A stretch of 64,000 nucleotides of DNA from Caecitellus pseudoparvulus. Taxonomy: Eukaryota; Protista; Bigyra: Bicosoecida. The position numbers and the translations under genes were made by a program. The notes beneath the pieces are model-generated. The model had not been told where the DNA came from. It was given only the letters and a program-made list of their open reading frames with translations, and did not search any database. The stretch spans positions 1-64,000 of the forward strand of contig CBFFRQ010000095.1 of assembly GCA_965644315.1 (NCBI GenBank), written 5' to 3'. Below are positions 1-64,000 of the stretch, piece after piece (within the stretch, counting starts at the first letter, position 1; each line of letters opens with the position of its first letter).

Positions 1-1486
1 TAACCCTAACCCTAACCCTAACCCTAACCCTAACCCTAACCCTAACCCTAACCCTAACCCTAACCCTAACCCTAACCCTAACCCTAACCCTAACCCTAAC
101 CCTAACCCTAACCCTAACCCTAACCCTAACCCTAACCCTAACCCTAACCCTAACCCTAACCCTAACCCTAACCCTAACCCTAACCCTAACCCTAACCCTA
201 ACCCTAACCCTAACCCTAACCCTAACCCTAACCCTAACCCTAACCCTAACCCTAACCCTAACCCTAACCCTAACCCTAACCCTAACCCTAACCCTAACCC
301 TAACCCTAACCCTAACCCTAACCCTAACCCTAACCCTAACCCTAACCCTAACCCTAACCCTAACCCTAACCCTAACCCTAACCCTAACCCTAACCCTAAC
401 CCTAACCCTAACCCTAACCCTAACCCTAACCCTAACCCTAACCCTAACCCTAACCCTAACCCTAACCCTAACCCTAACCCTAACCCTAACCCTAACCCTA
501 ACCCTAACCCTAACCCTAACCCTAACCCTAACCCTAACCCTAACCCTAACCCTAACCCTAACCCTAACCCTAACCCTAACCCTAACCCTAACCCTAACCC
601 TAACCCTAACCCTAACCCTAACCCTAACCCTAACCCTAACCCTAACCCTAACCCTAACCCTAACCCTAACCCTAACCCTAACCCTAACCCTAACCCTAAC
701 CCTAACCCTAACCCTAACCCTAACCCTAACCCTAACCCTAACCCTAACCCTAACCCTAACCCTAACCCTAACCCTAACCCTAACCCTAACCCTAACCCTA
801 ACCCTAACCCTAACCCTAACCCTAACCCTAACCCTAACCCTAACCCTAACCCTAACCCTAACCCTAACCCTAACCCTAACCCTAACCCTAACCCTAACCC
901 TAACCCTAACCCTAACCCTAACCCTAACCCTAACCCTAACCCTAACCCTAACCCTAACCCTAACCCTAACCCTAACCCTAACCCTAACCCTAACCCTAAC
1001 CCTAACCCTAACCCTAACCCTAACCCTAACCCTAACCCTAACCCTAACCCTAACCCTAACCCTAACCCTAACCCTAACCCTAACCCTAACCCTAACCCTA
1101 ACCCTAACCCTAACCCTAACCCTAACCCTAACCCTAACCCTAACCCTAACCCTAACCCTAACCCTAACCCTAACCCTAACCCTAACCCTAACCCTAACCC
1201 TAACCCTAACCCTAACCCTAACCCTAACCCTAACCCTAACCCTAACCCTAACCCTAACCCTAACCCTAACCCTAACCCTAACCCTAACCCTAACCCTAAC
1301 CCTAACCCTAACCCTAACCCTAACCCTAACCCTAACCCTAACCCTAACCCTAACCCTAACCCTAACCCTAACCCTAACCCTAACCCTAACCCTAACCCTA
1401 ACCCTAACCCTAACCCTAACCCTAACCCTAACCCTAACCCTAACCCTAACCCTAACCCTAACCCTAACCCTAACCCTAACCCTAAC
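1..1486. repeat. Terminal telomere array (TAACCC)n = (TTAGGG)n on the minus strand, about 247 units
   Basis: Uninterrupted hexamer repeat from base 1 to ...cctaac|tttccaaatg at 1486/1487. The C-rich strand is on +, as expected for a left chromosome end. Confidence 0.99.
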
Positions 1487-4409
1487 TTTCCAAATGTCAA
1501 GCTAATCACAAGTTGTGAAGTGCTAACATTGCCTAATCCAGGCGCTCGTGCACCCAAGTGTGGTGTTGCACAGTGCTTGCTGGTTGGGTGGTGCGCACCG
1601 GGGCGGGGTAGTGCGAATTCCGCACACCATCGCACCGTGGCTCCCAGTTTGCGCCCTCGGTCGGGGCATGCACCTGGGATCGACATCAAAAGCATCATTG
1701 ACAAGCATCATGAACGCCCAAGTGGATCAAGTCCTGGGGGTCCTCTTCGTGGAGGGGTGCCTGAAGCGCAAGCAAGTGCTCGGCCCCAGAACAGGTGTCT
1801 TCACTGACATGCCACGTCGGGGTGCCGCACGCACCTTCGAGCTTGGAGGACCCCTGCCCAAGACTGATCATGATAGTTCATCTTCGGCACGGGACATGTG
1901 GCTCGAGGTCTATGGGGAAGCCGCCGAACGGCTGATCCCAGGGCTGAGTGCGGAATTCGGCAACGCCAATGCGGCCCTGCGCCAGGGACCCACCGGATCG
2001 CCAACCATCCTCGTCACGCTCGGAAGTGAGGGTGATTCACCAACAGTGGCACGTCAACTTCGCATTCTTGCTGCTCAAGAGGACGACTTCGCCATTCGAG
2101 TCGGCCAAGGTGGGTTCGTCGCCGTGGCCTACACCAACACCAAGCAGTTCGCATCGGCGAAGGCGAAAGTGAAGGTGAAGGCCCACCCCACCGCCATCCA
2201 AGTGGCCCACCAAGTGACCAAGGAAGCAACCGAAATCGCCTGCCAGTCAGGTGATGTTGCCAAGGTCATGTGCCTCGTTAGGTCCCACTTCGACCATGGC
2301 CCCGTGCCAGCCCAAGCCGTCCGTCCCAGTGTCAGACAATCCGTCCCCTCCGAGGGTGATGCACCTGTCGACACCAAGACACCATCGACCTGGACTGACA
2401 CTCAGCTCGACAAGGCACCGAAGAAGAAGAAGACCCGTCGAGGCAAGCGAGGAAAGGGCAAGTCAGCCGGACGATCCCTCACCTTCGAGGACGTCTTCAT
2501 CAAGAACGTCCGGCCACCTGCACCTCGACCAACCTCACCACCTGCCACCCAAGGCTCACCCAAAGATACCGTCACCACCCCTGTGGTGCATGCCATGTTG
2601 CCTTCATCAAGGGTGCAGCGGGGCGTCGACCGCAAGTGGCCGTCCCCCACCCCGTCGGGCGAGGCAAGCCCCGAGGTGCACCGGTATCGGCCGTCTGCAG
2701 CAGCAGCATGGGAGGTGATCACAAGGGTGGTGCCTCTTCATGACAGTGTGCGGACACCCGAGCACCTGGCCGAGTACCCCATCAAGCCTGGCCCTCTGGC
2801 CGACCTGCTGTCATCGACGCACGTGTACTCTACCGTGGGGGGCGGGCCTGTGTCCAGGCCTGTCTCGAGACGGCAGCAGGGGAGAGGGTCTTCGAGGCTG
2901 GGGACCTCCTCCTACTCCAGCATGCAGCCACCATCAACGCTGCCCAGCTTGCCTTCAAGCACATGGTCAGGCAGCTGGAGGGGGTGGTCAGTGACTCGTC
3001 CAGCTCGGACATCATGGACGTCGGCCAGAAGCCACCCTCCCCCTTCCGCTCAGACGGGCAACGGGTGGCCGTCTTCCGCAACATGCTGCACCAGCACTCG
3101 CCGGATGACACCTTCCTGGCCCCAGGTACACCACCAGTCCTGCTTCCCGGCCTGCACCTGCTCATCGACCGCATCAACCAAGGGTACCGTGCCCCAGCCG
3201 GGCATGATGACCTTGGCCAGGCCGGCGTCGACCCCAGCCAGGTTGATGAAGAGGGTGACCAAGAGGGGCACCTCGACGGAGTGCTGTATGCCTTCGCACT
3301 TCGAGAGGTGTGGACCGACAACACGGCCCATCTGCAGCTCATCCTCGTCGACCATGATCGAGGCAAGCTGGTGCTGTGGAACCCCGACATCCCTGACCTC
3401 CATGACGAGCTGCCCCTGCACAAGTGCATGACCCGGCTGGCAGCCGAAGGCATCAACGTCTTGTACCGGATCTGGACCACACCCGAGGCGGGCAGTCCAG
3501 CACCCTTCCGGGACAGGCTTCGAGGGGCACTCCAGTCTCTCCGAGATGACTTCCCCCCCCTGCCTCACAAGGCCACCGACGGCACCGTGCACCCCCAGAC
3601 CCTCATCGCTGGCAAGGGCACAAGGGTGGCCATGCCTCATGGGCGGATGACCCGACAGCAGGCCGCCACCCTGGAGGCTGAGGTCAAGGACCCCCTCAAG
3701 CGGCTGGTGCCTGAAGACGGCGAGGGTCGCCTGCCCAAGGTCAAGGATGTGCCCCACATCTCGATCGGGCAGATGGGTGGACGCCTGATGTAAGTCACCT
3801 GTGGGGGCATACTCCCTGTGCCACACATGACTGAAGCTTTGTGTCGCGACCGACGCACATAGCTGACATCGGACATTGGAAAGTCCAACCCAACCTCACC
3901 ATCACCAACCCAACATCGATACCAACACATCAGGACTCGGCTCAGTGGAAGGGGAAGGCACTTGCAGCAAGATCTGTGAGGCCGCCCCCAAACCTGAGCC
4001 GAAGGGACAGCCGGGCTGGGTCGTGTGCTTGCATCTCAGCAACACCCAGTCCGTGTCGAGTCCATATCCTCCAGCCCACACCGCCACCCAAGCCAAGCAA
4101 GTCGGGTCTCCACCCCTGGACATCGGACCGAGACGGACGAGACTGGACTGGACGGACAAGACAAGAGTGGACCGAGACCTGGACCTACACCTCAAGACCA
4201 TCCCACCGGGGCGGGCGCTGAAGCGCCAAGACAGACGGCGACTTATACAACGGACACGAGTCTGTGCTAGTCGCAAAGCCGTGCAAGCGGTGCCGTCGTG
4301 GTGTCTGTGTCACTGCATTCTGTTGTGGCGCAGGTGGCACCACATGTCCAAGCCCAAGCTGTACCATGATGTAGCCTGCATGGAGGCAATCTGCAATGCA
4401 TTGAGTAGC
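1487..4409 (+). mobile_element. Putative telomere-attached or telomere-inserted element (~2.9 kb), probably a non-autonomous or truncated retroelement
   Basis: Unique sequence bounded on both sides by telomeric repeats in the same orientation. ORFs on + run from the telomere toward the centromere, and the sense-strand 3' end joins C-rich repeats. No RT, endonuclease or terminal repeats were recognised. Confidence 0.55.
1710..3793 (+). CDS. Element ORF1, ~695 aa when joined across a -1 frameshift at the G6 run 2837-2842; unknown function, with basic KKKKTRRGKRGKGK segment
   Basis: The 1548..3431 frame reads protein-like up to ...LLSSTHVYSTVGG. The 2963..3793 frame is open from 2744 and reads protein-like from RACVQACLETAAGERVFEAGDLLLLQHAA. 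One extra G joins the two. The start may be ATG 1668 or 1710. Confidence 0.55.
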
Positions 4410-4412
4410 TAA
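3968..4412 (+). CDS. Possible downstream exon or ORF2 of the element, ending exactly at the internal telomeric tract
   Basis: Open frame 3867-4412 whose TAA stop is the first three bases of the telomeric tract. The GTAAGT donor at 3790 with CAG acceptors ending at 3967 or 4039 would splice it in frame to ORF1. Confidence 0.3.
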
Positions 4413-4473
4413 CCTAACCCTAACCCTAACCCTAACCATAACCCTAACCCTAACCCTAACCCTAACCCTAACC
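4410..4473. repeat. Interstitial telomeric tract, 11 units including a 5-mer (TAACC, 4410-4414) and a TAACCA variant (4433-4438)
   Basis: Read directly: gagtagc-taacc-taaccc x3-taacca-taaccc x5-taacc-atgctgtc. Confidence 0.98.
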
Positions 4474-7400
4474 ATGCTGTCAAGCATAGCCAAGTCAGCC
4501 CCTTCTGTGAGCGACAAGTGCAGCCCCCAAACTTTCAGGGAGCTGTCTCCGCACAACGCAGTCGTGTACGCTTCAATCAGCGTATCTGCAGTGAAGCCCT
4601 CATGAACGTGAAAGCTGCTCACGTTTGAGCCTGCTACTTTGCTCAGCTTCTGTAGAGCTTCGGTGGTTTTGCCACACCCCGGGCCGCCTGTGACGACCTC
4701 AAGTCCGGCCAGGTGTTGCATGTTCTGGCCAATGTCTGCAGTCAAGGACTGGATCTCAGCCTCTGAAGGCTCCCGGCACAGCTGCAGCTCGGAAAGGTCA
4801 GAGAATAACCCTTCACCTGCAGGAGAAGTAAAGATGAGGTGAACATGCACACGCAAAGATTGCCCGGCCACAGCAGCAGCGAGTTGCTCCAGCACAGTGG
4901 TCGGCAAGGTGTTGGGGGCAAGCACGTATGCGTAGCCAAAAGAGGCGTCAGCGCACGCCAAGCAGGACAAGAAGTCACTCATATCAGCAGTTGTTGTTGA
5001 GGCAGAGCATGAGAGCACTTGGTAGGGGGCGGGAAACGAATCCTCTTCTGCCCGGGAATGCAACAGGCACCCAGCAAGACAACTTCGCAGCGACGCGCCG
5101 GCACACTGCTGCCTGCTGGCATGGATGGGATCAGGCTCCTCCGGATACCGTTGTGCGCTTTGCAGGGCTTTAGCAAAAGCCTCAGCCGCCCAATTGAGTG
5201 CCTCACGTGCTGTGATCACTTGCGCCAACGACTCGCAGCTATCCGCCATGGAAGCTGCAGCAGCGCTGCGGTTTTCGGCAGCGGAGCCAATTCTTGCAGC
5301 CAAGTCAAACACCGCAACCAAAGAGTCCAAGTGCAAGTCCTTCTGAACTGCAGCCTTCTCTGCATCGGGCTCAGACTCGCTCGTGCCCTCTCCTGAGGCA
5401 GCACCGCCAGGAGCAGCCCTGCCCTTCGCCATGGTCAACACCAGTTCGAGGAGGCCCAGCAGCTGCTGTCGAGGCAAGTGAGACAGGTGTGGGGACAGAC
5501 TGCGAGCTTTCTCCAGCGCTTCTTTCCACGCTGTCAACTCCTCCTCCAAAAAGCCACAGAAAGCCTCCGTGGCCACAAGCAAGTTGCCTTCGTCAGATTC
5601 CACTCGCAGTGGGATGTCTCCCACCTTGGCCTGGTAGGCAGGATGCCCGAGCTGCTGCAAGTTGGACAACAGCGTCGCACAGAGCTGAGATGCTTCGTAG
5701 CTTGCGATGAAGTCATCAATCGCCTGATTCTTGACGGACGTTCGAGACAGACGCGCATTGAAAGCGTTCTCGTTCAACTGCTCTGGGGAGAGCACAAAGC
5801 TGGCTGATTCGCCTTGCGAGTACTTGAGCTGCACGCTTGCAGGACCACCCAGCGATGACGTTCGAGCGATGAAAGTTCCGCTTTCGACGAAAACGGGGGC
5901 TTGCAACAGAATTGCCCCGTTGCCAGAGCCTGACGATACCCCTTCCAACGCGTTCCGGAGCAGATCCCAGTTTGCCCCCAGCTCTTCAAGGCTGATCACT
6001 AATTGGTCAGCCGTGGCAAAGGGTCCATTCGTGACAGCAGTATTCAGAAGGTCTCTCAATTTTTCCAGAGTTAGACTCGAGTGCGCCGCTGCTCCACTTG
6101 CTCGCATGTGGGGCAGATTGGCCAGGAGGTCCTTCTGGCCCGCAAACTTGTCCAGAAGCTGCAAAACGAAGGGGTTCGCAGCTGAAGCTTTCTTCGCGAT
6201 GTCAATCTTCTCGTCCAAGCTTCCATCGTGCTCATGCAGGAAGTCCGCTACCTTCTGGAGCTCAGCCAGCGCTCTGATTCCACGGAGCTCGACCGAAGAG
6301 CAAGACGAAAAGGCGGCCCTGACTTCGTCAAGCAGCACCACGCAGTTACTCATTTGAATGCCTGCCATGTTGTTGATGCAGGGGGACAGCTTGGACTCAA
6401 CGCGCCCCGCTTCGTCGCCGGACCACACTCCGAACTTGAGAAGAGCCCGGATGCTCGAGAAGATTACACCTTTGAATGCCCACAGCTCTAAGCCAGCATT
6501 CAGGGCAGCTAGGCGAGCTTTGAGGCTGGCTGTGGACGACCCTGGCTCGAGCTGGAAGAAAGTCGCCACCGATCGCATTTCCGTTGAAAGATCCGCCGAG
6601 TCAAACTTGGTGTTTGTCAGCAACCCGGTGAGTTGTGTGCCTGTGAAATCTCCAAGCGTGCCCGTATCAGCCAGGACAAGCTCTTTCAATCCCTTGGTCG
6701 CTTCACTGACCCTGGCATTCACTCTCTTTTCAAGTGATTCCCCGTCGCGTGGACGAGCGCGCTCGTTTGCGGAAGACAGCAAGCTCAGAAACAGCTGATT
6801 CAGCGGGCTGCTAAAGTGGCGAAGGGCTGTGTATGTCTCATGGGCCACATTCAGCGCTGCGCGGGCTTCGCGCACACAGGCGGTGGCGTCACACAGCAAC
6901 ATCTCCGACAGCTCGTCCGGTGTGGCAAGGTCAGTCAGCACTGCGTCAGGCATGGCATCCTTCAGGAGGATGAGGACGGCACCATACTCGTGAAGCAGGG
7001 CCGTGGTCTCTGCAAGCTCTGCCTCACACGCTGTGCGAGCCTCCTGAAACGTGCCGGGCTCCTCAACGCATAAGCTGTCGAGCGCCAATGCGATGTCATC
7101 GTCCCACTCCTCTTGCCATTGCTGCACTTGCGATATAGAGACGCGTCGCTCTTGAAAGGAGATGAGCAGAGTACGAATGGACTTGCGGATACCTTCCACG
7201 CTTTGAAGCATGTCAGGTAGTTGTGGTGAAGCAGCTGTCGCAAGCAGCAGCTCAGCCAGTCGAGGTGCATAGTGCCAAGTCAACCAGCCAGCTTGACGAC
7301 CACTCTCCTCGATGCGCTTCAGGCAGTACAGCCCCAAGTCCTCTGATACAAACGACAAGGCTCCTTGCGTCTTCACAATTTGCTCCAGCACTGCTTTGAC

Positions 7401-10400
7401 AACTTCAAGCTGCGTGTCTATGTCTCCTGCACTTGACAAGAAGCAGGCGGCCAACGATTTGCACAGCTTGCAGTATGAGCCCTGCAAAGACGGGGACGCG
7501 CTGCCCAAGGCGTGCTCAGCTTGCAAAATTATGTCGCAGTTCAGCATACCCATGTTCGACAGCAAGGAGCGCAGGGCTCCTACAGGTGCGCTTTGACTGC
7601 CCAAGCGCGTGTCGAGTACAGCATCTGTGGAAGGGGCCCCAGAAGAAGCGTGCAGGGCCAAAAGGTGTGCGATAGCAGCAACCAGCTCCTTGTACTGATC
7701 CGAAGTTGGTGCCCTCGGGCCACTCAATGTGTCGCTCAAGACTTCCACCAAGGGATGCTTCAGCCGCTGTCCTAGCTTGTCCGCAGGCAGCTTGCATAAC
7801 TTGTTCCACACCGGAAGTGAGTCCCCCACAAAGTGCTCGACCGATGACCCAATCTCGCTCGTGACACCGTCTACACTCCGAAGGACTTTGGACAAGATCC
7901 ACTGGTGTGCAATCACAGCTGACTGTCGCACCTGGAGCAGAGGCAAGAGCGGGGCGAGTTGGGCACCAGGCGTCCCACAAACCCAGTTCCTACTCTCTGG
8001 GGACCACAGTTTAGCTCCAGCTTGCTTCACAAACCAGCCAGTAACCCCGTCAATTGAGAGCACGGTGCACAATGCAGTGATGCGGGAATCTTCTGGAGCC
8101 TCATCGAACACCTTCAATAAGCAGGTCCATGCCATTTTGAATAGCGAGATCGAAACAAGCATCGATGTTCCACCCTTTTCCGCCTTGAAAGTTGTTGCCA
8201 AGCGCACGAGCTTATTAATGGTGCCAGGAATCGCGGAGGGGTCCGCAAAGTGCAACGGCTCATAGCGCTCAGCCACGTACATCAAGACATCCTTCTTGTC
8301 CGACTCATCCAAAGCTGCCAAGGCGCTTCCATACAAAGGCTCCTGCAAGAAATCCTGAATAAGCTGCTCCGAGAATGACTCGAAGGTGTCTGCACTCGCT
8401 GTGCACAGATCAAAGCACTGCACCAACAGTTCCTTCGCAGCGTCCAGCCCAGCGTCCCCCTTGAACTCGGTATGCAGGCACAGCACAGCGGAGAGTGCAG
8501 ACAATGTTGATGCCTTCAAATTCCCACCTTCAGTTCCAGCTGCGGGCGCAGTCAGCAATCCCGTCCAGCCGAGGCTGTCATCCTCATGCAGAGCCCTTCT
8601 AAGCATGACAACCACCGTGGCGAGCACAATCTGCGTTGGCGCAGCCCAAGCAGCAGCTACGCATCCTTGTTCGATGCAGTCCTGCAGCAAGCTGGCAGCG
8701 GATGGTACGTAAGTCTCAAGGACTGCCAAGTTCTCAATGGTCCAATCCCGCAGTTCGCGAATAACTGCCGGCTGCATGGTCTCCAGCTCCTCCACATGCT
8801 GCGGAGTGGAAACTTCGAAAAAAGCCTTACAGGCACGCTCAAAGGCGCAGAGCACATGCCCCTTAACTTCGTCTCGAATGCCGTCGCAATGGAGAGTCAC
8901 CTGAAGTGCTGGAAGTAGGCCAATCATCTCGGATGGACCTGCTTGCTCAAGTGCCTGGCAGACCAGCTGTGCAAACTCTTCCTGGAAATGCTCCGCCCAA
9001 GAAGCCACATCAGTGAGCTCGTCAGCATGCTCATGTGACAGAAAAGCCACGCTGCCCTTGTTGCCGAGTTGCGCTGCACGGTCTAAGCGTTGCCGAAGGG
9101 CGACAAGAACCTCTGGGTCGACTATTGGAGACTCGAAGCCAGAATCACTAACGGAACCATCTGCCGTCTGAAACGAATCACTTTCGCTGTTTCCACGGTC
9201 ACGACTTGCAACGGGCGGCTGTTCTTGGCTTGGGATGCCCTCAACGCTGCCTTCAGAGTCAAGCTCGCACATCTGACCGCCACCTTGTGCAGACATTCCA
9301 AACCGTGAGCCGGCCTTGGTCACGAGGGCCTGAAGCGCGACACTGTCAGGCGGGCCCAGCTCATCTCCTCCACGCCCGTCTTGCTCTGCACCGGAAGATC
9401 TACGATCTGAATAAAGGCCGCCTTCCACTAATCTGCGGTGTGTGTGGCTGTCGGAAGCCTTGCCACCCCTCACCACCCACTTGCCCCCGCGCAGCTTGTA
9501 CGTCACACCCCCCACATCCACCACCCTCGCTTTCTTCCCATCCGACACCAACGCAGCACCATCGTCAAACACATAGTGCCTGATGACACTGTCCCACGTC
9601 ACTACATCTTTGAACTCCACGGGAACAGCAGGTGGTTCACCCGCCGGATCTGCTGCCGCCGCCGTGTCTTGAGATCCAGCACGTGGCGTCCTGGCATCCC
9701 CATCGCCAGCACCAGGCGACACAGCCACATTGCCACCGCCATCCTTGCCACCCCTCACCGCCCACTTGCCCCCGCGCAGCTTGTACGACACACCCCCCAC
9801 CTTGAAACTCTTCATGGCTTCCCCATCAGACACCAAAGCACGGCCATCATCCAGCACGTAGTACCCGATGTCACCGTTCCACGTCACCCTCCCTGTGTAC
9901 TCCGCTGGCACTGCAGGCGCCTCACACGCCGGACCTGCTGCCGCCGCCGTGTCTTGCGATCCAGCATGTTGCGTCCTGGCATCCCCATCGCCAGCACCAG
10001 GCGACACAGCCACACTGCCACCGCCGCCACCTTCAACACTCTCCTGCCCCGACTCCGCTGGCACTGCAGGCGCCTCACCCGCCGAACCTGCTGCCGCCGC
10101 CTTGTCTTGCGGCCCAGCATGTGGCACCCCACTATCCCTCTCGCCAGCACCAGGCATCACAGCCGCACTGCCACCGCCACTTTTCGCCATCCACTTGCCC
10201 CCGCGCAGCTTGTAAGTCACACCCCCCACATCCACCATTCTCGCTTTCTTCCCATCCGACACCAACGCAGCACCATCGTCAAACACATAGTGCCTGATGA
10301 CACTGTCCCACGTCACTACATCTTTGAACTCCGCGGGAACAGCAGGTGCCTCAAGCGTGCCTTCACGTTCTGCATGTGGCGTCCCACCGTCCCTCTCGCC

Positions 10401-11588
10401 AGCAACAGGCATCACAGCCGCAGTGCCACCGCCACTTTTCGCCATCCACTTGCCCCCGCGCAGCTTGTAAGTCACACCCCCCACATCCACCACCCTCGCA
10501 GTGTTCCCATCAGACACCAATGCATGGCCATCATCCAGCATGTAGTACCCGATGTCACTGTTCCACGTCACCCTCCCTGTGTACCCCGCTGGCACTGCAG
10601 GCGCCTCACCCGCTGAACCTGTTGCCGCCGCCGTGTCTTGAGATCCAGCATGTGGCGTCCTGGCATCCCCATCGCCAGCACCAGGCGACACAGCCGCACT
10701 GCGACCGCCACTTTTCACCGCCCACTTGCCCCCGCGCAGCTTGTAAGTCACACCCCCCACCTTGACACTCCTCTTGGCTTCCCCACCAGACACCAACGCA
10801 CGGCCATCATCCAGCACATAGTACTTGATGTCACCGTTCCACGTCACCCTCCCTGTGTACCCCGACGGCACTGCAGGCGCCTCACCCGCTGAACCTGTTG
10901 CCGCCGCCGTGTCTTGAGATCCAGCATGTGGCGTCCTGGCGTCCCCATCGCCAGCACCAGGCGACACCGCCGCACTGCCACCGCCACCTTCACCACTCTC
11001 CTGCCCCGACTCCGCCGGCACTGCAGGCGCCTCACACGCCGGATCTGCTGCCGCCGCCTTGTCTTGCGGCCCAGCATGTGGCACCCCACTATCCCTCTCG
11101 CCAGCACCAGGCATCACAGCCGCACTGCCACCGCCACCGCCGCCACTCTCCTGCCCCGACCCCGCTGGCACAGCAGGTGGCTCTTTGGCGGCAGGTTGTT
11201 CTGGGACAGCTCGGTTCCCGAGCTGACTCGCTGCACTTTCTAGCTGGTGAGCGAAAGCAGACTTGCCTCGTGCAATGATTGGCCTTAGGTCAATACTGTC
11301 GCAATCTGCCGCCTGGAGGGTCAAGTCGTGCAGCTTGTACAACTTGGAACCAACTTTCACCTTTTCCTTGAGTCGATTTGGAAACTTGAAAATGCGCCCA
11401 TCCTCTGCAACATACTTCCCTATGTTGTCTACCCAAAACAGCAATCCACAGCTCTCGTGCCGCACGACGTTCGCACGTTGCCCAGCACAGTCGTAGGCCT
11501 CATCGTCGCTGTCCCAGTCCTCCTCTGTGGCCCTTGGTACAAGATCCCACTGCACACCTGACTGCGGAGGATCGTCCTCTGCTGCCAT
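4474..11588 (-). pseudogene. RNF213 (mysterin)-like giant AAA+ protein, 3'-truncated within its first AAA module; ORF reads on through the telomeric tract to a stop at 4185
   Basis: Ordered motifs resemble the RNF213 stalk-to-AAA1 region: LQQLGHPAYQ; ELTAWKEALEKARSLSPHLSHLPRQQLLGL; FPAPYQVLSCSASTTTADMSDFL; YAYVLAPNTL; P-loop VVTGGPGCGKTT (4662-4688); LHLSL. These are followed by VRVRVR from the telomeric repeats. First ATG is at 11588, and upstream exons are possible. The frame is otherwise intact. Confidence 0.65.
9470..11170 (-). repeat. Coding tandem repeats at the N-terminus of the RNF213-like ORF: five ~45-aa beta-rich modules separated by Gly/Ala linkers
   Basis: Type A (TGRVTWNGDIxYYVLDDGRALVS...VGGVTYKLRGGKW) and type B (FKDVVTWDSVIRHYVFDDGAALVSDGKKAR...VGGVTYKLRGGKW) in the order A,A,B,A,B. 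The linkers AVSPGAGDGDARTPHAGSQD and AVMPGAGERDSGVPHAGPQD also recur. Confidence 0.95.
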
Positions 11589-12544
11589 AGTCCTTGATGC
11601 TGTGAGACTAGTGGCACTTCCCCACCTGCGCAAGCGCTACGGGGCACGTGAGCAGTGCTCTTCAACACTCTGACCAGCAGTTGCGACAGCAGCCTTGCAG
11701 GAGGCATCAGCTCTGCACAGTCCCGGACAAAGACGCTGGAGCTGAAAGAGAAGCCACAAGAAAGTCTAAATTTGGAAGCAGAACACTCACAGAGGACTCT
11801 CAAGCCGATGGCAAAGTGATGTGGACTCAAGTTCAACTGTCCACGAGTATTCTCGTGAGCGAACTGCAAGAGAGCGTATCAGGCCGAAAGATCAGCAAAC
11901 AGGAAGGGATGCAGCCAGGCTCATGCCCCTGATATCGCATGTCATCCCTCACGCTTTCGCTCGAAAGAAGATTTGCGGTCCCGTCCGTTGTGCAGTGGAA
12001 GCACGCGCTCGGCGTCATCTGCGTTTCGGCATGAAACTCTGCTGCCGCAGGAGACTTCGATCGCCACTTCCCTTCGGAACAGTCTCAACATCGTCAGAAG
12101 GCAGAGGACTCTGACAAATGACCTACAAATATCTCAGCCTCTTATCATCGTGCAGCGCACTGAGTCGTCTGTAGCGCGATAAATCAACAATTGCCATGGA
12201 TGTGGTTCTTGCTGGCTGCTTCTGCCACGCATTGCGTGCCACCTTGGGTCCCTTGCCGAAGAAAGAGAACCCTGCCTCATAGCGTGGCGCTTTTCAGCTT
12301 GATCAACCCTACCCACGCCATTGAGCAGGGTTTTTCATGAGTCCTTTCGCGTTCATGGCTCGCCTGGTTTCTCTTCCCGATCAGAATCGTCGACTTGTGC
12401 GATGCAGACAGTGACAAGCACGCAAACCTTGTCGCAACAAGTGAGTGGCAGCCATTGTGGCATTCCTTAAATTCCTGTGTGCTGCGATTTAGATCTTTTG
12501 TCGGGTTTGAGACTGTATCCATGTTCCTTGCCGTTTAGGTGGCC

Positions 12545-14833
12545 TCAGGAACCCCCTTGAGGCATTGAATGAAGTGTCGGTGTGAAGGATGCAGGAATGC
12601 CATCGGGCATGCCACTTGCGGGGCCCTGTGCAGCATCGCACGCTGCATGCATAATTGGCGACATAATCTCCTCTAACTCTGCCTGCTTCCCTTTGTATGC
12701 CTCTACCCCCGCGGATGGGTTGGCCGCCAACCACTCGATGGCCGACCTGACAGCTGCGCGTGCTGCTTCAGAGTCCTCTGCCGACAGACTCAAAAGCGGA
12801 GCTTCACCCTCCAGGAAACTTCTAGCGGAATAAGCGTACTTCTCAAGGTACTGCTTGGCTTTAATGCGACCCTCGGAGCGTTCTGCAGCTGACATGTGCC
12901 ACTCAGCCTCAACCATGCGCTCGATGTCGGCGAGCTTCAAGTGCCTTGACTTACGCGTGATCGTGACCATTTCAGCTCTGCCACTTCCTGTGTCCATTGC
13001 TGAAACGTTTAGTGTGCCATCCACGGAGATGCGGAAAGTGACCTCGATCTGGGGCACCCCTCGAGGCATGGGATGAATGCTGCCCAGCTGGAGCTCTGCG
13101 AGCAAGTGGGTGGTCTTGGAAAGCCGGTGCCCCCCTTCGTACAGTTTCAAGGATATGCTCGCTTGATTATCAGTCTGGGTGGTGAAGGTGTGAGTTTGCA
13201 CAGCAGGCAATAGCGAGCTGCGGGGAACCAAGGGCGTTATTGTCCCGTCCGGGCTCTCAACGCACAGAGACAGGGAAGATGTGTCCAAAACCAGTATCCT
13301 GTCGAGCCTGTCAGAGCGGTGGGGATCAGCCAGGATGGCAGCATGAACAGCAGCACCGTAAGCGACGGCCTCGTCGGGGTTGATGCGCTTGCAGGGCTCC
13401 ATGCCGAAAAACTCGGTGAGCATGGACTGGATGCGGGGGATGCGGCTGGAGCCGCCGACCAGCACGACCTCGTGCACGTTGGCCTTGGACACGCTGGAGT
13501 CGTCTAGCATGCGCCCTATCATTCCGATGGTCCGTGCCAAGTCAGTTTCGCACAGCTCCTCGAAGCGGGTGCGGGTGATGGTGGTGGAGTAGTCCACACC
13601 CTCGAACAGGCTGTCGATCTCGATGAAGGCCTCGGTGGAGGAGGACAGGCTGCGCTTGGCACGCTCGCAGGCAGTGCGCAGGCGGCGCTTGGCGCGCTCG
13701 GAGGTGGACAGGTCCTTGCCGCGGTGCTTGCGCTTGAAGTCGGCGAGGCAGTAGTCCACCAGGCGGTTGTCGAAGTCCTCACCGCCCAGGTGAGTGTCAC
13801 CCGCAGTAGCCTTGACCTCGAAGATGCCGTCCTCAATGGTTAGCAGGGACACGTCGAAGGTACCGCCACCCAGGTCGAAGATGAGCACGTTCTTCTCGCC
13901 GTCGGTCTTGTCCAGGCCGTAGGCAATGGCAGCGGCTGTGGGCTCGTTGATGATGCGCAGGACGTTCAGGCCGGAGATGGTGCCGGCGTCCTTGGTGGCC
14001 TGGCGCTGGCCGTCGTTGAAGTAAGCGGGCACGGTGATGACTGCCTGCTTAACGTCGCCACCCAGGAAGGACTCAGCCACTTCCTTCATCTTGACGAGGA
14101 CCATGGCGGAGATCTCTTCCGCATGGAAGCGCTTGCTCTCGCCCTTGTATTGCACCTCAATGAGGGGCATGTCGCCGGGGCCTTGCACCAGCTTAAACGG
14201 CCAGTGCTTGGTGTCGGCCTGGACGACAGGGTCGGAGAACTTGCGGCCAATCAAGCGTTTCGCGCCAAACACCGTGTTAGCAGGGTTCACCACTACCTGG
14301 CTCTTGGCGGCATCACCGATCAGGCGCTCGGAGTCAGTGAAGGCCACATAGGACGGGGTGGTGCGATTGCCTTGCCTGCAACGAGAAGGATTGAAGGCAC
14401 TAATTGATATAGCAGCTCAGTAAGTCAAGGGGTGTACGGTGACACAACGCAAGCAAGCACCACCGAAGACGACAACGCATCCAGTGAAACATGCTCTCGA
14501 TATCCTCACTCGTTTGCAATGATCTCCACACGCTCACTTTCCCACACGCCAACACAAGAGTACGTGGTGCCTGGATAGAGGAAGCATCAAACGTTTAGAT
14601 GCCAGGCGCTGCAGACACTGGACTTGGTTGCGGAAACTGAGAGCCACCACGCCAAACTTTAACGGAGCGCTCTCCACGAACCTAGATCGATTCCCAGCGC
14701 AAACTCGGCATCCTGTAAGGTTAAATGCAAATTTATACAAGTTGTATGGAGTTTGAGACGCGATCAGGCACTGGAAAAGACAAGGAGCTGTGCACACAAA
14801 CTGCTCTTCACGCACATGGGATTCGGCTGCCAT
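12545..14833 (-). CDS. HSP70: Hsp70 family chaperone, cytosolic-type ATPase domain with divergent substrate-binding domain; 4 exons (14833-14816, 14712-14682, 14570-14510, 14375-12545)
   Basis: Spliced N-terminus MAAESH|[11 protein letters not shown]|[20 protein letters not shown]|[12 protein letters not shown] with GT..AG introns. Motifs: [65 protein letters not shown]. Confidence 0.97.
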
Positions 14834-15097
14834 GAAGGCCGTCGAGCGTGCTACCTTTCGACTCAACGTACACGAAACACGCTCCAAGCACGCAAAGCGC
14901 CTAGTTTGACAGCAATACTGGCTCGTCTGCTCCTCACTTGAGCACTGCGCTTGTGTTTTGCCAGGTCTGCCTGTCATGCCTGGCAGTCGCACCAGATGGA
15001 CTTCGACAAGGGTGATATTTGCATGGATTTATCGGTTGAGTTACGAGGCCACAGACAAAGTTCTGCAGTAGTTCGCTCCGAGCAGTGCGCCCAGCGC

Positions 15098-18000
15098 TCA
15101 CTCCTCAGAAACCGCATCCAAGACGTGGCTCTTCGATCGCTGTGCTCCGTAGCTGAGCTCAGCTTGGGCTTCCACCTCGTCCGGGGGAGCAGTGGCGACT
15201 GGAGTTGTGGCTGACTCCGAGCTCCAAGTCCGCGTCAGGGCGGATGTCGTGCCAGCGCTTGAGACGCCATCACCCACAGTCTGTGCCCACGGCCGGAAGA
15301 GTGGCACGCCTGCAAAGCGCTTGCGGTCACCAAGCAGCGCCCACGCCGTGCAGCCTGCTGCACATGCGACCCACAGGACTGCAGCGACGATGACCCCTGT
15401 TGAGCCAGCGGCATACATGTCACCGGTCTCTGCCAGCGCAAAGTTCGATGACTGCACCGAGGCATCAGTGTCCTGCAAGCTGCCATCCTCGATGCCTTGC
15501 TCGGGGAACGTGACTGAGACTGCCGGCGCAGTGGCCCACACCACCACGAGGAGCCATGCCGTCACTGCAGCAGCGCCATACGACAAAGCAACTAGGGGGC
15601 GAAGGCGCTTCATCAAGAAGGTGGATGCCGGCCTGAACAGGGACCAGGCAGCAAACACAGTCAGCAAACAAGCACCGACCAGCACCGCGGCGCCAGTACT
15701 GCTGCGGGCTAGAACTGTGCCTGCCCACGCCACGCTGACCTTCATGGAGACCAAAGCACACCAGAAAACTGCGGAAGGGTGGGCTTCAAACGCGTGCCCC
15801 CACCTACGCAGGGCTGCAAGGAACCGCGGGTGGCTGAGTTTCCTGGGATTAAACCCGCGACTGCCCAGCTGGGCATGCTCTTCAGAGGGAACCATTTGCT
15901 GGCCATGAATGGAGAAGACCTGCTTTGCCAGTGCGTGTCCAAGAATGCTGGCCAGGTCGTACTGGGTCTCCAGTGACCTGTCGTGGTACATGCGTCGTGG
16001 TAGGTGCACCAGCACCAGATTCAGCAGCAGTGCAATGAGAAGACACGAGACAGCCATTAAGGAAATGTGCAGGTTACCCCAGCAAGGGTCTGGGAGGCAG
16101 TTTCCATCTTCGTCGCGGCTGTAACCTCCAAAGGGGAACCCGCAAGTGAACGGCTGCATGAGCACGACCAAGGTTGGCACCAGACCAACTGTGCCGAGAA
16201 TGTACAGCGCCACTGGGACAAAGCCTCTGTACAAGGCGATGTTGCGGACCACAGAGGTCTCCTGCTGTGCTGTTGGCAGGGCATCTCCATTGGCAAGGTG
16301 CCGCACACGGGCAAGGCGTCGGCGCGCTTGCCGTGGAGCCTGCTTCGAGTATTTGGGGCCAGCAGTGGAGGCTGTCTCTGCTGTGACGACACTTGCTGCC
16401 CGAGCTTGGTCTTCTTTCTGGCGTCTGCCATGTTGAACCGGCGGCACTCGCTGGGCAAGACTGCCTGCACCTGGCTGGCGCTTGGCTCCCTGTGTATGCA
16501 GCGGCTTCAGGGTCGCTCGCTGAGGCCGGCCTGGGCGACGCTGTCGGCTGGCCACAGAGGCTGTCCCAATGGATACATCTGACACGTTGGCGGTGGGGGC
16601 CACGGACCGTGTGCCTGCTGACGACTTGGATACTGCGCTGCTCCTCCTCTGGCCGGCTGGGTAAGGGGCGACGGAGGAGTGGGCGGACCCTCGCTTGTGC
16701 TTGCGGCGCCCCATGCGGAGCAGGGCTGCGGCCCGCTGCTGTGACAACATGGGCACTGCAATGGCTAGGCCCAGAATAGTCAATCCGGCAACTACGTAGA
16801 AGAAGGAGTACAGCGGAATGTACTTGATGGCAGAGAGTGACAGCAATCTAACGAGAACCTTGACTGGTACGTACGGGAGCCATGGGATCTGCTCAACAAA
16901 CAACGGAGCAACGCTCATGATGGAGTCAGAGGCAATGAGGCAGACGAGGAGCACATTGCGCCAGTTGGCCCACAGTTGTGGGGGGGTGTACCCAGTCAGT
17001 GCGGGCTTGGATGCGACGGCGGAAGCAGGCAGGGCTGCCACGTTGCTGTTCACTGCGCTCTGCGTGCTCTCATCTTCCTCGCTCAGCGCGAGGTGGGCTG
17101 AAGAGGAGGTAGACCCTCGGCGATGAGCAAGTGCGGCTGCATGGCCAGGTCCTGACTCGAGGCTGTCACTGTCAGACGTATCTGAAACCGGTGCGACTTG
17201 GTGTACGCCTCGAACCCTGTCCAGAAGCTCCACGACCGCCTGTGGAACTTCCGCGTGGGAGAACACTCGAAGGAATCGCAAGGCATGGGCGTGCACGGCA
17301 GCCATAGTCGGCGTGTGCCACTGGTCCACAGTGTTGCGATCGAACCAATCTGCTTGTCGCATCCACAGCAGGTGCCCGAGGGCCAGCAAAGCTGCTACGA
17401 CAGCAGCCGCCACTGTTGCAGACGTTTGCTCAGACGATTCTTCGGCAGGGAATGCCGCTGAGATGCGGAAGGCCGTCTCGGCGGCTTTGCAGGCCTCGTC
17501 AGCGACAGCTGCAGCTGGCCGCGGCTGGCACTCGTCCAAGTCACATGCCGTGCTGTCAGCCAAGAAGGCGGGACAGGCCGCTCCTCCGTACGCTGGTGGA
17601 ATGAGGACCTCTCGGGTGCGGGTCATGGTGCCAGTCAGCACCCCCGTGCTTGAGTTGCGATCGGCAGTGAAGTTGGACCACGCACTGACCAGGCAGTCGG
17701 ACGCACACGGCGAAGCGCTGCACAGTGCAGGGCTGTCAGAGCACAACTCCCCCTTGCAAAAGGGGTCCATGCCGTCTGCCGCGTGAGAAGCATCGCATTG
17801 GCACTGGCCGCCCCGGGGCCTGCCCCAAGTTCCAGCGCCATACCCCACACACGTCCCATGCCCGTGGCATGTTGCCTCTTCAGCCGCGAGAGGGTCACAA
17901 GTGCAGCAAGCCCCGCCCATCCAGCCATCGTCGCAGACGCACTGGGAGCTCCCAGCATACACCTTTCCGTCGTCCACAGCCAGGCCTGCCTCGGGAAACG

Positions 18001-21000
18001 CGACAAGACCCACGACAGAAGCAGCCGTTGAGTTGCTTGGAAGGCACCGCCCGTTCCCGCTGCATGTGTGCAACGCGTCACACGTTACTTGCACTGGGAG
18101 CGCAGCGTACCGCACAAACGTCGCCTGTGCTGCCCCCGGTGCGAGCAAAGGCGAGCGGACGCCAGACCACGACAGCACCACCGCATGGTTCACAACAGTG
18201 CCAGGCTGCGTGCCTCGCGGAACTGCGAAAGTGTGCTGCAAGGACAAGGAGTCCCCGTCTTGGATCACAGGGAAGATGCTGCCCACAACATCGAACCCTG
18301 ATGCCGCCTGCAGCAGGCGTTGGGAAAGGGCCGCAGAGCCTGACCCTCCCAAGCCATCCAAAACGGCGTTCATACCCTCAGGCTCCCGCAGAAGGGTCAG
18401 CACGTCCCTCCGCTCAGCTGCAGAAAGGGACTGCCGGGAGAAAACTCCCGGCGTCCCGCCATTCAACTGCACCGTGGGCGAGCCGAGCAGCTCCGTTGCG
18501 CCGCCGAGGCTCACGATGTACACGGACACGTTCACAGCATTGACCGTGAAGCCAGTGCCACGTCCAACAATCTCAGCGTCGAGCGTGTACCGTTGCTCCG
18601 TGGACACTACTGCGCTGCCATTCACACGAGCGTCCATGTCCAGATCATGGGCCACCGCAACGAAAGCAGGGGCCGATGAGGACTGCAGTGGCTGCGCTGG
18701 TGCGCTCACTGACGCCAACAGGAGCAAAGAACTGGCCGCTCGGGAATCACTGGCACTTGTCGGCACTGCACTGACCCGGAATGCAAGTACATCCGTCACA
18801 GCATTGTCAGTGTCCCCGTTGCTGATTGTGCACGTGTCGAACACAGCCCACCTGCCGCCTGGCCCGAGGGACAGAGACTCGACGAACGCAGAGTGCGGTG
18901 AAGTGCCTGCGCATGATGGCACAAACGAGTGTCCTGCAGGGAGCACGTGCTCGACCCGCAGGCTGTTTGCAAAGAATACCGCCCCCTGTCGCGCAGAAGT
19001 TACATTCACGCGCAGTGGGCCGGTCACGCCTTCCGGGAGTGCCAGGCGAACCTGAATCTGCAGCTCCTCCCCAACAGCTGCAAGAGGGGCCCCGGTTGAT
19101 GTCACCCGTCCACTTGCAGATGCGACTGACATGTTCAGCATGGCAACCCCCGGAACAGTCACAAAGGAGGGCACCGGGCCGCCGACGGGCGCAGAGCCGA
19201 CAGGCATCTGTTCCAGGTCGGAGGAAGTGAAGAACCGCGCAGTAGATGCTGTTGGGTGCGAAGTCCAGCTCACACTCAGCGCAGGCGAAAAGGTTGACGA
19301 TGAGCGCACGCCTGGCAGCAATCGAACAGTCCACGAGACGTTTGCGGTGGTGCCAAATGGAAGGGTGGGCAGAAATGCAACAGCATTCGAGCCCCTTGCT
19401 GTAACAGATGAAGAAACATCCACACCGTCAACGCTTGCGGCGACAAAGGAGTACAACTGCTGAGAAAGGGTGGCATCCTCCACCAGCACGTTGAAGGCGG
19501 GCGCGGCTGCCACCGCCAAGCTTGCATGCGACATTCGCAGCTGCCATGTCACAAGGTCTGCCGCATCAGCGCTGAAGTTCTCGGGTGAAGGCATGAGAGG
19601 GTTCAGCAAGCGGGGCTGAGTCAAAACCAAGCTTTGTGGCGCAGAACCCTGCACAACAGAGCCCACAGGCTGTGGTGCATGCATGCTAGGCAGGACGGAG
19701 CCATTCGCTGCTCTGTCGTAGGACAGCCTAACGGGGTCTCCACCCACCAGGCTGGGAATGGTGGGCGAAGTAGCATTCAAGCTCGCCAGGCGGGCGTCGA
19801 CGATGAAACGCAGACGAATCGGGGCTCCAGATGCCAGGGGTCCTGTAGGCAGGCCTTGGCTATCCCTCGACGGAACTGAAACGAAGGTGCACAGGTCCAG
19901 GAGAAGATCGCCATTGCTGAGCTGAGAAAGCGCAGCCGGGGCCAGATCAGAGAGGGATCCACTCGTCAACACCCCGTCCAGGACACCACTCCTGCACCCA
20001 AGCAGAGTAACATCCTCGGACACGTCCGTGCCAGACACATCTGCTGCAACAGATACAAGCTGGGGAGACACCACAACGCCCGGCATGTTGTGAAGCGGTG
20101 CAGTGAGCACTAAGGCACCCACTGTTCCGAGGGGAATGGAGGCGTCAACTTCCATGCGGATACGCTGGCCGAGCACAACTGGCTGAGAACTCGGGAACCC
20201 TGTAGAAACAGCCGACGCGCTGGCTGAGGAGTCTGAGGGGTGTGGAGACACGGAAACGCGGCTCACTTCCACTTCCACGGCTTGTTCAACCTGCAGCTGA
20301 GCATCCTGTGCGGCTGTGAGATTCAAGGGTCCGTGGTGTCGTGCATACGGGTTGGAGGGGTCTTTGTGCGTCCCGTACAGCACTTGTAGTGAAGGCTTCA
20401 GGGTGCTCTGCGGCATCACACCTTGCAGCAGCCGCCACCTGTATGCAAGTGTGCTTGACCCTGTCGCACGTGAGAGCGCCGGAGCTCCAGTCGGAGACAA
20501 AGGAGTGCCGGGCGGCACCAAGTCCCCGTTCCCACTTGAGAAGAGCGACGATGCGGCCAGTGCAATTGCAGGAGGCAAGAGCTCGACACCCATGGACACG
20601 AGCTTCACGGGCTGGTACAGGCCCTGGCCCACGGCGTCCAGGGTCAGTGCCGTGTCTCGCATGCGGACATGATAAGCAGTCGCGTCCGAAAGACTAGTGT
20701 GGCTGGCAGTAACAGTGGTATCTATGGCAGCACCCGCGAAAGCAGCTGACGCAGAGTTCAATACAGACACGATGGTGATGTTTGGCTCAAGCACCTCCAC
20801 CTCGGGGGCACGGGCAGTTAGATTGGCCACGCTGGGCACCACTGCTGCCCCTGAGATGACACCAGCGCTTGGATTCTCTGGAGGAGTTGGGGCAGGCACG
20901 GAATCAGAGAGCACCTGCACCAAGGCAGCAACCCGGGAACCTCTCAGGCTATCCTGCAGCGGCAGTGCACGTCCGTCGACAAAAGCCGAAAACGTGAGCA

Positions 21001-24000
21001 ACAGTGCTTGCGAGACGCCGCTTGACGTGTCAGAGTTGATCACATCACACAGCGGCACAACGATGTCTGTGTTCACGACTGTCCCCGCGTCCTGTCGCAC
21101 GTGGACAGAGGAAGCTGAGACCAGCTCTGGAAACTGTGGCCCAGAGAGAACGCCTCGGGCGTGTGATGGCAGACCAGCGCAGTCTGTGCCATTTACCAAA
21201 ACAGCTCCAGATGCGCCACCCTGTATGCGCACAGACTCAAGGCGTGCTTCTGCGAGGAGTTGGGGTGTCGGGGAAGGCACCGCCATTCCCACAGGGAATG
21301 CAGCTGACACATTCAACACTGCAACAAGCCCGGACGATACACCCTGCGGAAGGGCAAGGGCAACATCCCACGTGATCTTGCCTCCCACAGCAGCCACTGA
21401 ATCGGCATCTGAGGAGTCGTCTGTGGTGGTCTGGATGTTCACAACCGGGGCTTGAACGCCGATGACAGGGTTCACAGGAGCTGGCGCGGAGTATGCCCTT
21501 GAAGCGTTCACGACAGGTGCTGAGACCCAAGAACAGTTGAACTGTGGGCGGACAGCTGTGGCAGCCGCTACGCCTTCCCACAGACGAATGGTGATCGCAA
21601 CGTCAACGCTCGTACCGACTCGCAGCTCTGGCAGGGTTGCCCAGAGGCCTTCAGATCTAGATGAGGCTGCAGCTCCCTGCAAGTCCACGGCAGTCGCTGC
21701 GTCAAAGAGAACGGAACCATCGACCACGACGCGTCTCAAGTCGTATGCTCGGGCGTCCAAGACTTCGTTGGACACGGCTTCTCCGCCAGCCGTCACGTAG
21801 TCGACCTTCCCATGCACAAGACTCTGATCAAAAAGCTGCACGTGATAGGCCACGGAGTCGCTCACTGCAGCGTGTGAAAGGGTGGCAGTGAATGTGATGT
21901 CATCACCTGCCTCGACGTCTGCAACCGCGGCAGGAGTGAAGACGAGAGGAGACAGCTCCGGTTCGACGACCACGGCGTCTGCAAGCGTCACCACGCGATC
22001 CGCGAAGAGGCCGCTGGTGGACTTCAACGAGAAGGTGGCTGGGACCGTGGCACCCCTGACGACGCTTGATGCCGTCGTCGCGGACGCTTCCATGCTGAGC
22101 TCCAGCGCGATGGGCGTTCCAGATGCGCCAGATGATGCGGTCCCAACTGGGTCGCCGGGGAACAGATTTGCACGTTCCGTTCCGACCCTCCACGAAATGG
22201 CAGGCTGATAGATTGTGGTGGTATTCTTGATCAGCTGCACAGGCGGGGTGCCGGTACTCGCCCCCTGAATCAAGCTGACTAGATCCCACTCTGAGCCTGG
22301 AAAGGCGTCGACACCTGTGACCCTGTCTACGGGCAAAAGGACCTTGACGGAATCCCTTGCTGGCGGGCTCAAGGCAGCCAAAGCTGACGGTGGGGTAGCC
22401 AGGGGGAACGGCACAGACAGCTGGGTGTGAGCAGCGACGGAGAACTCTTTGAAAAAGTCGCCGGCGGGCGCTTGTGAGTCCAGGGAGAACTCCACATCTG
22501 CAAGTGTGCTCAGAGGCAGCAAGACCCTTGCACTCCATACAATTGCCGTGCCTGGTGCAAGGACTGGTGCGGCAGATTTCACCCCTGCTGAGGCGTCACC
22601 GGCAACCACTCCCGTGGCAGTGGGCACGGCCATGGTCATGGCGCTCTGAGACGCCCCGGCATCAGGAGATGCTACATAGAGGCGGCCTCTGCTGGGATCA
22701 GGGTGAGACCAGTATGAGACGTTCATGGTCGTGGCAGGGTTGGCTGAAGCTCCAGCTTCTGAAGCGGGCGCTACGAAGTACACAAAAGAAAGGTCAGAGG
22801 CACGCCCGTCCAGAGGAAGGGAGGTGTTCGTCGGAAGCAATGAGGTGACCTGTGGCAATTCCACGGCAGAGGAGCCGTTCCAAACCACCGATGCCAGCTG
22901 GTAGAGCAGGCGCGAGCTTGGTGACACCGCACTAGGGGTAACGTTGGCTGCGTGTGAAACATGCAGCCAAGAGTCCTGCACCTGAACACCGTATGCAAGC
23001 CAAGTGCTGGCAGAATCATGTTGCAGCTGCATGGAAAACAGGACAGAATCGCCCGAGCCGAGGCCTTGGAGGGCGGACGCTGGGTCGCTCTGGCCGAGCG
23101 GCGGCACGGCCTCTACGGTGACATCGAGCAGCAAGGGTTCTAGCACAGTAATGGGGTGCAGGGTGGCGTTTGCCGTGATGCCTGCGGCAGCGAACCTTGC
23201 AGTGCTCCTTATCTGAGATCCGTTGACGTTCGATGGGTGATCACGCACAACACCAGAGAACCGCAGCACAAGAGGGTCACCACTGCTGCTTCCTCCTGCA
23301 GTGAAATCATTGACAATGTCCCTGAACTGGAACTCGAAAAGACCCGATACCGTGTTTGCAGTGGACAAGCTTGTGAAAGTGCTCAGGTTGGCTTGAAGGC
23401 CGCCACCAAAGCGCACCCCGGTGCCACCCGAGACACCAACTAACCGCAGGGAGGAAAGAACGTCGCCGGTGGCAAGCACGTTCGCGCCGATTTGAACTGA
23501 TAGATTCGCTTCAGCCAGATACCCAAGTGGGAACTGCAGTGGCAGGTCAACTTGAGCATCCCAGCCAACGCTTACTTGCGAGTCAGAGAGCGTGTCCAGG
23601 GCGGCAAACGGGTCAAGTGATCCAAGAGCAAACGACCCAGGAATGGACGCGTTTGCGCGGGTGGTGAAGTTGCTTGCCCAAGCCAAGTGGGGGTGGCTCG
23701 CCGCCCACGCAGTCAGATCAACATGGAACGGCAGCAGCGTATCAGCGAGAGGGTTCGTCTGCACCGTCAGCACCACCTGCGACATGCCCCCTGCAGGGAC
23801 TGAGGCAAGCACGGCAGCTTGTGCGAAGCCCTGAACTCCCTCGGCCCCCACTACAAGCCAAGGCGCTCCAGAAGCGTCGAAAGCCACTTCCCCTGACCTG
23901 TCCACAACACAAGCCCCATCAATGAACACATGTGACACATCGTACTGAGCCGAGCCCAAACCAGCGTCGCTGAGGGCGATTGAGTAGGCGCCGCTCTGAG

Positions 24001-27000
24001 CGACGCTGGTGCTTCGCAAAAAAAACGAGACGTTGTATGGCATGCCGGCTTCGGCCATGGCCAGATGCGGAGCAGGAAGGCTGGTCAACTCCAGCTCGGG
24101 GCTTGAGACGCGCACGGCAGATTCGGTGGTCACACAAAACTCACAGGTGAACCAACTCTGCACAGATGCGTCAAACTCCAGCACGGTGGCGTTCCGCAAA
24201 CCCTTGCTCCCATTCGTAACCAGGAAGTTCAGTGACACGATGAGGACTTCAGGTACAGCATTGTCCGCGTCACTGTTTGAAACTGTGCCCAGGTCAATGA
24301 ATGCTGTTCCAGCGATGGAGTCCACCAGAGCACCAGCTGCAATGGAAGCCCAGGAACCAGAGCTGCTTGACAAGGCCGCCGGAGCTGTGATGGACAGCGA
24401 TTCGCCCTGTGGCAGCAGATCCGCTGTCTTGTTCCAAGACAGTGTCAGGTTGCTGTCAGTGCTGACGCCTTCAGCGAACGTCACGCGCCCCTCAGCTGCG
24501 ACGGTTGAGCCGACAGCTGCCAGCCCTGACGCTGCACCAGTCACAGAGTCCGACACCAGGACCAAGGAGACCAGTGGTGGGGCCATTTCGTATGAAATAA
24601 CAGTGGACTGTTTCGTGTCATTCATGGCAAACGGAAAAATACCCGAGGTGGTCGTGTAGGAAAACGCAACCCCGATGCCTGGCAGCTGGCGCCCGCTCTC
24701 GATGGCAGGGCCGATTGAGAACTGCATCTCCACAGAAACTGCCCCTCCCAGAGGAATCTTGGTCGCAACTTCAATAATCCCCTCCACGTTGATTGAAGCA
24801 ACTGCCGGTGCACCTAGGCTCACACCATCCACTAGCACATCCGACACCGGAAGAAGGCCAGTCAGCACAACAGACCTGACATCGGCACTCACATTGAAAG
24901 CTGGAGCAGAGCTGCCAGACGTATGGGCAATGCGCCACTTGGCGACAATCTCATCAAACGAATCGATCGTTGTGCCAGGCTCCGGATCCCAAGAGGGTCC
25001 GGACCTAAACACAAGCTCAGGCAGCACCAGCGTCAAGTTGTACGGCACACCCGACACCGCCAGCCCACCCGTCGCGCCGCTCACATCTGACACGCCCACA
25101 CTCGTCAGCCGGGGCGTCACACTCACGACCTCACCGGCCACCAGCCCCGCGCTCCCCCGCGCCTCCATGCGCACCGTCACCACCACCGTCTCAGCCACCC
25201 CATTCGACGTGTCGCTGTTCGTCACAGTGCCCAGGGACACCGTCGCGCTCAGGCCGTCCCCCGACACCACGCCCCCAGATGCCACGACGCCCCAGCTCCC
25301 AACCACATCCGTCACAACCGACCCGCTCGACGCCGCCACGCTCACCACGTCCGTCAAGAACACAGGCGACTGTGGGCTGCTCCACCCGCCCAGCGACACC
25401 TCCACCACGCCCGAGCTCGTCACGCCCTCAGGCACCACCACAGTCACCTCTGCCTCCACCACACTGCCAGGGAAAACTGCTCTCGGGGACGTCGACAGAG
25501 ATGCGTCTGCAGTTTCAGTGTCAACACTGCTCTCAGAAATAAGAACCAGCGGCGAAGCGACAAACAGCGAGGTTGAGGCAGGCTGCAGAGTCCAAGAAAG
25601 GGCAGCTGCGCTGCTCAAGGAAGTGGTTGCATACTCAGATGACACTGACAAGTTGGACAGCAAAGAGGCTGATTCAATGACTGTGGTTGGGCGCAACACA
25701 AACTGGACGAGGACAGAAGCGCCAAGGGGCAAAGATTGCGACAGGCGAACGATCCCAACATCGTTTGCGGCCTGCACAGCACCCGTTCCCATGCTCAGCC
25801 CATCCTTCAAGACATCAACAACAGACCACTGACCAACACCAGGAACAATGGACGTCACGTTCGCACTCACGTTGAAAGCAGCCGCTGCACTCGCACTCGC
25901 GTGCCCCACAGTCCACGACACGCGCACCGTGTCACCCGCGTCCACGCTGGACCCCGGAGATGGCAACCATGTCGGACCACTCACCACCTCCAGCTCAGGC
26001 AGCACCAGCGTCAAGTTGTATGGCACACCCGACACCGCCAGCCCACCCGTCGCGCCGCTCACATCTGACACGCCCACACTCGTCAGCCGCGGCGTCACAC
26101 TCACGACCTCACCAGCCACCAGCCCCGCGCTCCCCCGCGCCTCCATGCGCACCGTCACCACCACCGTCTCAGCCACCCCATTCGACGTGTCGCTGTTCGT
26201 CACAGTGCCCAGGGACACCGTCGCGCTCAGGCCGTCCCCCGACACCACGCCCCCAGATGCCACGACGCCCCAGCTCCCAACCACATCCGTCACAACCGAC
26301 CCGCTCGACGCCGCCACGCTCACCACGTCCGTCAAGAACACAGGCGACTGTGGGCTGCTCCACCCGCCCAGCGACACCTCCACCACGCCCGAGCTCGTCA
26401 CGCCCTCAGGCACCACCACAGTCACCTCTGCCTCCACCACACTGCCGGAGAACACCTCACGCGGCGCCGCGCTGCCACTTGCGCCCGCCGTCGCAGCATC
26501 CAGGAACGACTCCACAATGGACATGGACGGAGCATGCACAGTCATCACCACTGGCGTCATGTCCACCACGTTGCTCGCAGCCACCGCACTCGTCTCAGAC
26601 GTGCTCGTGTACGGCACAGTCACAACCAAGGCGGGCAGGTCCACCGCACTCTCCACGGTGCCCTGCACAACCAGCTCCACCTTCACATCTGCTGTGGCAC
26701 CCAGCGGCAGCTGGCTCATCAGCTGCACCACGCCGTCGCCGTTCGCAGCCGTCACAGCACCAGCTCCGAGGGACCCACCGCCCACCAGCACGTCCACCAC
26801 AGCCATCTCACCCCCAACCACCATGGACGTCACGTTCGCACTCACGTTGAAAGCAGCCGCTGCGCTCGCACTCGCGTGCCCCACAGTCCACGACACGCGC
26901 ACCGTGTCACCCGCGTCCACGCTGGACCCCGGAGATGGCAACCATGTCGGTCCACTCACCACCTCCAGCTCAGGCAGCACCAGCGTCAAGTTGTACGGCA

Positions 27001-30000
27001 CACCCGACACCGCCAGCCCGCCCGTCGCGCCGCTCACATCTGACACGCCCACACTCGTCAGCCGCGGCGTCACACTCACGACCTCACCAGCCACCAGCCC
27101 CGCGCTCCCCCGCGCCTCCATGCGCACCGTCACCACCACCGTCTCAGCCACCCCATTCGACGTGTCGCTGTTCGTCACAGTGCCCAGGGACACCGTCGCG
27201 CTCAGGCCGTCCCCCGACACCACGCCCCCAGATGCCACGACGCCCCAGCTCCCAACCACATCCGTCACAACCGACCCGCTCGACGCCGCCACGCTCACCA
27301 CGTCCGTCAAGAACACAGGCGACTGTGGGCTGCTCCACCCGCCCAGCGACACCTCCACCACGCCCGAGCTCGTCACGCCCTCAGGCACCACCACAGTCAC
27401 CTCTGCCTCCACCACACTGCCGGAGAACACCTCACGCGGCGCCGCGCTGCCACTTGCGCCCGCCGTCGCAGCATCCAGGAACGACTCCACAATGGACATG
27501 GACGGAGCATGCACAGTCATCACCACTGGCGTCATGTCCACCACGTTGCTCGCAGCCACCGCACTCGTCTCAGACGTGCTCGTGTACGGCACAGTCACAA
27601 CCAAGGCGGGCAGGTCCACCGCACTCTCCACGGTGCCCTGCACAACCAGCTCCACCTCCACATCTGCTGTGGCACCCAGCGGCAGCTGGCTCATCAGCTG
27701 CACCACGCCGTCGCCGTTCGCAGCCGTCACAGCACCAGCTCCGAGGGACCCACCGCCCACCAGCACGTCCACCACCGCCATCTCACCCCCAACCACCATG
27801 GACGTCACGTTCGCACTCACGTTGAAAGCAGCCGCTGCGCTCGCACTCGCGTGCCCCACAGTCCACGACACGCGCACCGTGTCACCCGCGTCCACGCTGG
27901 ACCCCGGAGATGGCAACCATGTCGGACCACTCACCACCTCCAGCTCAGGCAGCACCAGCGTCAAGTTGTATGGCACACCCGACACCGCCAGCCCACCCGT
28001 CGCGCCGCTCACATCTGACACGCCCACACTCGTCAGCCGCGGCGTCACACTCACGACCTCACCAGCCACCAGCCCAGCGCTCCCCCGTGCCTCCATGCGC
28101 ACCGTCACCACCACCGTCTCAGCCACCCCATTCGACGTGTCGCTGTTCGTCACAGTGCCCAGGGACACCGTCGCGCTCAGGCCGTCCCCCGACACCACGC
28201 CCCCAGATGCCACGACGCCCCAGCTCCCAACCACATCCGTCACAACCGACCCGCTCGACGCCGCCACGCTCACCACGTCCGTCAAGAACACAGGCGACTG
28301 TGGGCTGCTCCACCCGCCCAGCGACACCTCCACCACGCCCGAGCTCGTCACGCCCTCAGGCACCACCACAGTCACCTCTGCCTCCACCACACTGCCGGAG
28401 AACACCTCACGCGGCGCCGCGCTGCCACTTGCGCCCGCCGTCGCAGCATCCAGGAACGACTCCACAATGGACATGGACGGAGCATGCACAGTCATCACCA
28501 CTGGCGTCATGTCCACCACGTTGCTCGCAGCCACCGCACTCGTCTCAGACGTGCTCGTGTACGGCACAGTCACAACCAAGGCGGGCAGGTCCACCGCACT
28601 CTCCACGGTGCCCTGCACAACCAGCTCCACCTCCACATCTGCTGTGGCACCCAGCGGCAGCTGGCTCATCAGCTGCACCACGCCGTCGTCGTTCGCAGCT
28701 GTCACAGCACCAGCTCCGAGGGACCCGCCGCCCACCAGCACGTCCACCACCGCCATCTCACCACCGACCACCATGGACGTCACGTTCGCACTCACGTTGA
28801 AAGCAGCCGCTGCACTCGCACTCGCGTGCCCCACAGTCCACGACACGCGCACCGTGTCACCCGCGTCCACGCTGGACCCCGGAGATGGCAACCATGTCGG
28901 ACCACTCACCACCTCCAGCTCAGGCAGCACCAGCGTCAAGTTGTATGGCACACCCGACACCGCCAGCCCACCCGTCGCGCCGCTCACATCTGACACGCCC
29001 ACACTCGTCAGCCGCGGCGTCACACTCACGACCTCACCAGCCACCAGCCCAGCGCTCCCCCGTGCCTCCATGCGCACCGTCACCACCACCGTCTCAGCCA
29101 CCCCATTCGACGTGTCGCTGTTCGTCACAGTGCCCAGGGACACCGTCGCGCTCAGGCCGTCCCCCGACACCACGCCCCCAGACGCCACGCCGCCCCAGCT
29201 CCCAACCACATCCGTCACAACCGACCCGCTCGACACCGCCACGCTCACCACGTCCGTCAAGAACACAGGCGACTGTGGGCTGCTCCACCCGCCCAGCGAC
29301 ACCTCCACCACGCCCGAGCTCGTCACGCCCTCAGGCACCACCACAGTCACCTCTGCCTCCACCACACTGCCGGAGAACACCTCACGCGGCGCCGCGCTGC
29401 CACTTGCGCCCGCCGTCGCAGCATCCAGGAACGACTCCACAATGGACATGGATGGGGTTCGAATCTCAACAGTCGCATTCGTCGCGTTGGTGGAGAGAGC
29501 CGCCGCGGGATATCCGGGCTGGGCGGCGCTGGGATGCGACAGGTATGAAGCAGAGAACGAAGGCGATACAAATGTCGCGCTCTCTGCGTCAACGTACACC
29601 ACCGCGTCAATGTCCACGACCGCCATCACACCAGGAGCGAGACTGCTGAGCGTTGCCAGGAGCAAGGGGGAACCAGCGCCGCCTGGCCCATTCCCAGCGC
29701 TGGCAAGTCCAGCAACTGGGTCACCTGCAACATTCGCTGAAAACACCGTGACGCTGTCAACCTGCACACGCTCGATGCGATAGTAATCGGACAGCAGGGC
29801 AGCATCGTACAGAGCAAGGGAGCGGGCATTCGAGGCGTTCTGCCCGCTGCCCGCCTCCAGGGTAGCTGTGAAGGAGAGGGAGTCGCCTGCATCCAGCGGC
29901 CCAACTGATGCTGGGGCACTGCTCAAAGTCACCGTCGGGCCAGCGATCTGGACTGATGCGGAGGCTTCCGTCAGTACTTGATAGGGGCCCAGCGGTGGGG

Positions 30001-33000
30001 CATTTGGGGCTTGAGTGCCAGTCGTTGATAGCGTGTACCCCAGGCTTGCAGTGGCAGAGACAACCCCTCCCACCAACGCGGATGTTGGCACAGCCGCTCG
30101 AAACACCACTGTGAAAGAGCGGGAGGCGGCAGCAGAGTTCCGCAAGGTCCCGAAGTCAATGACGATGGAATCTGCGTTGACAGTCGTCGCTCCTGCAACA
30201 TTGCCAGCAGAGAGAGTTGTGGAAGAGAAAGATGGCGGGTTGTGGGCCAGCACGTCACCGGAGGCTTCTGTGATGCTGTCAACCGCGATCAGACTCAGTG
30301 TGTCCTCAGGGGCGCCTGTCAGCCCGACCCCAGCCAGGGCCAGGGTTAGTTGTGCTGAGTGCAGAACGCCGGTAAAGGGCAGCGTGATTTGCGTGGTGAA
30401 GGAGACGGTTTCCCCAACCACCACGAAGGGCGGGTCGCTACCGCCGAGGTCCCCCGACACTGACAGGCCCTGAGCCAAGGCATTGTTCGTTTGCACCCAC
30501 TGGGGCGGGAAACCTGTAAAGTCCACGACGCTGGGAACAGCCAGTGTCACGTTGAAGTTCGGGTCTGTGTCCCCCAGCGGGCGGACAATGTCGAAGCCAT
30601 GCGTGGCAGACAGCACAGGCAAGGGGACAAGCTGGGCCTGCCCAGCTTCCATGTCAGGCACGCTCACTGTCACGAGCACCGTCGTCACGAGCGTTTCTGG
30701 GTTGTCAAGGGTGAACACGGCCCCAGGCACGCCGGAAGCGGTTGCGGCCGCAGCGGCAGCCGTGCCAGCGGCTGCATCTCCATTCACAACCACGGCGGAA
30801 ATGGTGTACTCGCCTGCCGCTGCAGTCGCGTCGACAAAGGCCACTTCCCGCACGACCACATCCAAGGCAGGGTCAGCCCTGCGAGTCAGCGTCACTGAAT
30901 AGGTGATGGCACCCGGCCGCGTCGTGAGAAAGGCATTGTTGGCCTCAACCTTCACAGAGGAAAAGACTTGCCGTGGGTAGTACGTAATGGGCTCAGGGAA
31001 CGTGGAGAACATCCCACAGGAACCAGCGTTGGACAGGGAGAGGTTAGCCTGCGGCTCCAGGGCTGACGTCGGCAGGCTGGACAGCTCCGACCGCTGGGGT
31101 AGCGTGCACACCACGGCCGAATCGTTGAGGAACTGGGGCCTGCTGAGGATGGTGTTGTTCTCTGGCTCTCCATCCAGCAAGGTGGAACAGAACAAGTTCG
31201 GGGACTGCTCAAAGTCAGCGCCTTGCACGAGCACTTCCAGCTCAGCGTCAGAGGCGTCTTCCCACAGCGTCAGGGGGGACGCCGAAATGAGCGGCGGCGC
31301 CAGCACGGCATCTGGCTCGGGGATGAAGAGCTGCACAACGAGGTTGCGCGAGATGGCGTTTGCGTTGTCCACTGCGAAGAAGGACATGGAGTAGGAGCCC
31401 GTCTGGGCCGGGGTGGGCGTCCAGTCGAAGCTGAGCACGAGGGGGTTGGCCGTTGGCGCATTGGTGTGCGTGAGGGTCGCCCCTGGCGGCAGGTCAGATG
31501 ACGTGATTTCAATGTCATCGCAGACGTCGATGCCGTCCACTGCCGTGATGTTGAACTGCAGCGACTCCCCGAGCAGCACGCACTCGGCGAGCGTCTCTGA
31601 CACGAGGGAAGTCGTGATATTGGGGGCGTTGTTCTCCAAGCACAGCGCGGAGTTCGTCTTGCAATTCGTGGTGCCATCCTCCAGACAGTCCACGTCGTCG
31701 CCGCACTGGTAGCAGTTGTTGCCGCCAGTGCACCCCATGCAGTACTTGTCTGGTTCGACGACTTCCACGAGGAAGTCCACCACGCTGCGGCAGCTGCCGT
31801 CGGAAACCACGATGACAACTGGGTGCAGGGCGCCAACAGAGGACTGCGTGGCGTCAAAAGTGATCAGGCCGGTCTCGTTGTTCACCGAGACGCCGGCAAA
31901 CTGCTCGATGCCGCCGTCTTCCGAGCCGTCAGCGAGTCGGAATGTCACGGGGTCATTGTTCCGGTCTACCACCGGCAGGAACCAAGTCACCACGCGGGCA
32001 TTGCTGACAAGCTGAATGGGCACTTGTGTGGAGACGGGGCAGGAGTTGATGAAGGACCTGCCGTACGTGTTCAGGTCCACTTCGGTCCACAGGTTCCACG
32101 CGCCGTCTGTAAGGGGGGCAAGGGAAGCGAGGAGTGGCCAGGCACCACCCAGGCGCCTCGGGCAATACGCTGCACCTACCTGCCCCGTTAGCGAGCGTGC
32201 TGATGCGGCAGCAAGACTGGTACGAGACGTAGTATGGGTCTCCAGGCGGGTTTGCGGCAGTGTACGTGTGTGTCCACGTCTTGGTGCCGATGATGTAGTC
32301 GTCTGCGTTGTTCTGGGCCGTGACGACGTAGTCATTCAAGTCCTCGGAGGTGGAATCATCATGGTCAAATGACCCCTGTGCAGGCGGGCGGCGTGAAGCG
32401 TTCCGTACAGAGCGTAGCTGCTGCTGGGCGTGACACGGTGAAACGCTGGCGAAGCCTGCGGCGGACCCAGCACTCGCTCCCCACAGTCGAACAACAGCGC
32501 CGGAGGCATGACTCACGGAGTGATCATAGGTGTCTCCAACATTGGGATTGGGGTTGAAGTAGGTTCTTCGCCTGCAGAGTGGGGAGGGGAGCCGGGTTTG
32601 CTGAGGACAGGTCGCGGCAACCTGCACTGCGTCAGCACACACCATGCAATAACAGCGGTGAACTCGATCGTCAAGTCATTCACATCCGCGCCAACGTGCT
32701 GCCATGATAACTTGCCGAACCTGTGAACTCGAAAAGGGCGCGTGTGGTGCGTTTGGACGGCCTGACAGGCAAACATCAACGAGTGTCAGCGAGGGTAAAC
32801 CCCCGACACGCGGCACCGAGGAGCACCAGGCCCACGTTCCAGCATGGCACACGATGGGCAGCTGTCGGGCATTTTACGCATCTACATAGGGCTTTCATGG
32901 CTGCCCGATCCCACCCGCCGCCACGGCGCGTGCTACAACGCTGCCTTCCTTTGGAACGCTGGGTGCAGCGTTTTGCCCCCTGCCTGCACTTACCGCCAGT

Positions 33001-33058
33001 GCGTGCCTTGCACGGCGCCGAGAAGTGCCAAGAGGCACAGAATGACACATGTGTGCAT
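15098..33058 (-). CDS. Giant (~5,800 aa) cell-surface protein: signal peptide, N-terminal Cys-containing domain, long array of Ig-like/beta-sandwich repeats, EGF-like and TSP1 domains, multi-pass membrane C-terminus
   Basis: ATG 33058 gives MHTCVILCLLALLGAVQGTHWR|FGKLSWQ...IAW|RRTYF...DHS|GSFDH...SCCRISTLANGA|(G)DGAWNLW through four GT..AG introns (first is 32993-32721), then one ~17 kb exon. EGF-like CSGNGRC..CVCDDGWMGGAC. TSP1 DCLVSAWSNF..GTMTRTREVLIPPAYGGAACP. About eight hydrophobic helices in 17420-15330. Confidence 0.88.
25016..29451 (-). repeat. 975-bp (325-aa) near-identical coding tandem repeat: about 3.7 copies at 25848-29451 plus a further half-unit at 25016-25470
   Basis: Near-identical shadow ORFs recur at 25960, 26935, 27910 and 28885 (spacing 975). 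Only scattered substitutions separate the copies. Confidence 0.98.
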
Positions 33059-33797
33059 CCTGTGTACTTCCTGGTACGATGAAAGCTGGCCGAACGTGCG
33101 GCTGGGAGTCCAGCAGCGCCTCGAAGCTGTCCACGCACGCCCAGCTCAGCTGCTCCGACGAAGCAATGGTCCACGGAGCACTGCAGGCAGCAGGATCAGA
33201 ATGCAGGGTAATCAAGCTCATCAGCAGCAAGACTTGTTCGTGATTAAGTTATTGTGTTCCGCATCTACCAGATGTGCGCCAGCACGCAGTCCGGCTTTGC
33301 CCCGCTCACGTGCGGGCTCGACGTCGGGAGAAGTCGTGGCCTGGCCCGCTGCCTCCACGCATAGCGCGCGCCTACAGAGCACCGCAGCTCACCACAGACT
33401 GAAACGCGTCGTATTCGGGGTTATCATACACTGTTCCGGTCAGACAAAGACCTCTTGTTGTTGAACTTCATCGGCTCGCAGGGCAACCAAGTGGCAAAAC
33501 ATGGGCGCAACACACAGTGTGTAGGCCCTGGCTGAGGTACCGCTCACTTTCTAGGCGAAACTGGTGCTGTGTACTTCAAAATAAACAAAAAATCTTGCTG
33601 GGGGCAACTGTACTGCACCCCCTTCCTTTAGGCACACTTGCCTCATTCGATTACGCTCCGCTCAGCTGGCACTCTTCAGCTTCAAACTGAAGCAGCTGTT
33701 GGCGTTTCATGAAACCCGGCACGGGGACTGTGTTTGTGCTCACAAGCGCTTTAGGATTGAGTCCTTGCGCCCTGCTCTCTGAGATAGCCGTTGCAGC

Positions 33798-36700
33798 ATG
33801 AAAGACAACATAGAAAAACACCTCAAGGAGCTCAGGACTTCCACGCCGGGCAGTGGGGCGCTCAAACGGTGTGTGCCGGCGTTTCACACGCAACACTGTA
33901 CTTCTCGCACACAACGCCGATCCCGTTTTCCCCAGCTCTGGATCGAGGCAGCCACTCTGCAGTCTTCGCAAGGCCAACATTGACCCGCAACATGTGTCCA
34001 CGAGCCCACTCAAGGCGCTATCGGCGTGGAAACCGGCCAGCGCTGCCCCTTGGCCCGTCCCGCCTTCCTCCACCGCTGCTGAGCAGCCAGCCCGTGCGCC
34101 GGCCCGGCACCACGCAGGCCAGCACGAGAGGCAGCGCCCAGCCCCACAAGGACCCAGAAGTGATATTCAAGACTCTGCCCTCGCTGCCCTCGCCCTTCCG
34201 ACCGCGGCGGGAGGCAGCGGGCAGCTCGGCAGCTCCGCTCGCCGAGCCGCATTGGGCGTCGCGTCGTCAGCACCAGCAGAGAAGCCAGGCCCTGAGGCAG
34301 CGCTTGCAGCATTGTCCCGGGATCTCATCACCTGCATTCATTCTGGCGCGCCGCTGCAGCTACCAGCAGTGCAGCGCTACAACGCTCTCTTGCGCCTGGC
34401 CCAAGGTGCCAGCGGCGGAGCACAAGGTGCCAGCGCTAGCGGCGGAGCTCATGAAGCCAGCGCTAGCGGTGGAGCAGTGGCGGTGCCGCTGGCGTCTCCT
34501 GTGCAGCTGCCTGTGGCAGCCGAGGCGCCCCCCGCGCACCGCCCTGCCTCAAGCGGCTCCTGCGGCCACCTTGGTCGCTCCACCGCCTCCATGGCTGTCG
34601 TGGCGGCACTCACGGAAGGAGGCGGCGAGCGAGGGGGCAGTGTCTCTGCCTCCAGCGCAGCAGGAGGTGTGGCAGCTGCCCCTGCGGCAGTACAAGCTGC
34701 ACCGCCGCCCCCCCCTCCACCCGCCACGGCGGCGACAGTGCCACCTGCCCAGGAGTGGGCCATCTCTCGTCAGTACAGCCTGGCGCAAGGCGTCTGGGCG
34801 CGTCTGCGGAAGGAGAACTTCGCTCGCTTCGGCCACCGTGGCTTGCGGGGGCAGCAGCCCGGGGTCATGGCAGCTGCCCTGGCAGGGAAAGACGTGTTTG
34901 TGCTCATGCCCACTGGCGGCGGGAAGAGTCTGTGCTACCAGCTCCCAGCAGTCGTGACAGGCGGTCTGACCGTCGTGGTGTCGCCGCTGCTGTCCCTCAT
35001 CCACGACCAGGTGGCCCACCTGCGAGCCATCAGCGTCGCGGTGCAGCATCTCAGCTCTGAGCAGGACGATGGAGAGCGCAGACTGGTCATGGACATGCTG
35101 TGGGACATGGCGACGGGGCAGGCTGCTCCTGGACAGCGGCCCCTGTACCTGGCAGAGCCTTCCAAGCCGCCGGCCGTGGAGCCTGTGAACTTGCTGTATG
35201 TCACGCCCGAGAAGGTGAACCAGTCCCCCGCCTTCCAGCGCCTGCTTGCAGCGCTGTACGATGTGGGCAAGCTGAGCCGCTTCGTCATTGACGAGGCGCA
35301 CTGCATCAGCCAGTGGGGGCATGCGTTTCGACCGGACTACATGGCACTGGGCAAGCTGAAGACAGCCTTCCCCGCCGTGCCCCTCATGGCGCTCACCGCG
35401 ACGGCAACACACAGCGTCGTGCATGATGTCGTGTCGAATTTGGGCATGTCAGCAGATGCTGCCGTGTTCAAGCAGTCGTTCAACCGACCCAACTTGCGGT
35501 ACGAGGTGCGGAAGAAGACTCAAGGCGCGCTCATCGGCAAGAACGGCAAGGTGGGGGGTGTCGCCAAGCTCGTCGTGCAGTACTTGCAAACCAGGTGGTG
35601 TCGGAAGTCTGCCGGGCCCGCTGCCGCACAGGCTTCAGGCGCCATGGTGCCGGAGTGCGGCATTGTGTATTGCTTGAGTCGCCAGGAGTGTGAGGACATG
35701 TCCAACGCCATCAACATCGCGTTCGGCGCGCCCACCGATGCCGAAGTGTATGCGGCAGAGGCGCGTGGCGGCCGCCTCAGCCGCAGTCGCATTGCCACTC
35801 ACTACCACGCGGGATCCAGTCACAAGGCGGCCAACCACGAGGCGTGGTCAGGGGACAGAGTGCCTGTCATCTGCGCGACTGTGGCGTTTGGCATGGGCAT
35901 CAACCGGCCCGATGTCCGCTTTGTGCTGCACAGCAGCATGCCCAAGAGCGTCACGCACTACTACCAGGAGTCGGGACGGGCAGGGCGGGATGGAGAGCCC
36001 GCTACCTGTGTGCTTTTCTTCTCACACTCGGACAAGGGCAGGCAGGAACACTTGATCCGGGAGAGCACGACGTCCCGAGCCTTGGTGCAGCATCAGCTAG
36101 ACCAGCTGGCGTCCATGGTGAACTACTGCAACTCCTTCGGCTGCCGGCGCCACGCCATCGTGTCGTACTTCGGAGAGGAGTTTGATGCCACCCTCTGCGC
36201 CGGCACCTGCGATAACTGCAGGGCAGGCGTGACCAGTGTCGCCACGGACGTCACTGAGGCCGCCAAGCTCGTGGCGGCGGCAGTGCAGGGCAGCCCTGGC
36301 GTCTTCACCATGAAGCAGCTCGCGACGGTGTTCCGGGGCGCCTCTTTCGACAAGCGCAACCGCGAGCGCATGGAGCGCCTGCGAGGCGACAGCCCAGCCC
36401 TGGCTGCCTTGTGGGGCGCTGGCGCCCGATGGAGCAAGGCGGAGGTGGAGCGCGTCATCTTCGCGCTGACCATGCAGGGCGTGCTGCAGGAGCAACGCGT
36501 CACGAACGCAGCGGGGTACGGCAACGACCGCGTGTTTGGTGGGCCACAGGCTGCCGCTCTGCTGGCTGGTCGCATCACCGCCACGGTGCGGTTTGAAGGC
36601 GCGCGGCAGAAGCCCGCGGCAGCCCGTGCGCAAGCGCCTGCGCCCGCCCCACAAGCGGTGGCGGCGGCGCCCAAACCCACGACACAAAGAGCAGCGGGCA

Positions 36701-37428
36701 GCCAGGCCAAGGTGCGACCCATGGTGAACCCCATGCCGCGCCTGCCAGCGACGGCGAGCCTGACGACACCCGAGACGCAGGCGGTGCCCGGAGCAGAGGA
36801 GGTGGAGGATTCGGTGCAGGGGCTTGCCCTGACGCAAGCAGCAGAGGACGAGCATGGGGGCGTGGACAGCGACACGCTGGCGCCGTTCCTCACCACTGTG
36901 CTGGGCGCGCCACATCGGGCGCTGGCGCTGTACCAGCAGCTGTGGCCTGCATTCGTCACTGCCGTGCACAAACACAACGAGGTCAAGTTGGCGGGGGGGC
37001 AGCGGGCCATGGTGCAGGCGCCAGGCCAGCACATCTCCAAGGCAGCCATGAAAGCCATCGCCTGTGCTGCGCCCACGGAGGAGAGCGCCCTGGCAGCAGT
37101 GGAGGGCGTTGGCACGACCCGTGCCAGGCGGTGGGGCTCCCTCCTGCTGCCCCTCATCCAAGCCTTTCTGGACCGGGAGGAGGGGGGAGGGGGTGTGCGA
37201 GCAGAGACCGCTTCTCCAGCCCCAGGCGGCGGCGGCGGCGGCGGCGGACGGCCTGACAGCGGCAAGTCTCCGTACTTCCTAGGAGGGGGCAAGCGGCCGT
37301 TGGAGGGGACGGGTGACGGCGAAGCACCATCACACCACCAGCACAAGCGCAGCGGCAGCAGTGCCCCCGCAGCGGTGCCCAGCTCCATGTCTTCACTGGA
37401 GGACGACTTTGCCGCCCTCTTTGGCTGA
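33798..37428 (+). CDS. RecQ family DNA helicase (BLM/Sgs1-like) with RQC zinc-binding, winged-helix and HRDC regions; intron 33869-33935
   Basis: MPTGGGKSLCYQLPA, VVVSPLLSLIHDQV, LLYVTPEK, FVIDEAHCISQWGHAFRPDY, ALTATAT, SFNRPNL, ATVAFGMGINRPDVRFV, YYQESGRAGRDG, CRR..YFGE..CDNC, HRDC-like VEGVGTTRARRWG. Confidence 0.97.
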
Positions 37429-39252
37429 GGCAGGGTGGGTGGGCAGCTGGGACAGCGTGACCTGCACTGGCCCAACGCCACCGCCCGCGACGGAGCTGCT
37501 GTGCCAGCTGCGCGCAAAGTTGTCCACCACCACGCCCTCGTCAGGCACCGGAACTGTGGCGCCTTCCTCGGCTCCCTCCTGAAAGCTGTGCACGAGGGTA
37601 CTGTGGCCCAGCTCAGCGTCCATGAGCTCCTCAGCCGCCGCCGCCAGTTGCCGTGCATCCGGCGCAGTGGCCTCCCCCTCGCTGTCACTGCCGCTGTCCA
37701 TCCACGCGCCGCCCAGCGCGTCCCAGCGGGCAGCCGCTTGCGCCACAGCGCTGAGGAGGGGGTCCCCGCCCCCCCCTTGTGGTGCTTCGACACCCCCCCC
37801 TTCGGAGTCGGAGGAGCCCCCCCCCTCCGAGTCAGAAGAAGCATCCCCCGCCTGGGCCGCCTCGCCTGCTCCCACGCCACTGCCCACGCCCTCAGGGCCG
37901 TGCTGACTGTCTAGAAATGCAAGCAGCTGCGGCAGCGCTGCCTGTGCGTCCGCCCCCCCTGCCTGCTCTGCGTCCTGCTGCTGCAGTGCCTCGAGCCACG
38001 CCCAGCTGTCCACCATGCCAGGATCAGGCGCATCAGGAACAAGCTCTGGTGCTGTGTGTGCTGTCTGCCCGCCTTCAGTGGAGGAAGCAGAGGTGTCCGC
38101 GGCGGCCGCCTTGCCGCTCATTCGCTCGCCCTGGGACACGCCTGCCGCCGCAGCGACCACTGCCAAGCGACTGGAAAGGGCCTCTGCCCAACCCACCTCG
38201 CCGTCCACGAGGCTGTGCAGAGCTGCCAGCCCCTGTGTCAGCTGCACGCCCAGCCGCAGCTCCCAGGCGCGACTGTGTTCCGGCTCCAACACCGCCCCCA
38301 GTGACACCCCCTCCAAGGCCCGGCTAGCACCCGCCACGGCCTCGAACACTGGCCCAGGCATGTACTTGTGCGGCCTGCACGGACTGCAGGCCAGGGCAGC
38401 GGCCGCTGGGCGGGGCAGGCACAGAGCCACTGTGGGCCACTGGTCCACATCCAAGCCGGTGTGGTCTGAGAGGCAGGGCAGGTACAGCGGCTGCCGGCGC
38501 ACGGCAGGCGTGACGAGACCGTGGCCAGCAGCCTCGGCTGCCGCTGTGGCCAGCGCTGGCGCTGCGCGCAGAGCTGCTGCCGCTGAGGGGGGCAGTCTGA
38601 CCACAAGGCGCTGGGTGCCTGAGAGGGGGGGGCGTGCCGCCACACGAGCTGCAATGCAGGCCTTGACGTCAGGGCCTGCGGCCGTGTCAGGGCTGTGTAC
38701 AGCGCTCCCGGCCGCCGCCAGGGAGGGGGGGCTGCCCTCCAGGCGGGAGGGGGGTACCAGGTGTACTGCGCCATGCGCCAGTAGCAGTCTGTGTGGCGCT
38801 GTCAGCGGCGTGCACCAGGCAGGCAGGGCGTGGGCCGCTTCCACAGCGAGGAAGTCGCCATCTCCATCCACGGCGTATGCCCGGACAGAGGGAAGGCGCG
38901 CGGTGGCAGCCAGTAGCGCCGCCACCACCTCCCACTCAAGCCCCGAGTGCCCGCTGTGCGCCACTCGCCCAAAGACAGCAGGCTGCCCCGGCGACGGGTG
39001 CTGCCGCAAGAAAGCCCCAGATAAGCTGGGACCTGAGGTAATGCAAATGTCAACGTAAATCTCGCTCCATGGCCCACCCAGGGTGGGGCTGAAGGCCAAG
39101 GCAGCGTCCAGCTCCCGCCGCATGGCCTCTGCGGAACTTGCCTCGGCGCCCTTTGAGGCACTCCACAGCACGAACTCCATGAGGTCAGGCGGCACTTGCA
39201 CCGCCATGATGTCAAACGGCTCAGTGTCAAACTGGGGCTCGTCCGCTGCCAT
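37393..39252 (-). CDS. ECD: Ecdysoneless (ECD/hSGT1) family protein
   Basis: EWEVVAALL...DGDGDFLAVEAAHALPAWCTP...HRLLLAHGAVHLVPP; acidic middle region; LMDAELGHSTLVHSF and VVVDNFARSW...GGVGP C-terminal motifs. Confidence 0.85.
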   Translation of the reverse strand: MAADEPQFDTEPFDIMAVQVPPDLMEFVLWSASKGAEASSAEAMRRELDAALAFSPTLGGPWSEIYVDICITSGPSLSGAFLRQHPSPGQPAVFGRVAHSGHSGLEWEVVAALLAATARLPSVRAYAVDGDGDFLAVEAAHALPAWCTPLTAPHRLLLAHGAVHLVPPSRLEGSPPSLAAAGSAVHSPDTAAGPDVKACIAARVAARPPLSGTQRLVVRLPPSAAAALRAAPALATAAAEAAGHGLVTPAVRRQPLYLPCLSDHTGLDVDQWPTVALCLPRPAAAALACSPCRPHKYMPGPVFEAVAGASRALEGVSLGAVLEPEHSRAWELRLGVQLTQGLAALHSLVDGEVGWAEALSSRLAVVAAAAGVSQGERMSGKAAAADTSASSTEGGQTAHTAPELVPDAPDPGMVDSWAWLEALQQQDAEQAGGADAQAALPQLLAFLDSQHGPEGVGSGVGAGEAAQAGDASSDSEGGGSSDSEGGGVEAPQGGGGDPLLSAVAQAAARWDALGGAWMDSGSDSEGEATAPDARQLAAAAEELMDAELGHSTLVHSFQEGAEEGATVPVPDEGVVVDNFARSWHSSSVAGGGVGPVQVTLSQLPTHPASAKEGGKVVLQ

Positions 39253-39734
39253 GGCTGCTGGTCTGCTGCGGAAACCTGCCAGCCTTCAGGGGTCCATGCG
39301 GATTTTGAGCACGACAGCGTTTCCACTTTGTGTGCACCCTTGCAGGGACTCAGCGGCGCTAGCGGCAGCGAAAAGGCGCAGTGGGGGAAGTGGAGACCCA
39401 ATGGCATGTATCCCGGTGAGCGCTTGTACCTGCCCAGCTCATGACTTTGAGAACGGCCCCCCACAACAGTTCAGTCACCCCCCCTTCGAATTTGCCATCA
39501 CCATGGTTCCGCAAGGCGCCTGCCGGGCCGGCCACCCAGGCACATTCCCGAGCCACCTCACCCCCGCCACACGTGTGGCAGTGCTTGAACACTCGTGCTC
39601 TGTGTGTACCCGTGCAAGGTCACCCCGAGCCCGCGGCGTGCGCACCTGAGCACTGCCGCTGCCCTTCCCGGCGGCCTGGCACACGCCAACCGACATCTGG
39701 GTGCAGGGCGACACCTTGCGCTTGCAGTGCGGCC

Positions 39735-41773
39735 ATGTCCAGGTCCAGCGCCAAGACCAGCACGGTCTGGTCCGAGAGATCCGGGTACATCCACCTCTGC
39801 GATGGGGGGCGGACGTGGAGCAAGGTTTTCGCCGTGCGTTGTGGTGCCGCCCTCGGCCCTGTTGCCGCACTGGCACGGCCAGTGTTAGGGCACAGCCGCC
39901 ACGCCGCCAACACCACGTCCCACCGCCTGCTCCATAATGGCACAGAGTCTTGCAAAGCACACCCTGAGCATCAGCACTGACCACAAGGTGCGTGCGCGTG
40001 CCGCCGGCGGGGCCGCCGCTAGACTGCACCTCTTCCCCGCACTGCACTTACCATTCCCACCTGCACGCGCCCCGCCGCCGCCGCTGCACCCCGCAGAGTG
40101 GCTCAGTGGTGGCCACACACGACATGCTTGATGCGACTGTGCGCCCTGTGGAAGGTGCAGGCAGCTCCCGGCCGTACGCCTTCGAAGTTCAGGTTGATGT
40201 GCGTGCAGGGCAGCTGCAGCCTGGCGCTGGCGCTGCCGGCACATCCTCACCCGCGCCCACCCTTTCCCTGCACAGGGCACGGCGCACCTCTTTGCCGGCA
40301 GCTCGACGGAGGACCGCGAGCTGTGGCTGACTCGCCTGCACACGTCCACTGTGGCGGGGGAATGGCCCGGCGGCCTCGCCTTCAACGGTCAGCCAGCTCC
40401 GCTGCGCTACAGCACGCTGTCCATTTCAGTGCCTGCCGCCGCTGGTGCCGCTGCTGCAGCAGCGCCAGTGAACCCCCTTGCCGCCACCCACGCCACTCTC
40501 AAGTCTGTGCCCGTGTGGCAGCAGCCAGCGCTGCTGCTGACCAAGCTGCGCCAGTGCAGCGTGCTGTTTGACGGGCCTGAGGGGGCCGGGCCTCCCGCAG
40601 GGCAGGCTGTGGGGGGTGCTGGCGGGCCAGATGACCGCGACGTCAAGCGCCAGGTGCTGCTAGAGCTGGTGGATTTCTGTGACGCGTCGCCCCAGGTGTT
40701 CACGGACTTCCGCGTGCTGGAGGAGGTGTTCGTCATGTGCGTGCTGGGTGGACTGCGAAACGCCCCGCTTGCGCCACACGCCCCACCCCGCCTTTCCTGC
40801 CCCCCACAGGCTGCGCATGAACCTCTTCCGCTCCCTGCCCAAGCCTGACGACTTGGCGGGCGAGGCTGACGATGAGGAGGAGCAGTTCATGGACCAGCAG
40901 TGGCCGCACCTGAGCGTCGTGTATGAGTTCCTCCTGCACGTCGTGACGCAGGACCGCCTGGACCTGGGCGCCAAGAAGAAGGTCATTGACTCCTCCTTCG
41001 TGCGCCAGCTGCTGCTGCTGTTTGACAGCGAGGACATGCGTGAGCGGGATTACCTGAAAACCATCACCCACCGCATCTACTCCAAGCTCACCCAGCGCCG
41101 CGCCCTCATCCGGCGGGTCATCTGCAACATCTTCTTCGAGTTCGTGTACGAGACGGGGCGCCACAACGGCATTGCCGAGATGCTGGAGATCCTCGCCTCC
41201 ATCATCAACGGCTTCGCCGTGCCCATCAAGAAGGAGCACAAGGTCATGCTAGTGCGCGCCTTGCTGCCCCTGCACAAGCCCAAGAACGTCATGGCGTACC
41301 ACCCCCAACTGTCCTACTGCATGGCGCTGTACGTGGCCAAGGACCACCTGCTCACGCAGAGCATCATCCCCGGCCTGCTGCGGTTCTGGCCCACCTCAAA
41401 CTCCGCCAAGCAAATCATGTTCCTGAACGAGCTGGACGATGTCTTTGAGTACGTGCAGGAGGGCGACCTGGAAACCTTCCGCACGCAGCTGTGCCTGCGC
41501 CTGGCCAAGTGCATTGGCGGCCTGCACTTCCAAGTGGCGGAGCGTGCGCTGTGCCTGTGGAACTCAGAGCGTTTCGCGGCACTGTTGCTGGAAGACGGCA
41601 CACACCGCGCAGCAGCCCTGCCGGTGCTGTTCCCCGCCCTCTTCCGCAACTCCGAGTCCCACTGGCACGAGAGTGTGCGTGCCTTGTCCACGCAAGTGCT
41701 GGAGCAGTACATGGACGTGGACCCTGACCTGTACCAGAGCTGTTTGGACAAGGCGCCAGCTGGCTCGAAGTAG
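39735..41773 (+). CDS. Protein phosphatase 2A regulatory subunit B' (B56) with an N-terminal PH domain; about 5 exons
   Basis: B56 motifs: KLRQCSVLFD, KRQVLLELVDF, NLFRSLP, WPHLSVVYEFLL, LFDSEDMRERDYLKTITHRIY, HNGIAEMLEILASIINGFAVPIKKEH, LHFQVAERAL.LWN. Upstream exons splice to RSGYIHLCDGGRTWSKVFA...RPYAFEVQVD|GTAHLFAGSSTEDRELWLTRL. Confidence 0.93.
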
Positions 41774-42002
41774 TGCGCGTGCCGGGCGGGGGTGGGCCGC
41801 CGCCCACACCCCGCGCAACGCACTCTTTGCTGCAGGCCACACGAAGCCTGCCACTCGGCCTGACTGTTCCTGGCGGGGCGGGCGCTGCCCTGCCCCGCCC
41901 TCGCCGCTGACGCGGTGCTGCTGACCCTACAAGCGCAGTGTGCCGCCCGCCCGCTGCAGGCAGCTGGGCCTCCAAGACCAATGCATTGCGCGCATCGCTG
42001 GC

Positions 42003-42601
42003 TTACTCGGCAGACAGCAGCTCGATGTCAAACTGCAGGTGGGCGTTCTTGGGAATGCCCCAGGCGGGGAAGCCAGCAGCACCGTAGCCGTACTCAGGCG
42101 ACATGATGAAGGTGGCCGTCTCGCCCACCTTCATGGTCATGACACCCTCGTCCCAGCCCAAGATCACCTGCCTCATGCCAATCTTGAAAGAGAAAGTGGT
42201 CTGCCCGGGGTCCTTGGTGCTCCAGAACTTCTTCCCGGCTGCAGGCGTGTTGGTGCGGGATTGTGGCGGGGTGCAGCGCAAGCCGCCCTCTGCCGCTGGA
42301 CTCACTGGACACGACATACCCTGTGCAGTGCACAGTCACAGTCTGGCCTGCCTGTGCATGGGGCGGGTGGGGCCAGCCGGCTCCGTGCAGCAGTCAGCGG
42401 GCATTCGTTAAAGCAGTCTGGCGCACGAGCGTTGGGCAGCCGTACCTTGGGCGTCTCGCCAGAGCCTGGTGGGTGGAGGGGGTGGGGCAGGCTTGCAGAG
42501 GGCAGGCTTGCACGTCAAGGCAGGAGCTGTGCCCACGCACCTTCAGTGACGACGGTCTTGGTGTAGCCGTCTGACGGCAGCTCAGCGTTGTTGGAAGCCA
42601 T
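42003..42601 (-). CDS. FKBP12: FKBP12-type peptidyl-prolyl isomerase, multi-exon
   Basis: MASNNAELPSDGYTKTVVTEG..., QTVTVHCTG, KKFWSTKDPGQ..FSFKIG..QVILGWDEGV..MKVGE..SPEYGYGAAGFPAWGIP.NA.L.FDIELL. Confidence 0.95.
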
Positions 42602-43033
42602 GGTAGATGTGAGCAACAGCAGCAGCAGTGCGCCAGCGGTGAGCAGCTTGCGAGACAGCATTACGGCGGGCGGGTGGACGCGGGGTGTGGATTGTGACGG
42701 CGGTGGGTGTGCGTCGGGTCTTGCCTCGGGTGTTCAGTCATTTCCCGGCCGCCTGGCATTGCAGAGTTTCGGTTGGTCGGCCAGGAAGGCACACCCCCCC
42801 AGCACAGCACGCTGCAAGCGCGGCGGCTCAGTCAACGACACCGTCCAAATCGCAGTGTGGTCACGTGCACTCTCGTCCGCCACAACTGGGCGATCGCACT
42901 TGCATGGCTGTGCCCGGAGCGAGCGGCGGCGTTTTGCCCCAGTTTCACCGACGTTTCGCGGCAGTGACTGGCTGCCTCGCGTGCCGGCGCCTCGCCCCGC
43001 CAGAGCCGCTGTTGAGCGAAGGCAGTCTCAACC

Positions 43034-44481
43034 ATGGCAGCGAGGCTATGTCGCAGCCTCTGCTACCCGTGCAAAGCCGTCTCCGAGTGCTGTGACGAGT
43101 GCTGCACAAAGTGCTGTGTCACCTGCTGCAATGCCTGCGACGGCTGCTGCAGGGCGGTGGGACAGTGCATGTCGGGGGCGTGTGCCGCCTGCGACAAGTG
43201 CTGCAGCACGCACTGTGCCAGCTGCATGGCCTTCCTGGCGAGGTGAGGGTCGGCTGCAGCGTGCTTCGCTGTGCCCGCGCCTGCGCACGAGCGTTTCCCG
43301 CCGAGCACAGGCCCATGGCAATTTGCACGACATTCACCTTCCTCGTGGGCGGCGGCGGTGGCATCGCGGCGCTGGTGCTGGGGAGTCAGGCCCTGGCGAG
43401 TGGCGGCGGTAACTGCGGTGACCTGCCCGTTTGGCTGCTGGTGCAGGGTGTGCTGATGGCGCTGCAAGTGGCCATGGCGTGCTACCTGCTGTCGCGCCTG
43501 TCCAGGCCGTATGACCGCAGCAACCGCAACGACAGGGACTTCGTCGCACGCATGTCGCACCTGGCATGTGAAGACTGCGGCGTGGCGCTGTACATTCTCG
43601 CACTCATCCTCATGTTGGCGTGGCAGATCGTCGGCAGCGTGTGGCTGCTGCAAGCCCCCGCCAACTGTGACTCCGACACGCTGCTGGCGGCGGAGATGCT
43701 GCTGGCCCTCATGTGGCTGGTGCTGGGCCTGGGCGCAGCCATGATCACCGTGCGTTACTACCACGCCTGGTGCGTTGTGCGTTGCTGCCCGGAGGTCATG
43801 CGCGGGCCATGGGCGCCTTTCCTGCGGGGGTGCTGCCCCTGCTTCGTGCCCAGCCAAGCCGACATTGACCTGTACACCAAGCAGCCAGCGTCACCCGCAC
43901 CAGCGCCCACGGGCGCCAGTCGACACCCCCCCGCGCAGCCCCACACAGCTGTGTCGGTGCCCCCCCCACACCCTCAACCAGAGGCGGCAGGCATGTCCAA
44001 ACGCACAGGGGCACATGGTGGCCACCCCACCATTGCGGGCCCAGCCTACAACGCGACAGGGGCTGTGCCAGTGGCGAGGCAGACACAGGGGCCGGGCGTG
44101 AACACGGGCAAGTCAGCGCGCCCCAACGCAGCGGCGAGCTTTCCGGCTGACGCGCTGGCCACGAGTCAAGCTGCGCCCCAGCCACAACGCGCCAGCCACG
44201 TGTACGTCACCCCAGCGCCCGCTCCTGCCCCTGCCAGGGTGAGTGTGCCAGTGGGGGTGGTGCCTGTCACGAGCAAGTCTCCAGCTCCAGCTCCAGCCGC
44301 TGCCGGCAGTGGAGGTGGTGGTTCAGGGGCCCACGAGCCGTCTGTGGCAGACAAGGCCACTGCAGCTGCTTCGGCCGTGGCAGGCGCCGTCAGTGCGTGG
44401 TGGAAGGGCGGCGGGAAGGAGCCCAAGGGCAAGCCGCGAGAACCAGTGAAGGGGCATGCGCCGTCGTCTGGGGTGTGGTGA
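43034..44481 (+). CDS. Hypothetical four-pass membrane protein with Cys-rich N-terminus and Pro/Ala-rich tail; intron 43243-43310
   Basis: Exon 1 (MAARLCRSLCYPCKAVSECCDECCTKCCVTCC...) splices AG|GTGAG..CACAG|G in frame to PMAICTTFTFLV. Four hydrophobic segments follow. Confidence 0.75.
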
Positions 44482-44702
44482 GCGCGACCACTGGTCAATT
44501 TACAAGGTCATCACTGCCCCACACGGTTAGCCCCCCTGCCCAGCCCACGCCAGGCTGGTGTGGGAGCCGCCCCGAGCAGCCAACCCTCGCTTTCTGTGCT
44601 GCTCTGCGCATCCGTTCGCGATCTCCCCCGCACTGCCTGCTGCAGCGTGCTTGCCAGGGGTGACAGCGTTGTGCCACGTGCAGGAGACCTTCATCCGCAG
44701 TC

Positions 44703-47700
44703 ATGTCGAGTGTGTCCCAGGCGGAGGTGCAGCAGTTCGACGCCATCGCGCAGCTGGCGCTGAACCCTCCGCCGCAAGGCAGCAGCGCGGAATTAGCTCA
44801 GCAACACGCCTCTGCCACGGCCACCATCAAGGCCTTCCAGTCGAGCCCAGACGCGTGGAAAAAGGCACTCGTCCTGCTCCAAGCATCGGCATCCACGTTC
44901 ACACCCTTTGTCTGCCTGCAGGTGTGTCACGCCGCCCGCGCTCGCCGCTTTCACCGCTCGCGGACACTTTCTCGCCGCTGCCTGGCCCGGCCTGCGCAGA
45001 CAATTGAAGGCTTTGCCAACTCACAAGCGTACCGCAGCGCGCCTGCCGCCACTCGGGCCCCTCTGGGACGGCAGTTTCTGGACACCATGGTCAGCATCCT
45101 CGCCAGCGTGGGGCACAACACGGCCCGCCGTGCCGCTGTGCGCAGCATTTTGCGCAAGGCAGCAGCCGTCCTGGCCCTGCTCCTGCGCCTGAACTTCCTG
45201 GACGCCTGGCGCAGCGGCGTGCAGGACTGCATCGCCGCCGTGCGCTCCCCTGACGTCTGTGACTTCGTCATCACCGCCCTGCAGAACCTGAGCGAGGACC
45301 TGGTCGTGCGCAGCACGGGCGCAGAGAAGGCCCACAGCGACGCCGTGAAGGACGCTCTACGAGACGACGCGGGGGGCCTGCCCGCCATGGCACAGTTCTG
45401 CCTGTCCGCCCTGACGACCTACGCGTCCGAGGCGCCGTACACCGCCCACAACGTCCTGCGCCTGCTGGCCGAGCTAGTGGACTGGGCAGACATCACGCTG
45501 GTGGTGAACGCCTCCCTGCTGCCACACCTGCAGTCCCTGCTGACCGTGTCCACGGCAGAGCTGCGGCAGGCGGCAGTGGGCGTGTATGCGGCGGCGGTGA
45601 ACAAGGGCAAGCCCCACGCAGCGCACGTGGAAGTGATCAACAGCCTCGGAGTCATCGGCGCCCTCTCATCCCTCGCACTAGGGGATGCCGCCGACCCCGA
45701 CGAGGCGGACTTCAACCAGGAAGTAGCGGCACTCATCACCAGCATCGGGAAGGAGCTACTGCGCGCTGGGGACTCGCCCTCTGTCCTCTCCACGCCGGCC
45801 CTCGCTGCCGTCACTGCAGAGCAGCTGTCCGCTCTGCTGGCCCTGGCCCTGCGAATCTTCAGCCAGCCGCTGTACGGCTACGGCACTGCATATGCGTTGA
45901 TGCCCCTGTGGGACGCAGTGATGGCCTTCTGGCGCGCTTCGGCAGGCGGTGCCGGCGTGCCGAAGAAACACGGCAGCACTGACGGCACCGGCAGCTGCGC
46001 CGGGCAACCCGCTGGCGTGGCGCTGGGGTCGGTGCTGGAGCAAGCGCTGCTGCAGCTGGTGCAGCGGTGCAGGTACCCTGACGGCTTCGAGCCTTTGGAC
46101 GACAGTCTGGAGGAGGAGGGGGAGGCGCTCATTTCCCTGCGGCACGTCGCTCGGGGGCTGTTGGTGGAGGTGACCAAGGTGTCCCCCAAGATCACCCTGA
46201 CCCTGCTGCTGAAGGTGGCGGGGGCCAGCCCGCCACCTCCCGGCTCGCCAGACACGGAGAGCCCCTCTGCAGGGAACGCTGGCGTCCTGACGCAGCTGTC
46301 TGCCCTGGCGCCCGGCGAGCGGGAGCTGATCCTGTGGCTGGCATGGCTGTGGGGGGAGGGCGCCATGGGAGCTGGGCAGGGCGTGCAGCGCACAGAGCCC
46401 CTGCCCTGGCTGCTCACGTGCCTCTTTCACGGCGCCCTGGGCGGCCTGGCCGACGTGCCTTCCCAGCTGGCCTTCCTGGACTTCGCAGTGCGGTACTACT
46501 GGGTGCTGTGCTCGCCCCAGCGCAGCGGCACCCTGCTGCCTGCCGTGCTGGGCGTGGCACTGGGAGAAGGGGGCGTCGCGTCGCCGTCCCAGGCAGTGCG
46601 GCGGCGAGGCGCCTTTGTCGCGGGGCGCCTGACCAAGCTCGTGGCCAAGGAAGGCGGCCAGGCAGTGCTCGCGCCCCATGTGCAGGCGCTGGTGCGTACG
46701 GCCCTGCCCCACACCAAGTTCACCTACGCTCCCCCCGGCACGGGCGGCAAGGCGGTGGGCGGCATCACCACTGGCACTTCCCTGGAGCCTGCCGACCAGG
46801 GGCACTTGTTTGAGCTCATCGGGCACATCCTGGCGCAGCAGTGGATGCCGGCCGAGCAGGCGGCGGCGGATGCCGTGGCGGTCATCTCACCGCTCCTGGC
46901 CGACGCGAATCGGGGCAGTGTGCTGGCGCAGCAGGCCATGGCGAGTGTACAGGGTGCGGCGGCTCATGCCGCGGCAGGGGCGGTGCCGTCTGATGAGGAG
47001 GCTGATGGCGGCACGGGGGTGGGGCTGTGGCTGGGGCACAGCCTCGCCTGCATCGGCCACGTGCTGAAAGGCTTTGACTCGCCCGTGCCCGCCCTGAACA
47101 GCACACTGGACGCCACGCTCACCCTGGCCTGGCAAGTGCCCACCCTGCTGCCCACTCACGTCGCCCTGCGTGCCAAAGCCATCTTCCTCACCCGTCGCAT
47201 GATCCCCCTGCTGGGAGATGCCCTGCTGCAGGTGCTGCCACGGGGGCTGGGTGTGTTCCTGGACACCAACCGTGGGGCGGCGCTGGTGGATGTGCTGGGC
47301 CTCGTGAAGCGCTGCCTGGACGCGTACAGGGAGCGGTTTGTGCCGCTGCTAGCGCAGGTGTTCCCAGGCCTCGTGCAGCGGGTGTGGCTGGCAGTGACTC
47401 CTGCCGTGGACGCAGCGCGCGCTCACAACCAGCTGCAGGCAGCCAAAGCGGCTGGCTCTGCAGCCGCCTCCGAGCGCGTCGTGCGTTCGGAGGCCGCCCA
47501 GGAAGGCTCCCGCCTGTTCAGTTCGTACTTGGGCCTGCTGGGGCGCATGGCTGCGCTGCGCTTTGGCGCCGACGCCATGTGGGGCGCAGTGCAAGGCGGC
47601 CAGCCGTCGGCCCCCGCCACCTTGAAAGAAATCCTGGACGGCACCACCAGCGTTGCGCTGAGCACGTTCAGTGACCCGAAGGCAGCCTCTGCCGCTGTGC

Positions 47701-48248
47701 ACTTGTACGCAGACCTGGTGTGCGCATGGCTGCCGCAGCACGCGCTTGCCGCCAGCCGTGAGACGGCCAAGGATGCCACGCCCAAGAAGAAGCCGCTGCT
47801 GCTGGCCGATGACTCCAGCGACGCAGGGTCAGACCACCCAGGCAGCAGTGCCGGCAGTGCAGCACCGCTGTCGCCCGACCACCTGTCGGTCTTCATCAGC
47901 GTGCTGCGGGATGTGTGGGTGCCGCTGTCGCTGCGTGTGTTCCTGCGGACCGAGCTGCCGCTTACAGACAGCGGCATGGCGGGGCTGGCAGTGGACGTGG
48001 CGGCATTCCACATGAAGTGCGCTGACCACCTGGGCTTGTCCAACACAGACCCCTCCGCTGGCGCCGCAGGCGTGTCGTTCTGCCAGCTGCTGGCGAGCAC
48101 CACGCTGCCTGGGCTGGGCGTGCCGTCAGGTCTGGCCAGCGAGTACGCCCAGCACCTGCACGCTGCGACGGTGTCCAAGGAGACGGCGCCCCATCGGGCG
48201 CTGGGGGATGTGTTGCTGCGTCTCGCGGGCGCTCTGCGGGGGCAGTGA
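44703..48248 (+). CDS. XPOT: Exportin-T (Xpo-t/Los1), importin-beta family tRNA exporter; probable in-frame intron 44922-44999
   Basis: ~1,150-aa helical protein; DAVKDALRD, LVDWADITLVVN, AAVNKGKP, FLDFAVRYY, G..SPSQAVRRRGAF, HLFELIG, TRRMIPLLG resemble exportin-T conserved blocks. Confidence 0.8.
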   Translation: MSSVSQAEVQQFDAIAQLALNPPPQGSSAELAQQHASATATIKAFQSSPDAWKKALVLLQASASTFTPFVCLQVCHAARARRFHRSRTLSRRCLARPAQTIEGFANSQAYRSAPAATRAPLGRQFLDTMVSILASVGHNTARRAAVRSILRKAAAVLALLLRLNFLDAWRSGVQDCIAAVRSPDVCDFVITALQNLSEDLVVRSTGAEKAHSDAVKDALRDDAGGLPAMAQFCLSALTTYASEAPYTAHNVLRLLAELVDWADITLVVNASLLPHLQSLLTVSTAELRQAAVGVYAAAVNKGKPHAAHVEVINSLGVIGALSSLALGDAADPDEADFNQEVAALITSIGKELLRAGDSPSVLSTPALAAVTAEQLSALLALALRIFSQPLYGYGTAYALMPLWDAVMAFWRASAGGAGVPKKHGSTDGTGSCAGQPAGVALGSVLEQALLQLVQRCRYPDGFEPLDDSLEEEGEALISLRHVARGLLVEVTKVSPKITLTLLLKVAGASPPPPGSPDTESPSAGNAGVLTQLSALAPGERELILWLAWLWGEGAMGAGQGVQRTEPLPWLLTCLFHGALGGLADVPSQLAFLDFAVRYYWVLCSPQRSGTLLPAVLGVALGEGGVASPSQAVRRRGAFVAGRLTKLVAKEGGQAVLAPHVQALVRTALPHTKFTYAPPGTGGKAVGGITTGTSLEPADQGHLFELIGHILAQQWMPAEQAAADAVAVISPLLADANRGSVLAQQAMASVQGAAAHAAAGAVPSDEEADGGTGVGLWLGHSLACIGHVLKGFDSPVPALNSTLDATLTLAWQVPTLLPTHVALRAKAIFLTRRMIPLLGDALLQVLPRGLGVFLDTNRGAALVDVLGLVKRCLDAYRERFVPLLAQVFPGLVQRVWLAVTPAVDAARAHNQLQAAKAAGSAAASERVVRSEAAQEGSRLFSSYLGLLGRMAALRFGADAMWGAVQGGQPSAPATLKEILDGTTSVALSTFSDPKAASAAVHLYADLVCAWLPQHALAASRETAKDATPKKKPLLLADDSSDAGSDHPGSSAGSAAPLSPDHLSVFISVLRDVWVPLSLRVFLRTELPLTDSGMAGLAVDVAAFHMKCADHLGLSNTDPSAGAAGVSFCQLLASTTLPGLGVPSGLASEYAQHLHAATVSKETAPHRALGDVLLRLAGALRGQ

Positions 48249-48392
48249 CGGTGGAGCCATGCATTGTATGCCAATGAAGGCTCAAGGGGGGGGCGGGGCA
48301 AGTTGGGTGTGTGTGTCCAGCTGCCTTGGACACTCGCCAACAACCCGTCCGCCCTCCCGGTAAATTCACATAAGTGTTCACAGGTGCTCTGC

Positions 48393-51016
48393 TCAGCGCT
48401 TCCTGTGCGCCGTGGTCAGCGGGTCAGCTGTGGAGCGGGGGGAGCCGATGCCCGTCACCCGTGCGCCCTTGTGCGACGACTGGTGGATAGGCGGCAGGCT
48501 CTCGGGGGTGCCGCCGCCGCCACCTCGCACCTTGAGTGTGAAGGCGGTGAAAGCGCCCTCCTCACCCCCGGTAGGGCTGGGGTGCGGGTCGGCGGCCGCC
48601 AGGGAGGCCGTGCTGCGAGCGCGGTGCCCACGAGGTGTGCTGTGGCCAGTCGTGCGCCAGGTGCCGCCCACCACCTCTGTGGGCAGGGAGTCGTAGCGAG
48701 GCCTGCCGCTCCCCTGTCCCGTGGAGATGGTGGGGGCGCCCTCCCGTGGACTGGTGTCCTGAATGGGGGCCAGCCCCCCCCCCGTGTACACCAGGCTGCC
48801 TCCGGTTCCATTGGCGCCAAAGGTCGGGTGACCCTGTCCACCTGACGTTCGGGACATGCTGGATACGGTGCGCCCCGCCAGCACAGTGCTGTCTCCGTCG
48901 GTGCTGGAGCGGGGAGAGACGCCGCCGTGGGAGGGTGGGCAGGGCGCACTGCCCCACCCGGCAGTGCTGCTGGCGCCGCCGACACTGGAGCGCTCGCCGC
49001 TGAAGACGCTGCTGCCCGCGACGGACTGCTGACCGGGGGGCGTGCTGGCTGCGTCGGTGGGCACGTCCACGAGGGGGGCTGAGGTGGCCAGGGGGGGCAG
49101 GCCCTCCCCCTCCACTCCGCTGCCGCCGACGGTGGAGGAGGAGGAGGCGAAGGAGGTGTAGGAGTGCACGCCGCCAGGTCGCACACGCCGACGGCCGCTG
49201 CGCGCCGACGACCTGCGTCGGCGCCCCGCCCACGGGCTGCGCTTGCACGTCTCCCCCCGCAGTGTGCCGGGGATGGGTGTGTCAGGCATCCACCCCGGGC
49301 TCTGCCACCAGGCATGGTCCCGCACCTCAGCCATGGACGGGCGCTCCCCCTCCCGCACTCGCAGGCACTGAGAAATGAGGTGCACGAGGCCGGGCGACAG
49401 CGTCTCTGGCCACTGCCACGCACCACCGCCAGTGTCTGTGAACGGGGCGGCGGGTGCACCCCCCTCTGCAGCCTGGTTGCTGGTCCACACGGCGCTGGAG
49501 GGACACATAATGAAGTCCTGCAGAACGTGGGGCTGGGTGGCCTTGACGAATTCCCGGAAACGCCGGCTGGCAATGCAGCCTGACCGAAAGGGGAATGTGC
49601 CGGCAAACGCCACGAACAGCAGCACGCCCACACTCCACACGTCAGCTGCAAAGGCGTCGTACCCCGCCACGGCGGGGGTGGCGTCGCCTGCCGCCTGCAC
49701 TTCCGCTTCTGGCCACAGGGCTTCGGCTTCGCGGGGGGAAGACTCCCGCATGTACACGAAGCACACCTGCGGGCAAACGTATCGCGGGCTGCCGCTGGGC
49801 GAGCGCCCCCGAGGCATGGGCTTGGCCCGCCGACCCACCAGGGCAGAGCCAAAGTCACACAACTTCGCGATGAAGCCCTGCAGCGGGCCCTGCTGCGCAG
49901 CAGACTCGTCAGCGGGCCTGCCTGTCCCAGCCACCCACTCCGCCAGCTGAGTCTGCCGCTCCAAACGCCTCGCCTGCACAGCGGCCAAGTCCACGCCGCC
50001 ATCTGGCGTGTGTGGGGCAGGGGCGCCGTGTTGCCCCCACTGCATGATCAGCACGTTCTCAGGCTTCACTGTGGTGGAGGGGGGCAGGTGGTGTGACTAC
50101 AGGTGCGCTGAAGCCCCCCCTGCCAGATCACCAAGAACTGGCCATGCTTCAGCGGCGCCTCGCAAGACGTACCATCACGGTGGGCGATGTTCAAGCTGTG
50201 GCAGTGGGCAAGGGCGTGGGTCACCTGTGCCAGCCACTCCCGCGCATACAGCGCCTCCGGAAGCCTGTGCGGTGGAGGTGTGGTGTGTGGACGGTGCGCT
50301 GACGGCCCGGCTTCGTTGCCGGGTTGCTGCGGCCGCCGCCACGTACCGACTGTCCGGCGCCTTGCCCAGCACTTCCAACAGGTCTGTGTCTGCCAGCTGC
50401 AGCATGAGGCGCGCTTCCCGCCGCTCCTCGGAGTTCTCCACGCCGAAACAGTGCACGATGTGCAGGTGCTGGTTGGGGGGCGTGCCCAGGCGTCGTAGCT
50501 GTGCAGCGGGCCACGGTGCAATCAGGGTGCCGACGGCGTGATGAGGCTTCGCTGAGGAAGCTGCCGGCGCCGGCAGCAAGCCTGCCCGCACCCTGCCAGC
50601 AGGCGGGCACAGGCGCGGCCCTGCCGCCCACTGCCGTGTGATTTCCAATGTTAATGCACACAGTGCATCCGCGTGAGCGCCAATCGGCGCGCTCATGCGC
50701 TGGAGTCTGACGGAGCACGCTTCACGCACCGATCGAGCCTCGGCTTCCCAAGCGTACGGGCGGCTGCGTTTGGGACCTGACGGCATGACTTTCACCGCCA
50801 CAGCATTCCCACTGCAATCTTCAAGGTGCAGCACGCCCTGCCCGCCCCGCTGCAGCTCGCCTGTGGACAGAGCAGCAGCGCACGTCGAGCGTGTGCGGGA
50901 GATGCGTTTTGCAGAGGACTTCCCCAGCCTGGCCCGCCTCTGCACCGCGTGACCGGCGGCTCACCTGCAGTGGACGCCAGCGTCAGGGGGGAGCTGCACC
51001 CCTGCACATCCTCCAT
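48393..51016 (-). CDS. Ser/Thr protein kinase with low-complexity C-terminal tail, multi-exon
   Basis: MEDVQG...STAG|ELQRGGQG, VAVKVMP, HLHIVHCFG, IAHRD|VKPENVL, KLCDFGS, GSPRYVCPQ, YDAFAADVWSVGVLLF, ERPSMAEVRDHAW. Confidence 0.93.
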
Positions 51017-51310
51017 TGTGCTTGCTGGCACCGGGGCCTGCCTAGTTGCGCCAGGGGCGCCGTGCTGCTGGGGTGGCTTCCTGCAGTTTCGGCAGTGCCG
51101 AGGAACTGCGGGGGCGTCGCGTCTGTCCCAGGTGAACAGGCGCAGGCCAAGTTCTGCACGGCTGTGTTGTGTGGCCGATGTTTGTTGTGCAGGGTGGACG
51201 CTTTGTCCTTGAATTGGCGCGTCCTCGCGAGTGGCCTGCCCCGTGCGTGCCCCTCTGCGCTGGCTCAGGTTCCGCAGCCTCCCGCAGTGACGTTGGCGCC
51301 ACTCAGCGCA

Positions 51311-52916
51311 CTAGCGCTCGGGGGCGGGGACTGCGTGGCGCACCTTGCTCGACTTCACCAACTCCACCTTACCAGCGTCAATGAACGGCCGCAGCGCCCC
51401 CAGCAGCGCCGCGGGGCTCATGTCAGAGCCGTTCACCGCCCGAAGCACGTCCTGGGCGGCTTCTGGCCGAAGCAGCTTCAGCTCCAGACTCACCGTCGCC
51501 TCTGCTTCTCCATCGTCCGGCGCGCTTTCAAAGACAAGCACCTGCTGCCCCGGTCCATCCACCGCCGCCTGCACGGCCTCCTGCCGCTGCGCGGGGGTGG
51601 CACGTTGATCGCCAGGCACCGGAGTGCCGGGCAGCCCCTCAGCATCAGGTGGCGCCACCCGCCCCCCACGCCCACGTACTGCCACCAGCAGCGCCTCGCG
51701 CTCCCGCACACCGTGCTGTAACTCTTCCTCAGCAGCCTCTGCAGACTGCAGCAGGCCCTGCACATGCTCCACTTGCTCGGCAAGGGGAGGTGACGGGCGG
51801 ACTTTGAGTGCCCCTTGCAGCAACGCAAGTGCGCGTGGCAGGTCTTGAGGCCCGCCCCGCCCCTGCTGCAGCAGCGTGGCCAGGTTCACACAGGAGGGCT
51901 GGAAACCCTTGCTTGCTGCCAGTTCAAAAAACTCCCGTGCCCGCACATCGCTCTGAGGCGCCCCTGCCGCCAACAGAAACGCCACGCCCACATTGTGCAA
52001 CGCCTCCGGGTACCCTGACTCTGCCGCCAGCAGGTACAGCTTGAAGCCCCGCGTGGCGTCCTGCTCCACGGCAATGCCCTCTGTGAACCGCTGGCCCAGC
52101 TGGGTGAGTGCAATGGGGTCGCCCATGCGAGCTGCCGCACGTAGCCAGGTCAGCCCAGCGCTTTCATCCACCTCCGTCCCCAGCCCGGTGAAATGGGCGT
52201 TGGCCAGGTTCAACGCGGCAGGCGCCACGCCGCCTTTGGCTGCCGTCGTGAGTAGGCGCACACACCGCTCCATAGCTTCCTTCTCCCCACTCGTGCGGCG
52301 TCGATAGTTCGCCTGGCTCACCAGGGTTGCCAGCGTGAAACAGGCCCAAGGGTGCTGCGCCTTCTCCGCCAGGTCAGTCAGCAGCTCCTGAGCCTTGACA
52401 GGGTCCTGCACAGGCGCGTCGTCGCGGACAGGTCGGCAGGGGACTGCGCGTGGGTGTGCAGAGCGCTGCCACGCACCTTTTCAGGCACGCCACGCCCCTG
52501 CAGCAACATGACAGCCATGCTGTACGCAGAGTCGGTGTCGCCCTTCATGGCCGCTGCAGTGTACAGTGCAGCAGCACGCTCATCGTTCTGTGCCTCCCCT
52601 GCGTGACGCGTTGAAAGCAAGTGCCGCAAGCAGCCTGCGCAGTGGATGGGCGTGCGGAAATCGACTCACCCTGCCCGTGCAGCGCCGCATCAGCCATCTT
52701 CCGCAGCTCCTGCCGTGTCTTGCTCTTGAACGTGGAGCCCAAGTCCAGTGGCTCGCGCACAGCTGTGGCACTGGCCGCAGCCCTCTGCCCCGCCTTCAAC
52801 AAGTCTTGATGCACAGCAGACATGACTTCGTCAAAGCTCCTCACTGGTGCTGGAGCAGGTGCGGCGCCTGGCCTCCCAGTCAGGCGCCCGATGGCGCCAC
52901 GCAGTGCGCGCCACAT
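51311..52916 (-). CDS. Sel1-like repeat protein, possibly mitochondrial; multi-exon (start 52916 or 52961)
   Basis: Repeated A..NLA..HFTGLGTEVD, A.TQLG.RFTEGIAVEQD, ALHNVGVAFLLAAGAPQS, NLATLLQQGRGGPQD. Arg-rich N-terminus MWRALRGAIGRLTGR. Confidence 0.88.
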
Positions 52917-53478
52917 GCCTGTGCTGTGCTGTGGCCTATACACACGTCCCAAAGCAGCCATGCAGCCTACAATGGCATGGCTGAGCACGCGCGAAGATTT
53001 GCCGTGAGCTTGGTTTGGCGGACTGCGCACGCTAGAGCAAGGCTGGCGGCCATCGCTGCAACGCAGTGGCTCTGGCCACCTAGACGCTCGGAGAGTATTT
53101 GAAGCATGGTGCACTCTCTCAGCTTGGGGTTGCGCACCCGGTCTCCGCACGCTCGCACACCCAGCACCACCACGACAATTCGCGGCACTTGGCACAATCC
53201 CAAGCCTCCGCTGCGGGCCATGCCGAGGCCAAAGCAACTGCTCGATACTCAGCTGACTTTTGTAGTTCTGTGCAGATTCGCTTCCTGCGAGTCGCTCGTC
53301 AAGCCTGCGTTTCGCCGCAGCTGTAAGCTGGGCCGAGCGCATCCGCAGCATCCAGCCCACACTGCAAGCGGCGACCGCACTGCGACAGCATGGACAGCCG
53401 TCACCATTGCTACATTGAAGGCACGGAGCAGCCAGTGCTGCCCTCTTATCTTGCCTTTGCGCTGGGCTTCATCTGCGT

Positions 53479-55389
53479 TTGCGCGGCCATCAGCACCGCA
53501 GTGTACTTCGGGTGAGAGCGGCGCGCTTCCTGGAAGTGGAGGGGGAATTCCGCATCAGAACCCTGCAATCCACGCTGGCTTGCCGCCCCGCACGCAGGAC
53601 GAGCGCCAAACCCCGTCGAGCCGCAGGCGCCACGCCGAACTTCGGATGTGGCACTTCAGGCGTGTTTTACTACCTCAGCGCCTCCATCGCGGGCACGACG
53701 GCCCCGGGGCTGATCCTGTACTGGATCCTGAAAACCGGCAACGGAGCAGCATCACACCCTGAAGTCGCGTGCCTCCTGTACGCCACGGGGCTGCCCCTAT
53801 CCCCCTACTCTGCCTTCTTCACCGCCTTTCTCCTCTTCACCTTCATCCCCAGCCTGGCCCGGCACTGGATTCGCCATGTCCTGGCTCGCGCAATGGACAC
53901 AGCTGCAGACGGCGCACTGGCCCGCCCTGGCGGCCGTGTCCTCGCCCTGAACGCCAGGCGGGGCACGTACGCCACGAGCTGGGCGCAGCACATGGCCCAA
54001 GCAAGCGCTGCAGACCGCTCCCCATCGGGCCAGGCGCCCCTGCTCTCCTCCGCCATAGCAGGTCCGCAACAAGCTGGGGAGATCATTCTCGCTGACTCGT
54101 GGGGCAGCACACACTGCACGGAGAGCCGCCAGTGGCCCGTTGAGAACTGCCTGCGTGAACGCGAGGCATTCTACGCCGCCCACCCCGGGGAGGTCGCAGC
54201 ATACCCAGACTGCACACTCCTGCGCACAGACTGGCAGATGCTGGCCCTGGATGACAACAGCATCGACTCTGTCGCATTCACCTTCCCCTACCACCTCAGC
54301 TACCTGCAGTCGGCGGAAGACTCGCCTGCACGCCGACAGGCCAAACTGGACATGCTCCTGGCCGAAGTGCAGCGTGTGCTGCGGCCGGGCGGCATCCTGA
54401 CCGTCTGCGTCTTGATGTGGCAGAGCAAGCAGTGCTTGGAGGGCTTCACCGCGCACACGACCTGGGACACTGCCGAAGTGCACTCCATGGTCTGCATCAG
54501 CACTGTCCCCATGCGTGTCCTGCGCTTCGTCGCGCCCAAGACTTCACCCGCACGCCGCTGCAGCGTGGACCGCGTCACTGCCACCCTCATCCGCCGGGAG
54601 GCCAGCTTCGAGGGAGATGAAGGGCAAGAGCCCGAGGAGTCAACGCGGAAATCCGTAGACGAACACATTCTTCCTTCGTACGGCCCAGGCAGCGCACAAG
54701 ATACCATCGTCATCCCTGGTGGAGCAGGCGTGCAACCTGACTGTGGATGGGAGCCCGCCCTGCCACAAGACACCATCACCATCACGTACAGCCACGTCGC
54801 ACTGCGGGTGGGCCTATTTTCACTCACCCTCATCATGTACTGCGCCGCAGCGGCCTTCATCGTCATTTACTACGACGCCACCGCCATCCCCGCCGACGCC
54901 ACCTACGACGACACAGTGGGCAACCAATTGTTGTCCAACATCGTCACCATGCCCTTCTCCTTCGCCCTGGTGTACTACACCATGCTCCAAACATGCACAC
55001 ATGTCTCCGGAGTTGGCGCAGGGGCGGTGCGAGAGGTGGCCAGCGTGCAAGACGTCGGCCTAGCCTGGTTCCGCGGCAACGTTGGCGTCTTCATCATTGC
55101 TGTCCTGTACAACGCCGTCCTCTGGCTGCCTGTGTTCCTGCTGAACCTCTTCGTTCTCAAGCACTCCGCAGTCGGCCTGCGCACCATCGTCGGCTACGTT
55201 GTCCCCATTGTCCTGGTGACAGTCGTCATCCGAGGCGGGGGGCGTCTGTACGCTTGGTACGTGGCGCGGCGTGAGGAAGCGGCGGCCGCCCGGGAAGCGC
55301 AGCAAGAAGCCGCCCTCCGCCGCTCCCTCGACACGAGCCCGCCCACAAAGCGTGCAGCGGCACTGAACCTCGCCGCAGCGCAGCCTTGA
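53479..55389 (+). CDS. Membrane protein with a class I SAM-methyltransferase-like domain; true start and 5' exons uncertain (possible ATG 53390)
   Basis: N-terminal hydrophobic helices; RVLALNARRG (degenerate motif I); DWQMLALDDNSIDSV; LAEVQRVLRPGGIL; four C-terminal hydrophobic helices. Confidence 0.7.
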   Translation: MRGHQHRSVLRVRAARFLEVEGEFRIRTLQSTLACRPARRTSAKPRRAAGATPNFGCGTSGVFYYLSASIAGTTAPGLILYWILKTGNGAASHPEVACLLYATGLPLSPYSAFFTAFLLFTFIPSLARHWIRHVLARAMDTAADGALARPGGRVLALNARRGTYATSWAQHMAQASAADRSPSGQAPLLSSAIAGPQQAGEIILADSWGSTHCTESRQWPVENCLREREAFYAAHPGEVAAYPDCTLLRTDWQMLALDDNSIDSVAFTFPYHLSYLQSAEDSPARRQAKLDMLLAEVQRVLRPGGILTVCVLMWQSKQCLEGFTAHTTWDTAEVHSMVCISTVPMRVLRFVAPKTSPARRCSVDRVTATLIRREASFEGDEGQEPEESTRKSVDEHILPSYGPGSAQDTIVIPGGAGVQPDCGWEPALPQDTITITYSHVALRVGLFSLTLIMYCAAAAFIVIYYDATAIPADATYDDTVGNQLLSNIVTMPFSFALVYYTMLQTCTHVSGVGAGAVREVASVQDVGLAWFRGNVGVFIIAVLYNAVLWLPVFLLNLFVLKHSAVGLRTIVGYVVPIVLVTVVIRGGGRLYAWYVARREEAAAAREAQQEAALRRSLDTSPPTKRAAALNLAAAQP

Positions 55390-55869
55390 GTTGCGAGTGT
55401 GGGCAGTTAGGCAGGCCTTGGTGCGTGGCGCCCAAAGTGGTGCCTGCAATGCACGCCCTGCGTTGCGCACATTGAGATATGGGGCCTGATTGTGTGCTTG
55501 GGTGCATGATGCGAATCAAGGTCGAAGTTTTGCGGGCTCGTGAGACTTTCAGTGGCTCAGCTGCTCACTCGCCAGAAGCAGGACTCAAGTGCAGCGGCTG
55601 AAGAGCCTGCGCTGGCGGACACCTTCATATTGGCTCACTGGGATTCTGCTCGTGTACACTGCGTGTACATCTTCAGTGATGGGCGTGGGGCCGAGCATTG
55701 ACGGGTGCATTTGAGGTCATTGCGATCTGTGGATTCAGGAGCTCCATGAGGATGCAAAGTACTCTGAAATCGAGGTGCTTGTCGTCGAACAATCAAAAGC
55801 AAATAGAAGGGAACCCGTCTGTTTTTGAATCTTCGCCTACTTCTCATTCAAACTCTCTGATATTCTCAG

Positions 55870-57446
55870 GACGCCAGAGAGGCGCAGAAGCTCACCGCCA
55901 TGTCCGTTGTGCCTCTGCGGCCAAAGGGCACGCCCAGCACTTGGAGGATGCCGTGGCGGCGGATGGCGATGGTGATGGAAGCGACGTGGAGGATGCCGCG
56001 GCGGCAGGGGGGCGGCAGTCTGGCGCTATTGGGTGCGGTGAGTGGGTCGGGGCAGACCAGTGCGCCTGACACTGCACGCTTTGTGCCGAGTGGCGTGGCG
56101 GGTGGCGGGTGGGAGCTGGAGAGCGACGACAGCGATGCCAGGTGTGGCGGAGATGTGAACAGTGGGGGTGCGTGGTGGCGCCTGCCGTGGCTGCGCGGCG
56201 TGCGGCTCAGGCACAGGCTCGCAAGGCTGCCGCAGCCCTGCCGTGGGACACGGCGTACTGCGCCTGCACCCTCCTGCAGCGCCTATGGGAGGCACATCCC
56301 CGTGTGCTGAGCGAAGCGGCAGCTGGTGCCGGTGGCAGTGGCAGTGGTGGTGCGCCTGCCAGCGGCACGAAGCGGCGGCGCAAGGCTGGGAAGGCGCAAG
56401 AGTCAGACGCCACCACCACTGCTGCCACGCTGCACAGTGCGCTGTGGACGTCTCTGGATGCTCTGACCGAAATTATGGTGTTCCCCCACGCGTGGGTGCG
56501 GGCGGCAGCAGCCAGGTGGCTAGGCGCCGTCCTGAACACCGTGGCAGTGGCGAGTGTGGGGAGCTACCCCCCACCGCCTGGCGTGGCGGCGTGGCTGGCT
56601 AGGGATGAGCGCCTGTTCGCCCTGGCCCGGGCAGCCTGTGTGCAGCTGGCGGATGGAATGCTGAGCAGGGAGCAGGGCACGGCTCTGGCGCCGGTGCTGC
56701 TGTTCACGGCGGTGGGGCTGTACGCCACGACGCTACCCAGCTCCCGCAACACCATCCCGCCCCACCTCGCCGAGCGCACTGCTCGCTTGGCTGGCAAGTC
56801 CACCCTGCTCGTGGGTGGTATGGAGGTGGTGGGCGGCAAGGTGGTGCAGCAGGACAGCTCGCCCTCCACACACACCGCCCACGACGACGACGACGGCGGT
56901 GCGCGGGACCCGCTGTTCTGGCTGCTGCAGCGCCTCAGCAACACGGCAGTGCAGCAGGGCGGACCGGCGGCCACCACGGCGCTGAACGTGTTCGGGGCCA
57001 TGGCTGGGCACTTGCCGCAGGCAGACCTGCAGCCCTTTGTGGTGCCAGTGGCACGGGCAGTGTTCCGCACTGTGTAGGCGGCAGAGCACGTTGCCAGCGA
57101 CCCCCGCCTGGCCGACGCGCCATCCTGGTCAGAGCAGGCACAGCAGGCGGCCGCTGCAGCGGAGGCAGGCGCCTTGGCGTCGGAGGTCATGGAGGCGGTG
57201 CAGGGTGCCATGGGTGCAGATGTGTTCCTGACGGCATACAACGGCGAGCGGCGGGCCAGGGCGGCGGCGAAGGAGTGGCGGGCGAGGCAGGAGGCGCAAG
57301 AGGCGGTGATGGACCCGGCAGCAGCTGCCGCACGGCGGAGTCGGAAGGCACAGGCGAAGAAGCGCCACGTGGCGAAGCGCATGGACAAGCTGAAGGTGCT
57401 GCGAGGTGGTGGTGGGAAGGGCAGGAAGCGTGCGAGAGAGGACTAG
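55870..57446 (+). pseudogene. UTP20: UTP20 (SSU processome HEAT protein) C-terminal fragment, disrupted
   Basis: FPHAWVRAAAARWLG, LFWLLQRLS, LASEVMEAVQGAMGADVFLTAY..EAVMDPAAAAARRSRK..KKR. In-frame TAG at 57075-57077, apparent frameshifts at 56010-56170, and no upstream ~2,000 codons. Confidence 0.75.
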
Positions 57447-57623
57447 AGGCGTGAGAGGGTTTGGTGTGTGGAGGGTAGTGTAATGCAGGTGTGGGAGCGG
57501 GGTGTGTCGAGATGGTGGTGAGGTGTGGTGTCGTATTTGCTGGATTGCAATGAAACTCGTGCTGGCCTGAGAAAGGTATCAAGTTTGCCACATGGCGCAC
57601 TGGCTTTCATTCAAAGGGATGAG

Positions 57624-60600
57624 TCAGATCAAGCCTGTCAAGCTCTCAAACTTGGCGGCTTCCTGTCGCATACTGTCTGAGATCCTGCGATCACCATGAA
57701 GGGCCAGCAGCTCACCCAAGATGTCTGTGTGACCATTGCGGCATGCCCATCGGAAGGCAGCCTCGGGTCCACGCTCATCTGCCGCATGAACATCCACTTC
57801 CCGTGCACCAGTGAGACTCAGAAGCTCGCGCACGATCTCTGTATGACCCCAGCGGCATGCCCCTCGGAAGGCGGCGTCTGGACCGCCACGAGCCGCCGCA
57901 TGCACATCCACTTCCCGCGCTCCAGTGAGGCCCAACAGCTCACGCGCGATGTCAAGGTGACCCCCGCGGCAAGCTCCTCGGAATGCGGCCCCAGGTCCAT
58001 CTCCATCCGCCGCATTGACATCCACCGCCCGCGCTCCAGTCAAAGCCAGCAGCTCACGCACGATACCTGTGTGACCGTAGGTGCACCCGCCTCGGAAGGC
58101 GGCTTCAGGTCCATCTCCATCCACCGCGTGCACATCCACTTCCCGCGCCCCAGTCAGAGCCAGCAGCTCACGCGCGATGTCAGTGTGGCCCCTCTTGCAT
58201 GCGTCTCGGAAAGCGGCCTCAGGTCCAACAGCATCTGCCGCATGCACATCCACCTCCCGTGACCCGCTCAGGCTCAGTAGCTCACGGACAACATCTGCAT
58301 GACCGTTGGCGCATGCTCTTCGGAAGGCAGCCTCAGGTCCACCCCCATCCGCCGCGTGCACATCCACTTCCCGCGCCCCAGTCAGGTCCAACAGCTCACG
58401 CACGATGTCTGTGTGGCCATTGGCGCATGCGCCTCGGAAGGCGGCCTCAGGTCCATGATCATCTGCCACGTGCACATCCACTGCTCGCACTTCTGTCAGA
58501 GCCAGCAGTTCGCACACGATACCTGTGTGGCCTTTACAGCATGCAATCCGGAAGGCGGCTTCAGATCCGCCCACATCCGCCGCATGAACATCTACTTCCC
58601 GCACCCCAGTCAGCCCCATCAGCTCACGCGCGATGTCAAGGTGGCCCCTGGCGCATGCCCCTCGGAATGCGGCCTCAGGTCCATCTCCATCCCCCACGTG
58701 TACATTCACTGCCCGTGCGCCAGTGAGGCCCAACAACTCACGCACAACGCTTGTGTGACCATTGACGCATGCCTCTCGGAAGGCAGCCTCAGGTCCAACA
58801 GCATCAGCCGCGTGCACATCCACTTCCCGTGCACCAGTCAGCCCCATCAGCTCACGCGCGATGTCAGTGTGGCCCCTCTTGCATGCGGCTCGGAAGGCGG
58901 CTTCAGATCCGCCCACATCCGCCGCATGAACATCTACTTCCCGCACCCCAGTCAGCCCCATCAGCTCACGCGCGATGTCAAGGTGGCCCCTGGCGCATGC
59001 CCCTCGGAAGGCGGCCTCAGGTCCATCTCCATCCCCCACGTGTACATTCACTGCCCGTGCGCCAGTCAGGTTCAACAGCTCACGCACAACGCTTGTGTGA
59101 CCATTGACGCATGCCTCTCGGAAGGCGGCCTCAGGTCCAACAGCATCAGCCGCGTGCACATCCACTTCCCGTGCACCAGTCAGCCCCATCAGCTCACGCG
59201 CGATGTCTGTGTGGCCATTGGCGCATGCCCCTCGGAAGGCGGCTTCAGGTCCAACAGCATCCGCCGCATGCACATCCACCTCCCGTGACCCTTTTAGGCT
59301 CAGTAGCTCACGCACTATGCCTGAGTGGCCCAACGAACACGCATCTCGGAAGGCAGCCTCAGGTCCATCTCCATCCCCCACGTGAACATCCACTTCCCGT
59401 GCCCCAGTCAGGTTCAACAGCTCACGCACGATATCTGTGTGGCCACAAAAACATGCATCACGTAAAGCTGCCTCAGGCCCATCCCCATCCGCGACATGCA
59501 CATCCACTTCCCGTGCACCAGTGAGACTCAGAAGCTCACACACGATACCTGTGTGACCCATCATGCATGCCCCTCGGAAGGCGGCCTCAGATCCGCCCAC
59601 ATCCGCCACGTGCACATCCACTTCCCGCGCCCCAGTCAGAGCCAGCAGCTCACGCACGATTTCTGTGTATCCATTTGTACAAGCCCATCGGAAGGCGGCC
59701 TCAGGTCCATCTCCATCCCCCACGTGCACATCCACCTCCCGCGCCCCAGTCAGGGCCAGTAGGTCACGCACGATGTCTGTGTGGCCACAGCGGCATGCCC
59801 ACCGGAAGGCAGCCTCAGGTCCACCCCCATCTGCCGCATGCACATCCACTGCCTCATCCCCCGTCAATGCAAGCAACTCACGCACCCTCGCAAGTCTGCC
59901 TTCCTTGCACGCATTCACAAATGCAACAGTGTTCTCAGCGCTAAAAATATCCAGCTCCACGGGCGGATTCGGCTGTGCTGCTGCTTCCGCAGTTTCGGCC
60001 GCATGCGTTTGAGCTGCCGCACCAGCTGCCTGCTCTCCACCAAGCACACCCCGCACCGCACTCTCCACCCCCGACAAATCCCCCGCTTCACCCCTACCTT
60101 CCTCAAACGCCATCGCATATGCACCCATGCAGCTACCACTCCCTCCCCACCCCAGCACCTCCAACGCGCTCAGCAGTCCATGCTCACCACCCTCACCGCT
60201 CCCCACAAACAGCGACCCGACGCCCGATCCGCATCTCAGCGCATCACCTCCCACACCAAGCACCTCACGCAGCACGCCCAACACACCCTCACTATCAAAA
60301 CTGCCACCATCAGCGCGACCCGTGCCCCACACACCGCCACAGGAACTCAACAACACCTCACACCCACCCCCATCCAATGCGCCCACCAGATCACCCACAC
60401 TGCCACTCCCCACACCCACAACCACAAAGCTCCCCACACCCACACCACTCAGACTCACTCCACACGCCTCCGCCACAGCACACACACCCAGCACCCGCAC
60501 AGCCACGCGCTGCTTCACCTCCAGCCCAACATCGCCCCACGCTTCATCCTCCAGGAACACCCTCAACGGCCACCCCTCCTCACATTGCACCTGCAACGTG

Positions 60601-61631
60601 ACACTGCTCCTCTCACCAACCGGCTCATCAGCTCGGCCACAAATGACTCCGTGCGCGAGTGCTGCTCTGCGTGGAGTCTGTGCCACCCGAGGCAGTCCCC
60701 TGGCGATGCGAGCCGCTTCAACACGCTTCACGGCCCCAACACTCGCGGCGAGCGCTGTCGCACCCGCACCCACACTCCCTGCCCACTGTTCCACATCCAC
60801 AGCTCCACCAATACCTTCATCCACGATCTCACTCCGCCCACTGTACACACTCAAACCCTTGCCATTCAGGCACCCCAAGCCGCCTGGCAAGTCCAAGCCA
60901 CCCACAGCCCTCACCTTCCGACCACTCATCACCGGCGCACACCCTAATAGGCCACGCAGCTCCTCCACCGCACTCGCTGCACTCTCCAAGTGCACCGCAG
61001 CACTCTCACTCGCCAGCTCGCCAGCCGCCTCGCCCCGCAGCCAACCAGCCTGCTGACGCATGCTCGCCAGAGCCGCATCCGTCGCTACCTCGCCACCAAC
61101 ATCATGCGTGACGGGGTAACTCTCACCAGCTACGTCCACCTCCGCCACTTCAAAGCCTTGCCACCATCGCGTCAGGTCAGCCAGCGCACCCTCCACGTTC
61201 ACACCGCTTCGTACACTGCTCCAAGCACCCACGATGGCGCCCCACAGTGCATGCCCCTCCGGCACCGCATCAACACTCACACCGCTCGCCGCGTGACGCA
61301 GCACATCCACCGCGCAGAAGCACCGGAACGACAGGTACTGCAGCGCAGCACACACACCACCTCGCTCATGCTGCCCCGCCAACAGCCCAGCCTGCTCCAA
61401 CAGCGCACTCCCCGCATCACGCAGTGCAGCCTCCAGCTCCACCAGGCTCATGGCCGTTGGGGTCTCACCTGCTGCGGGCGCTTTGCTGCGCCCGATGGCA
61501 GCCAGTCCTCGCAGTGCTGGGCCGTGGTCCATGACGCTGCCCGGCAAGCACTTCATCTTGCGCAAGCATGCCGCCACCTCCTCAGCCTGCTTGCCGTCGA
61601 CGCCTGCAGTGGCTGTTGCAGGGCCCTCCAT
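57624..61631 (-). CDS. Ankyrin-repeat protein: ~570-aa unknown N-terminal region plus 20 tandem 38-aa ankyrin-like repeats
   Basis: Repeat consensus PEAAFRxACxxGHTDIVRELLxLTGAREVDVHAADxxG. Likely start MEGPATATAG at 61631; the frame is open to 62135. Confidence 0.9.
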   Translation of the reverse strand: MEGPATATAGVDGKQAEEVAACLRKMKCLPGSVMDHGPALRGLAAIGRSKAPAAGETPTAMSLVELEAALRDAGSALLEQAGLLAGQHERGGVCAALQYLSFRCFCAVDVLRHAASGVSVDAVPEGHALWGAIVGAWSSVRSGVNVEGALADLTRWWQGFEVAEVDVAGESYPVTHDVGGEVATDAALASMRQQAGWLRGEAAGELASESAAVHLESAASAVEELRGLLGCAPVMSGRKVRAVGGLDLPGGLGCLNGKGLSVYSGRSEIVDEGIGGAVDVEQWAGSVGAGATALAASVGAVKRVEAARIARGLPRVAQTPRRAALAHGVICGRADEPVGERSSVTLQVQCEEGWPLRVFLEDEAWGDVGLEVKQRVAVRVLGVCAVAEACGVSLSGVGVGSFVVVGVGSGSVGDLVGALDGGGCEVLLSSCGGVWGTGRADGGSFDSEGVLGVLREVLGVGGDALRCGSGVGSLFVGSGEGGEHGLLSALEVLGWGGSGSCMGAYAMAFEEGRGEAGDLSGVESAVRGVLGGEQAAGAAAQTHAAETAEAAAQPNPPVELDIFSAENTVAFVNACKEGRLARVRELLALTGDEAVDVHAADGGGPEAAFRWACRCGHTDIVRDLLALTGAREVDVHVGDGDGPEAAFRWACTNGYTEIVRELLALTGAREVDVHVADVGGSEAAFRGACMMGHTGIVCELLSLTGAREVDVHVADGDGPEAALRDACFCGHTDIVRELLNLTGAREVDVHVGDGDGPEAAFRDACSLGHSGIVRELLSLKGSREVDVHAADAVGPEAAFRGACANGHTDIARELMGLTGAREVDVHAADAVGPEAAFREACVNGHTSVVRELLNLTGARAVNVHVGDGDGPEAAFRGACARGHLDIARELMGLTGVREVDVHAADVGGSEAAFRAACKRGHTDIARELMGLTGAREVDVHAADAVGPEAAFREACVNGHTSVVRELLGLTGARAVNVHVGDGDGPEAAFRGACARGHLDIARELMGLTGVREVDVHAADVGGSEAAFRIACCKGHTGIVCELLALTEVRAVDVHVADDHGPEAAFRGACANGHTDIVRELLDLTGAREVDVHAADGGGPEAAFRRACANGHADVVRELLSLSGSREVDVHAADAVGPEAAFRDACKRGHTDIARELLALTGAREVDVHAVDGDGPEAAFRGGCTYGHTGIVRELLALTGARAVDVNAADGDGPGAAFRGACRGGHLDIARELLGLTGAREVDVHAAARGGPDAAFRGACRWGHTEIVRELLSLTGAREVDVHAADERGPEAAFRWACRNGHTDILGELLALHGDRRISDSMRQEAAKFESLTGLI
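57690..59930 (-). repeat. 114-bp coding tandem repeat x20, including a 342-bp higher-order duplication (units 8-9 nearly identical to 11-12)
   Basis: ctcggaaggcggcctcagg recurs every 114 bp. Shadow ORFs at 58769 and 59111 begin nearly identically, 342 bp apart. Confidence 0.97.
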
Positions 61632-62232
61632 GGCTTGGTCTTTTGCTGCTGCCTGTGGTGTTGAAGAGGAGCAGGGCGCTGTGTGCTGTGGCGTGTGGGC
61701 AACACGCTCTGGTGCAAGTGCTGGCGAAAGCGAGGAGTCATGTCCACACCCACGCACCATGGCGATGGGTGACAGGGGGTCTGACTGGGTGTGGCAGTGC
61801 TGTGTAGCTGGCCCATGTGGGGAGGAGGCAGTGGGCGCGTGTGTTGCGGTGGCGGAGAGGCGTTGTTGCTGTTGACGAGTATGAGGGTGCAACTTCCGCA
61901 CTTGCACCAGTCCACACTCACCTGCCGCGGCCAGGCATGGAGGCAGGGCACCAGTCACAAAGTTGTGCCGGTAATGGTACACACTCAAAGGTGTGTGATT
62001 ATTTTCCAGAGTGCGTCTTTCCCACTCCGGCATCATTGCGTAAGGGACGAGAGTAAACCACTCTTCATCACAATTCACATGCAACAAAGCAATCAAGCCA
62101 ACACAAAATTGTGTGGACACAAACCAGCAACTCACTCCAACTCACCACCGTTCTTGGTGAGCGATTTCACCACTTTCCATCGTTGCGCGGGGTTGCCGGG
62201 GCAGTGGAAGGCGCAGTCTGCCCAACCAGGAC

Positions 62233-63324
62233 ATGGCTTCAGTTTGGCTGGCACGTTCCCTCACGTGAGTGCCTTTCCTTGACTGCACCCACAACACCGC
62301 AGCACCAGGGCGCGAATCTCCTCCATGTTTCCAGCTTGGTGGGCTTGCTGTATGCCGTGTACCGCAGCTTCAAGGTGCTCAAGCAGCCGCCTGGGCCAGG
62401 CCACGATGCCGAGACCAATCGCATGCTCATGTTGTGGTGAGTCGGGGCTTCGGCCGGCAGAATGAGGGCCAGCTTTGCAGCCACTGCGCCCTGTCACATC
62501 CCCCCACAGGGTGACACTTGCCTTCAACTCCATGTTCGAGCAGTACGGCGAGTTCGCCATCAGCTGGTGCGTGCTGCTGCCGTTCCCGAGCAATTTCCGC
62601 ATCGCAACGTGGACACGTTCCCCGCCCTCCTGCAGGGCGCCGTTTTACTATGAGCTCAAGTGCGGCGTTCTAGTGTGGTTGTTGCTTCCACAAAGCAGCG
62701 TGAGTGGCTTTACCGCGCCTTAGGCCTGCGCGGCGCTTGCTCTGCCCGGTTGTCACAAGCTCTTGCCTGGCGCCATCACAGGGACCGGGGTGGGCGTTCA
62801 ACACGCTGGTGCACCCTCTGGTGCAGCACTTGCGCGTGCGACTGCACCGCGACGTGAAGCCAGTTTTCGCTCGCGTCTCTGCAGATGGTCTGGTGGGGTC
62901 GCAGAGCCAGCTGCTGCAGAGCACCATGTCTGGCTTAGGCGTGCAGCAGCTGAAACACGTGGAAGAAGTGCTGGCAGCCCAGGTGCAGGCGCTGATGGCA
63001 GAGCGGGCACGGCGTGCGCAGGGCGGTGCTGTGCCTGGCGCTGCCCTGCTGGCCGAGGCTACTCCGCCGGGGGACGCCCTGCCGCCGCCCAGACCTGCCG
63101 TGCGATCTCGCAGTGCCTCTCTGAGCGAAGCCACGCCTCCTGCCCCAGGAAAGGCTGGGGAGGACACGACTGTGCCTCCACCGCCATTGCCACAACAGGG
63201 GGGCGAGAGCTTTTTCGGAGCTCTGTCCACGGCAGGCAGTCGCCTCGCCTCTGACCTGGGTCTGGCAAGGCCCAGCACCGCTGTGCCGCAGCAAGGCGAG
63301 GCGGAGAGCAAAAAAGACAGGTGA
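62233..63324 (+). CDS. TB2/DP1/HVA22 (REEP/Yop1-like) ER-shaping protein, multi-exon
   Basis: VGLLYAVYRSFKVL, RMLMLW|VTLA, ISW|APFYYELKCGVLVWLLLPQ, G.GWAFNTLVHPL. Confidence 0.88.
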
Positions 63325-63409
63325 ATGCACTTGCTGCGTGCGCTTCGCCACTTCTTTCGCTGCCTGCCACTCACTTACACGCTAGCGACCTACTTGCCAC
63401 ACCGTACAA

Positions 63410-64000
63410 ATGACGAGAGCTGCCTTGGGATGGGCAGTGCTCGCTGCCAGCGTTTGGGCAGCGGCCCTAGAGCCAACTCACATCCATGCTACCGGCCTTG
63501 CAAAGCTCAAGATAGACCCCCACACGTTGCTTTTCACAGATGGGGACAGCCAGGTGCGCAACGGCAGGTGCAGTGCACTTTCCCACCACGCCAACGCTTG
63601 GCTACCTCCCTCCCTGCGCAGATCATCCTGCACGGTTTAGCTGTGGATTTCAACTTCCAATTACCAGTCATGTCAGATGCGGACATGGCCACCATGTCCT
63701 CTTGGGGCCTCACCGTGGCACGCTTGGGCTTTCACTGGCACCTGGCTGAGCCTGCGCCTGGCCAGTGGAACGAGACGTACATGTCTGGCGTGCGGAGCCT
63801 GGTGCAGCGCTTTGGGGAGCACGGCATCCGGGTCATCATGGACATGCACCAGGACAACTGGAGTCCGCTGTTCTGCGGCGGGCACGGCTTGCCCGCCTTC
63901 TACTCGACACCGTACCCGGCCGATCCTGCCTTTTGGGATGGCGGGGCCAAAGCATACCCCTTCCCCTTCGGCACGCCGCAGTACAACAACGACAGCAAGT
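63410..64000 (+). CDS. Glycoside hydrolase family 5 endoglycoceramidase-like protein, 5' part (runs off the window)
   Basis: Signal peptide MTRAALGWAVLAASVWAAA; FTDGDSQ|IILHG; VARLGFHWHLAEPAPGQWNETY; GIRVIMDMHQDNWSPLFCGGHGLP. Confidence 0.9.

Follow-up and report, generated by a model that had tools for sequence, protein, structure and literature searches.

Healed chromosome ends in other systems

Terminal deletions healed inside genes are already known from Plasmodium, Magnaporthe and human 22q13, and the chromosome end described here is a clean case that brings no new principle. Drosophila has no telomerase, and the addition of its telomeric elements HeT-A and TART to broken ends uses poly(A) tails. 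These elements transpose to chromosome ends only (PMC2173066). In Plasmodium falciparum, telomere healing has been found inside var, rifin and lsap2 genes, including five ends of the 3D7 reference, and all nine healing sites (9/9) could anneal to the template (PMC5550746). In Magnaporthe oryzae, whose telomeres carry the retroelements MoTeR1 and MoTeR2, 19 of 24 de novo telomere events had seeds of 1–4 nt (PMC7367193). The human 22q13 deletions include both healing and capture, mostly with 1–5 nt of microhomology, and 14 of the cloned breakpoints were seeded (PMC3136441).

The locus studied here is a chromosome end of the bicosoecid Caecitellus pseudoparvulus, at which telomere repeats are fused to an RNF213-like gene and are followed outward by a telomeric retroelement. 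It resembles the Plasmodium ends in that the repeats are fused into the coding region of a member of a subtelomeric multigene family, all distal DNA is lost and several such ends occur per genome. It differs from them in having no base in register at the join, whereas all nine Plasmodium sites have seeds, and in the retroelement, which does not follow the repeats there. With M. oryzae it shares the presence of telomerase together with arrays of autonomous and non-autonomous telomeric retroelements, as well as short interstitial telomere tracts, de novo healing of truncated ends and the existence of an end in more than one version, as seen there in culture. The autonomous partner of the element described here has an APE endonuclease, whereas the endonuclease of MoTeR1 is of another type. 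The human deletions present the same TTAGGG repeat on breaks within genes, and seedless joins are known among them, but they are without a layer of telomeric retroelements and represent constitutional pathology, not the routine turnover of ends. As with HeT-A and TART, a protein-coding partner without reverse transcriptase (RT) is added to the chromosome end, 3′ end first and head to tail; unlike in Drosophila, the genome has a TERT, and the gene is separated from the element by ten telomere units.

Organization of the chromosome end

The window, i.e., the whole stretch of 64,000 nucleotides that was analysed, constitutes the left end of contig C95, which is 246 kb long, in an assembly of 30.6 Mb and 215 contigs. 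Inward from the end, it presents 1,486 bp of terminal telomere (positions 1–1486, 247.7 perfect TAACCC units); a 2.9-kb retroelement without RT (1487–4413, plus strand, with the 3′ end facing the centromere); a 60-bp healing tract of ten 6-nt units in the GGTTAG register (4414–4473, minus strand); and a gene on the minus strand, of which the 5′ 37% is retained (4476–11588). The initial annotation had recognized the telomeric nature of the tract, which stands, but its size of 64 bp must be reduced, since bases 4409–4413 belong to the element, as its invariant 3′ end.

Further inside the window, positions 12545–14833 contain an Hsp70 gene with a divergent C-terminal part, whose best matches are only about 60% identical; the full-length matches from named organisms, at about 60–62%, come mainly from stramenopiles and alveolates. 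A minus-strand frame of 5,745 codons, with internal repeats of about 975 bp, occupies positions 15098–32335, and its sole match within the 4,966 aa scanned was a weak one to TSP1. In the frame at 57624–62135 (1,503 aa), which belongs to a family with many copies genome-wide, a 114-bp ankyrin unit occurs about 19 times.

The truncated gene and its sister copies

The minus-strand frame starts with an ATG at 11588 and runs through 2,371 native codons to position 4476, without stop or frameshift, and then passes directly into telomere repeats, much as the initial annotation had described it (an uninterrupted frame of about 2,370 codons). On the minus strand the join reads ...GACAGCAT followed immediately by GGTTAGGG, the last native base being 4474 and the added GGTTAG starting at 4473. 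The retained part encodes, in order, a repeat-rich N-terminus, a helical arm, a presumed AAA1 and the first part of AAA2. Tandem repeats of 150–285 bp are located in the N-terminal part (9458–11177, minus strand) and have diverged from the copy on contig C57 (83%). The cut lies 63 codons past the last residue of the Walker A motif GGPGCGKT (4665–4688, minus strand), close to the 60 or so estimated earlier.

Past the join, the frame remains open for 96 further codons and ends with a TAA, the stop being at 4185. This new C-terminus of the stump (4185–4475, minus strand) would consist of about 21 telomere-coded residues, a poly Val-Arg run, and of about 75 residues antisense to the element. The Val-Arg run is a consequence of the frame, as telomere repeats are open in two of three frames, and Val-Arg repeats are known as a reading of TTAGGG (PMC9992779). 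The window ORF alone had no match in Pfam or PDB searches.

A search of the same genome revealed five other copies that cross the join, on contigs C57, C64, C173, C184 and C197, with 95–99% identity over the last 288 bp. The alignment of these copies to the window holds to the exact base of the join; none of them ends at this position, and all five run past 4474 and continue differently from the window. They remain in frame there (...DS/N-ILAHLALCN), while the window reads ...DS-MVRVRV. The copy on C57 is a single ORF of 6,300 codons, with about 3,970 residues (63%) beyond the cut, and C173 has a matching 3′ part, 92% identical to that of C57, which ends at a normal stop. Because the five copies read through and the C57 copy has about 3,970 residues more, the gene did not end naturally at this point, and a natural C-terminus at the cut is ruled out by the C57 ORF. 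Judged by these alignments, the window gene is truncated relative to its sister copies, with the corresponding 63% gone, as the initial annotation had supposed in proposing that over half of the gene was lost. The join itself is very probably present in the molecules.

The comparison over window positions 4474–7577 showed that similarity stops at 5909 for C184 and C197 and at 7577 for C64. The RNF213-like copies have the AAA core in common and seemingly different N-terminal parts, composing a mosaic family. Contigs C64 and C129 both start, at base 1, in the middle of an RNF213-like copy, at points of the gene separated by about 5 kb, and are probably one gene divided by an assembly gap. C64 was also considered as a second healed copy and was rejected, for it starts mid-gene and has no telomere. 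In addition, C62 (454240–473762) contains two distant RNF213-like frames (29% aa identity) in tandem, of 5,957 and 3,973 codons.

Identity of the gene

The family was reached only via the lost part of the gene, as carried by C57. In a phmmer search of the PDB, this part matches nine RNF213 chains (best E value 7e-22), with alignments that span the Walker B motif of AAA3, AAA4 and the region after AAA4, and the earlier designation of the gene as RNF213-like is thus supported through its paralogue. For the C57 region around the cut, the PDB search matched only midasin, weakly. Walker A motifs occur three times in C57, at residues 2262, 2750 and 3402, and the window copy retains only the first of them; the third aligns to the GKPGSSKS of RNF213, and the Walker B of AAA3 is located between this one and the second.

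In RNF213, AAA1 is without Walker A and B motifs, AAA2 binds ATP and hydrolysis is performed only by AAA3 and AAA4 (PMC7311170). Since the AAA1 of RNF213 has no Walker A and the P-loop before the cut is the first of three, the interrupted module would be AAA2 in the RNF213 numbering, and not AAA1 as first annotated; this assignment follows the order of the motifs, not a direct alignment. The stump is without the catalytic units AAA3 and AAA4 or anything after them, and it is most likely a null allele.

As in RNF213/mysterin (PMC7311170; PDB 9jwg, 9g08 and 6tax), the protein is giant, its dynein-like AAA core being preceded by a long N-terminal arm. The family described here differs in its size of 6,300 aa, in being intronless and in its copy number (at least five close and two distant copies, located for the most part near chromosome ends). 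Unlike RNF213, the C57 copy presents no C3HC4 (RING) pattern in its 3′ part and no RING or RZ match in Pfam, and for this reason the gene is called RNF213-like and not a proven orthologue.

The join and the ten-unit tract

On the G strand, the native sequence at the join is ...CAGCAT, followed by TCT(T/C)GC in the sister copies and by GGTTAG in the window. The initial annotation had taken the GGTT as native gene sequence that seeded telomerase, and had proposed an alignment across 4474 to read the native continuation. With the five copies aligned, the continuation is TCT(T/C)GC; all of them carry TCT at this site, so that a native GGTT seed is ruled out and the GGTT is added DNA. The in-register overlap at the join is 0 nt, with TTAG expected and GCAT found, which match only at the A (−2), and the nearest telomere-like 4-mers are located about 30 nt from the join, on either side.

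The repeats are fused directly to the native ...CAT, with no filler, and the ten units run 5′ to 3′ towards the end on the G strand. They comprise five GGTTAG, one GGTTAT and four GGTTAG, after which comes the element's own end, GTTAGCTAC. The tract starts and finishes on whole GGTTAG units, and a separate GTTAG step is found at the element's own end. The single variant unit GGTTAT (4438–4443, minus strand) occurs in no other tract among the approximately 30 joins read. This unit repeats the AT/GG step of the break, as though the enzyme had extended an AT end twice.

A TERT is present in the genome, in a 1,389-aa frame on C77 (PF12009, 79 bits) that also contains the RT match. In each of its cycles, the human telomerase synthesizes six nucleotides, with dG first (PMC12920920). 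Because the tract consists of whole units in the register of the human enzyme and TERT is present, telomerase is favoured as its source, although a register taken from human may not be that of this organism's template. The short tract under the element may represent a telomere that was short, an RNA tail or the remainder of a long telomere near whose base the element was inserted; this last case is possible because the autonomous partner has an APE endonuclease.

The telomeric retroelement

The element at 1487–4413 has at least 45 near-identical copies in the assembly, mostly near contig ends and in uniform orientation. It is homologous (37–43% aa identity) to residues 1–593 of a 2,087-aa frame on C184 that encodes an APE endonuclease and an RT, and for this reason it is considered the RT-less partner of a telomeric LINE. 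Joins were read in about 20 of the partner copies, which number at least 45. The 3′ joins examined hold from 0 to about 150 repeats, most often 0–3, so that a short tract under the element is the rule in this genome. These short tracts are often scarred (GTTAG, TTTAG, GGTTTGG or an extra G), and the terminal tracts are almost perfect.

The capping element of the window is 99.9% identical to 19 other copies and, in relation to them, has two private bases, 2819 and 2833, an allele found once in the assembly. The two bases are 14 bp apart, next to a G run that carries an extra G in two other copies. They argue against the copy of a ready-made cap, and could also result from a consensus error.

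Contig C173 and the DNA that was lost

Contig C173 (29,288 bp) starts with a telomere at base 1 and presents elements to 11,104, then about 6 kb with an ankyrin gene, and then an intact RNF213-like 3′ part from 17,150 to the contig end, which is 288 bp past the join. These last 288 bp overlap window positions 4474–4761 with three differences, namely the base private to the window at 4556 and the sites 4575 and 4662. The final 99 bp are identical to the window, and differ at two sites from C57 and at six to seven from the other copies.

The 3′ parts of the family are located on C57, C173, C184, C197 and C129, and the parts that span the join on C57, C95, C64, C184 and C197. C173 was also considered as the missing part of C64 and rejected, at only 86% identity; because of this and of the half-gene counts, the pairs that remain are C95 with C173 and C64 with C129. 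From this pairing of sequences, C173 probably represents the unbroken version of the C95 end, on another homologue or in another cell lineage. The simplest reading, held with the same modest confidence, would be one chromosome with two versions of its end, one of them 18 kb shorter. The lost DNA most likely corresponds to C173:11,105–29,000, about 18 kb, which includes 11.9 kb of the gene and about 6 kb with the ankyrin gene. Alternatively, C173 could represent a different end, the 5′ half of which was collapsed or lost. With 3 of the 288 bases different, C173 is not the parent sequence itself. C57 was rejected as the homologous chromosome, as window segments 11,400–21,300 and 33,000–42,900 have no near-identical copy elsewhere in the assembly.

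The right ends of C184 and C197 bear telomeres and each has an RNF213-like gene; the two stop at homologous bases, with 99% identity over 1.5 kb, and no third contig overlaps the stopping point. They would be alternative versions of one chromosome end, and their divergence of 1% equals that between C173 and the window. On C184 (16971–17716), the RNF213-like gene is the last host gene of the end, and about 740 bp separate its stop from an element and a telomere cap.

The ankyrin frame of C173 (11105–13981, 956 codons) has as its stop the TAG of the single repeat beneath the element. An ankyrin copy on C13, 80% similar, continues into SEL1-like repeats, and the last 64 codons are unaligned. The C173 frame probably marks another healed break, on the very version of the end that is presumed to be intact.

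Age of the break

In this frame 3.6% of substitutions create a stop, and the zero stops in 2,371 codons bound neutral change at about 82 substitutions, i.e., ≤1.2%. Because of this stop-free frame and of the 99.9% identity between the capping element and 19 other copies, the break is considered recent, on the stop-decay scale, which is the closest dating possible; both lines agree with the recent event first proposed. The pN/pS of the window against C57 is 0.25–0.33. Among the changes private to the window, 31 are non-synonymous and 25 synonymous (25/56, P = 0.0009 against neutrality), a pN/pS of about 0.4 that is not significantly different from that of C57 (P = 0.15).

Mechanism and alternative explanations

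We propose a terminal deletion, a seedless addition of ten units by telomerase, the addition of the partner element by the LINE and a telomerase cap, a scheme to which we assign a probability slightly above even. One copy of the chromosome would have been broken or resected to 4474, inside AAA2, a point established by comparison with the paralogues. Telomerase would have engaged ...GCAT, a 3′ end of non-telomeric sequence that offers hardly any pairing, and performed ten GGTTAG cycles; in one of these an error would have occurred at the final position, and the resulting end would have been extended in the same way. The APE-RT machinery of the LINE would have copied the RNA of the RT-less partner onto this end, from the ...GCUAAC 3′ end of the RNA, and telomerase would have capped the 5′ end of the element with about 250 repeats. 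We infer the order of these steps.

Against this scheme, there is no in-register seed, unlike at most healed ends elsewhere, and the same register would be obtained from an element RNA with CUAACC repeats at its end. The retroelement may have healed the break directly, with the LINE RT primed on the raw break and the repeats copied from the C-rich tail of the RNA, through read-through of the donor copy or slippage on the CUAACC end, and with telomerase acting only later, at the 5′ end of the element. The join without seed speaks for this reading, and the many element 3′ joins with 0–3 repeats, often scarred and unlike the perfect terminal tracts, point the same way, as do the single repeat between the element and the interrupted frame at the C173 end, the existence of an APE-RT partner and the confinement of the elements to ends, with the 3′ end facing the centromere. 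However, nine of the ten units are perfect and share a single register, a tract longer and cleaner than most scarred joins; the GTTAG step looks as if the element had been added to a finished ...GGTTAG end; and no assembled donor has both private bases. We regard direct healing by the LINE as rather unlikely. Similarly doubtful is the wider proposition that LINE RT, and not telomerase, wrote the ten units on the seedless break and that end-trimming turns over the RNF213-like family, with broken and unbroken ends coexisting.

It is improbable that the broken end captured the tract, element and telomere of another end by break-induced replication, via a 2-nt AT match to a GGTTAT-type repeat. Such a route is known (PMC3136441, PMC7367193), the AT/GG of the join is the same step as that within the variant unit, and the near identity of the elements from dozens of ends would make a donor hard to see; but the copy of a ready-made cap is less favoured because the private bases occur once in the assembly and the variant unit is absent from the other tracts read (about 20 of the at least 45 element joins). 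To an assembly artefact or a minority molecule, with C173 as the sole true end and the C95 cap as a wrong join or one present in few cells, we give the same low probability as to capture. The overlap with C173 falls exactly at this point, and the family has several copies of 93–98% similarity, two of them divided between contigs. On the other hand, no shared sequence at the join could have misled an assembler, the polarity of the cap is correct, the tract is unique and the private bases of the element are present, while the private base 4556 and the differences from C173 at 4575 and 4662 are as in a separate haplotype. That the short form is a selected, functional protein with the N-terminal arm only, or a programmed end, is very improbable. 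The frame is intact, with a stop 96 codons on, and the private changes are skewed to synonymous ones, but this skew is expected from the time before the break, the cut falls in the middle of a domain, the new tail is unrelated sequence and the private pN/pS is not distinguishable from that of C57 at the significance given above.

Significance for the organism and the gene family

With telomerase addition followed by the LINE partner as the preferred reading, this end provides a healed break that is resolved to the base and verified against paralogues, in a protist equipped with telomerase as well as telomere-specific LINEs, and the likely before (C173) and after (C95) versions of one end are found in the same assembly. 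The seedless join of whole units bears on the need for pairing of this telomerase, or on the LINE enzyme as healer. If the LINE RT wrote the tract, the elements themselves would heal broken chromosomes in a telomerase-positive cell, and routine trimming would turn over subtelomeric RNF213-like, possibly immune, genes. Chromosome ends in this organism delete RNF213-like genes, and the stump in the window most likely represents a natural loss-of-function allele.
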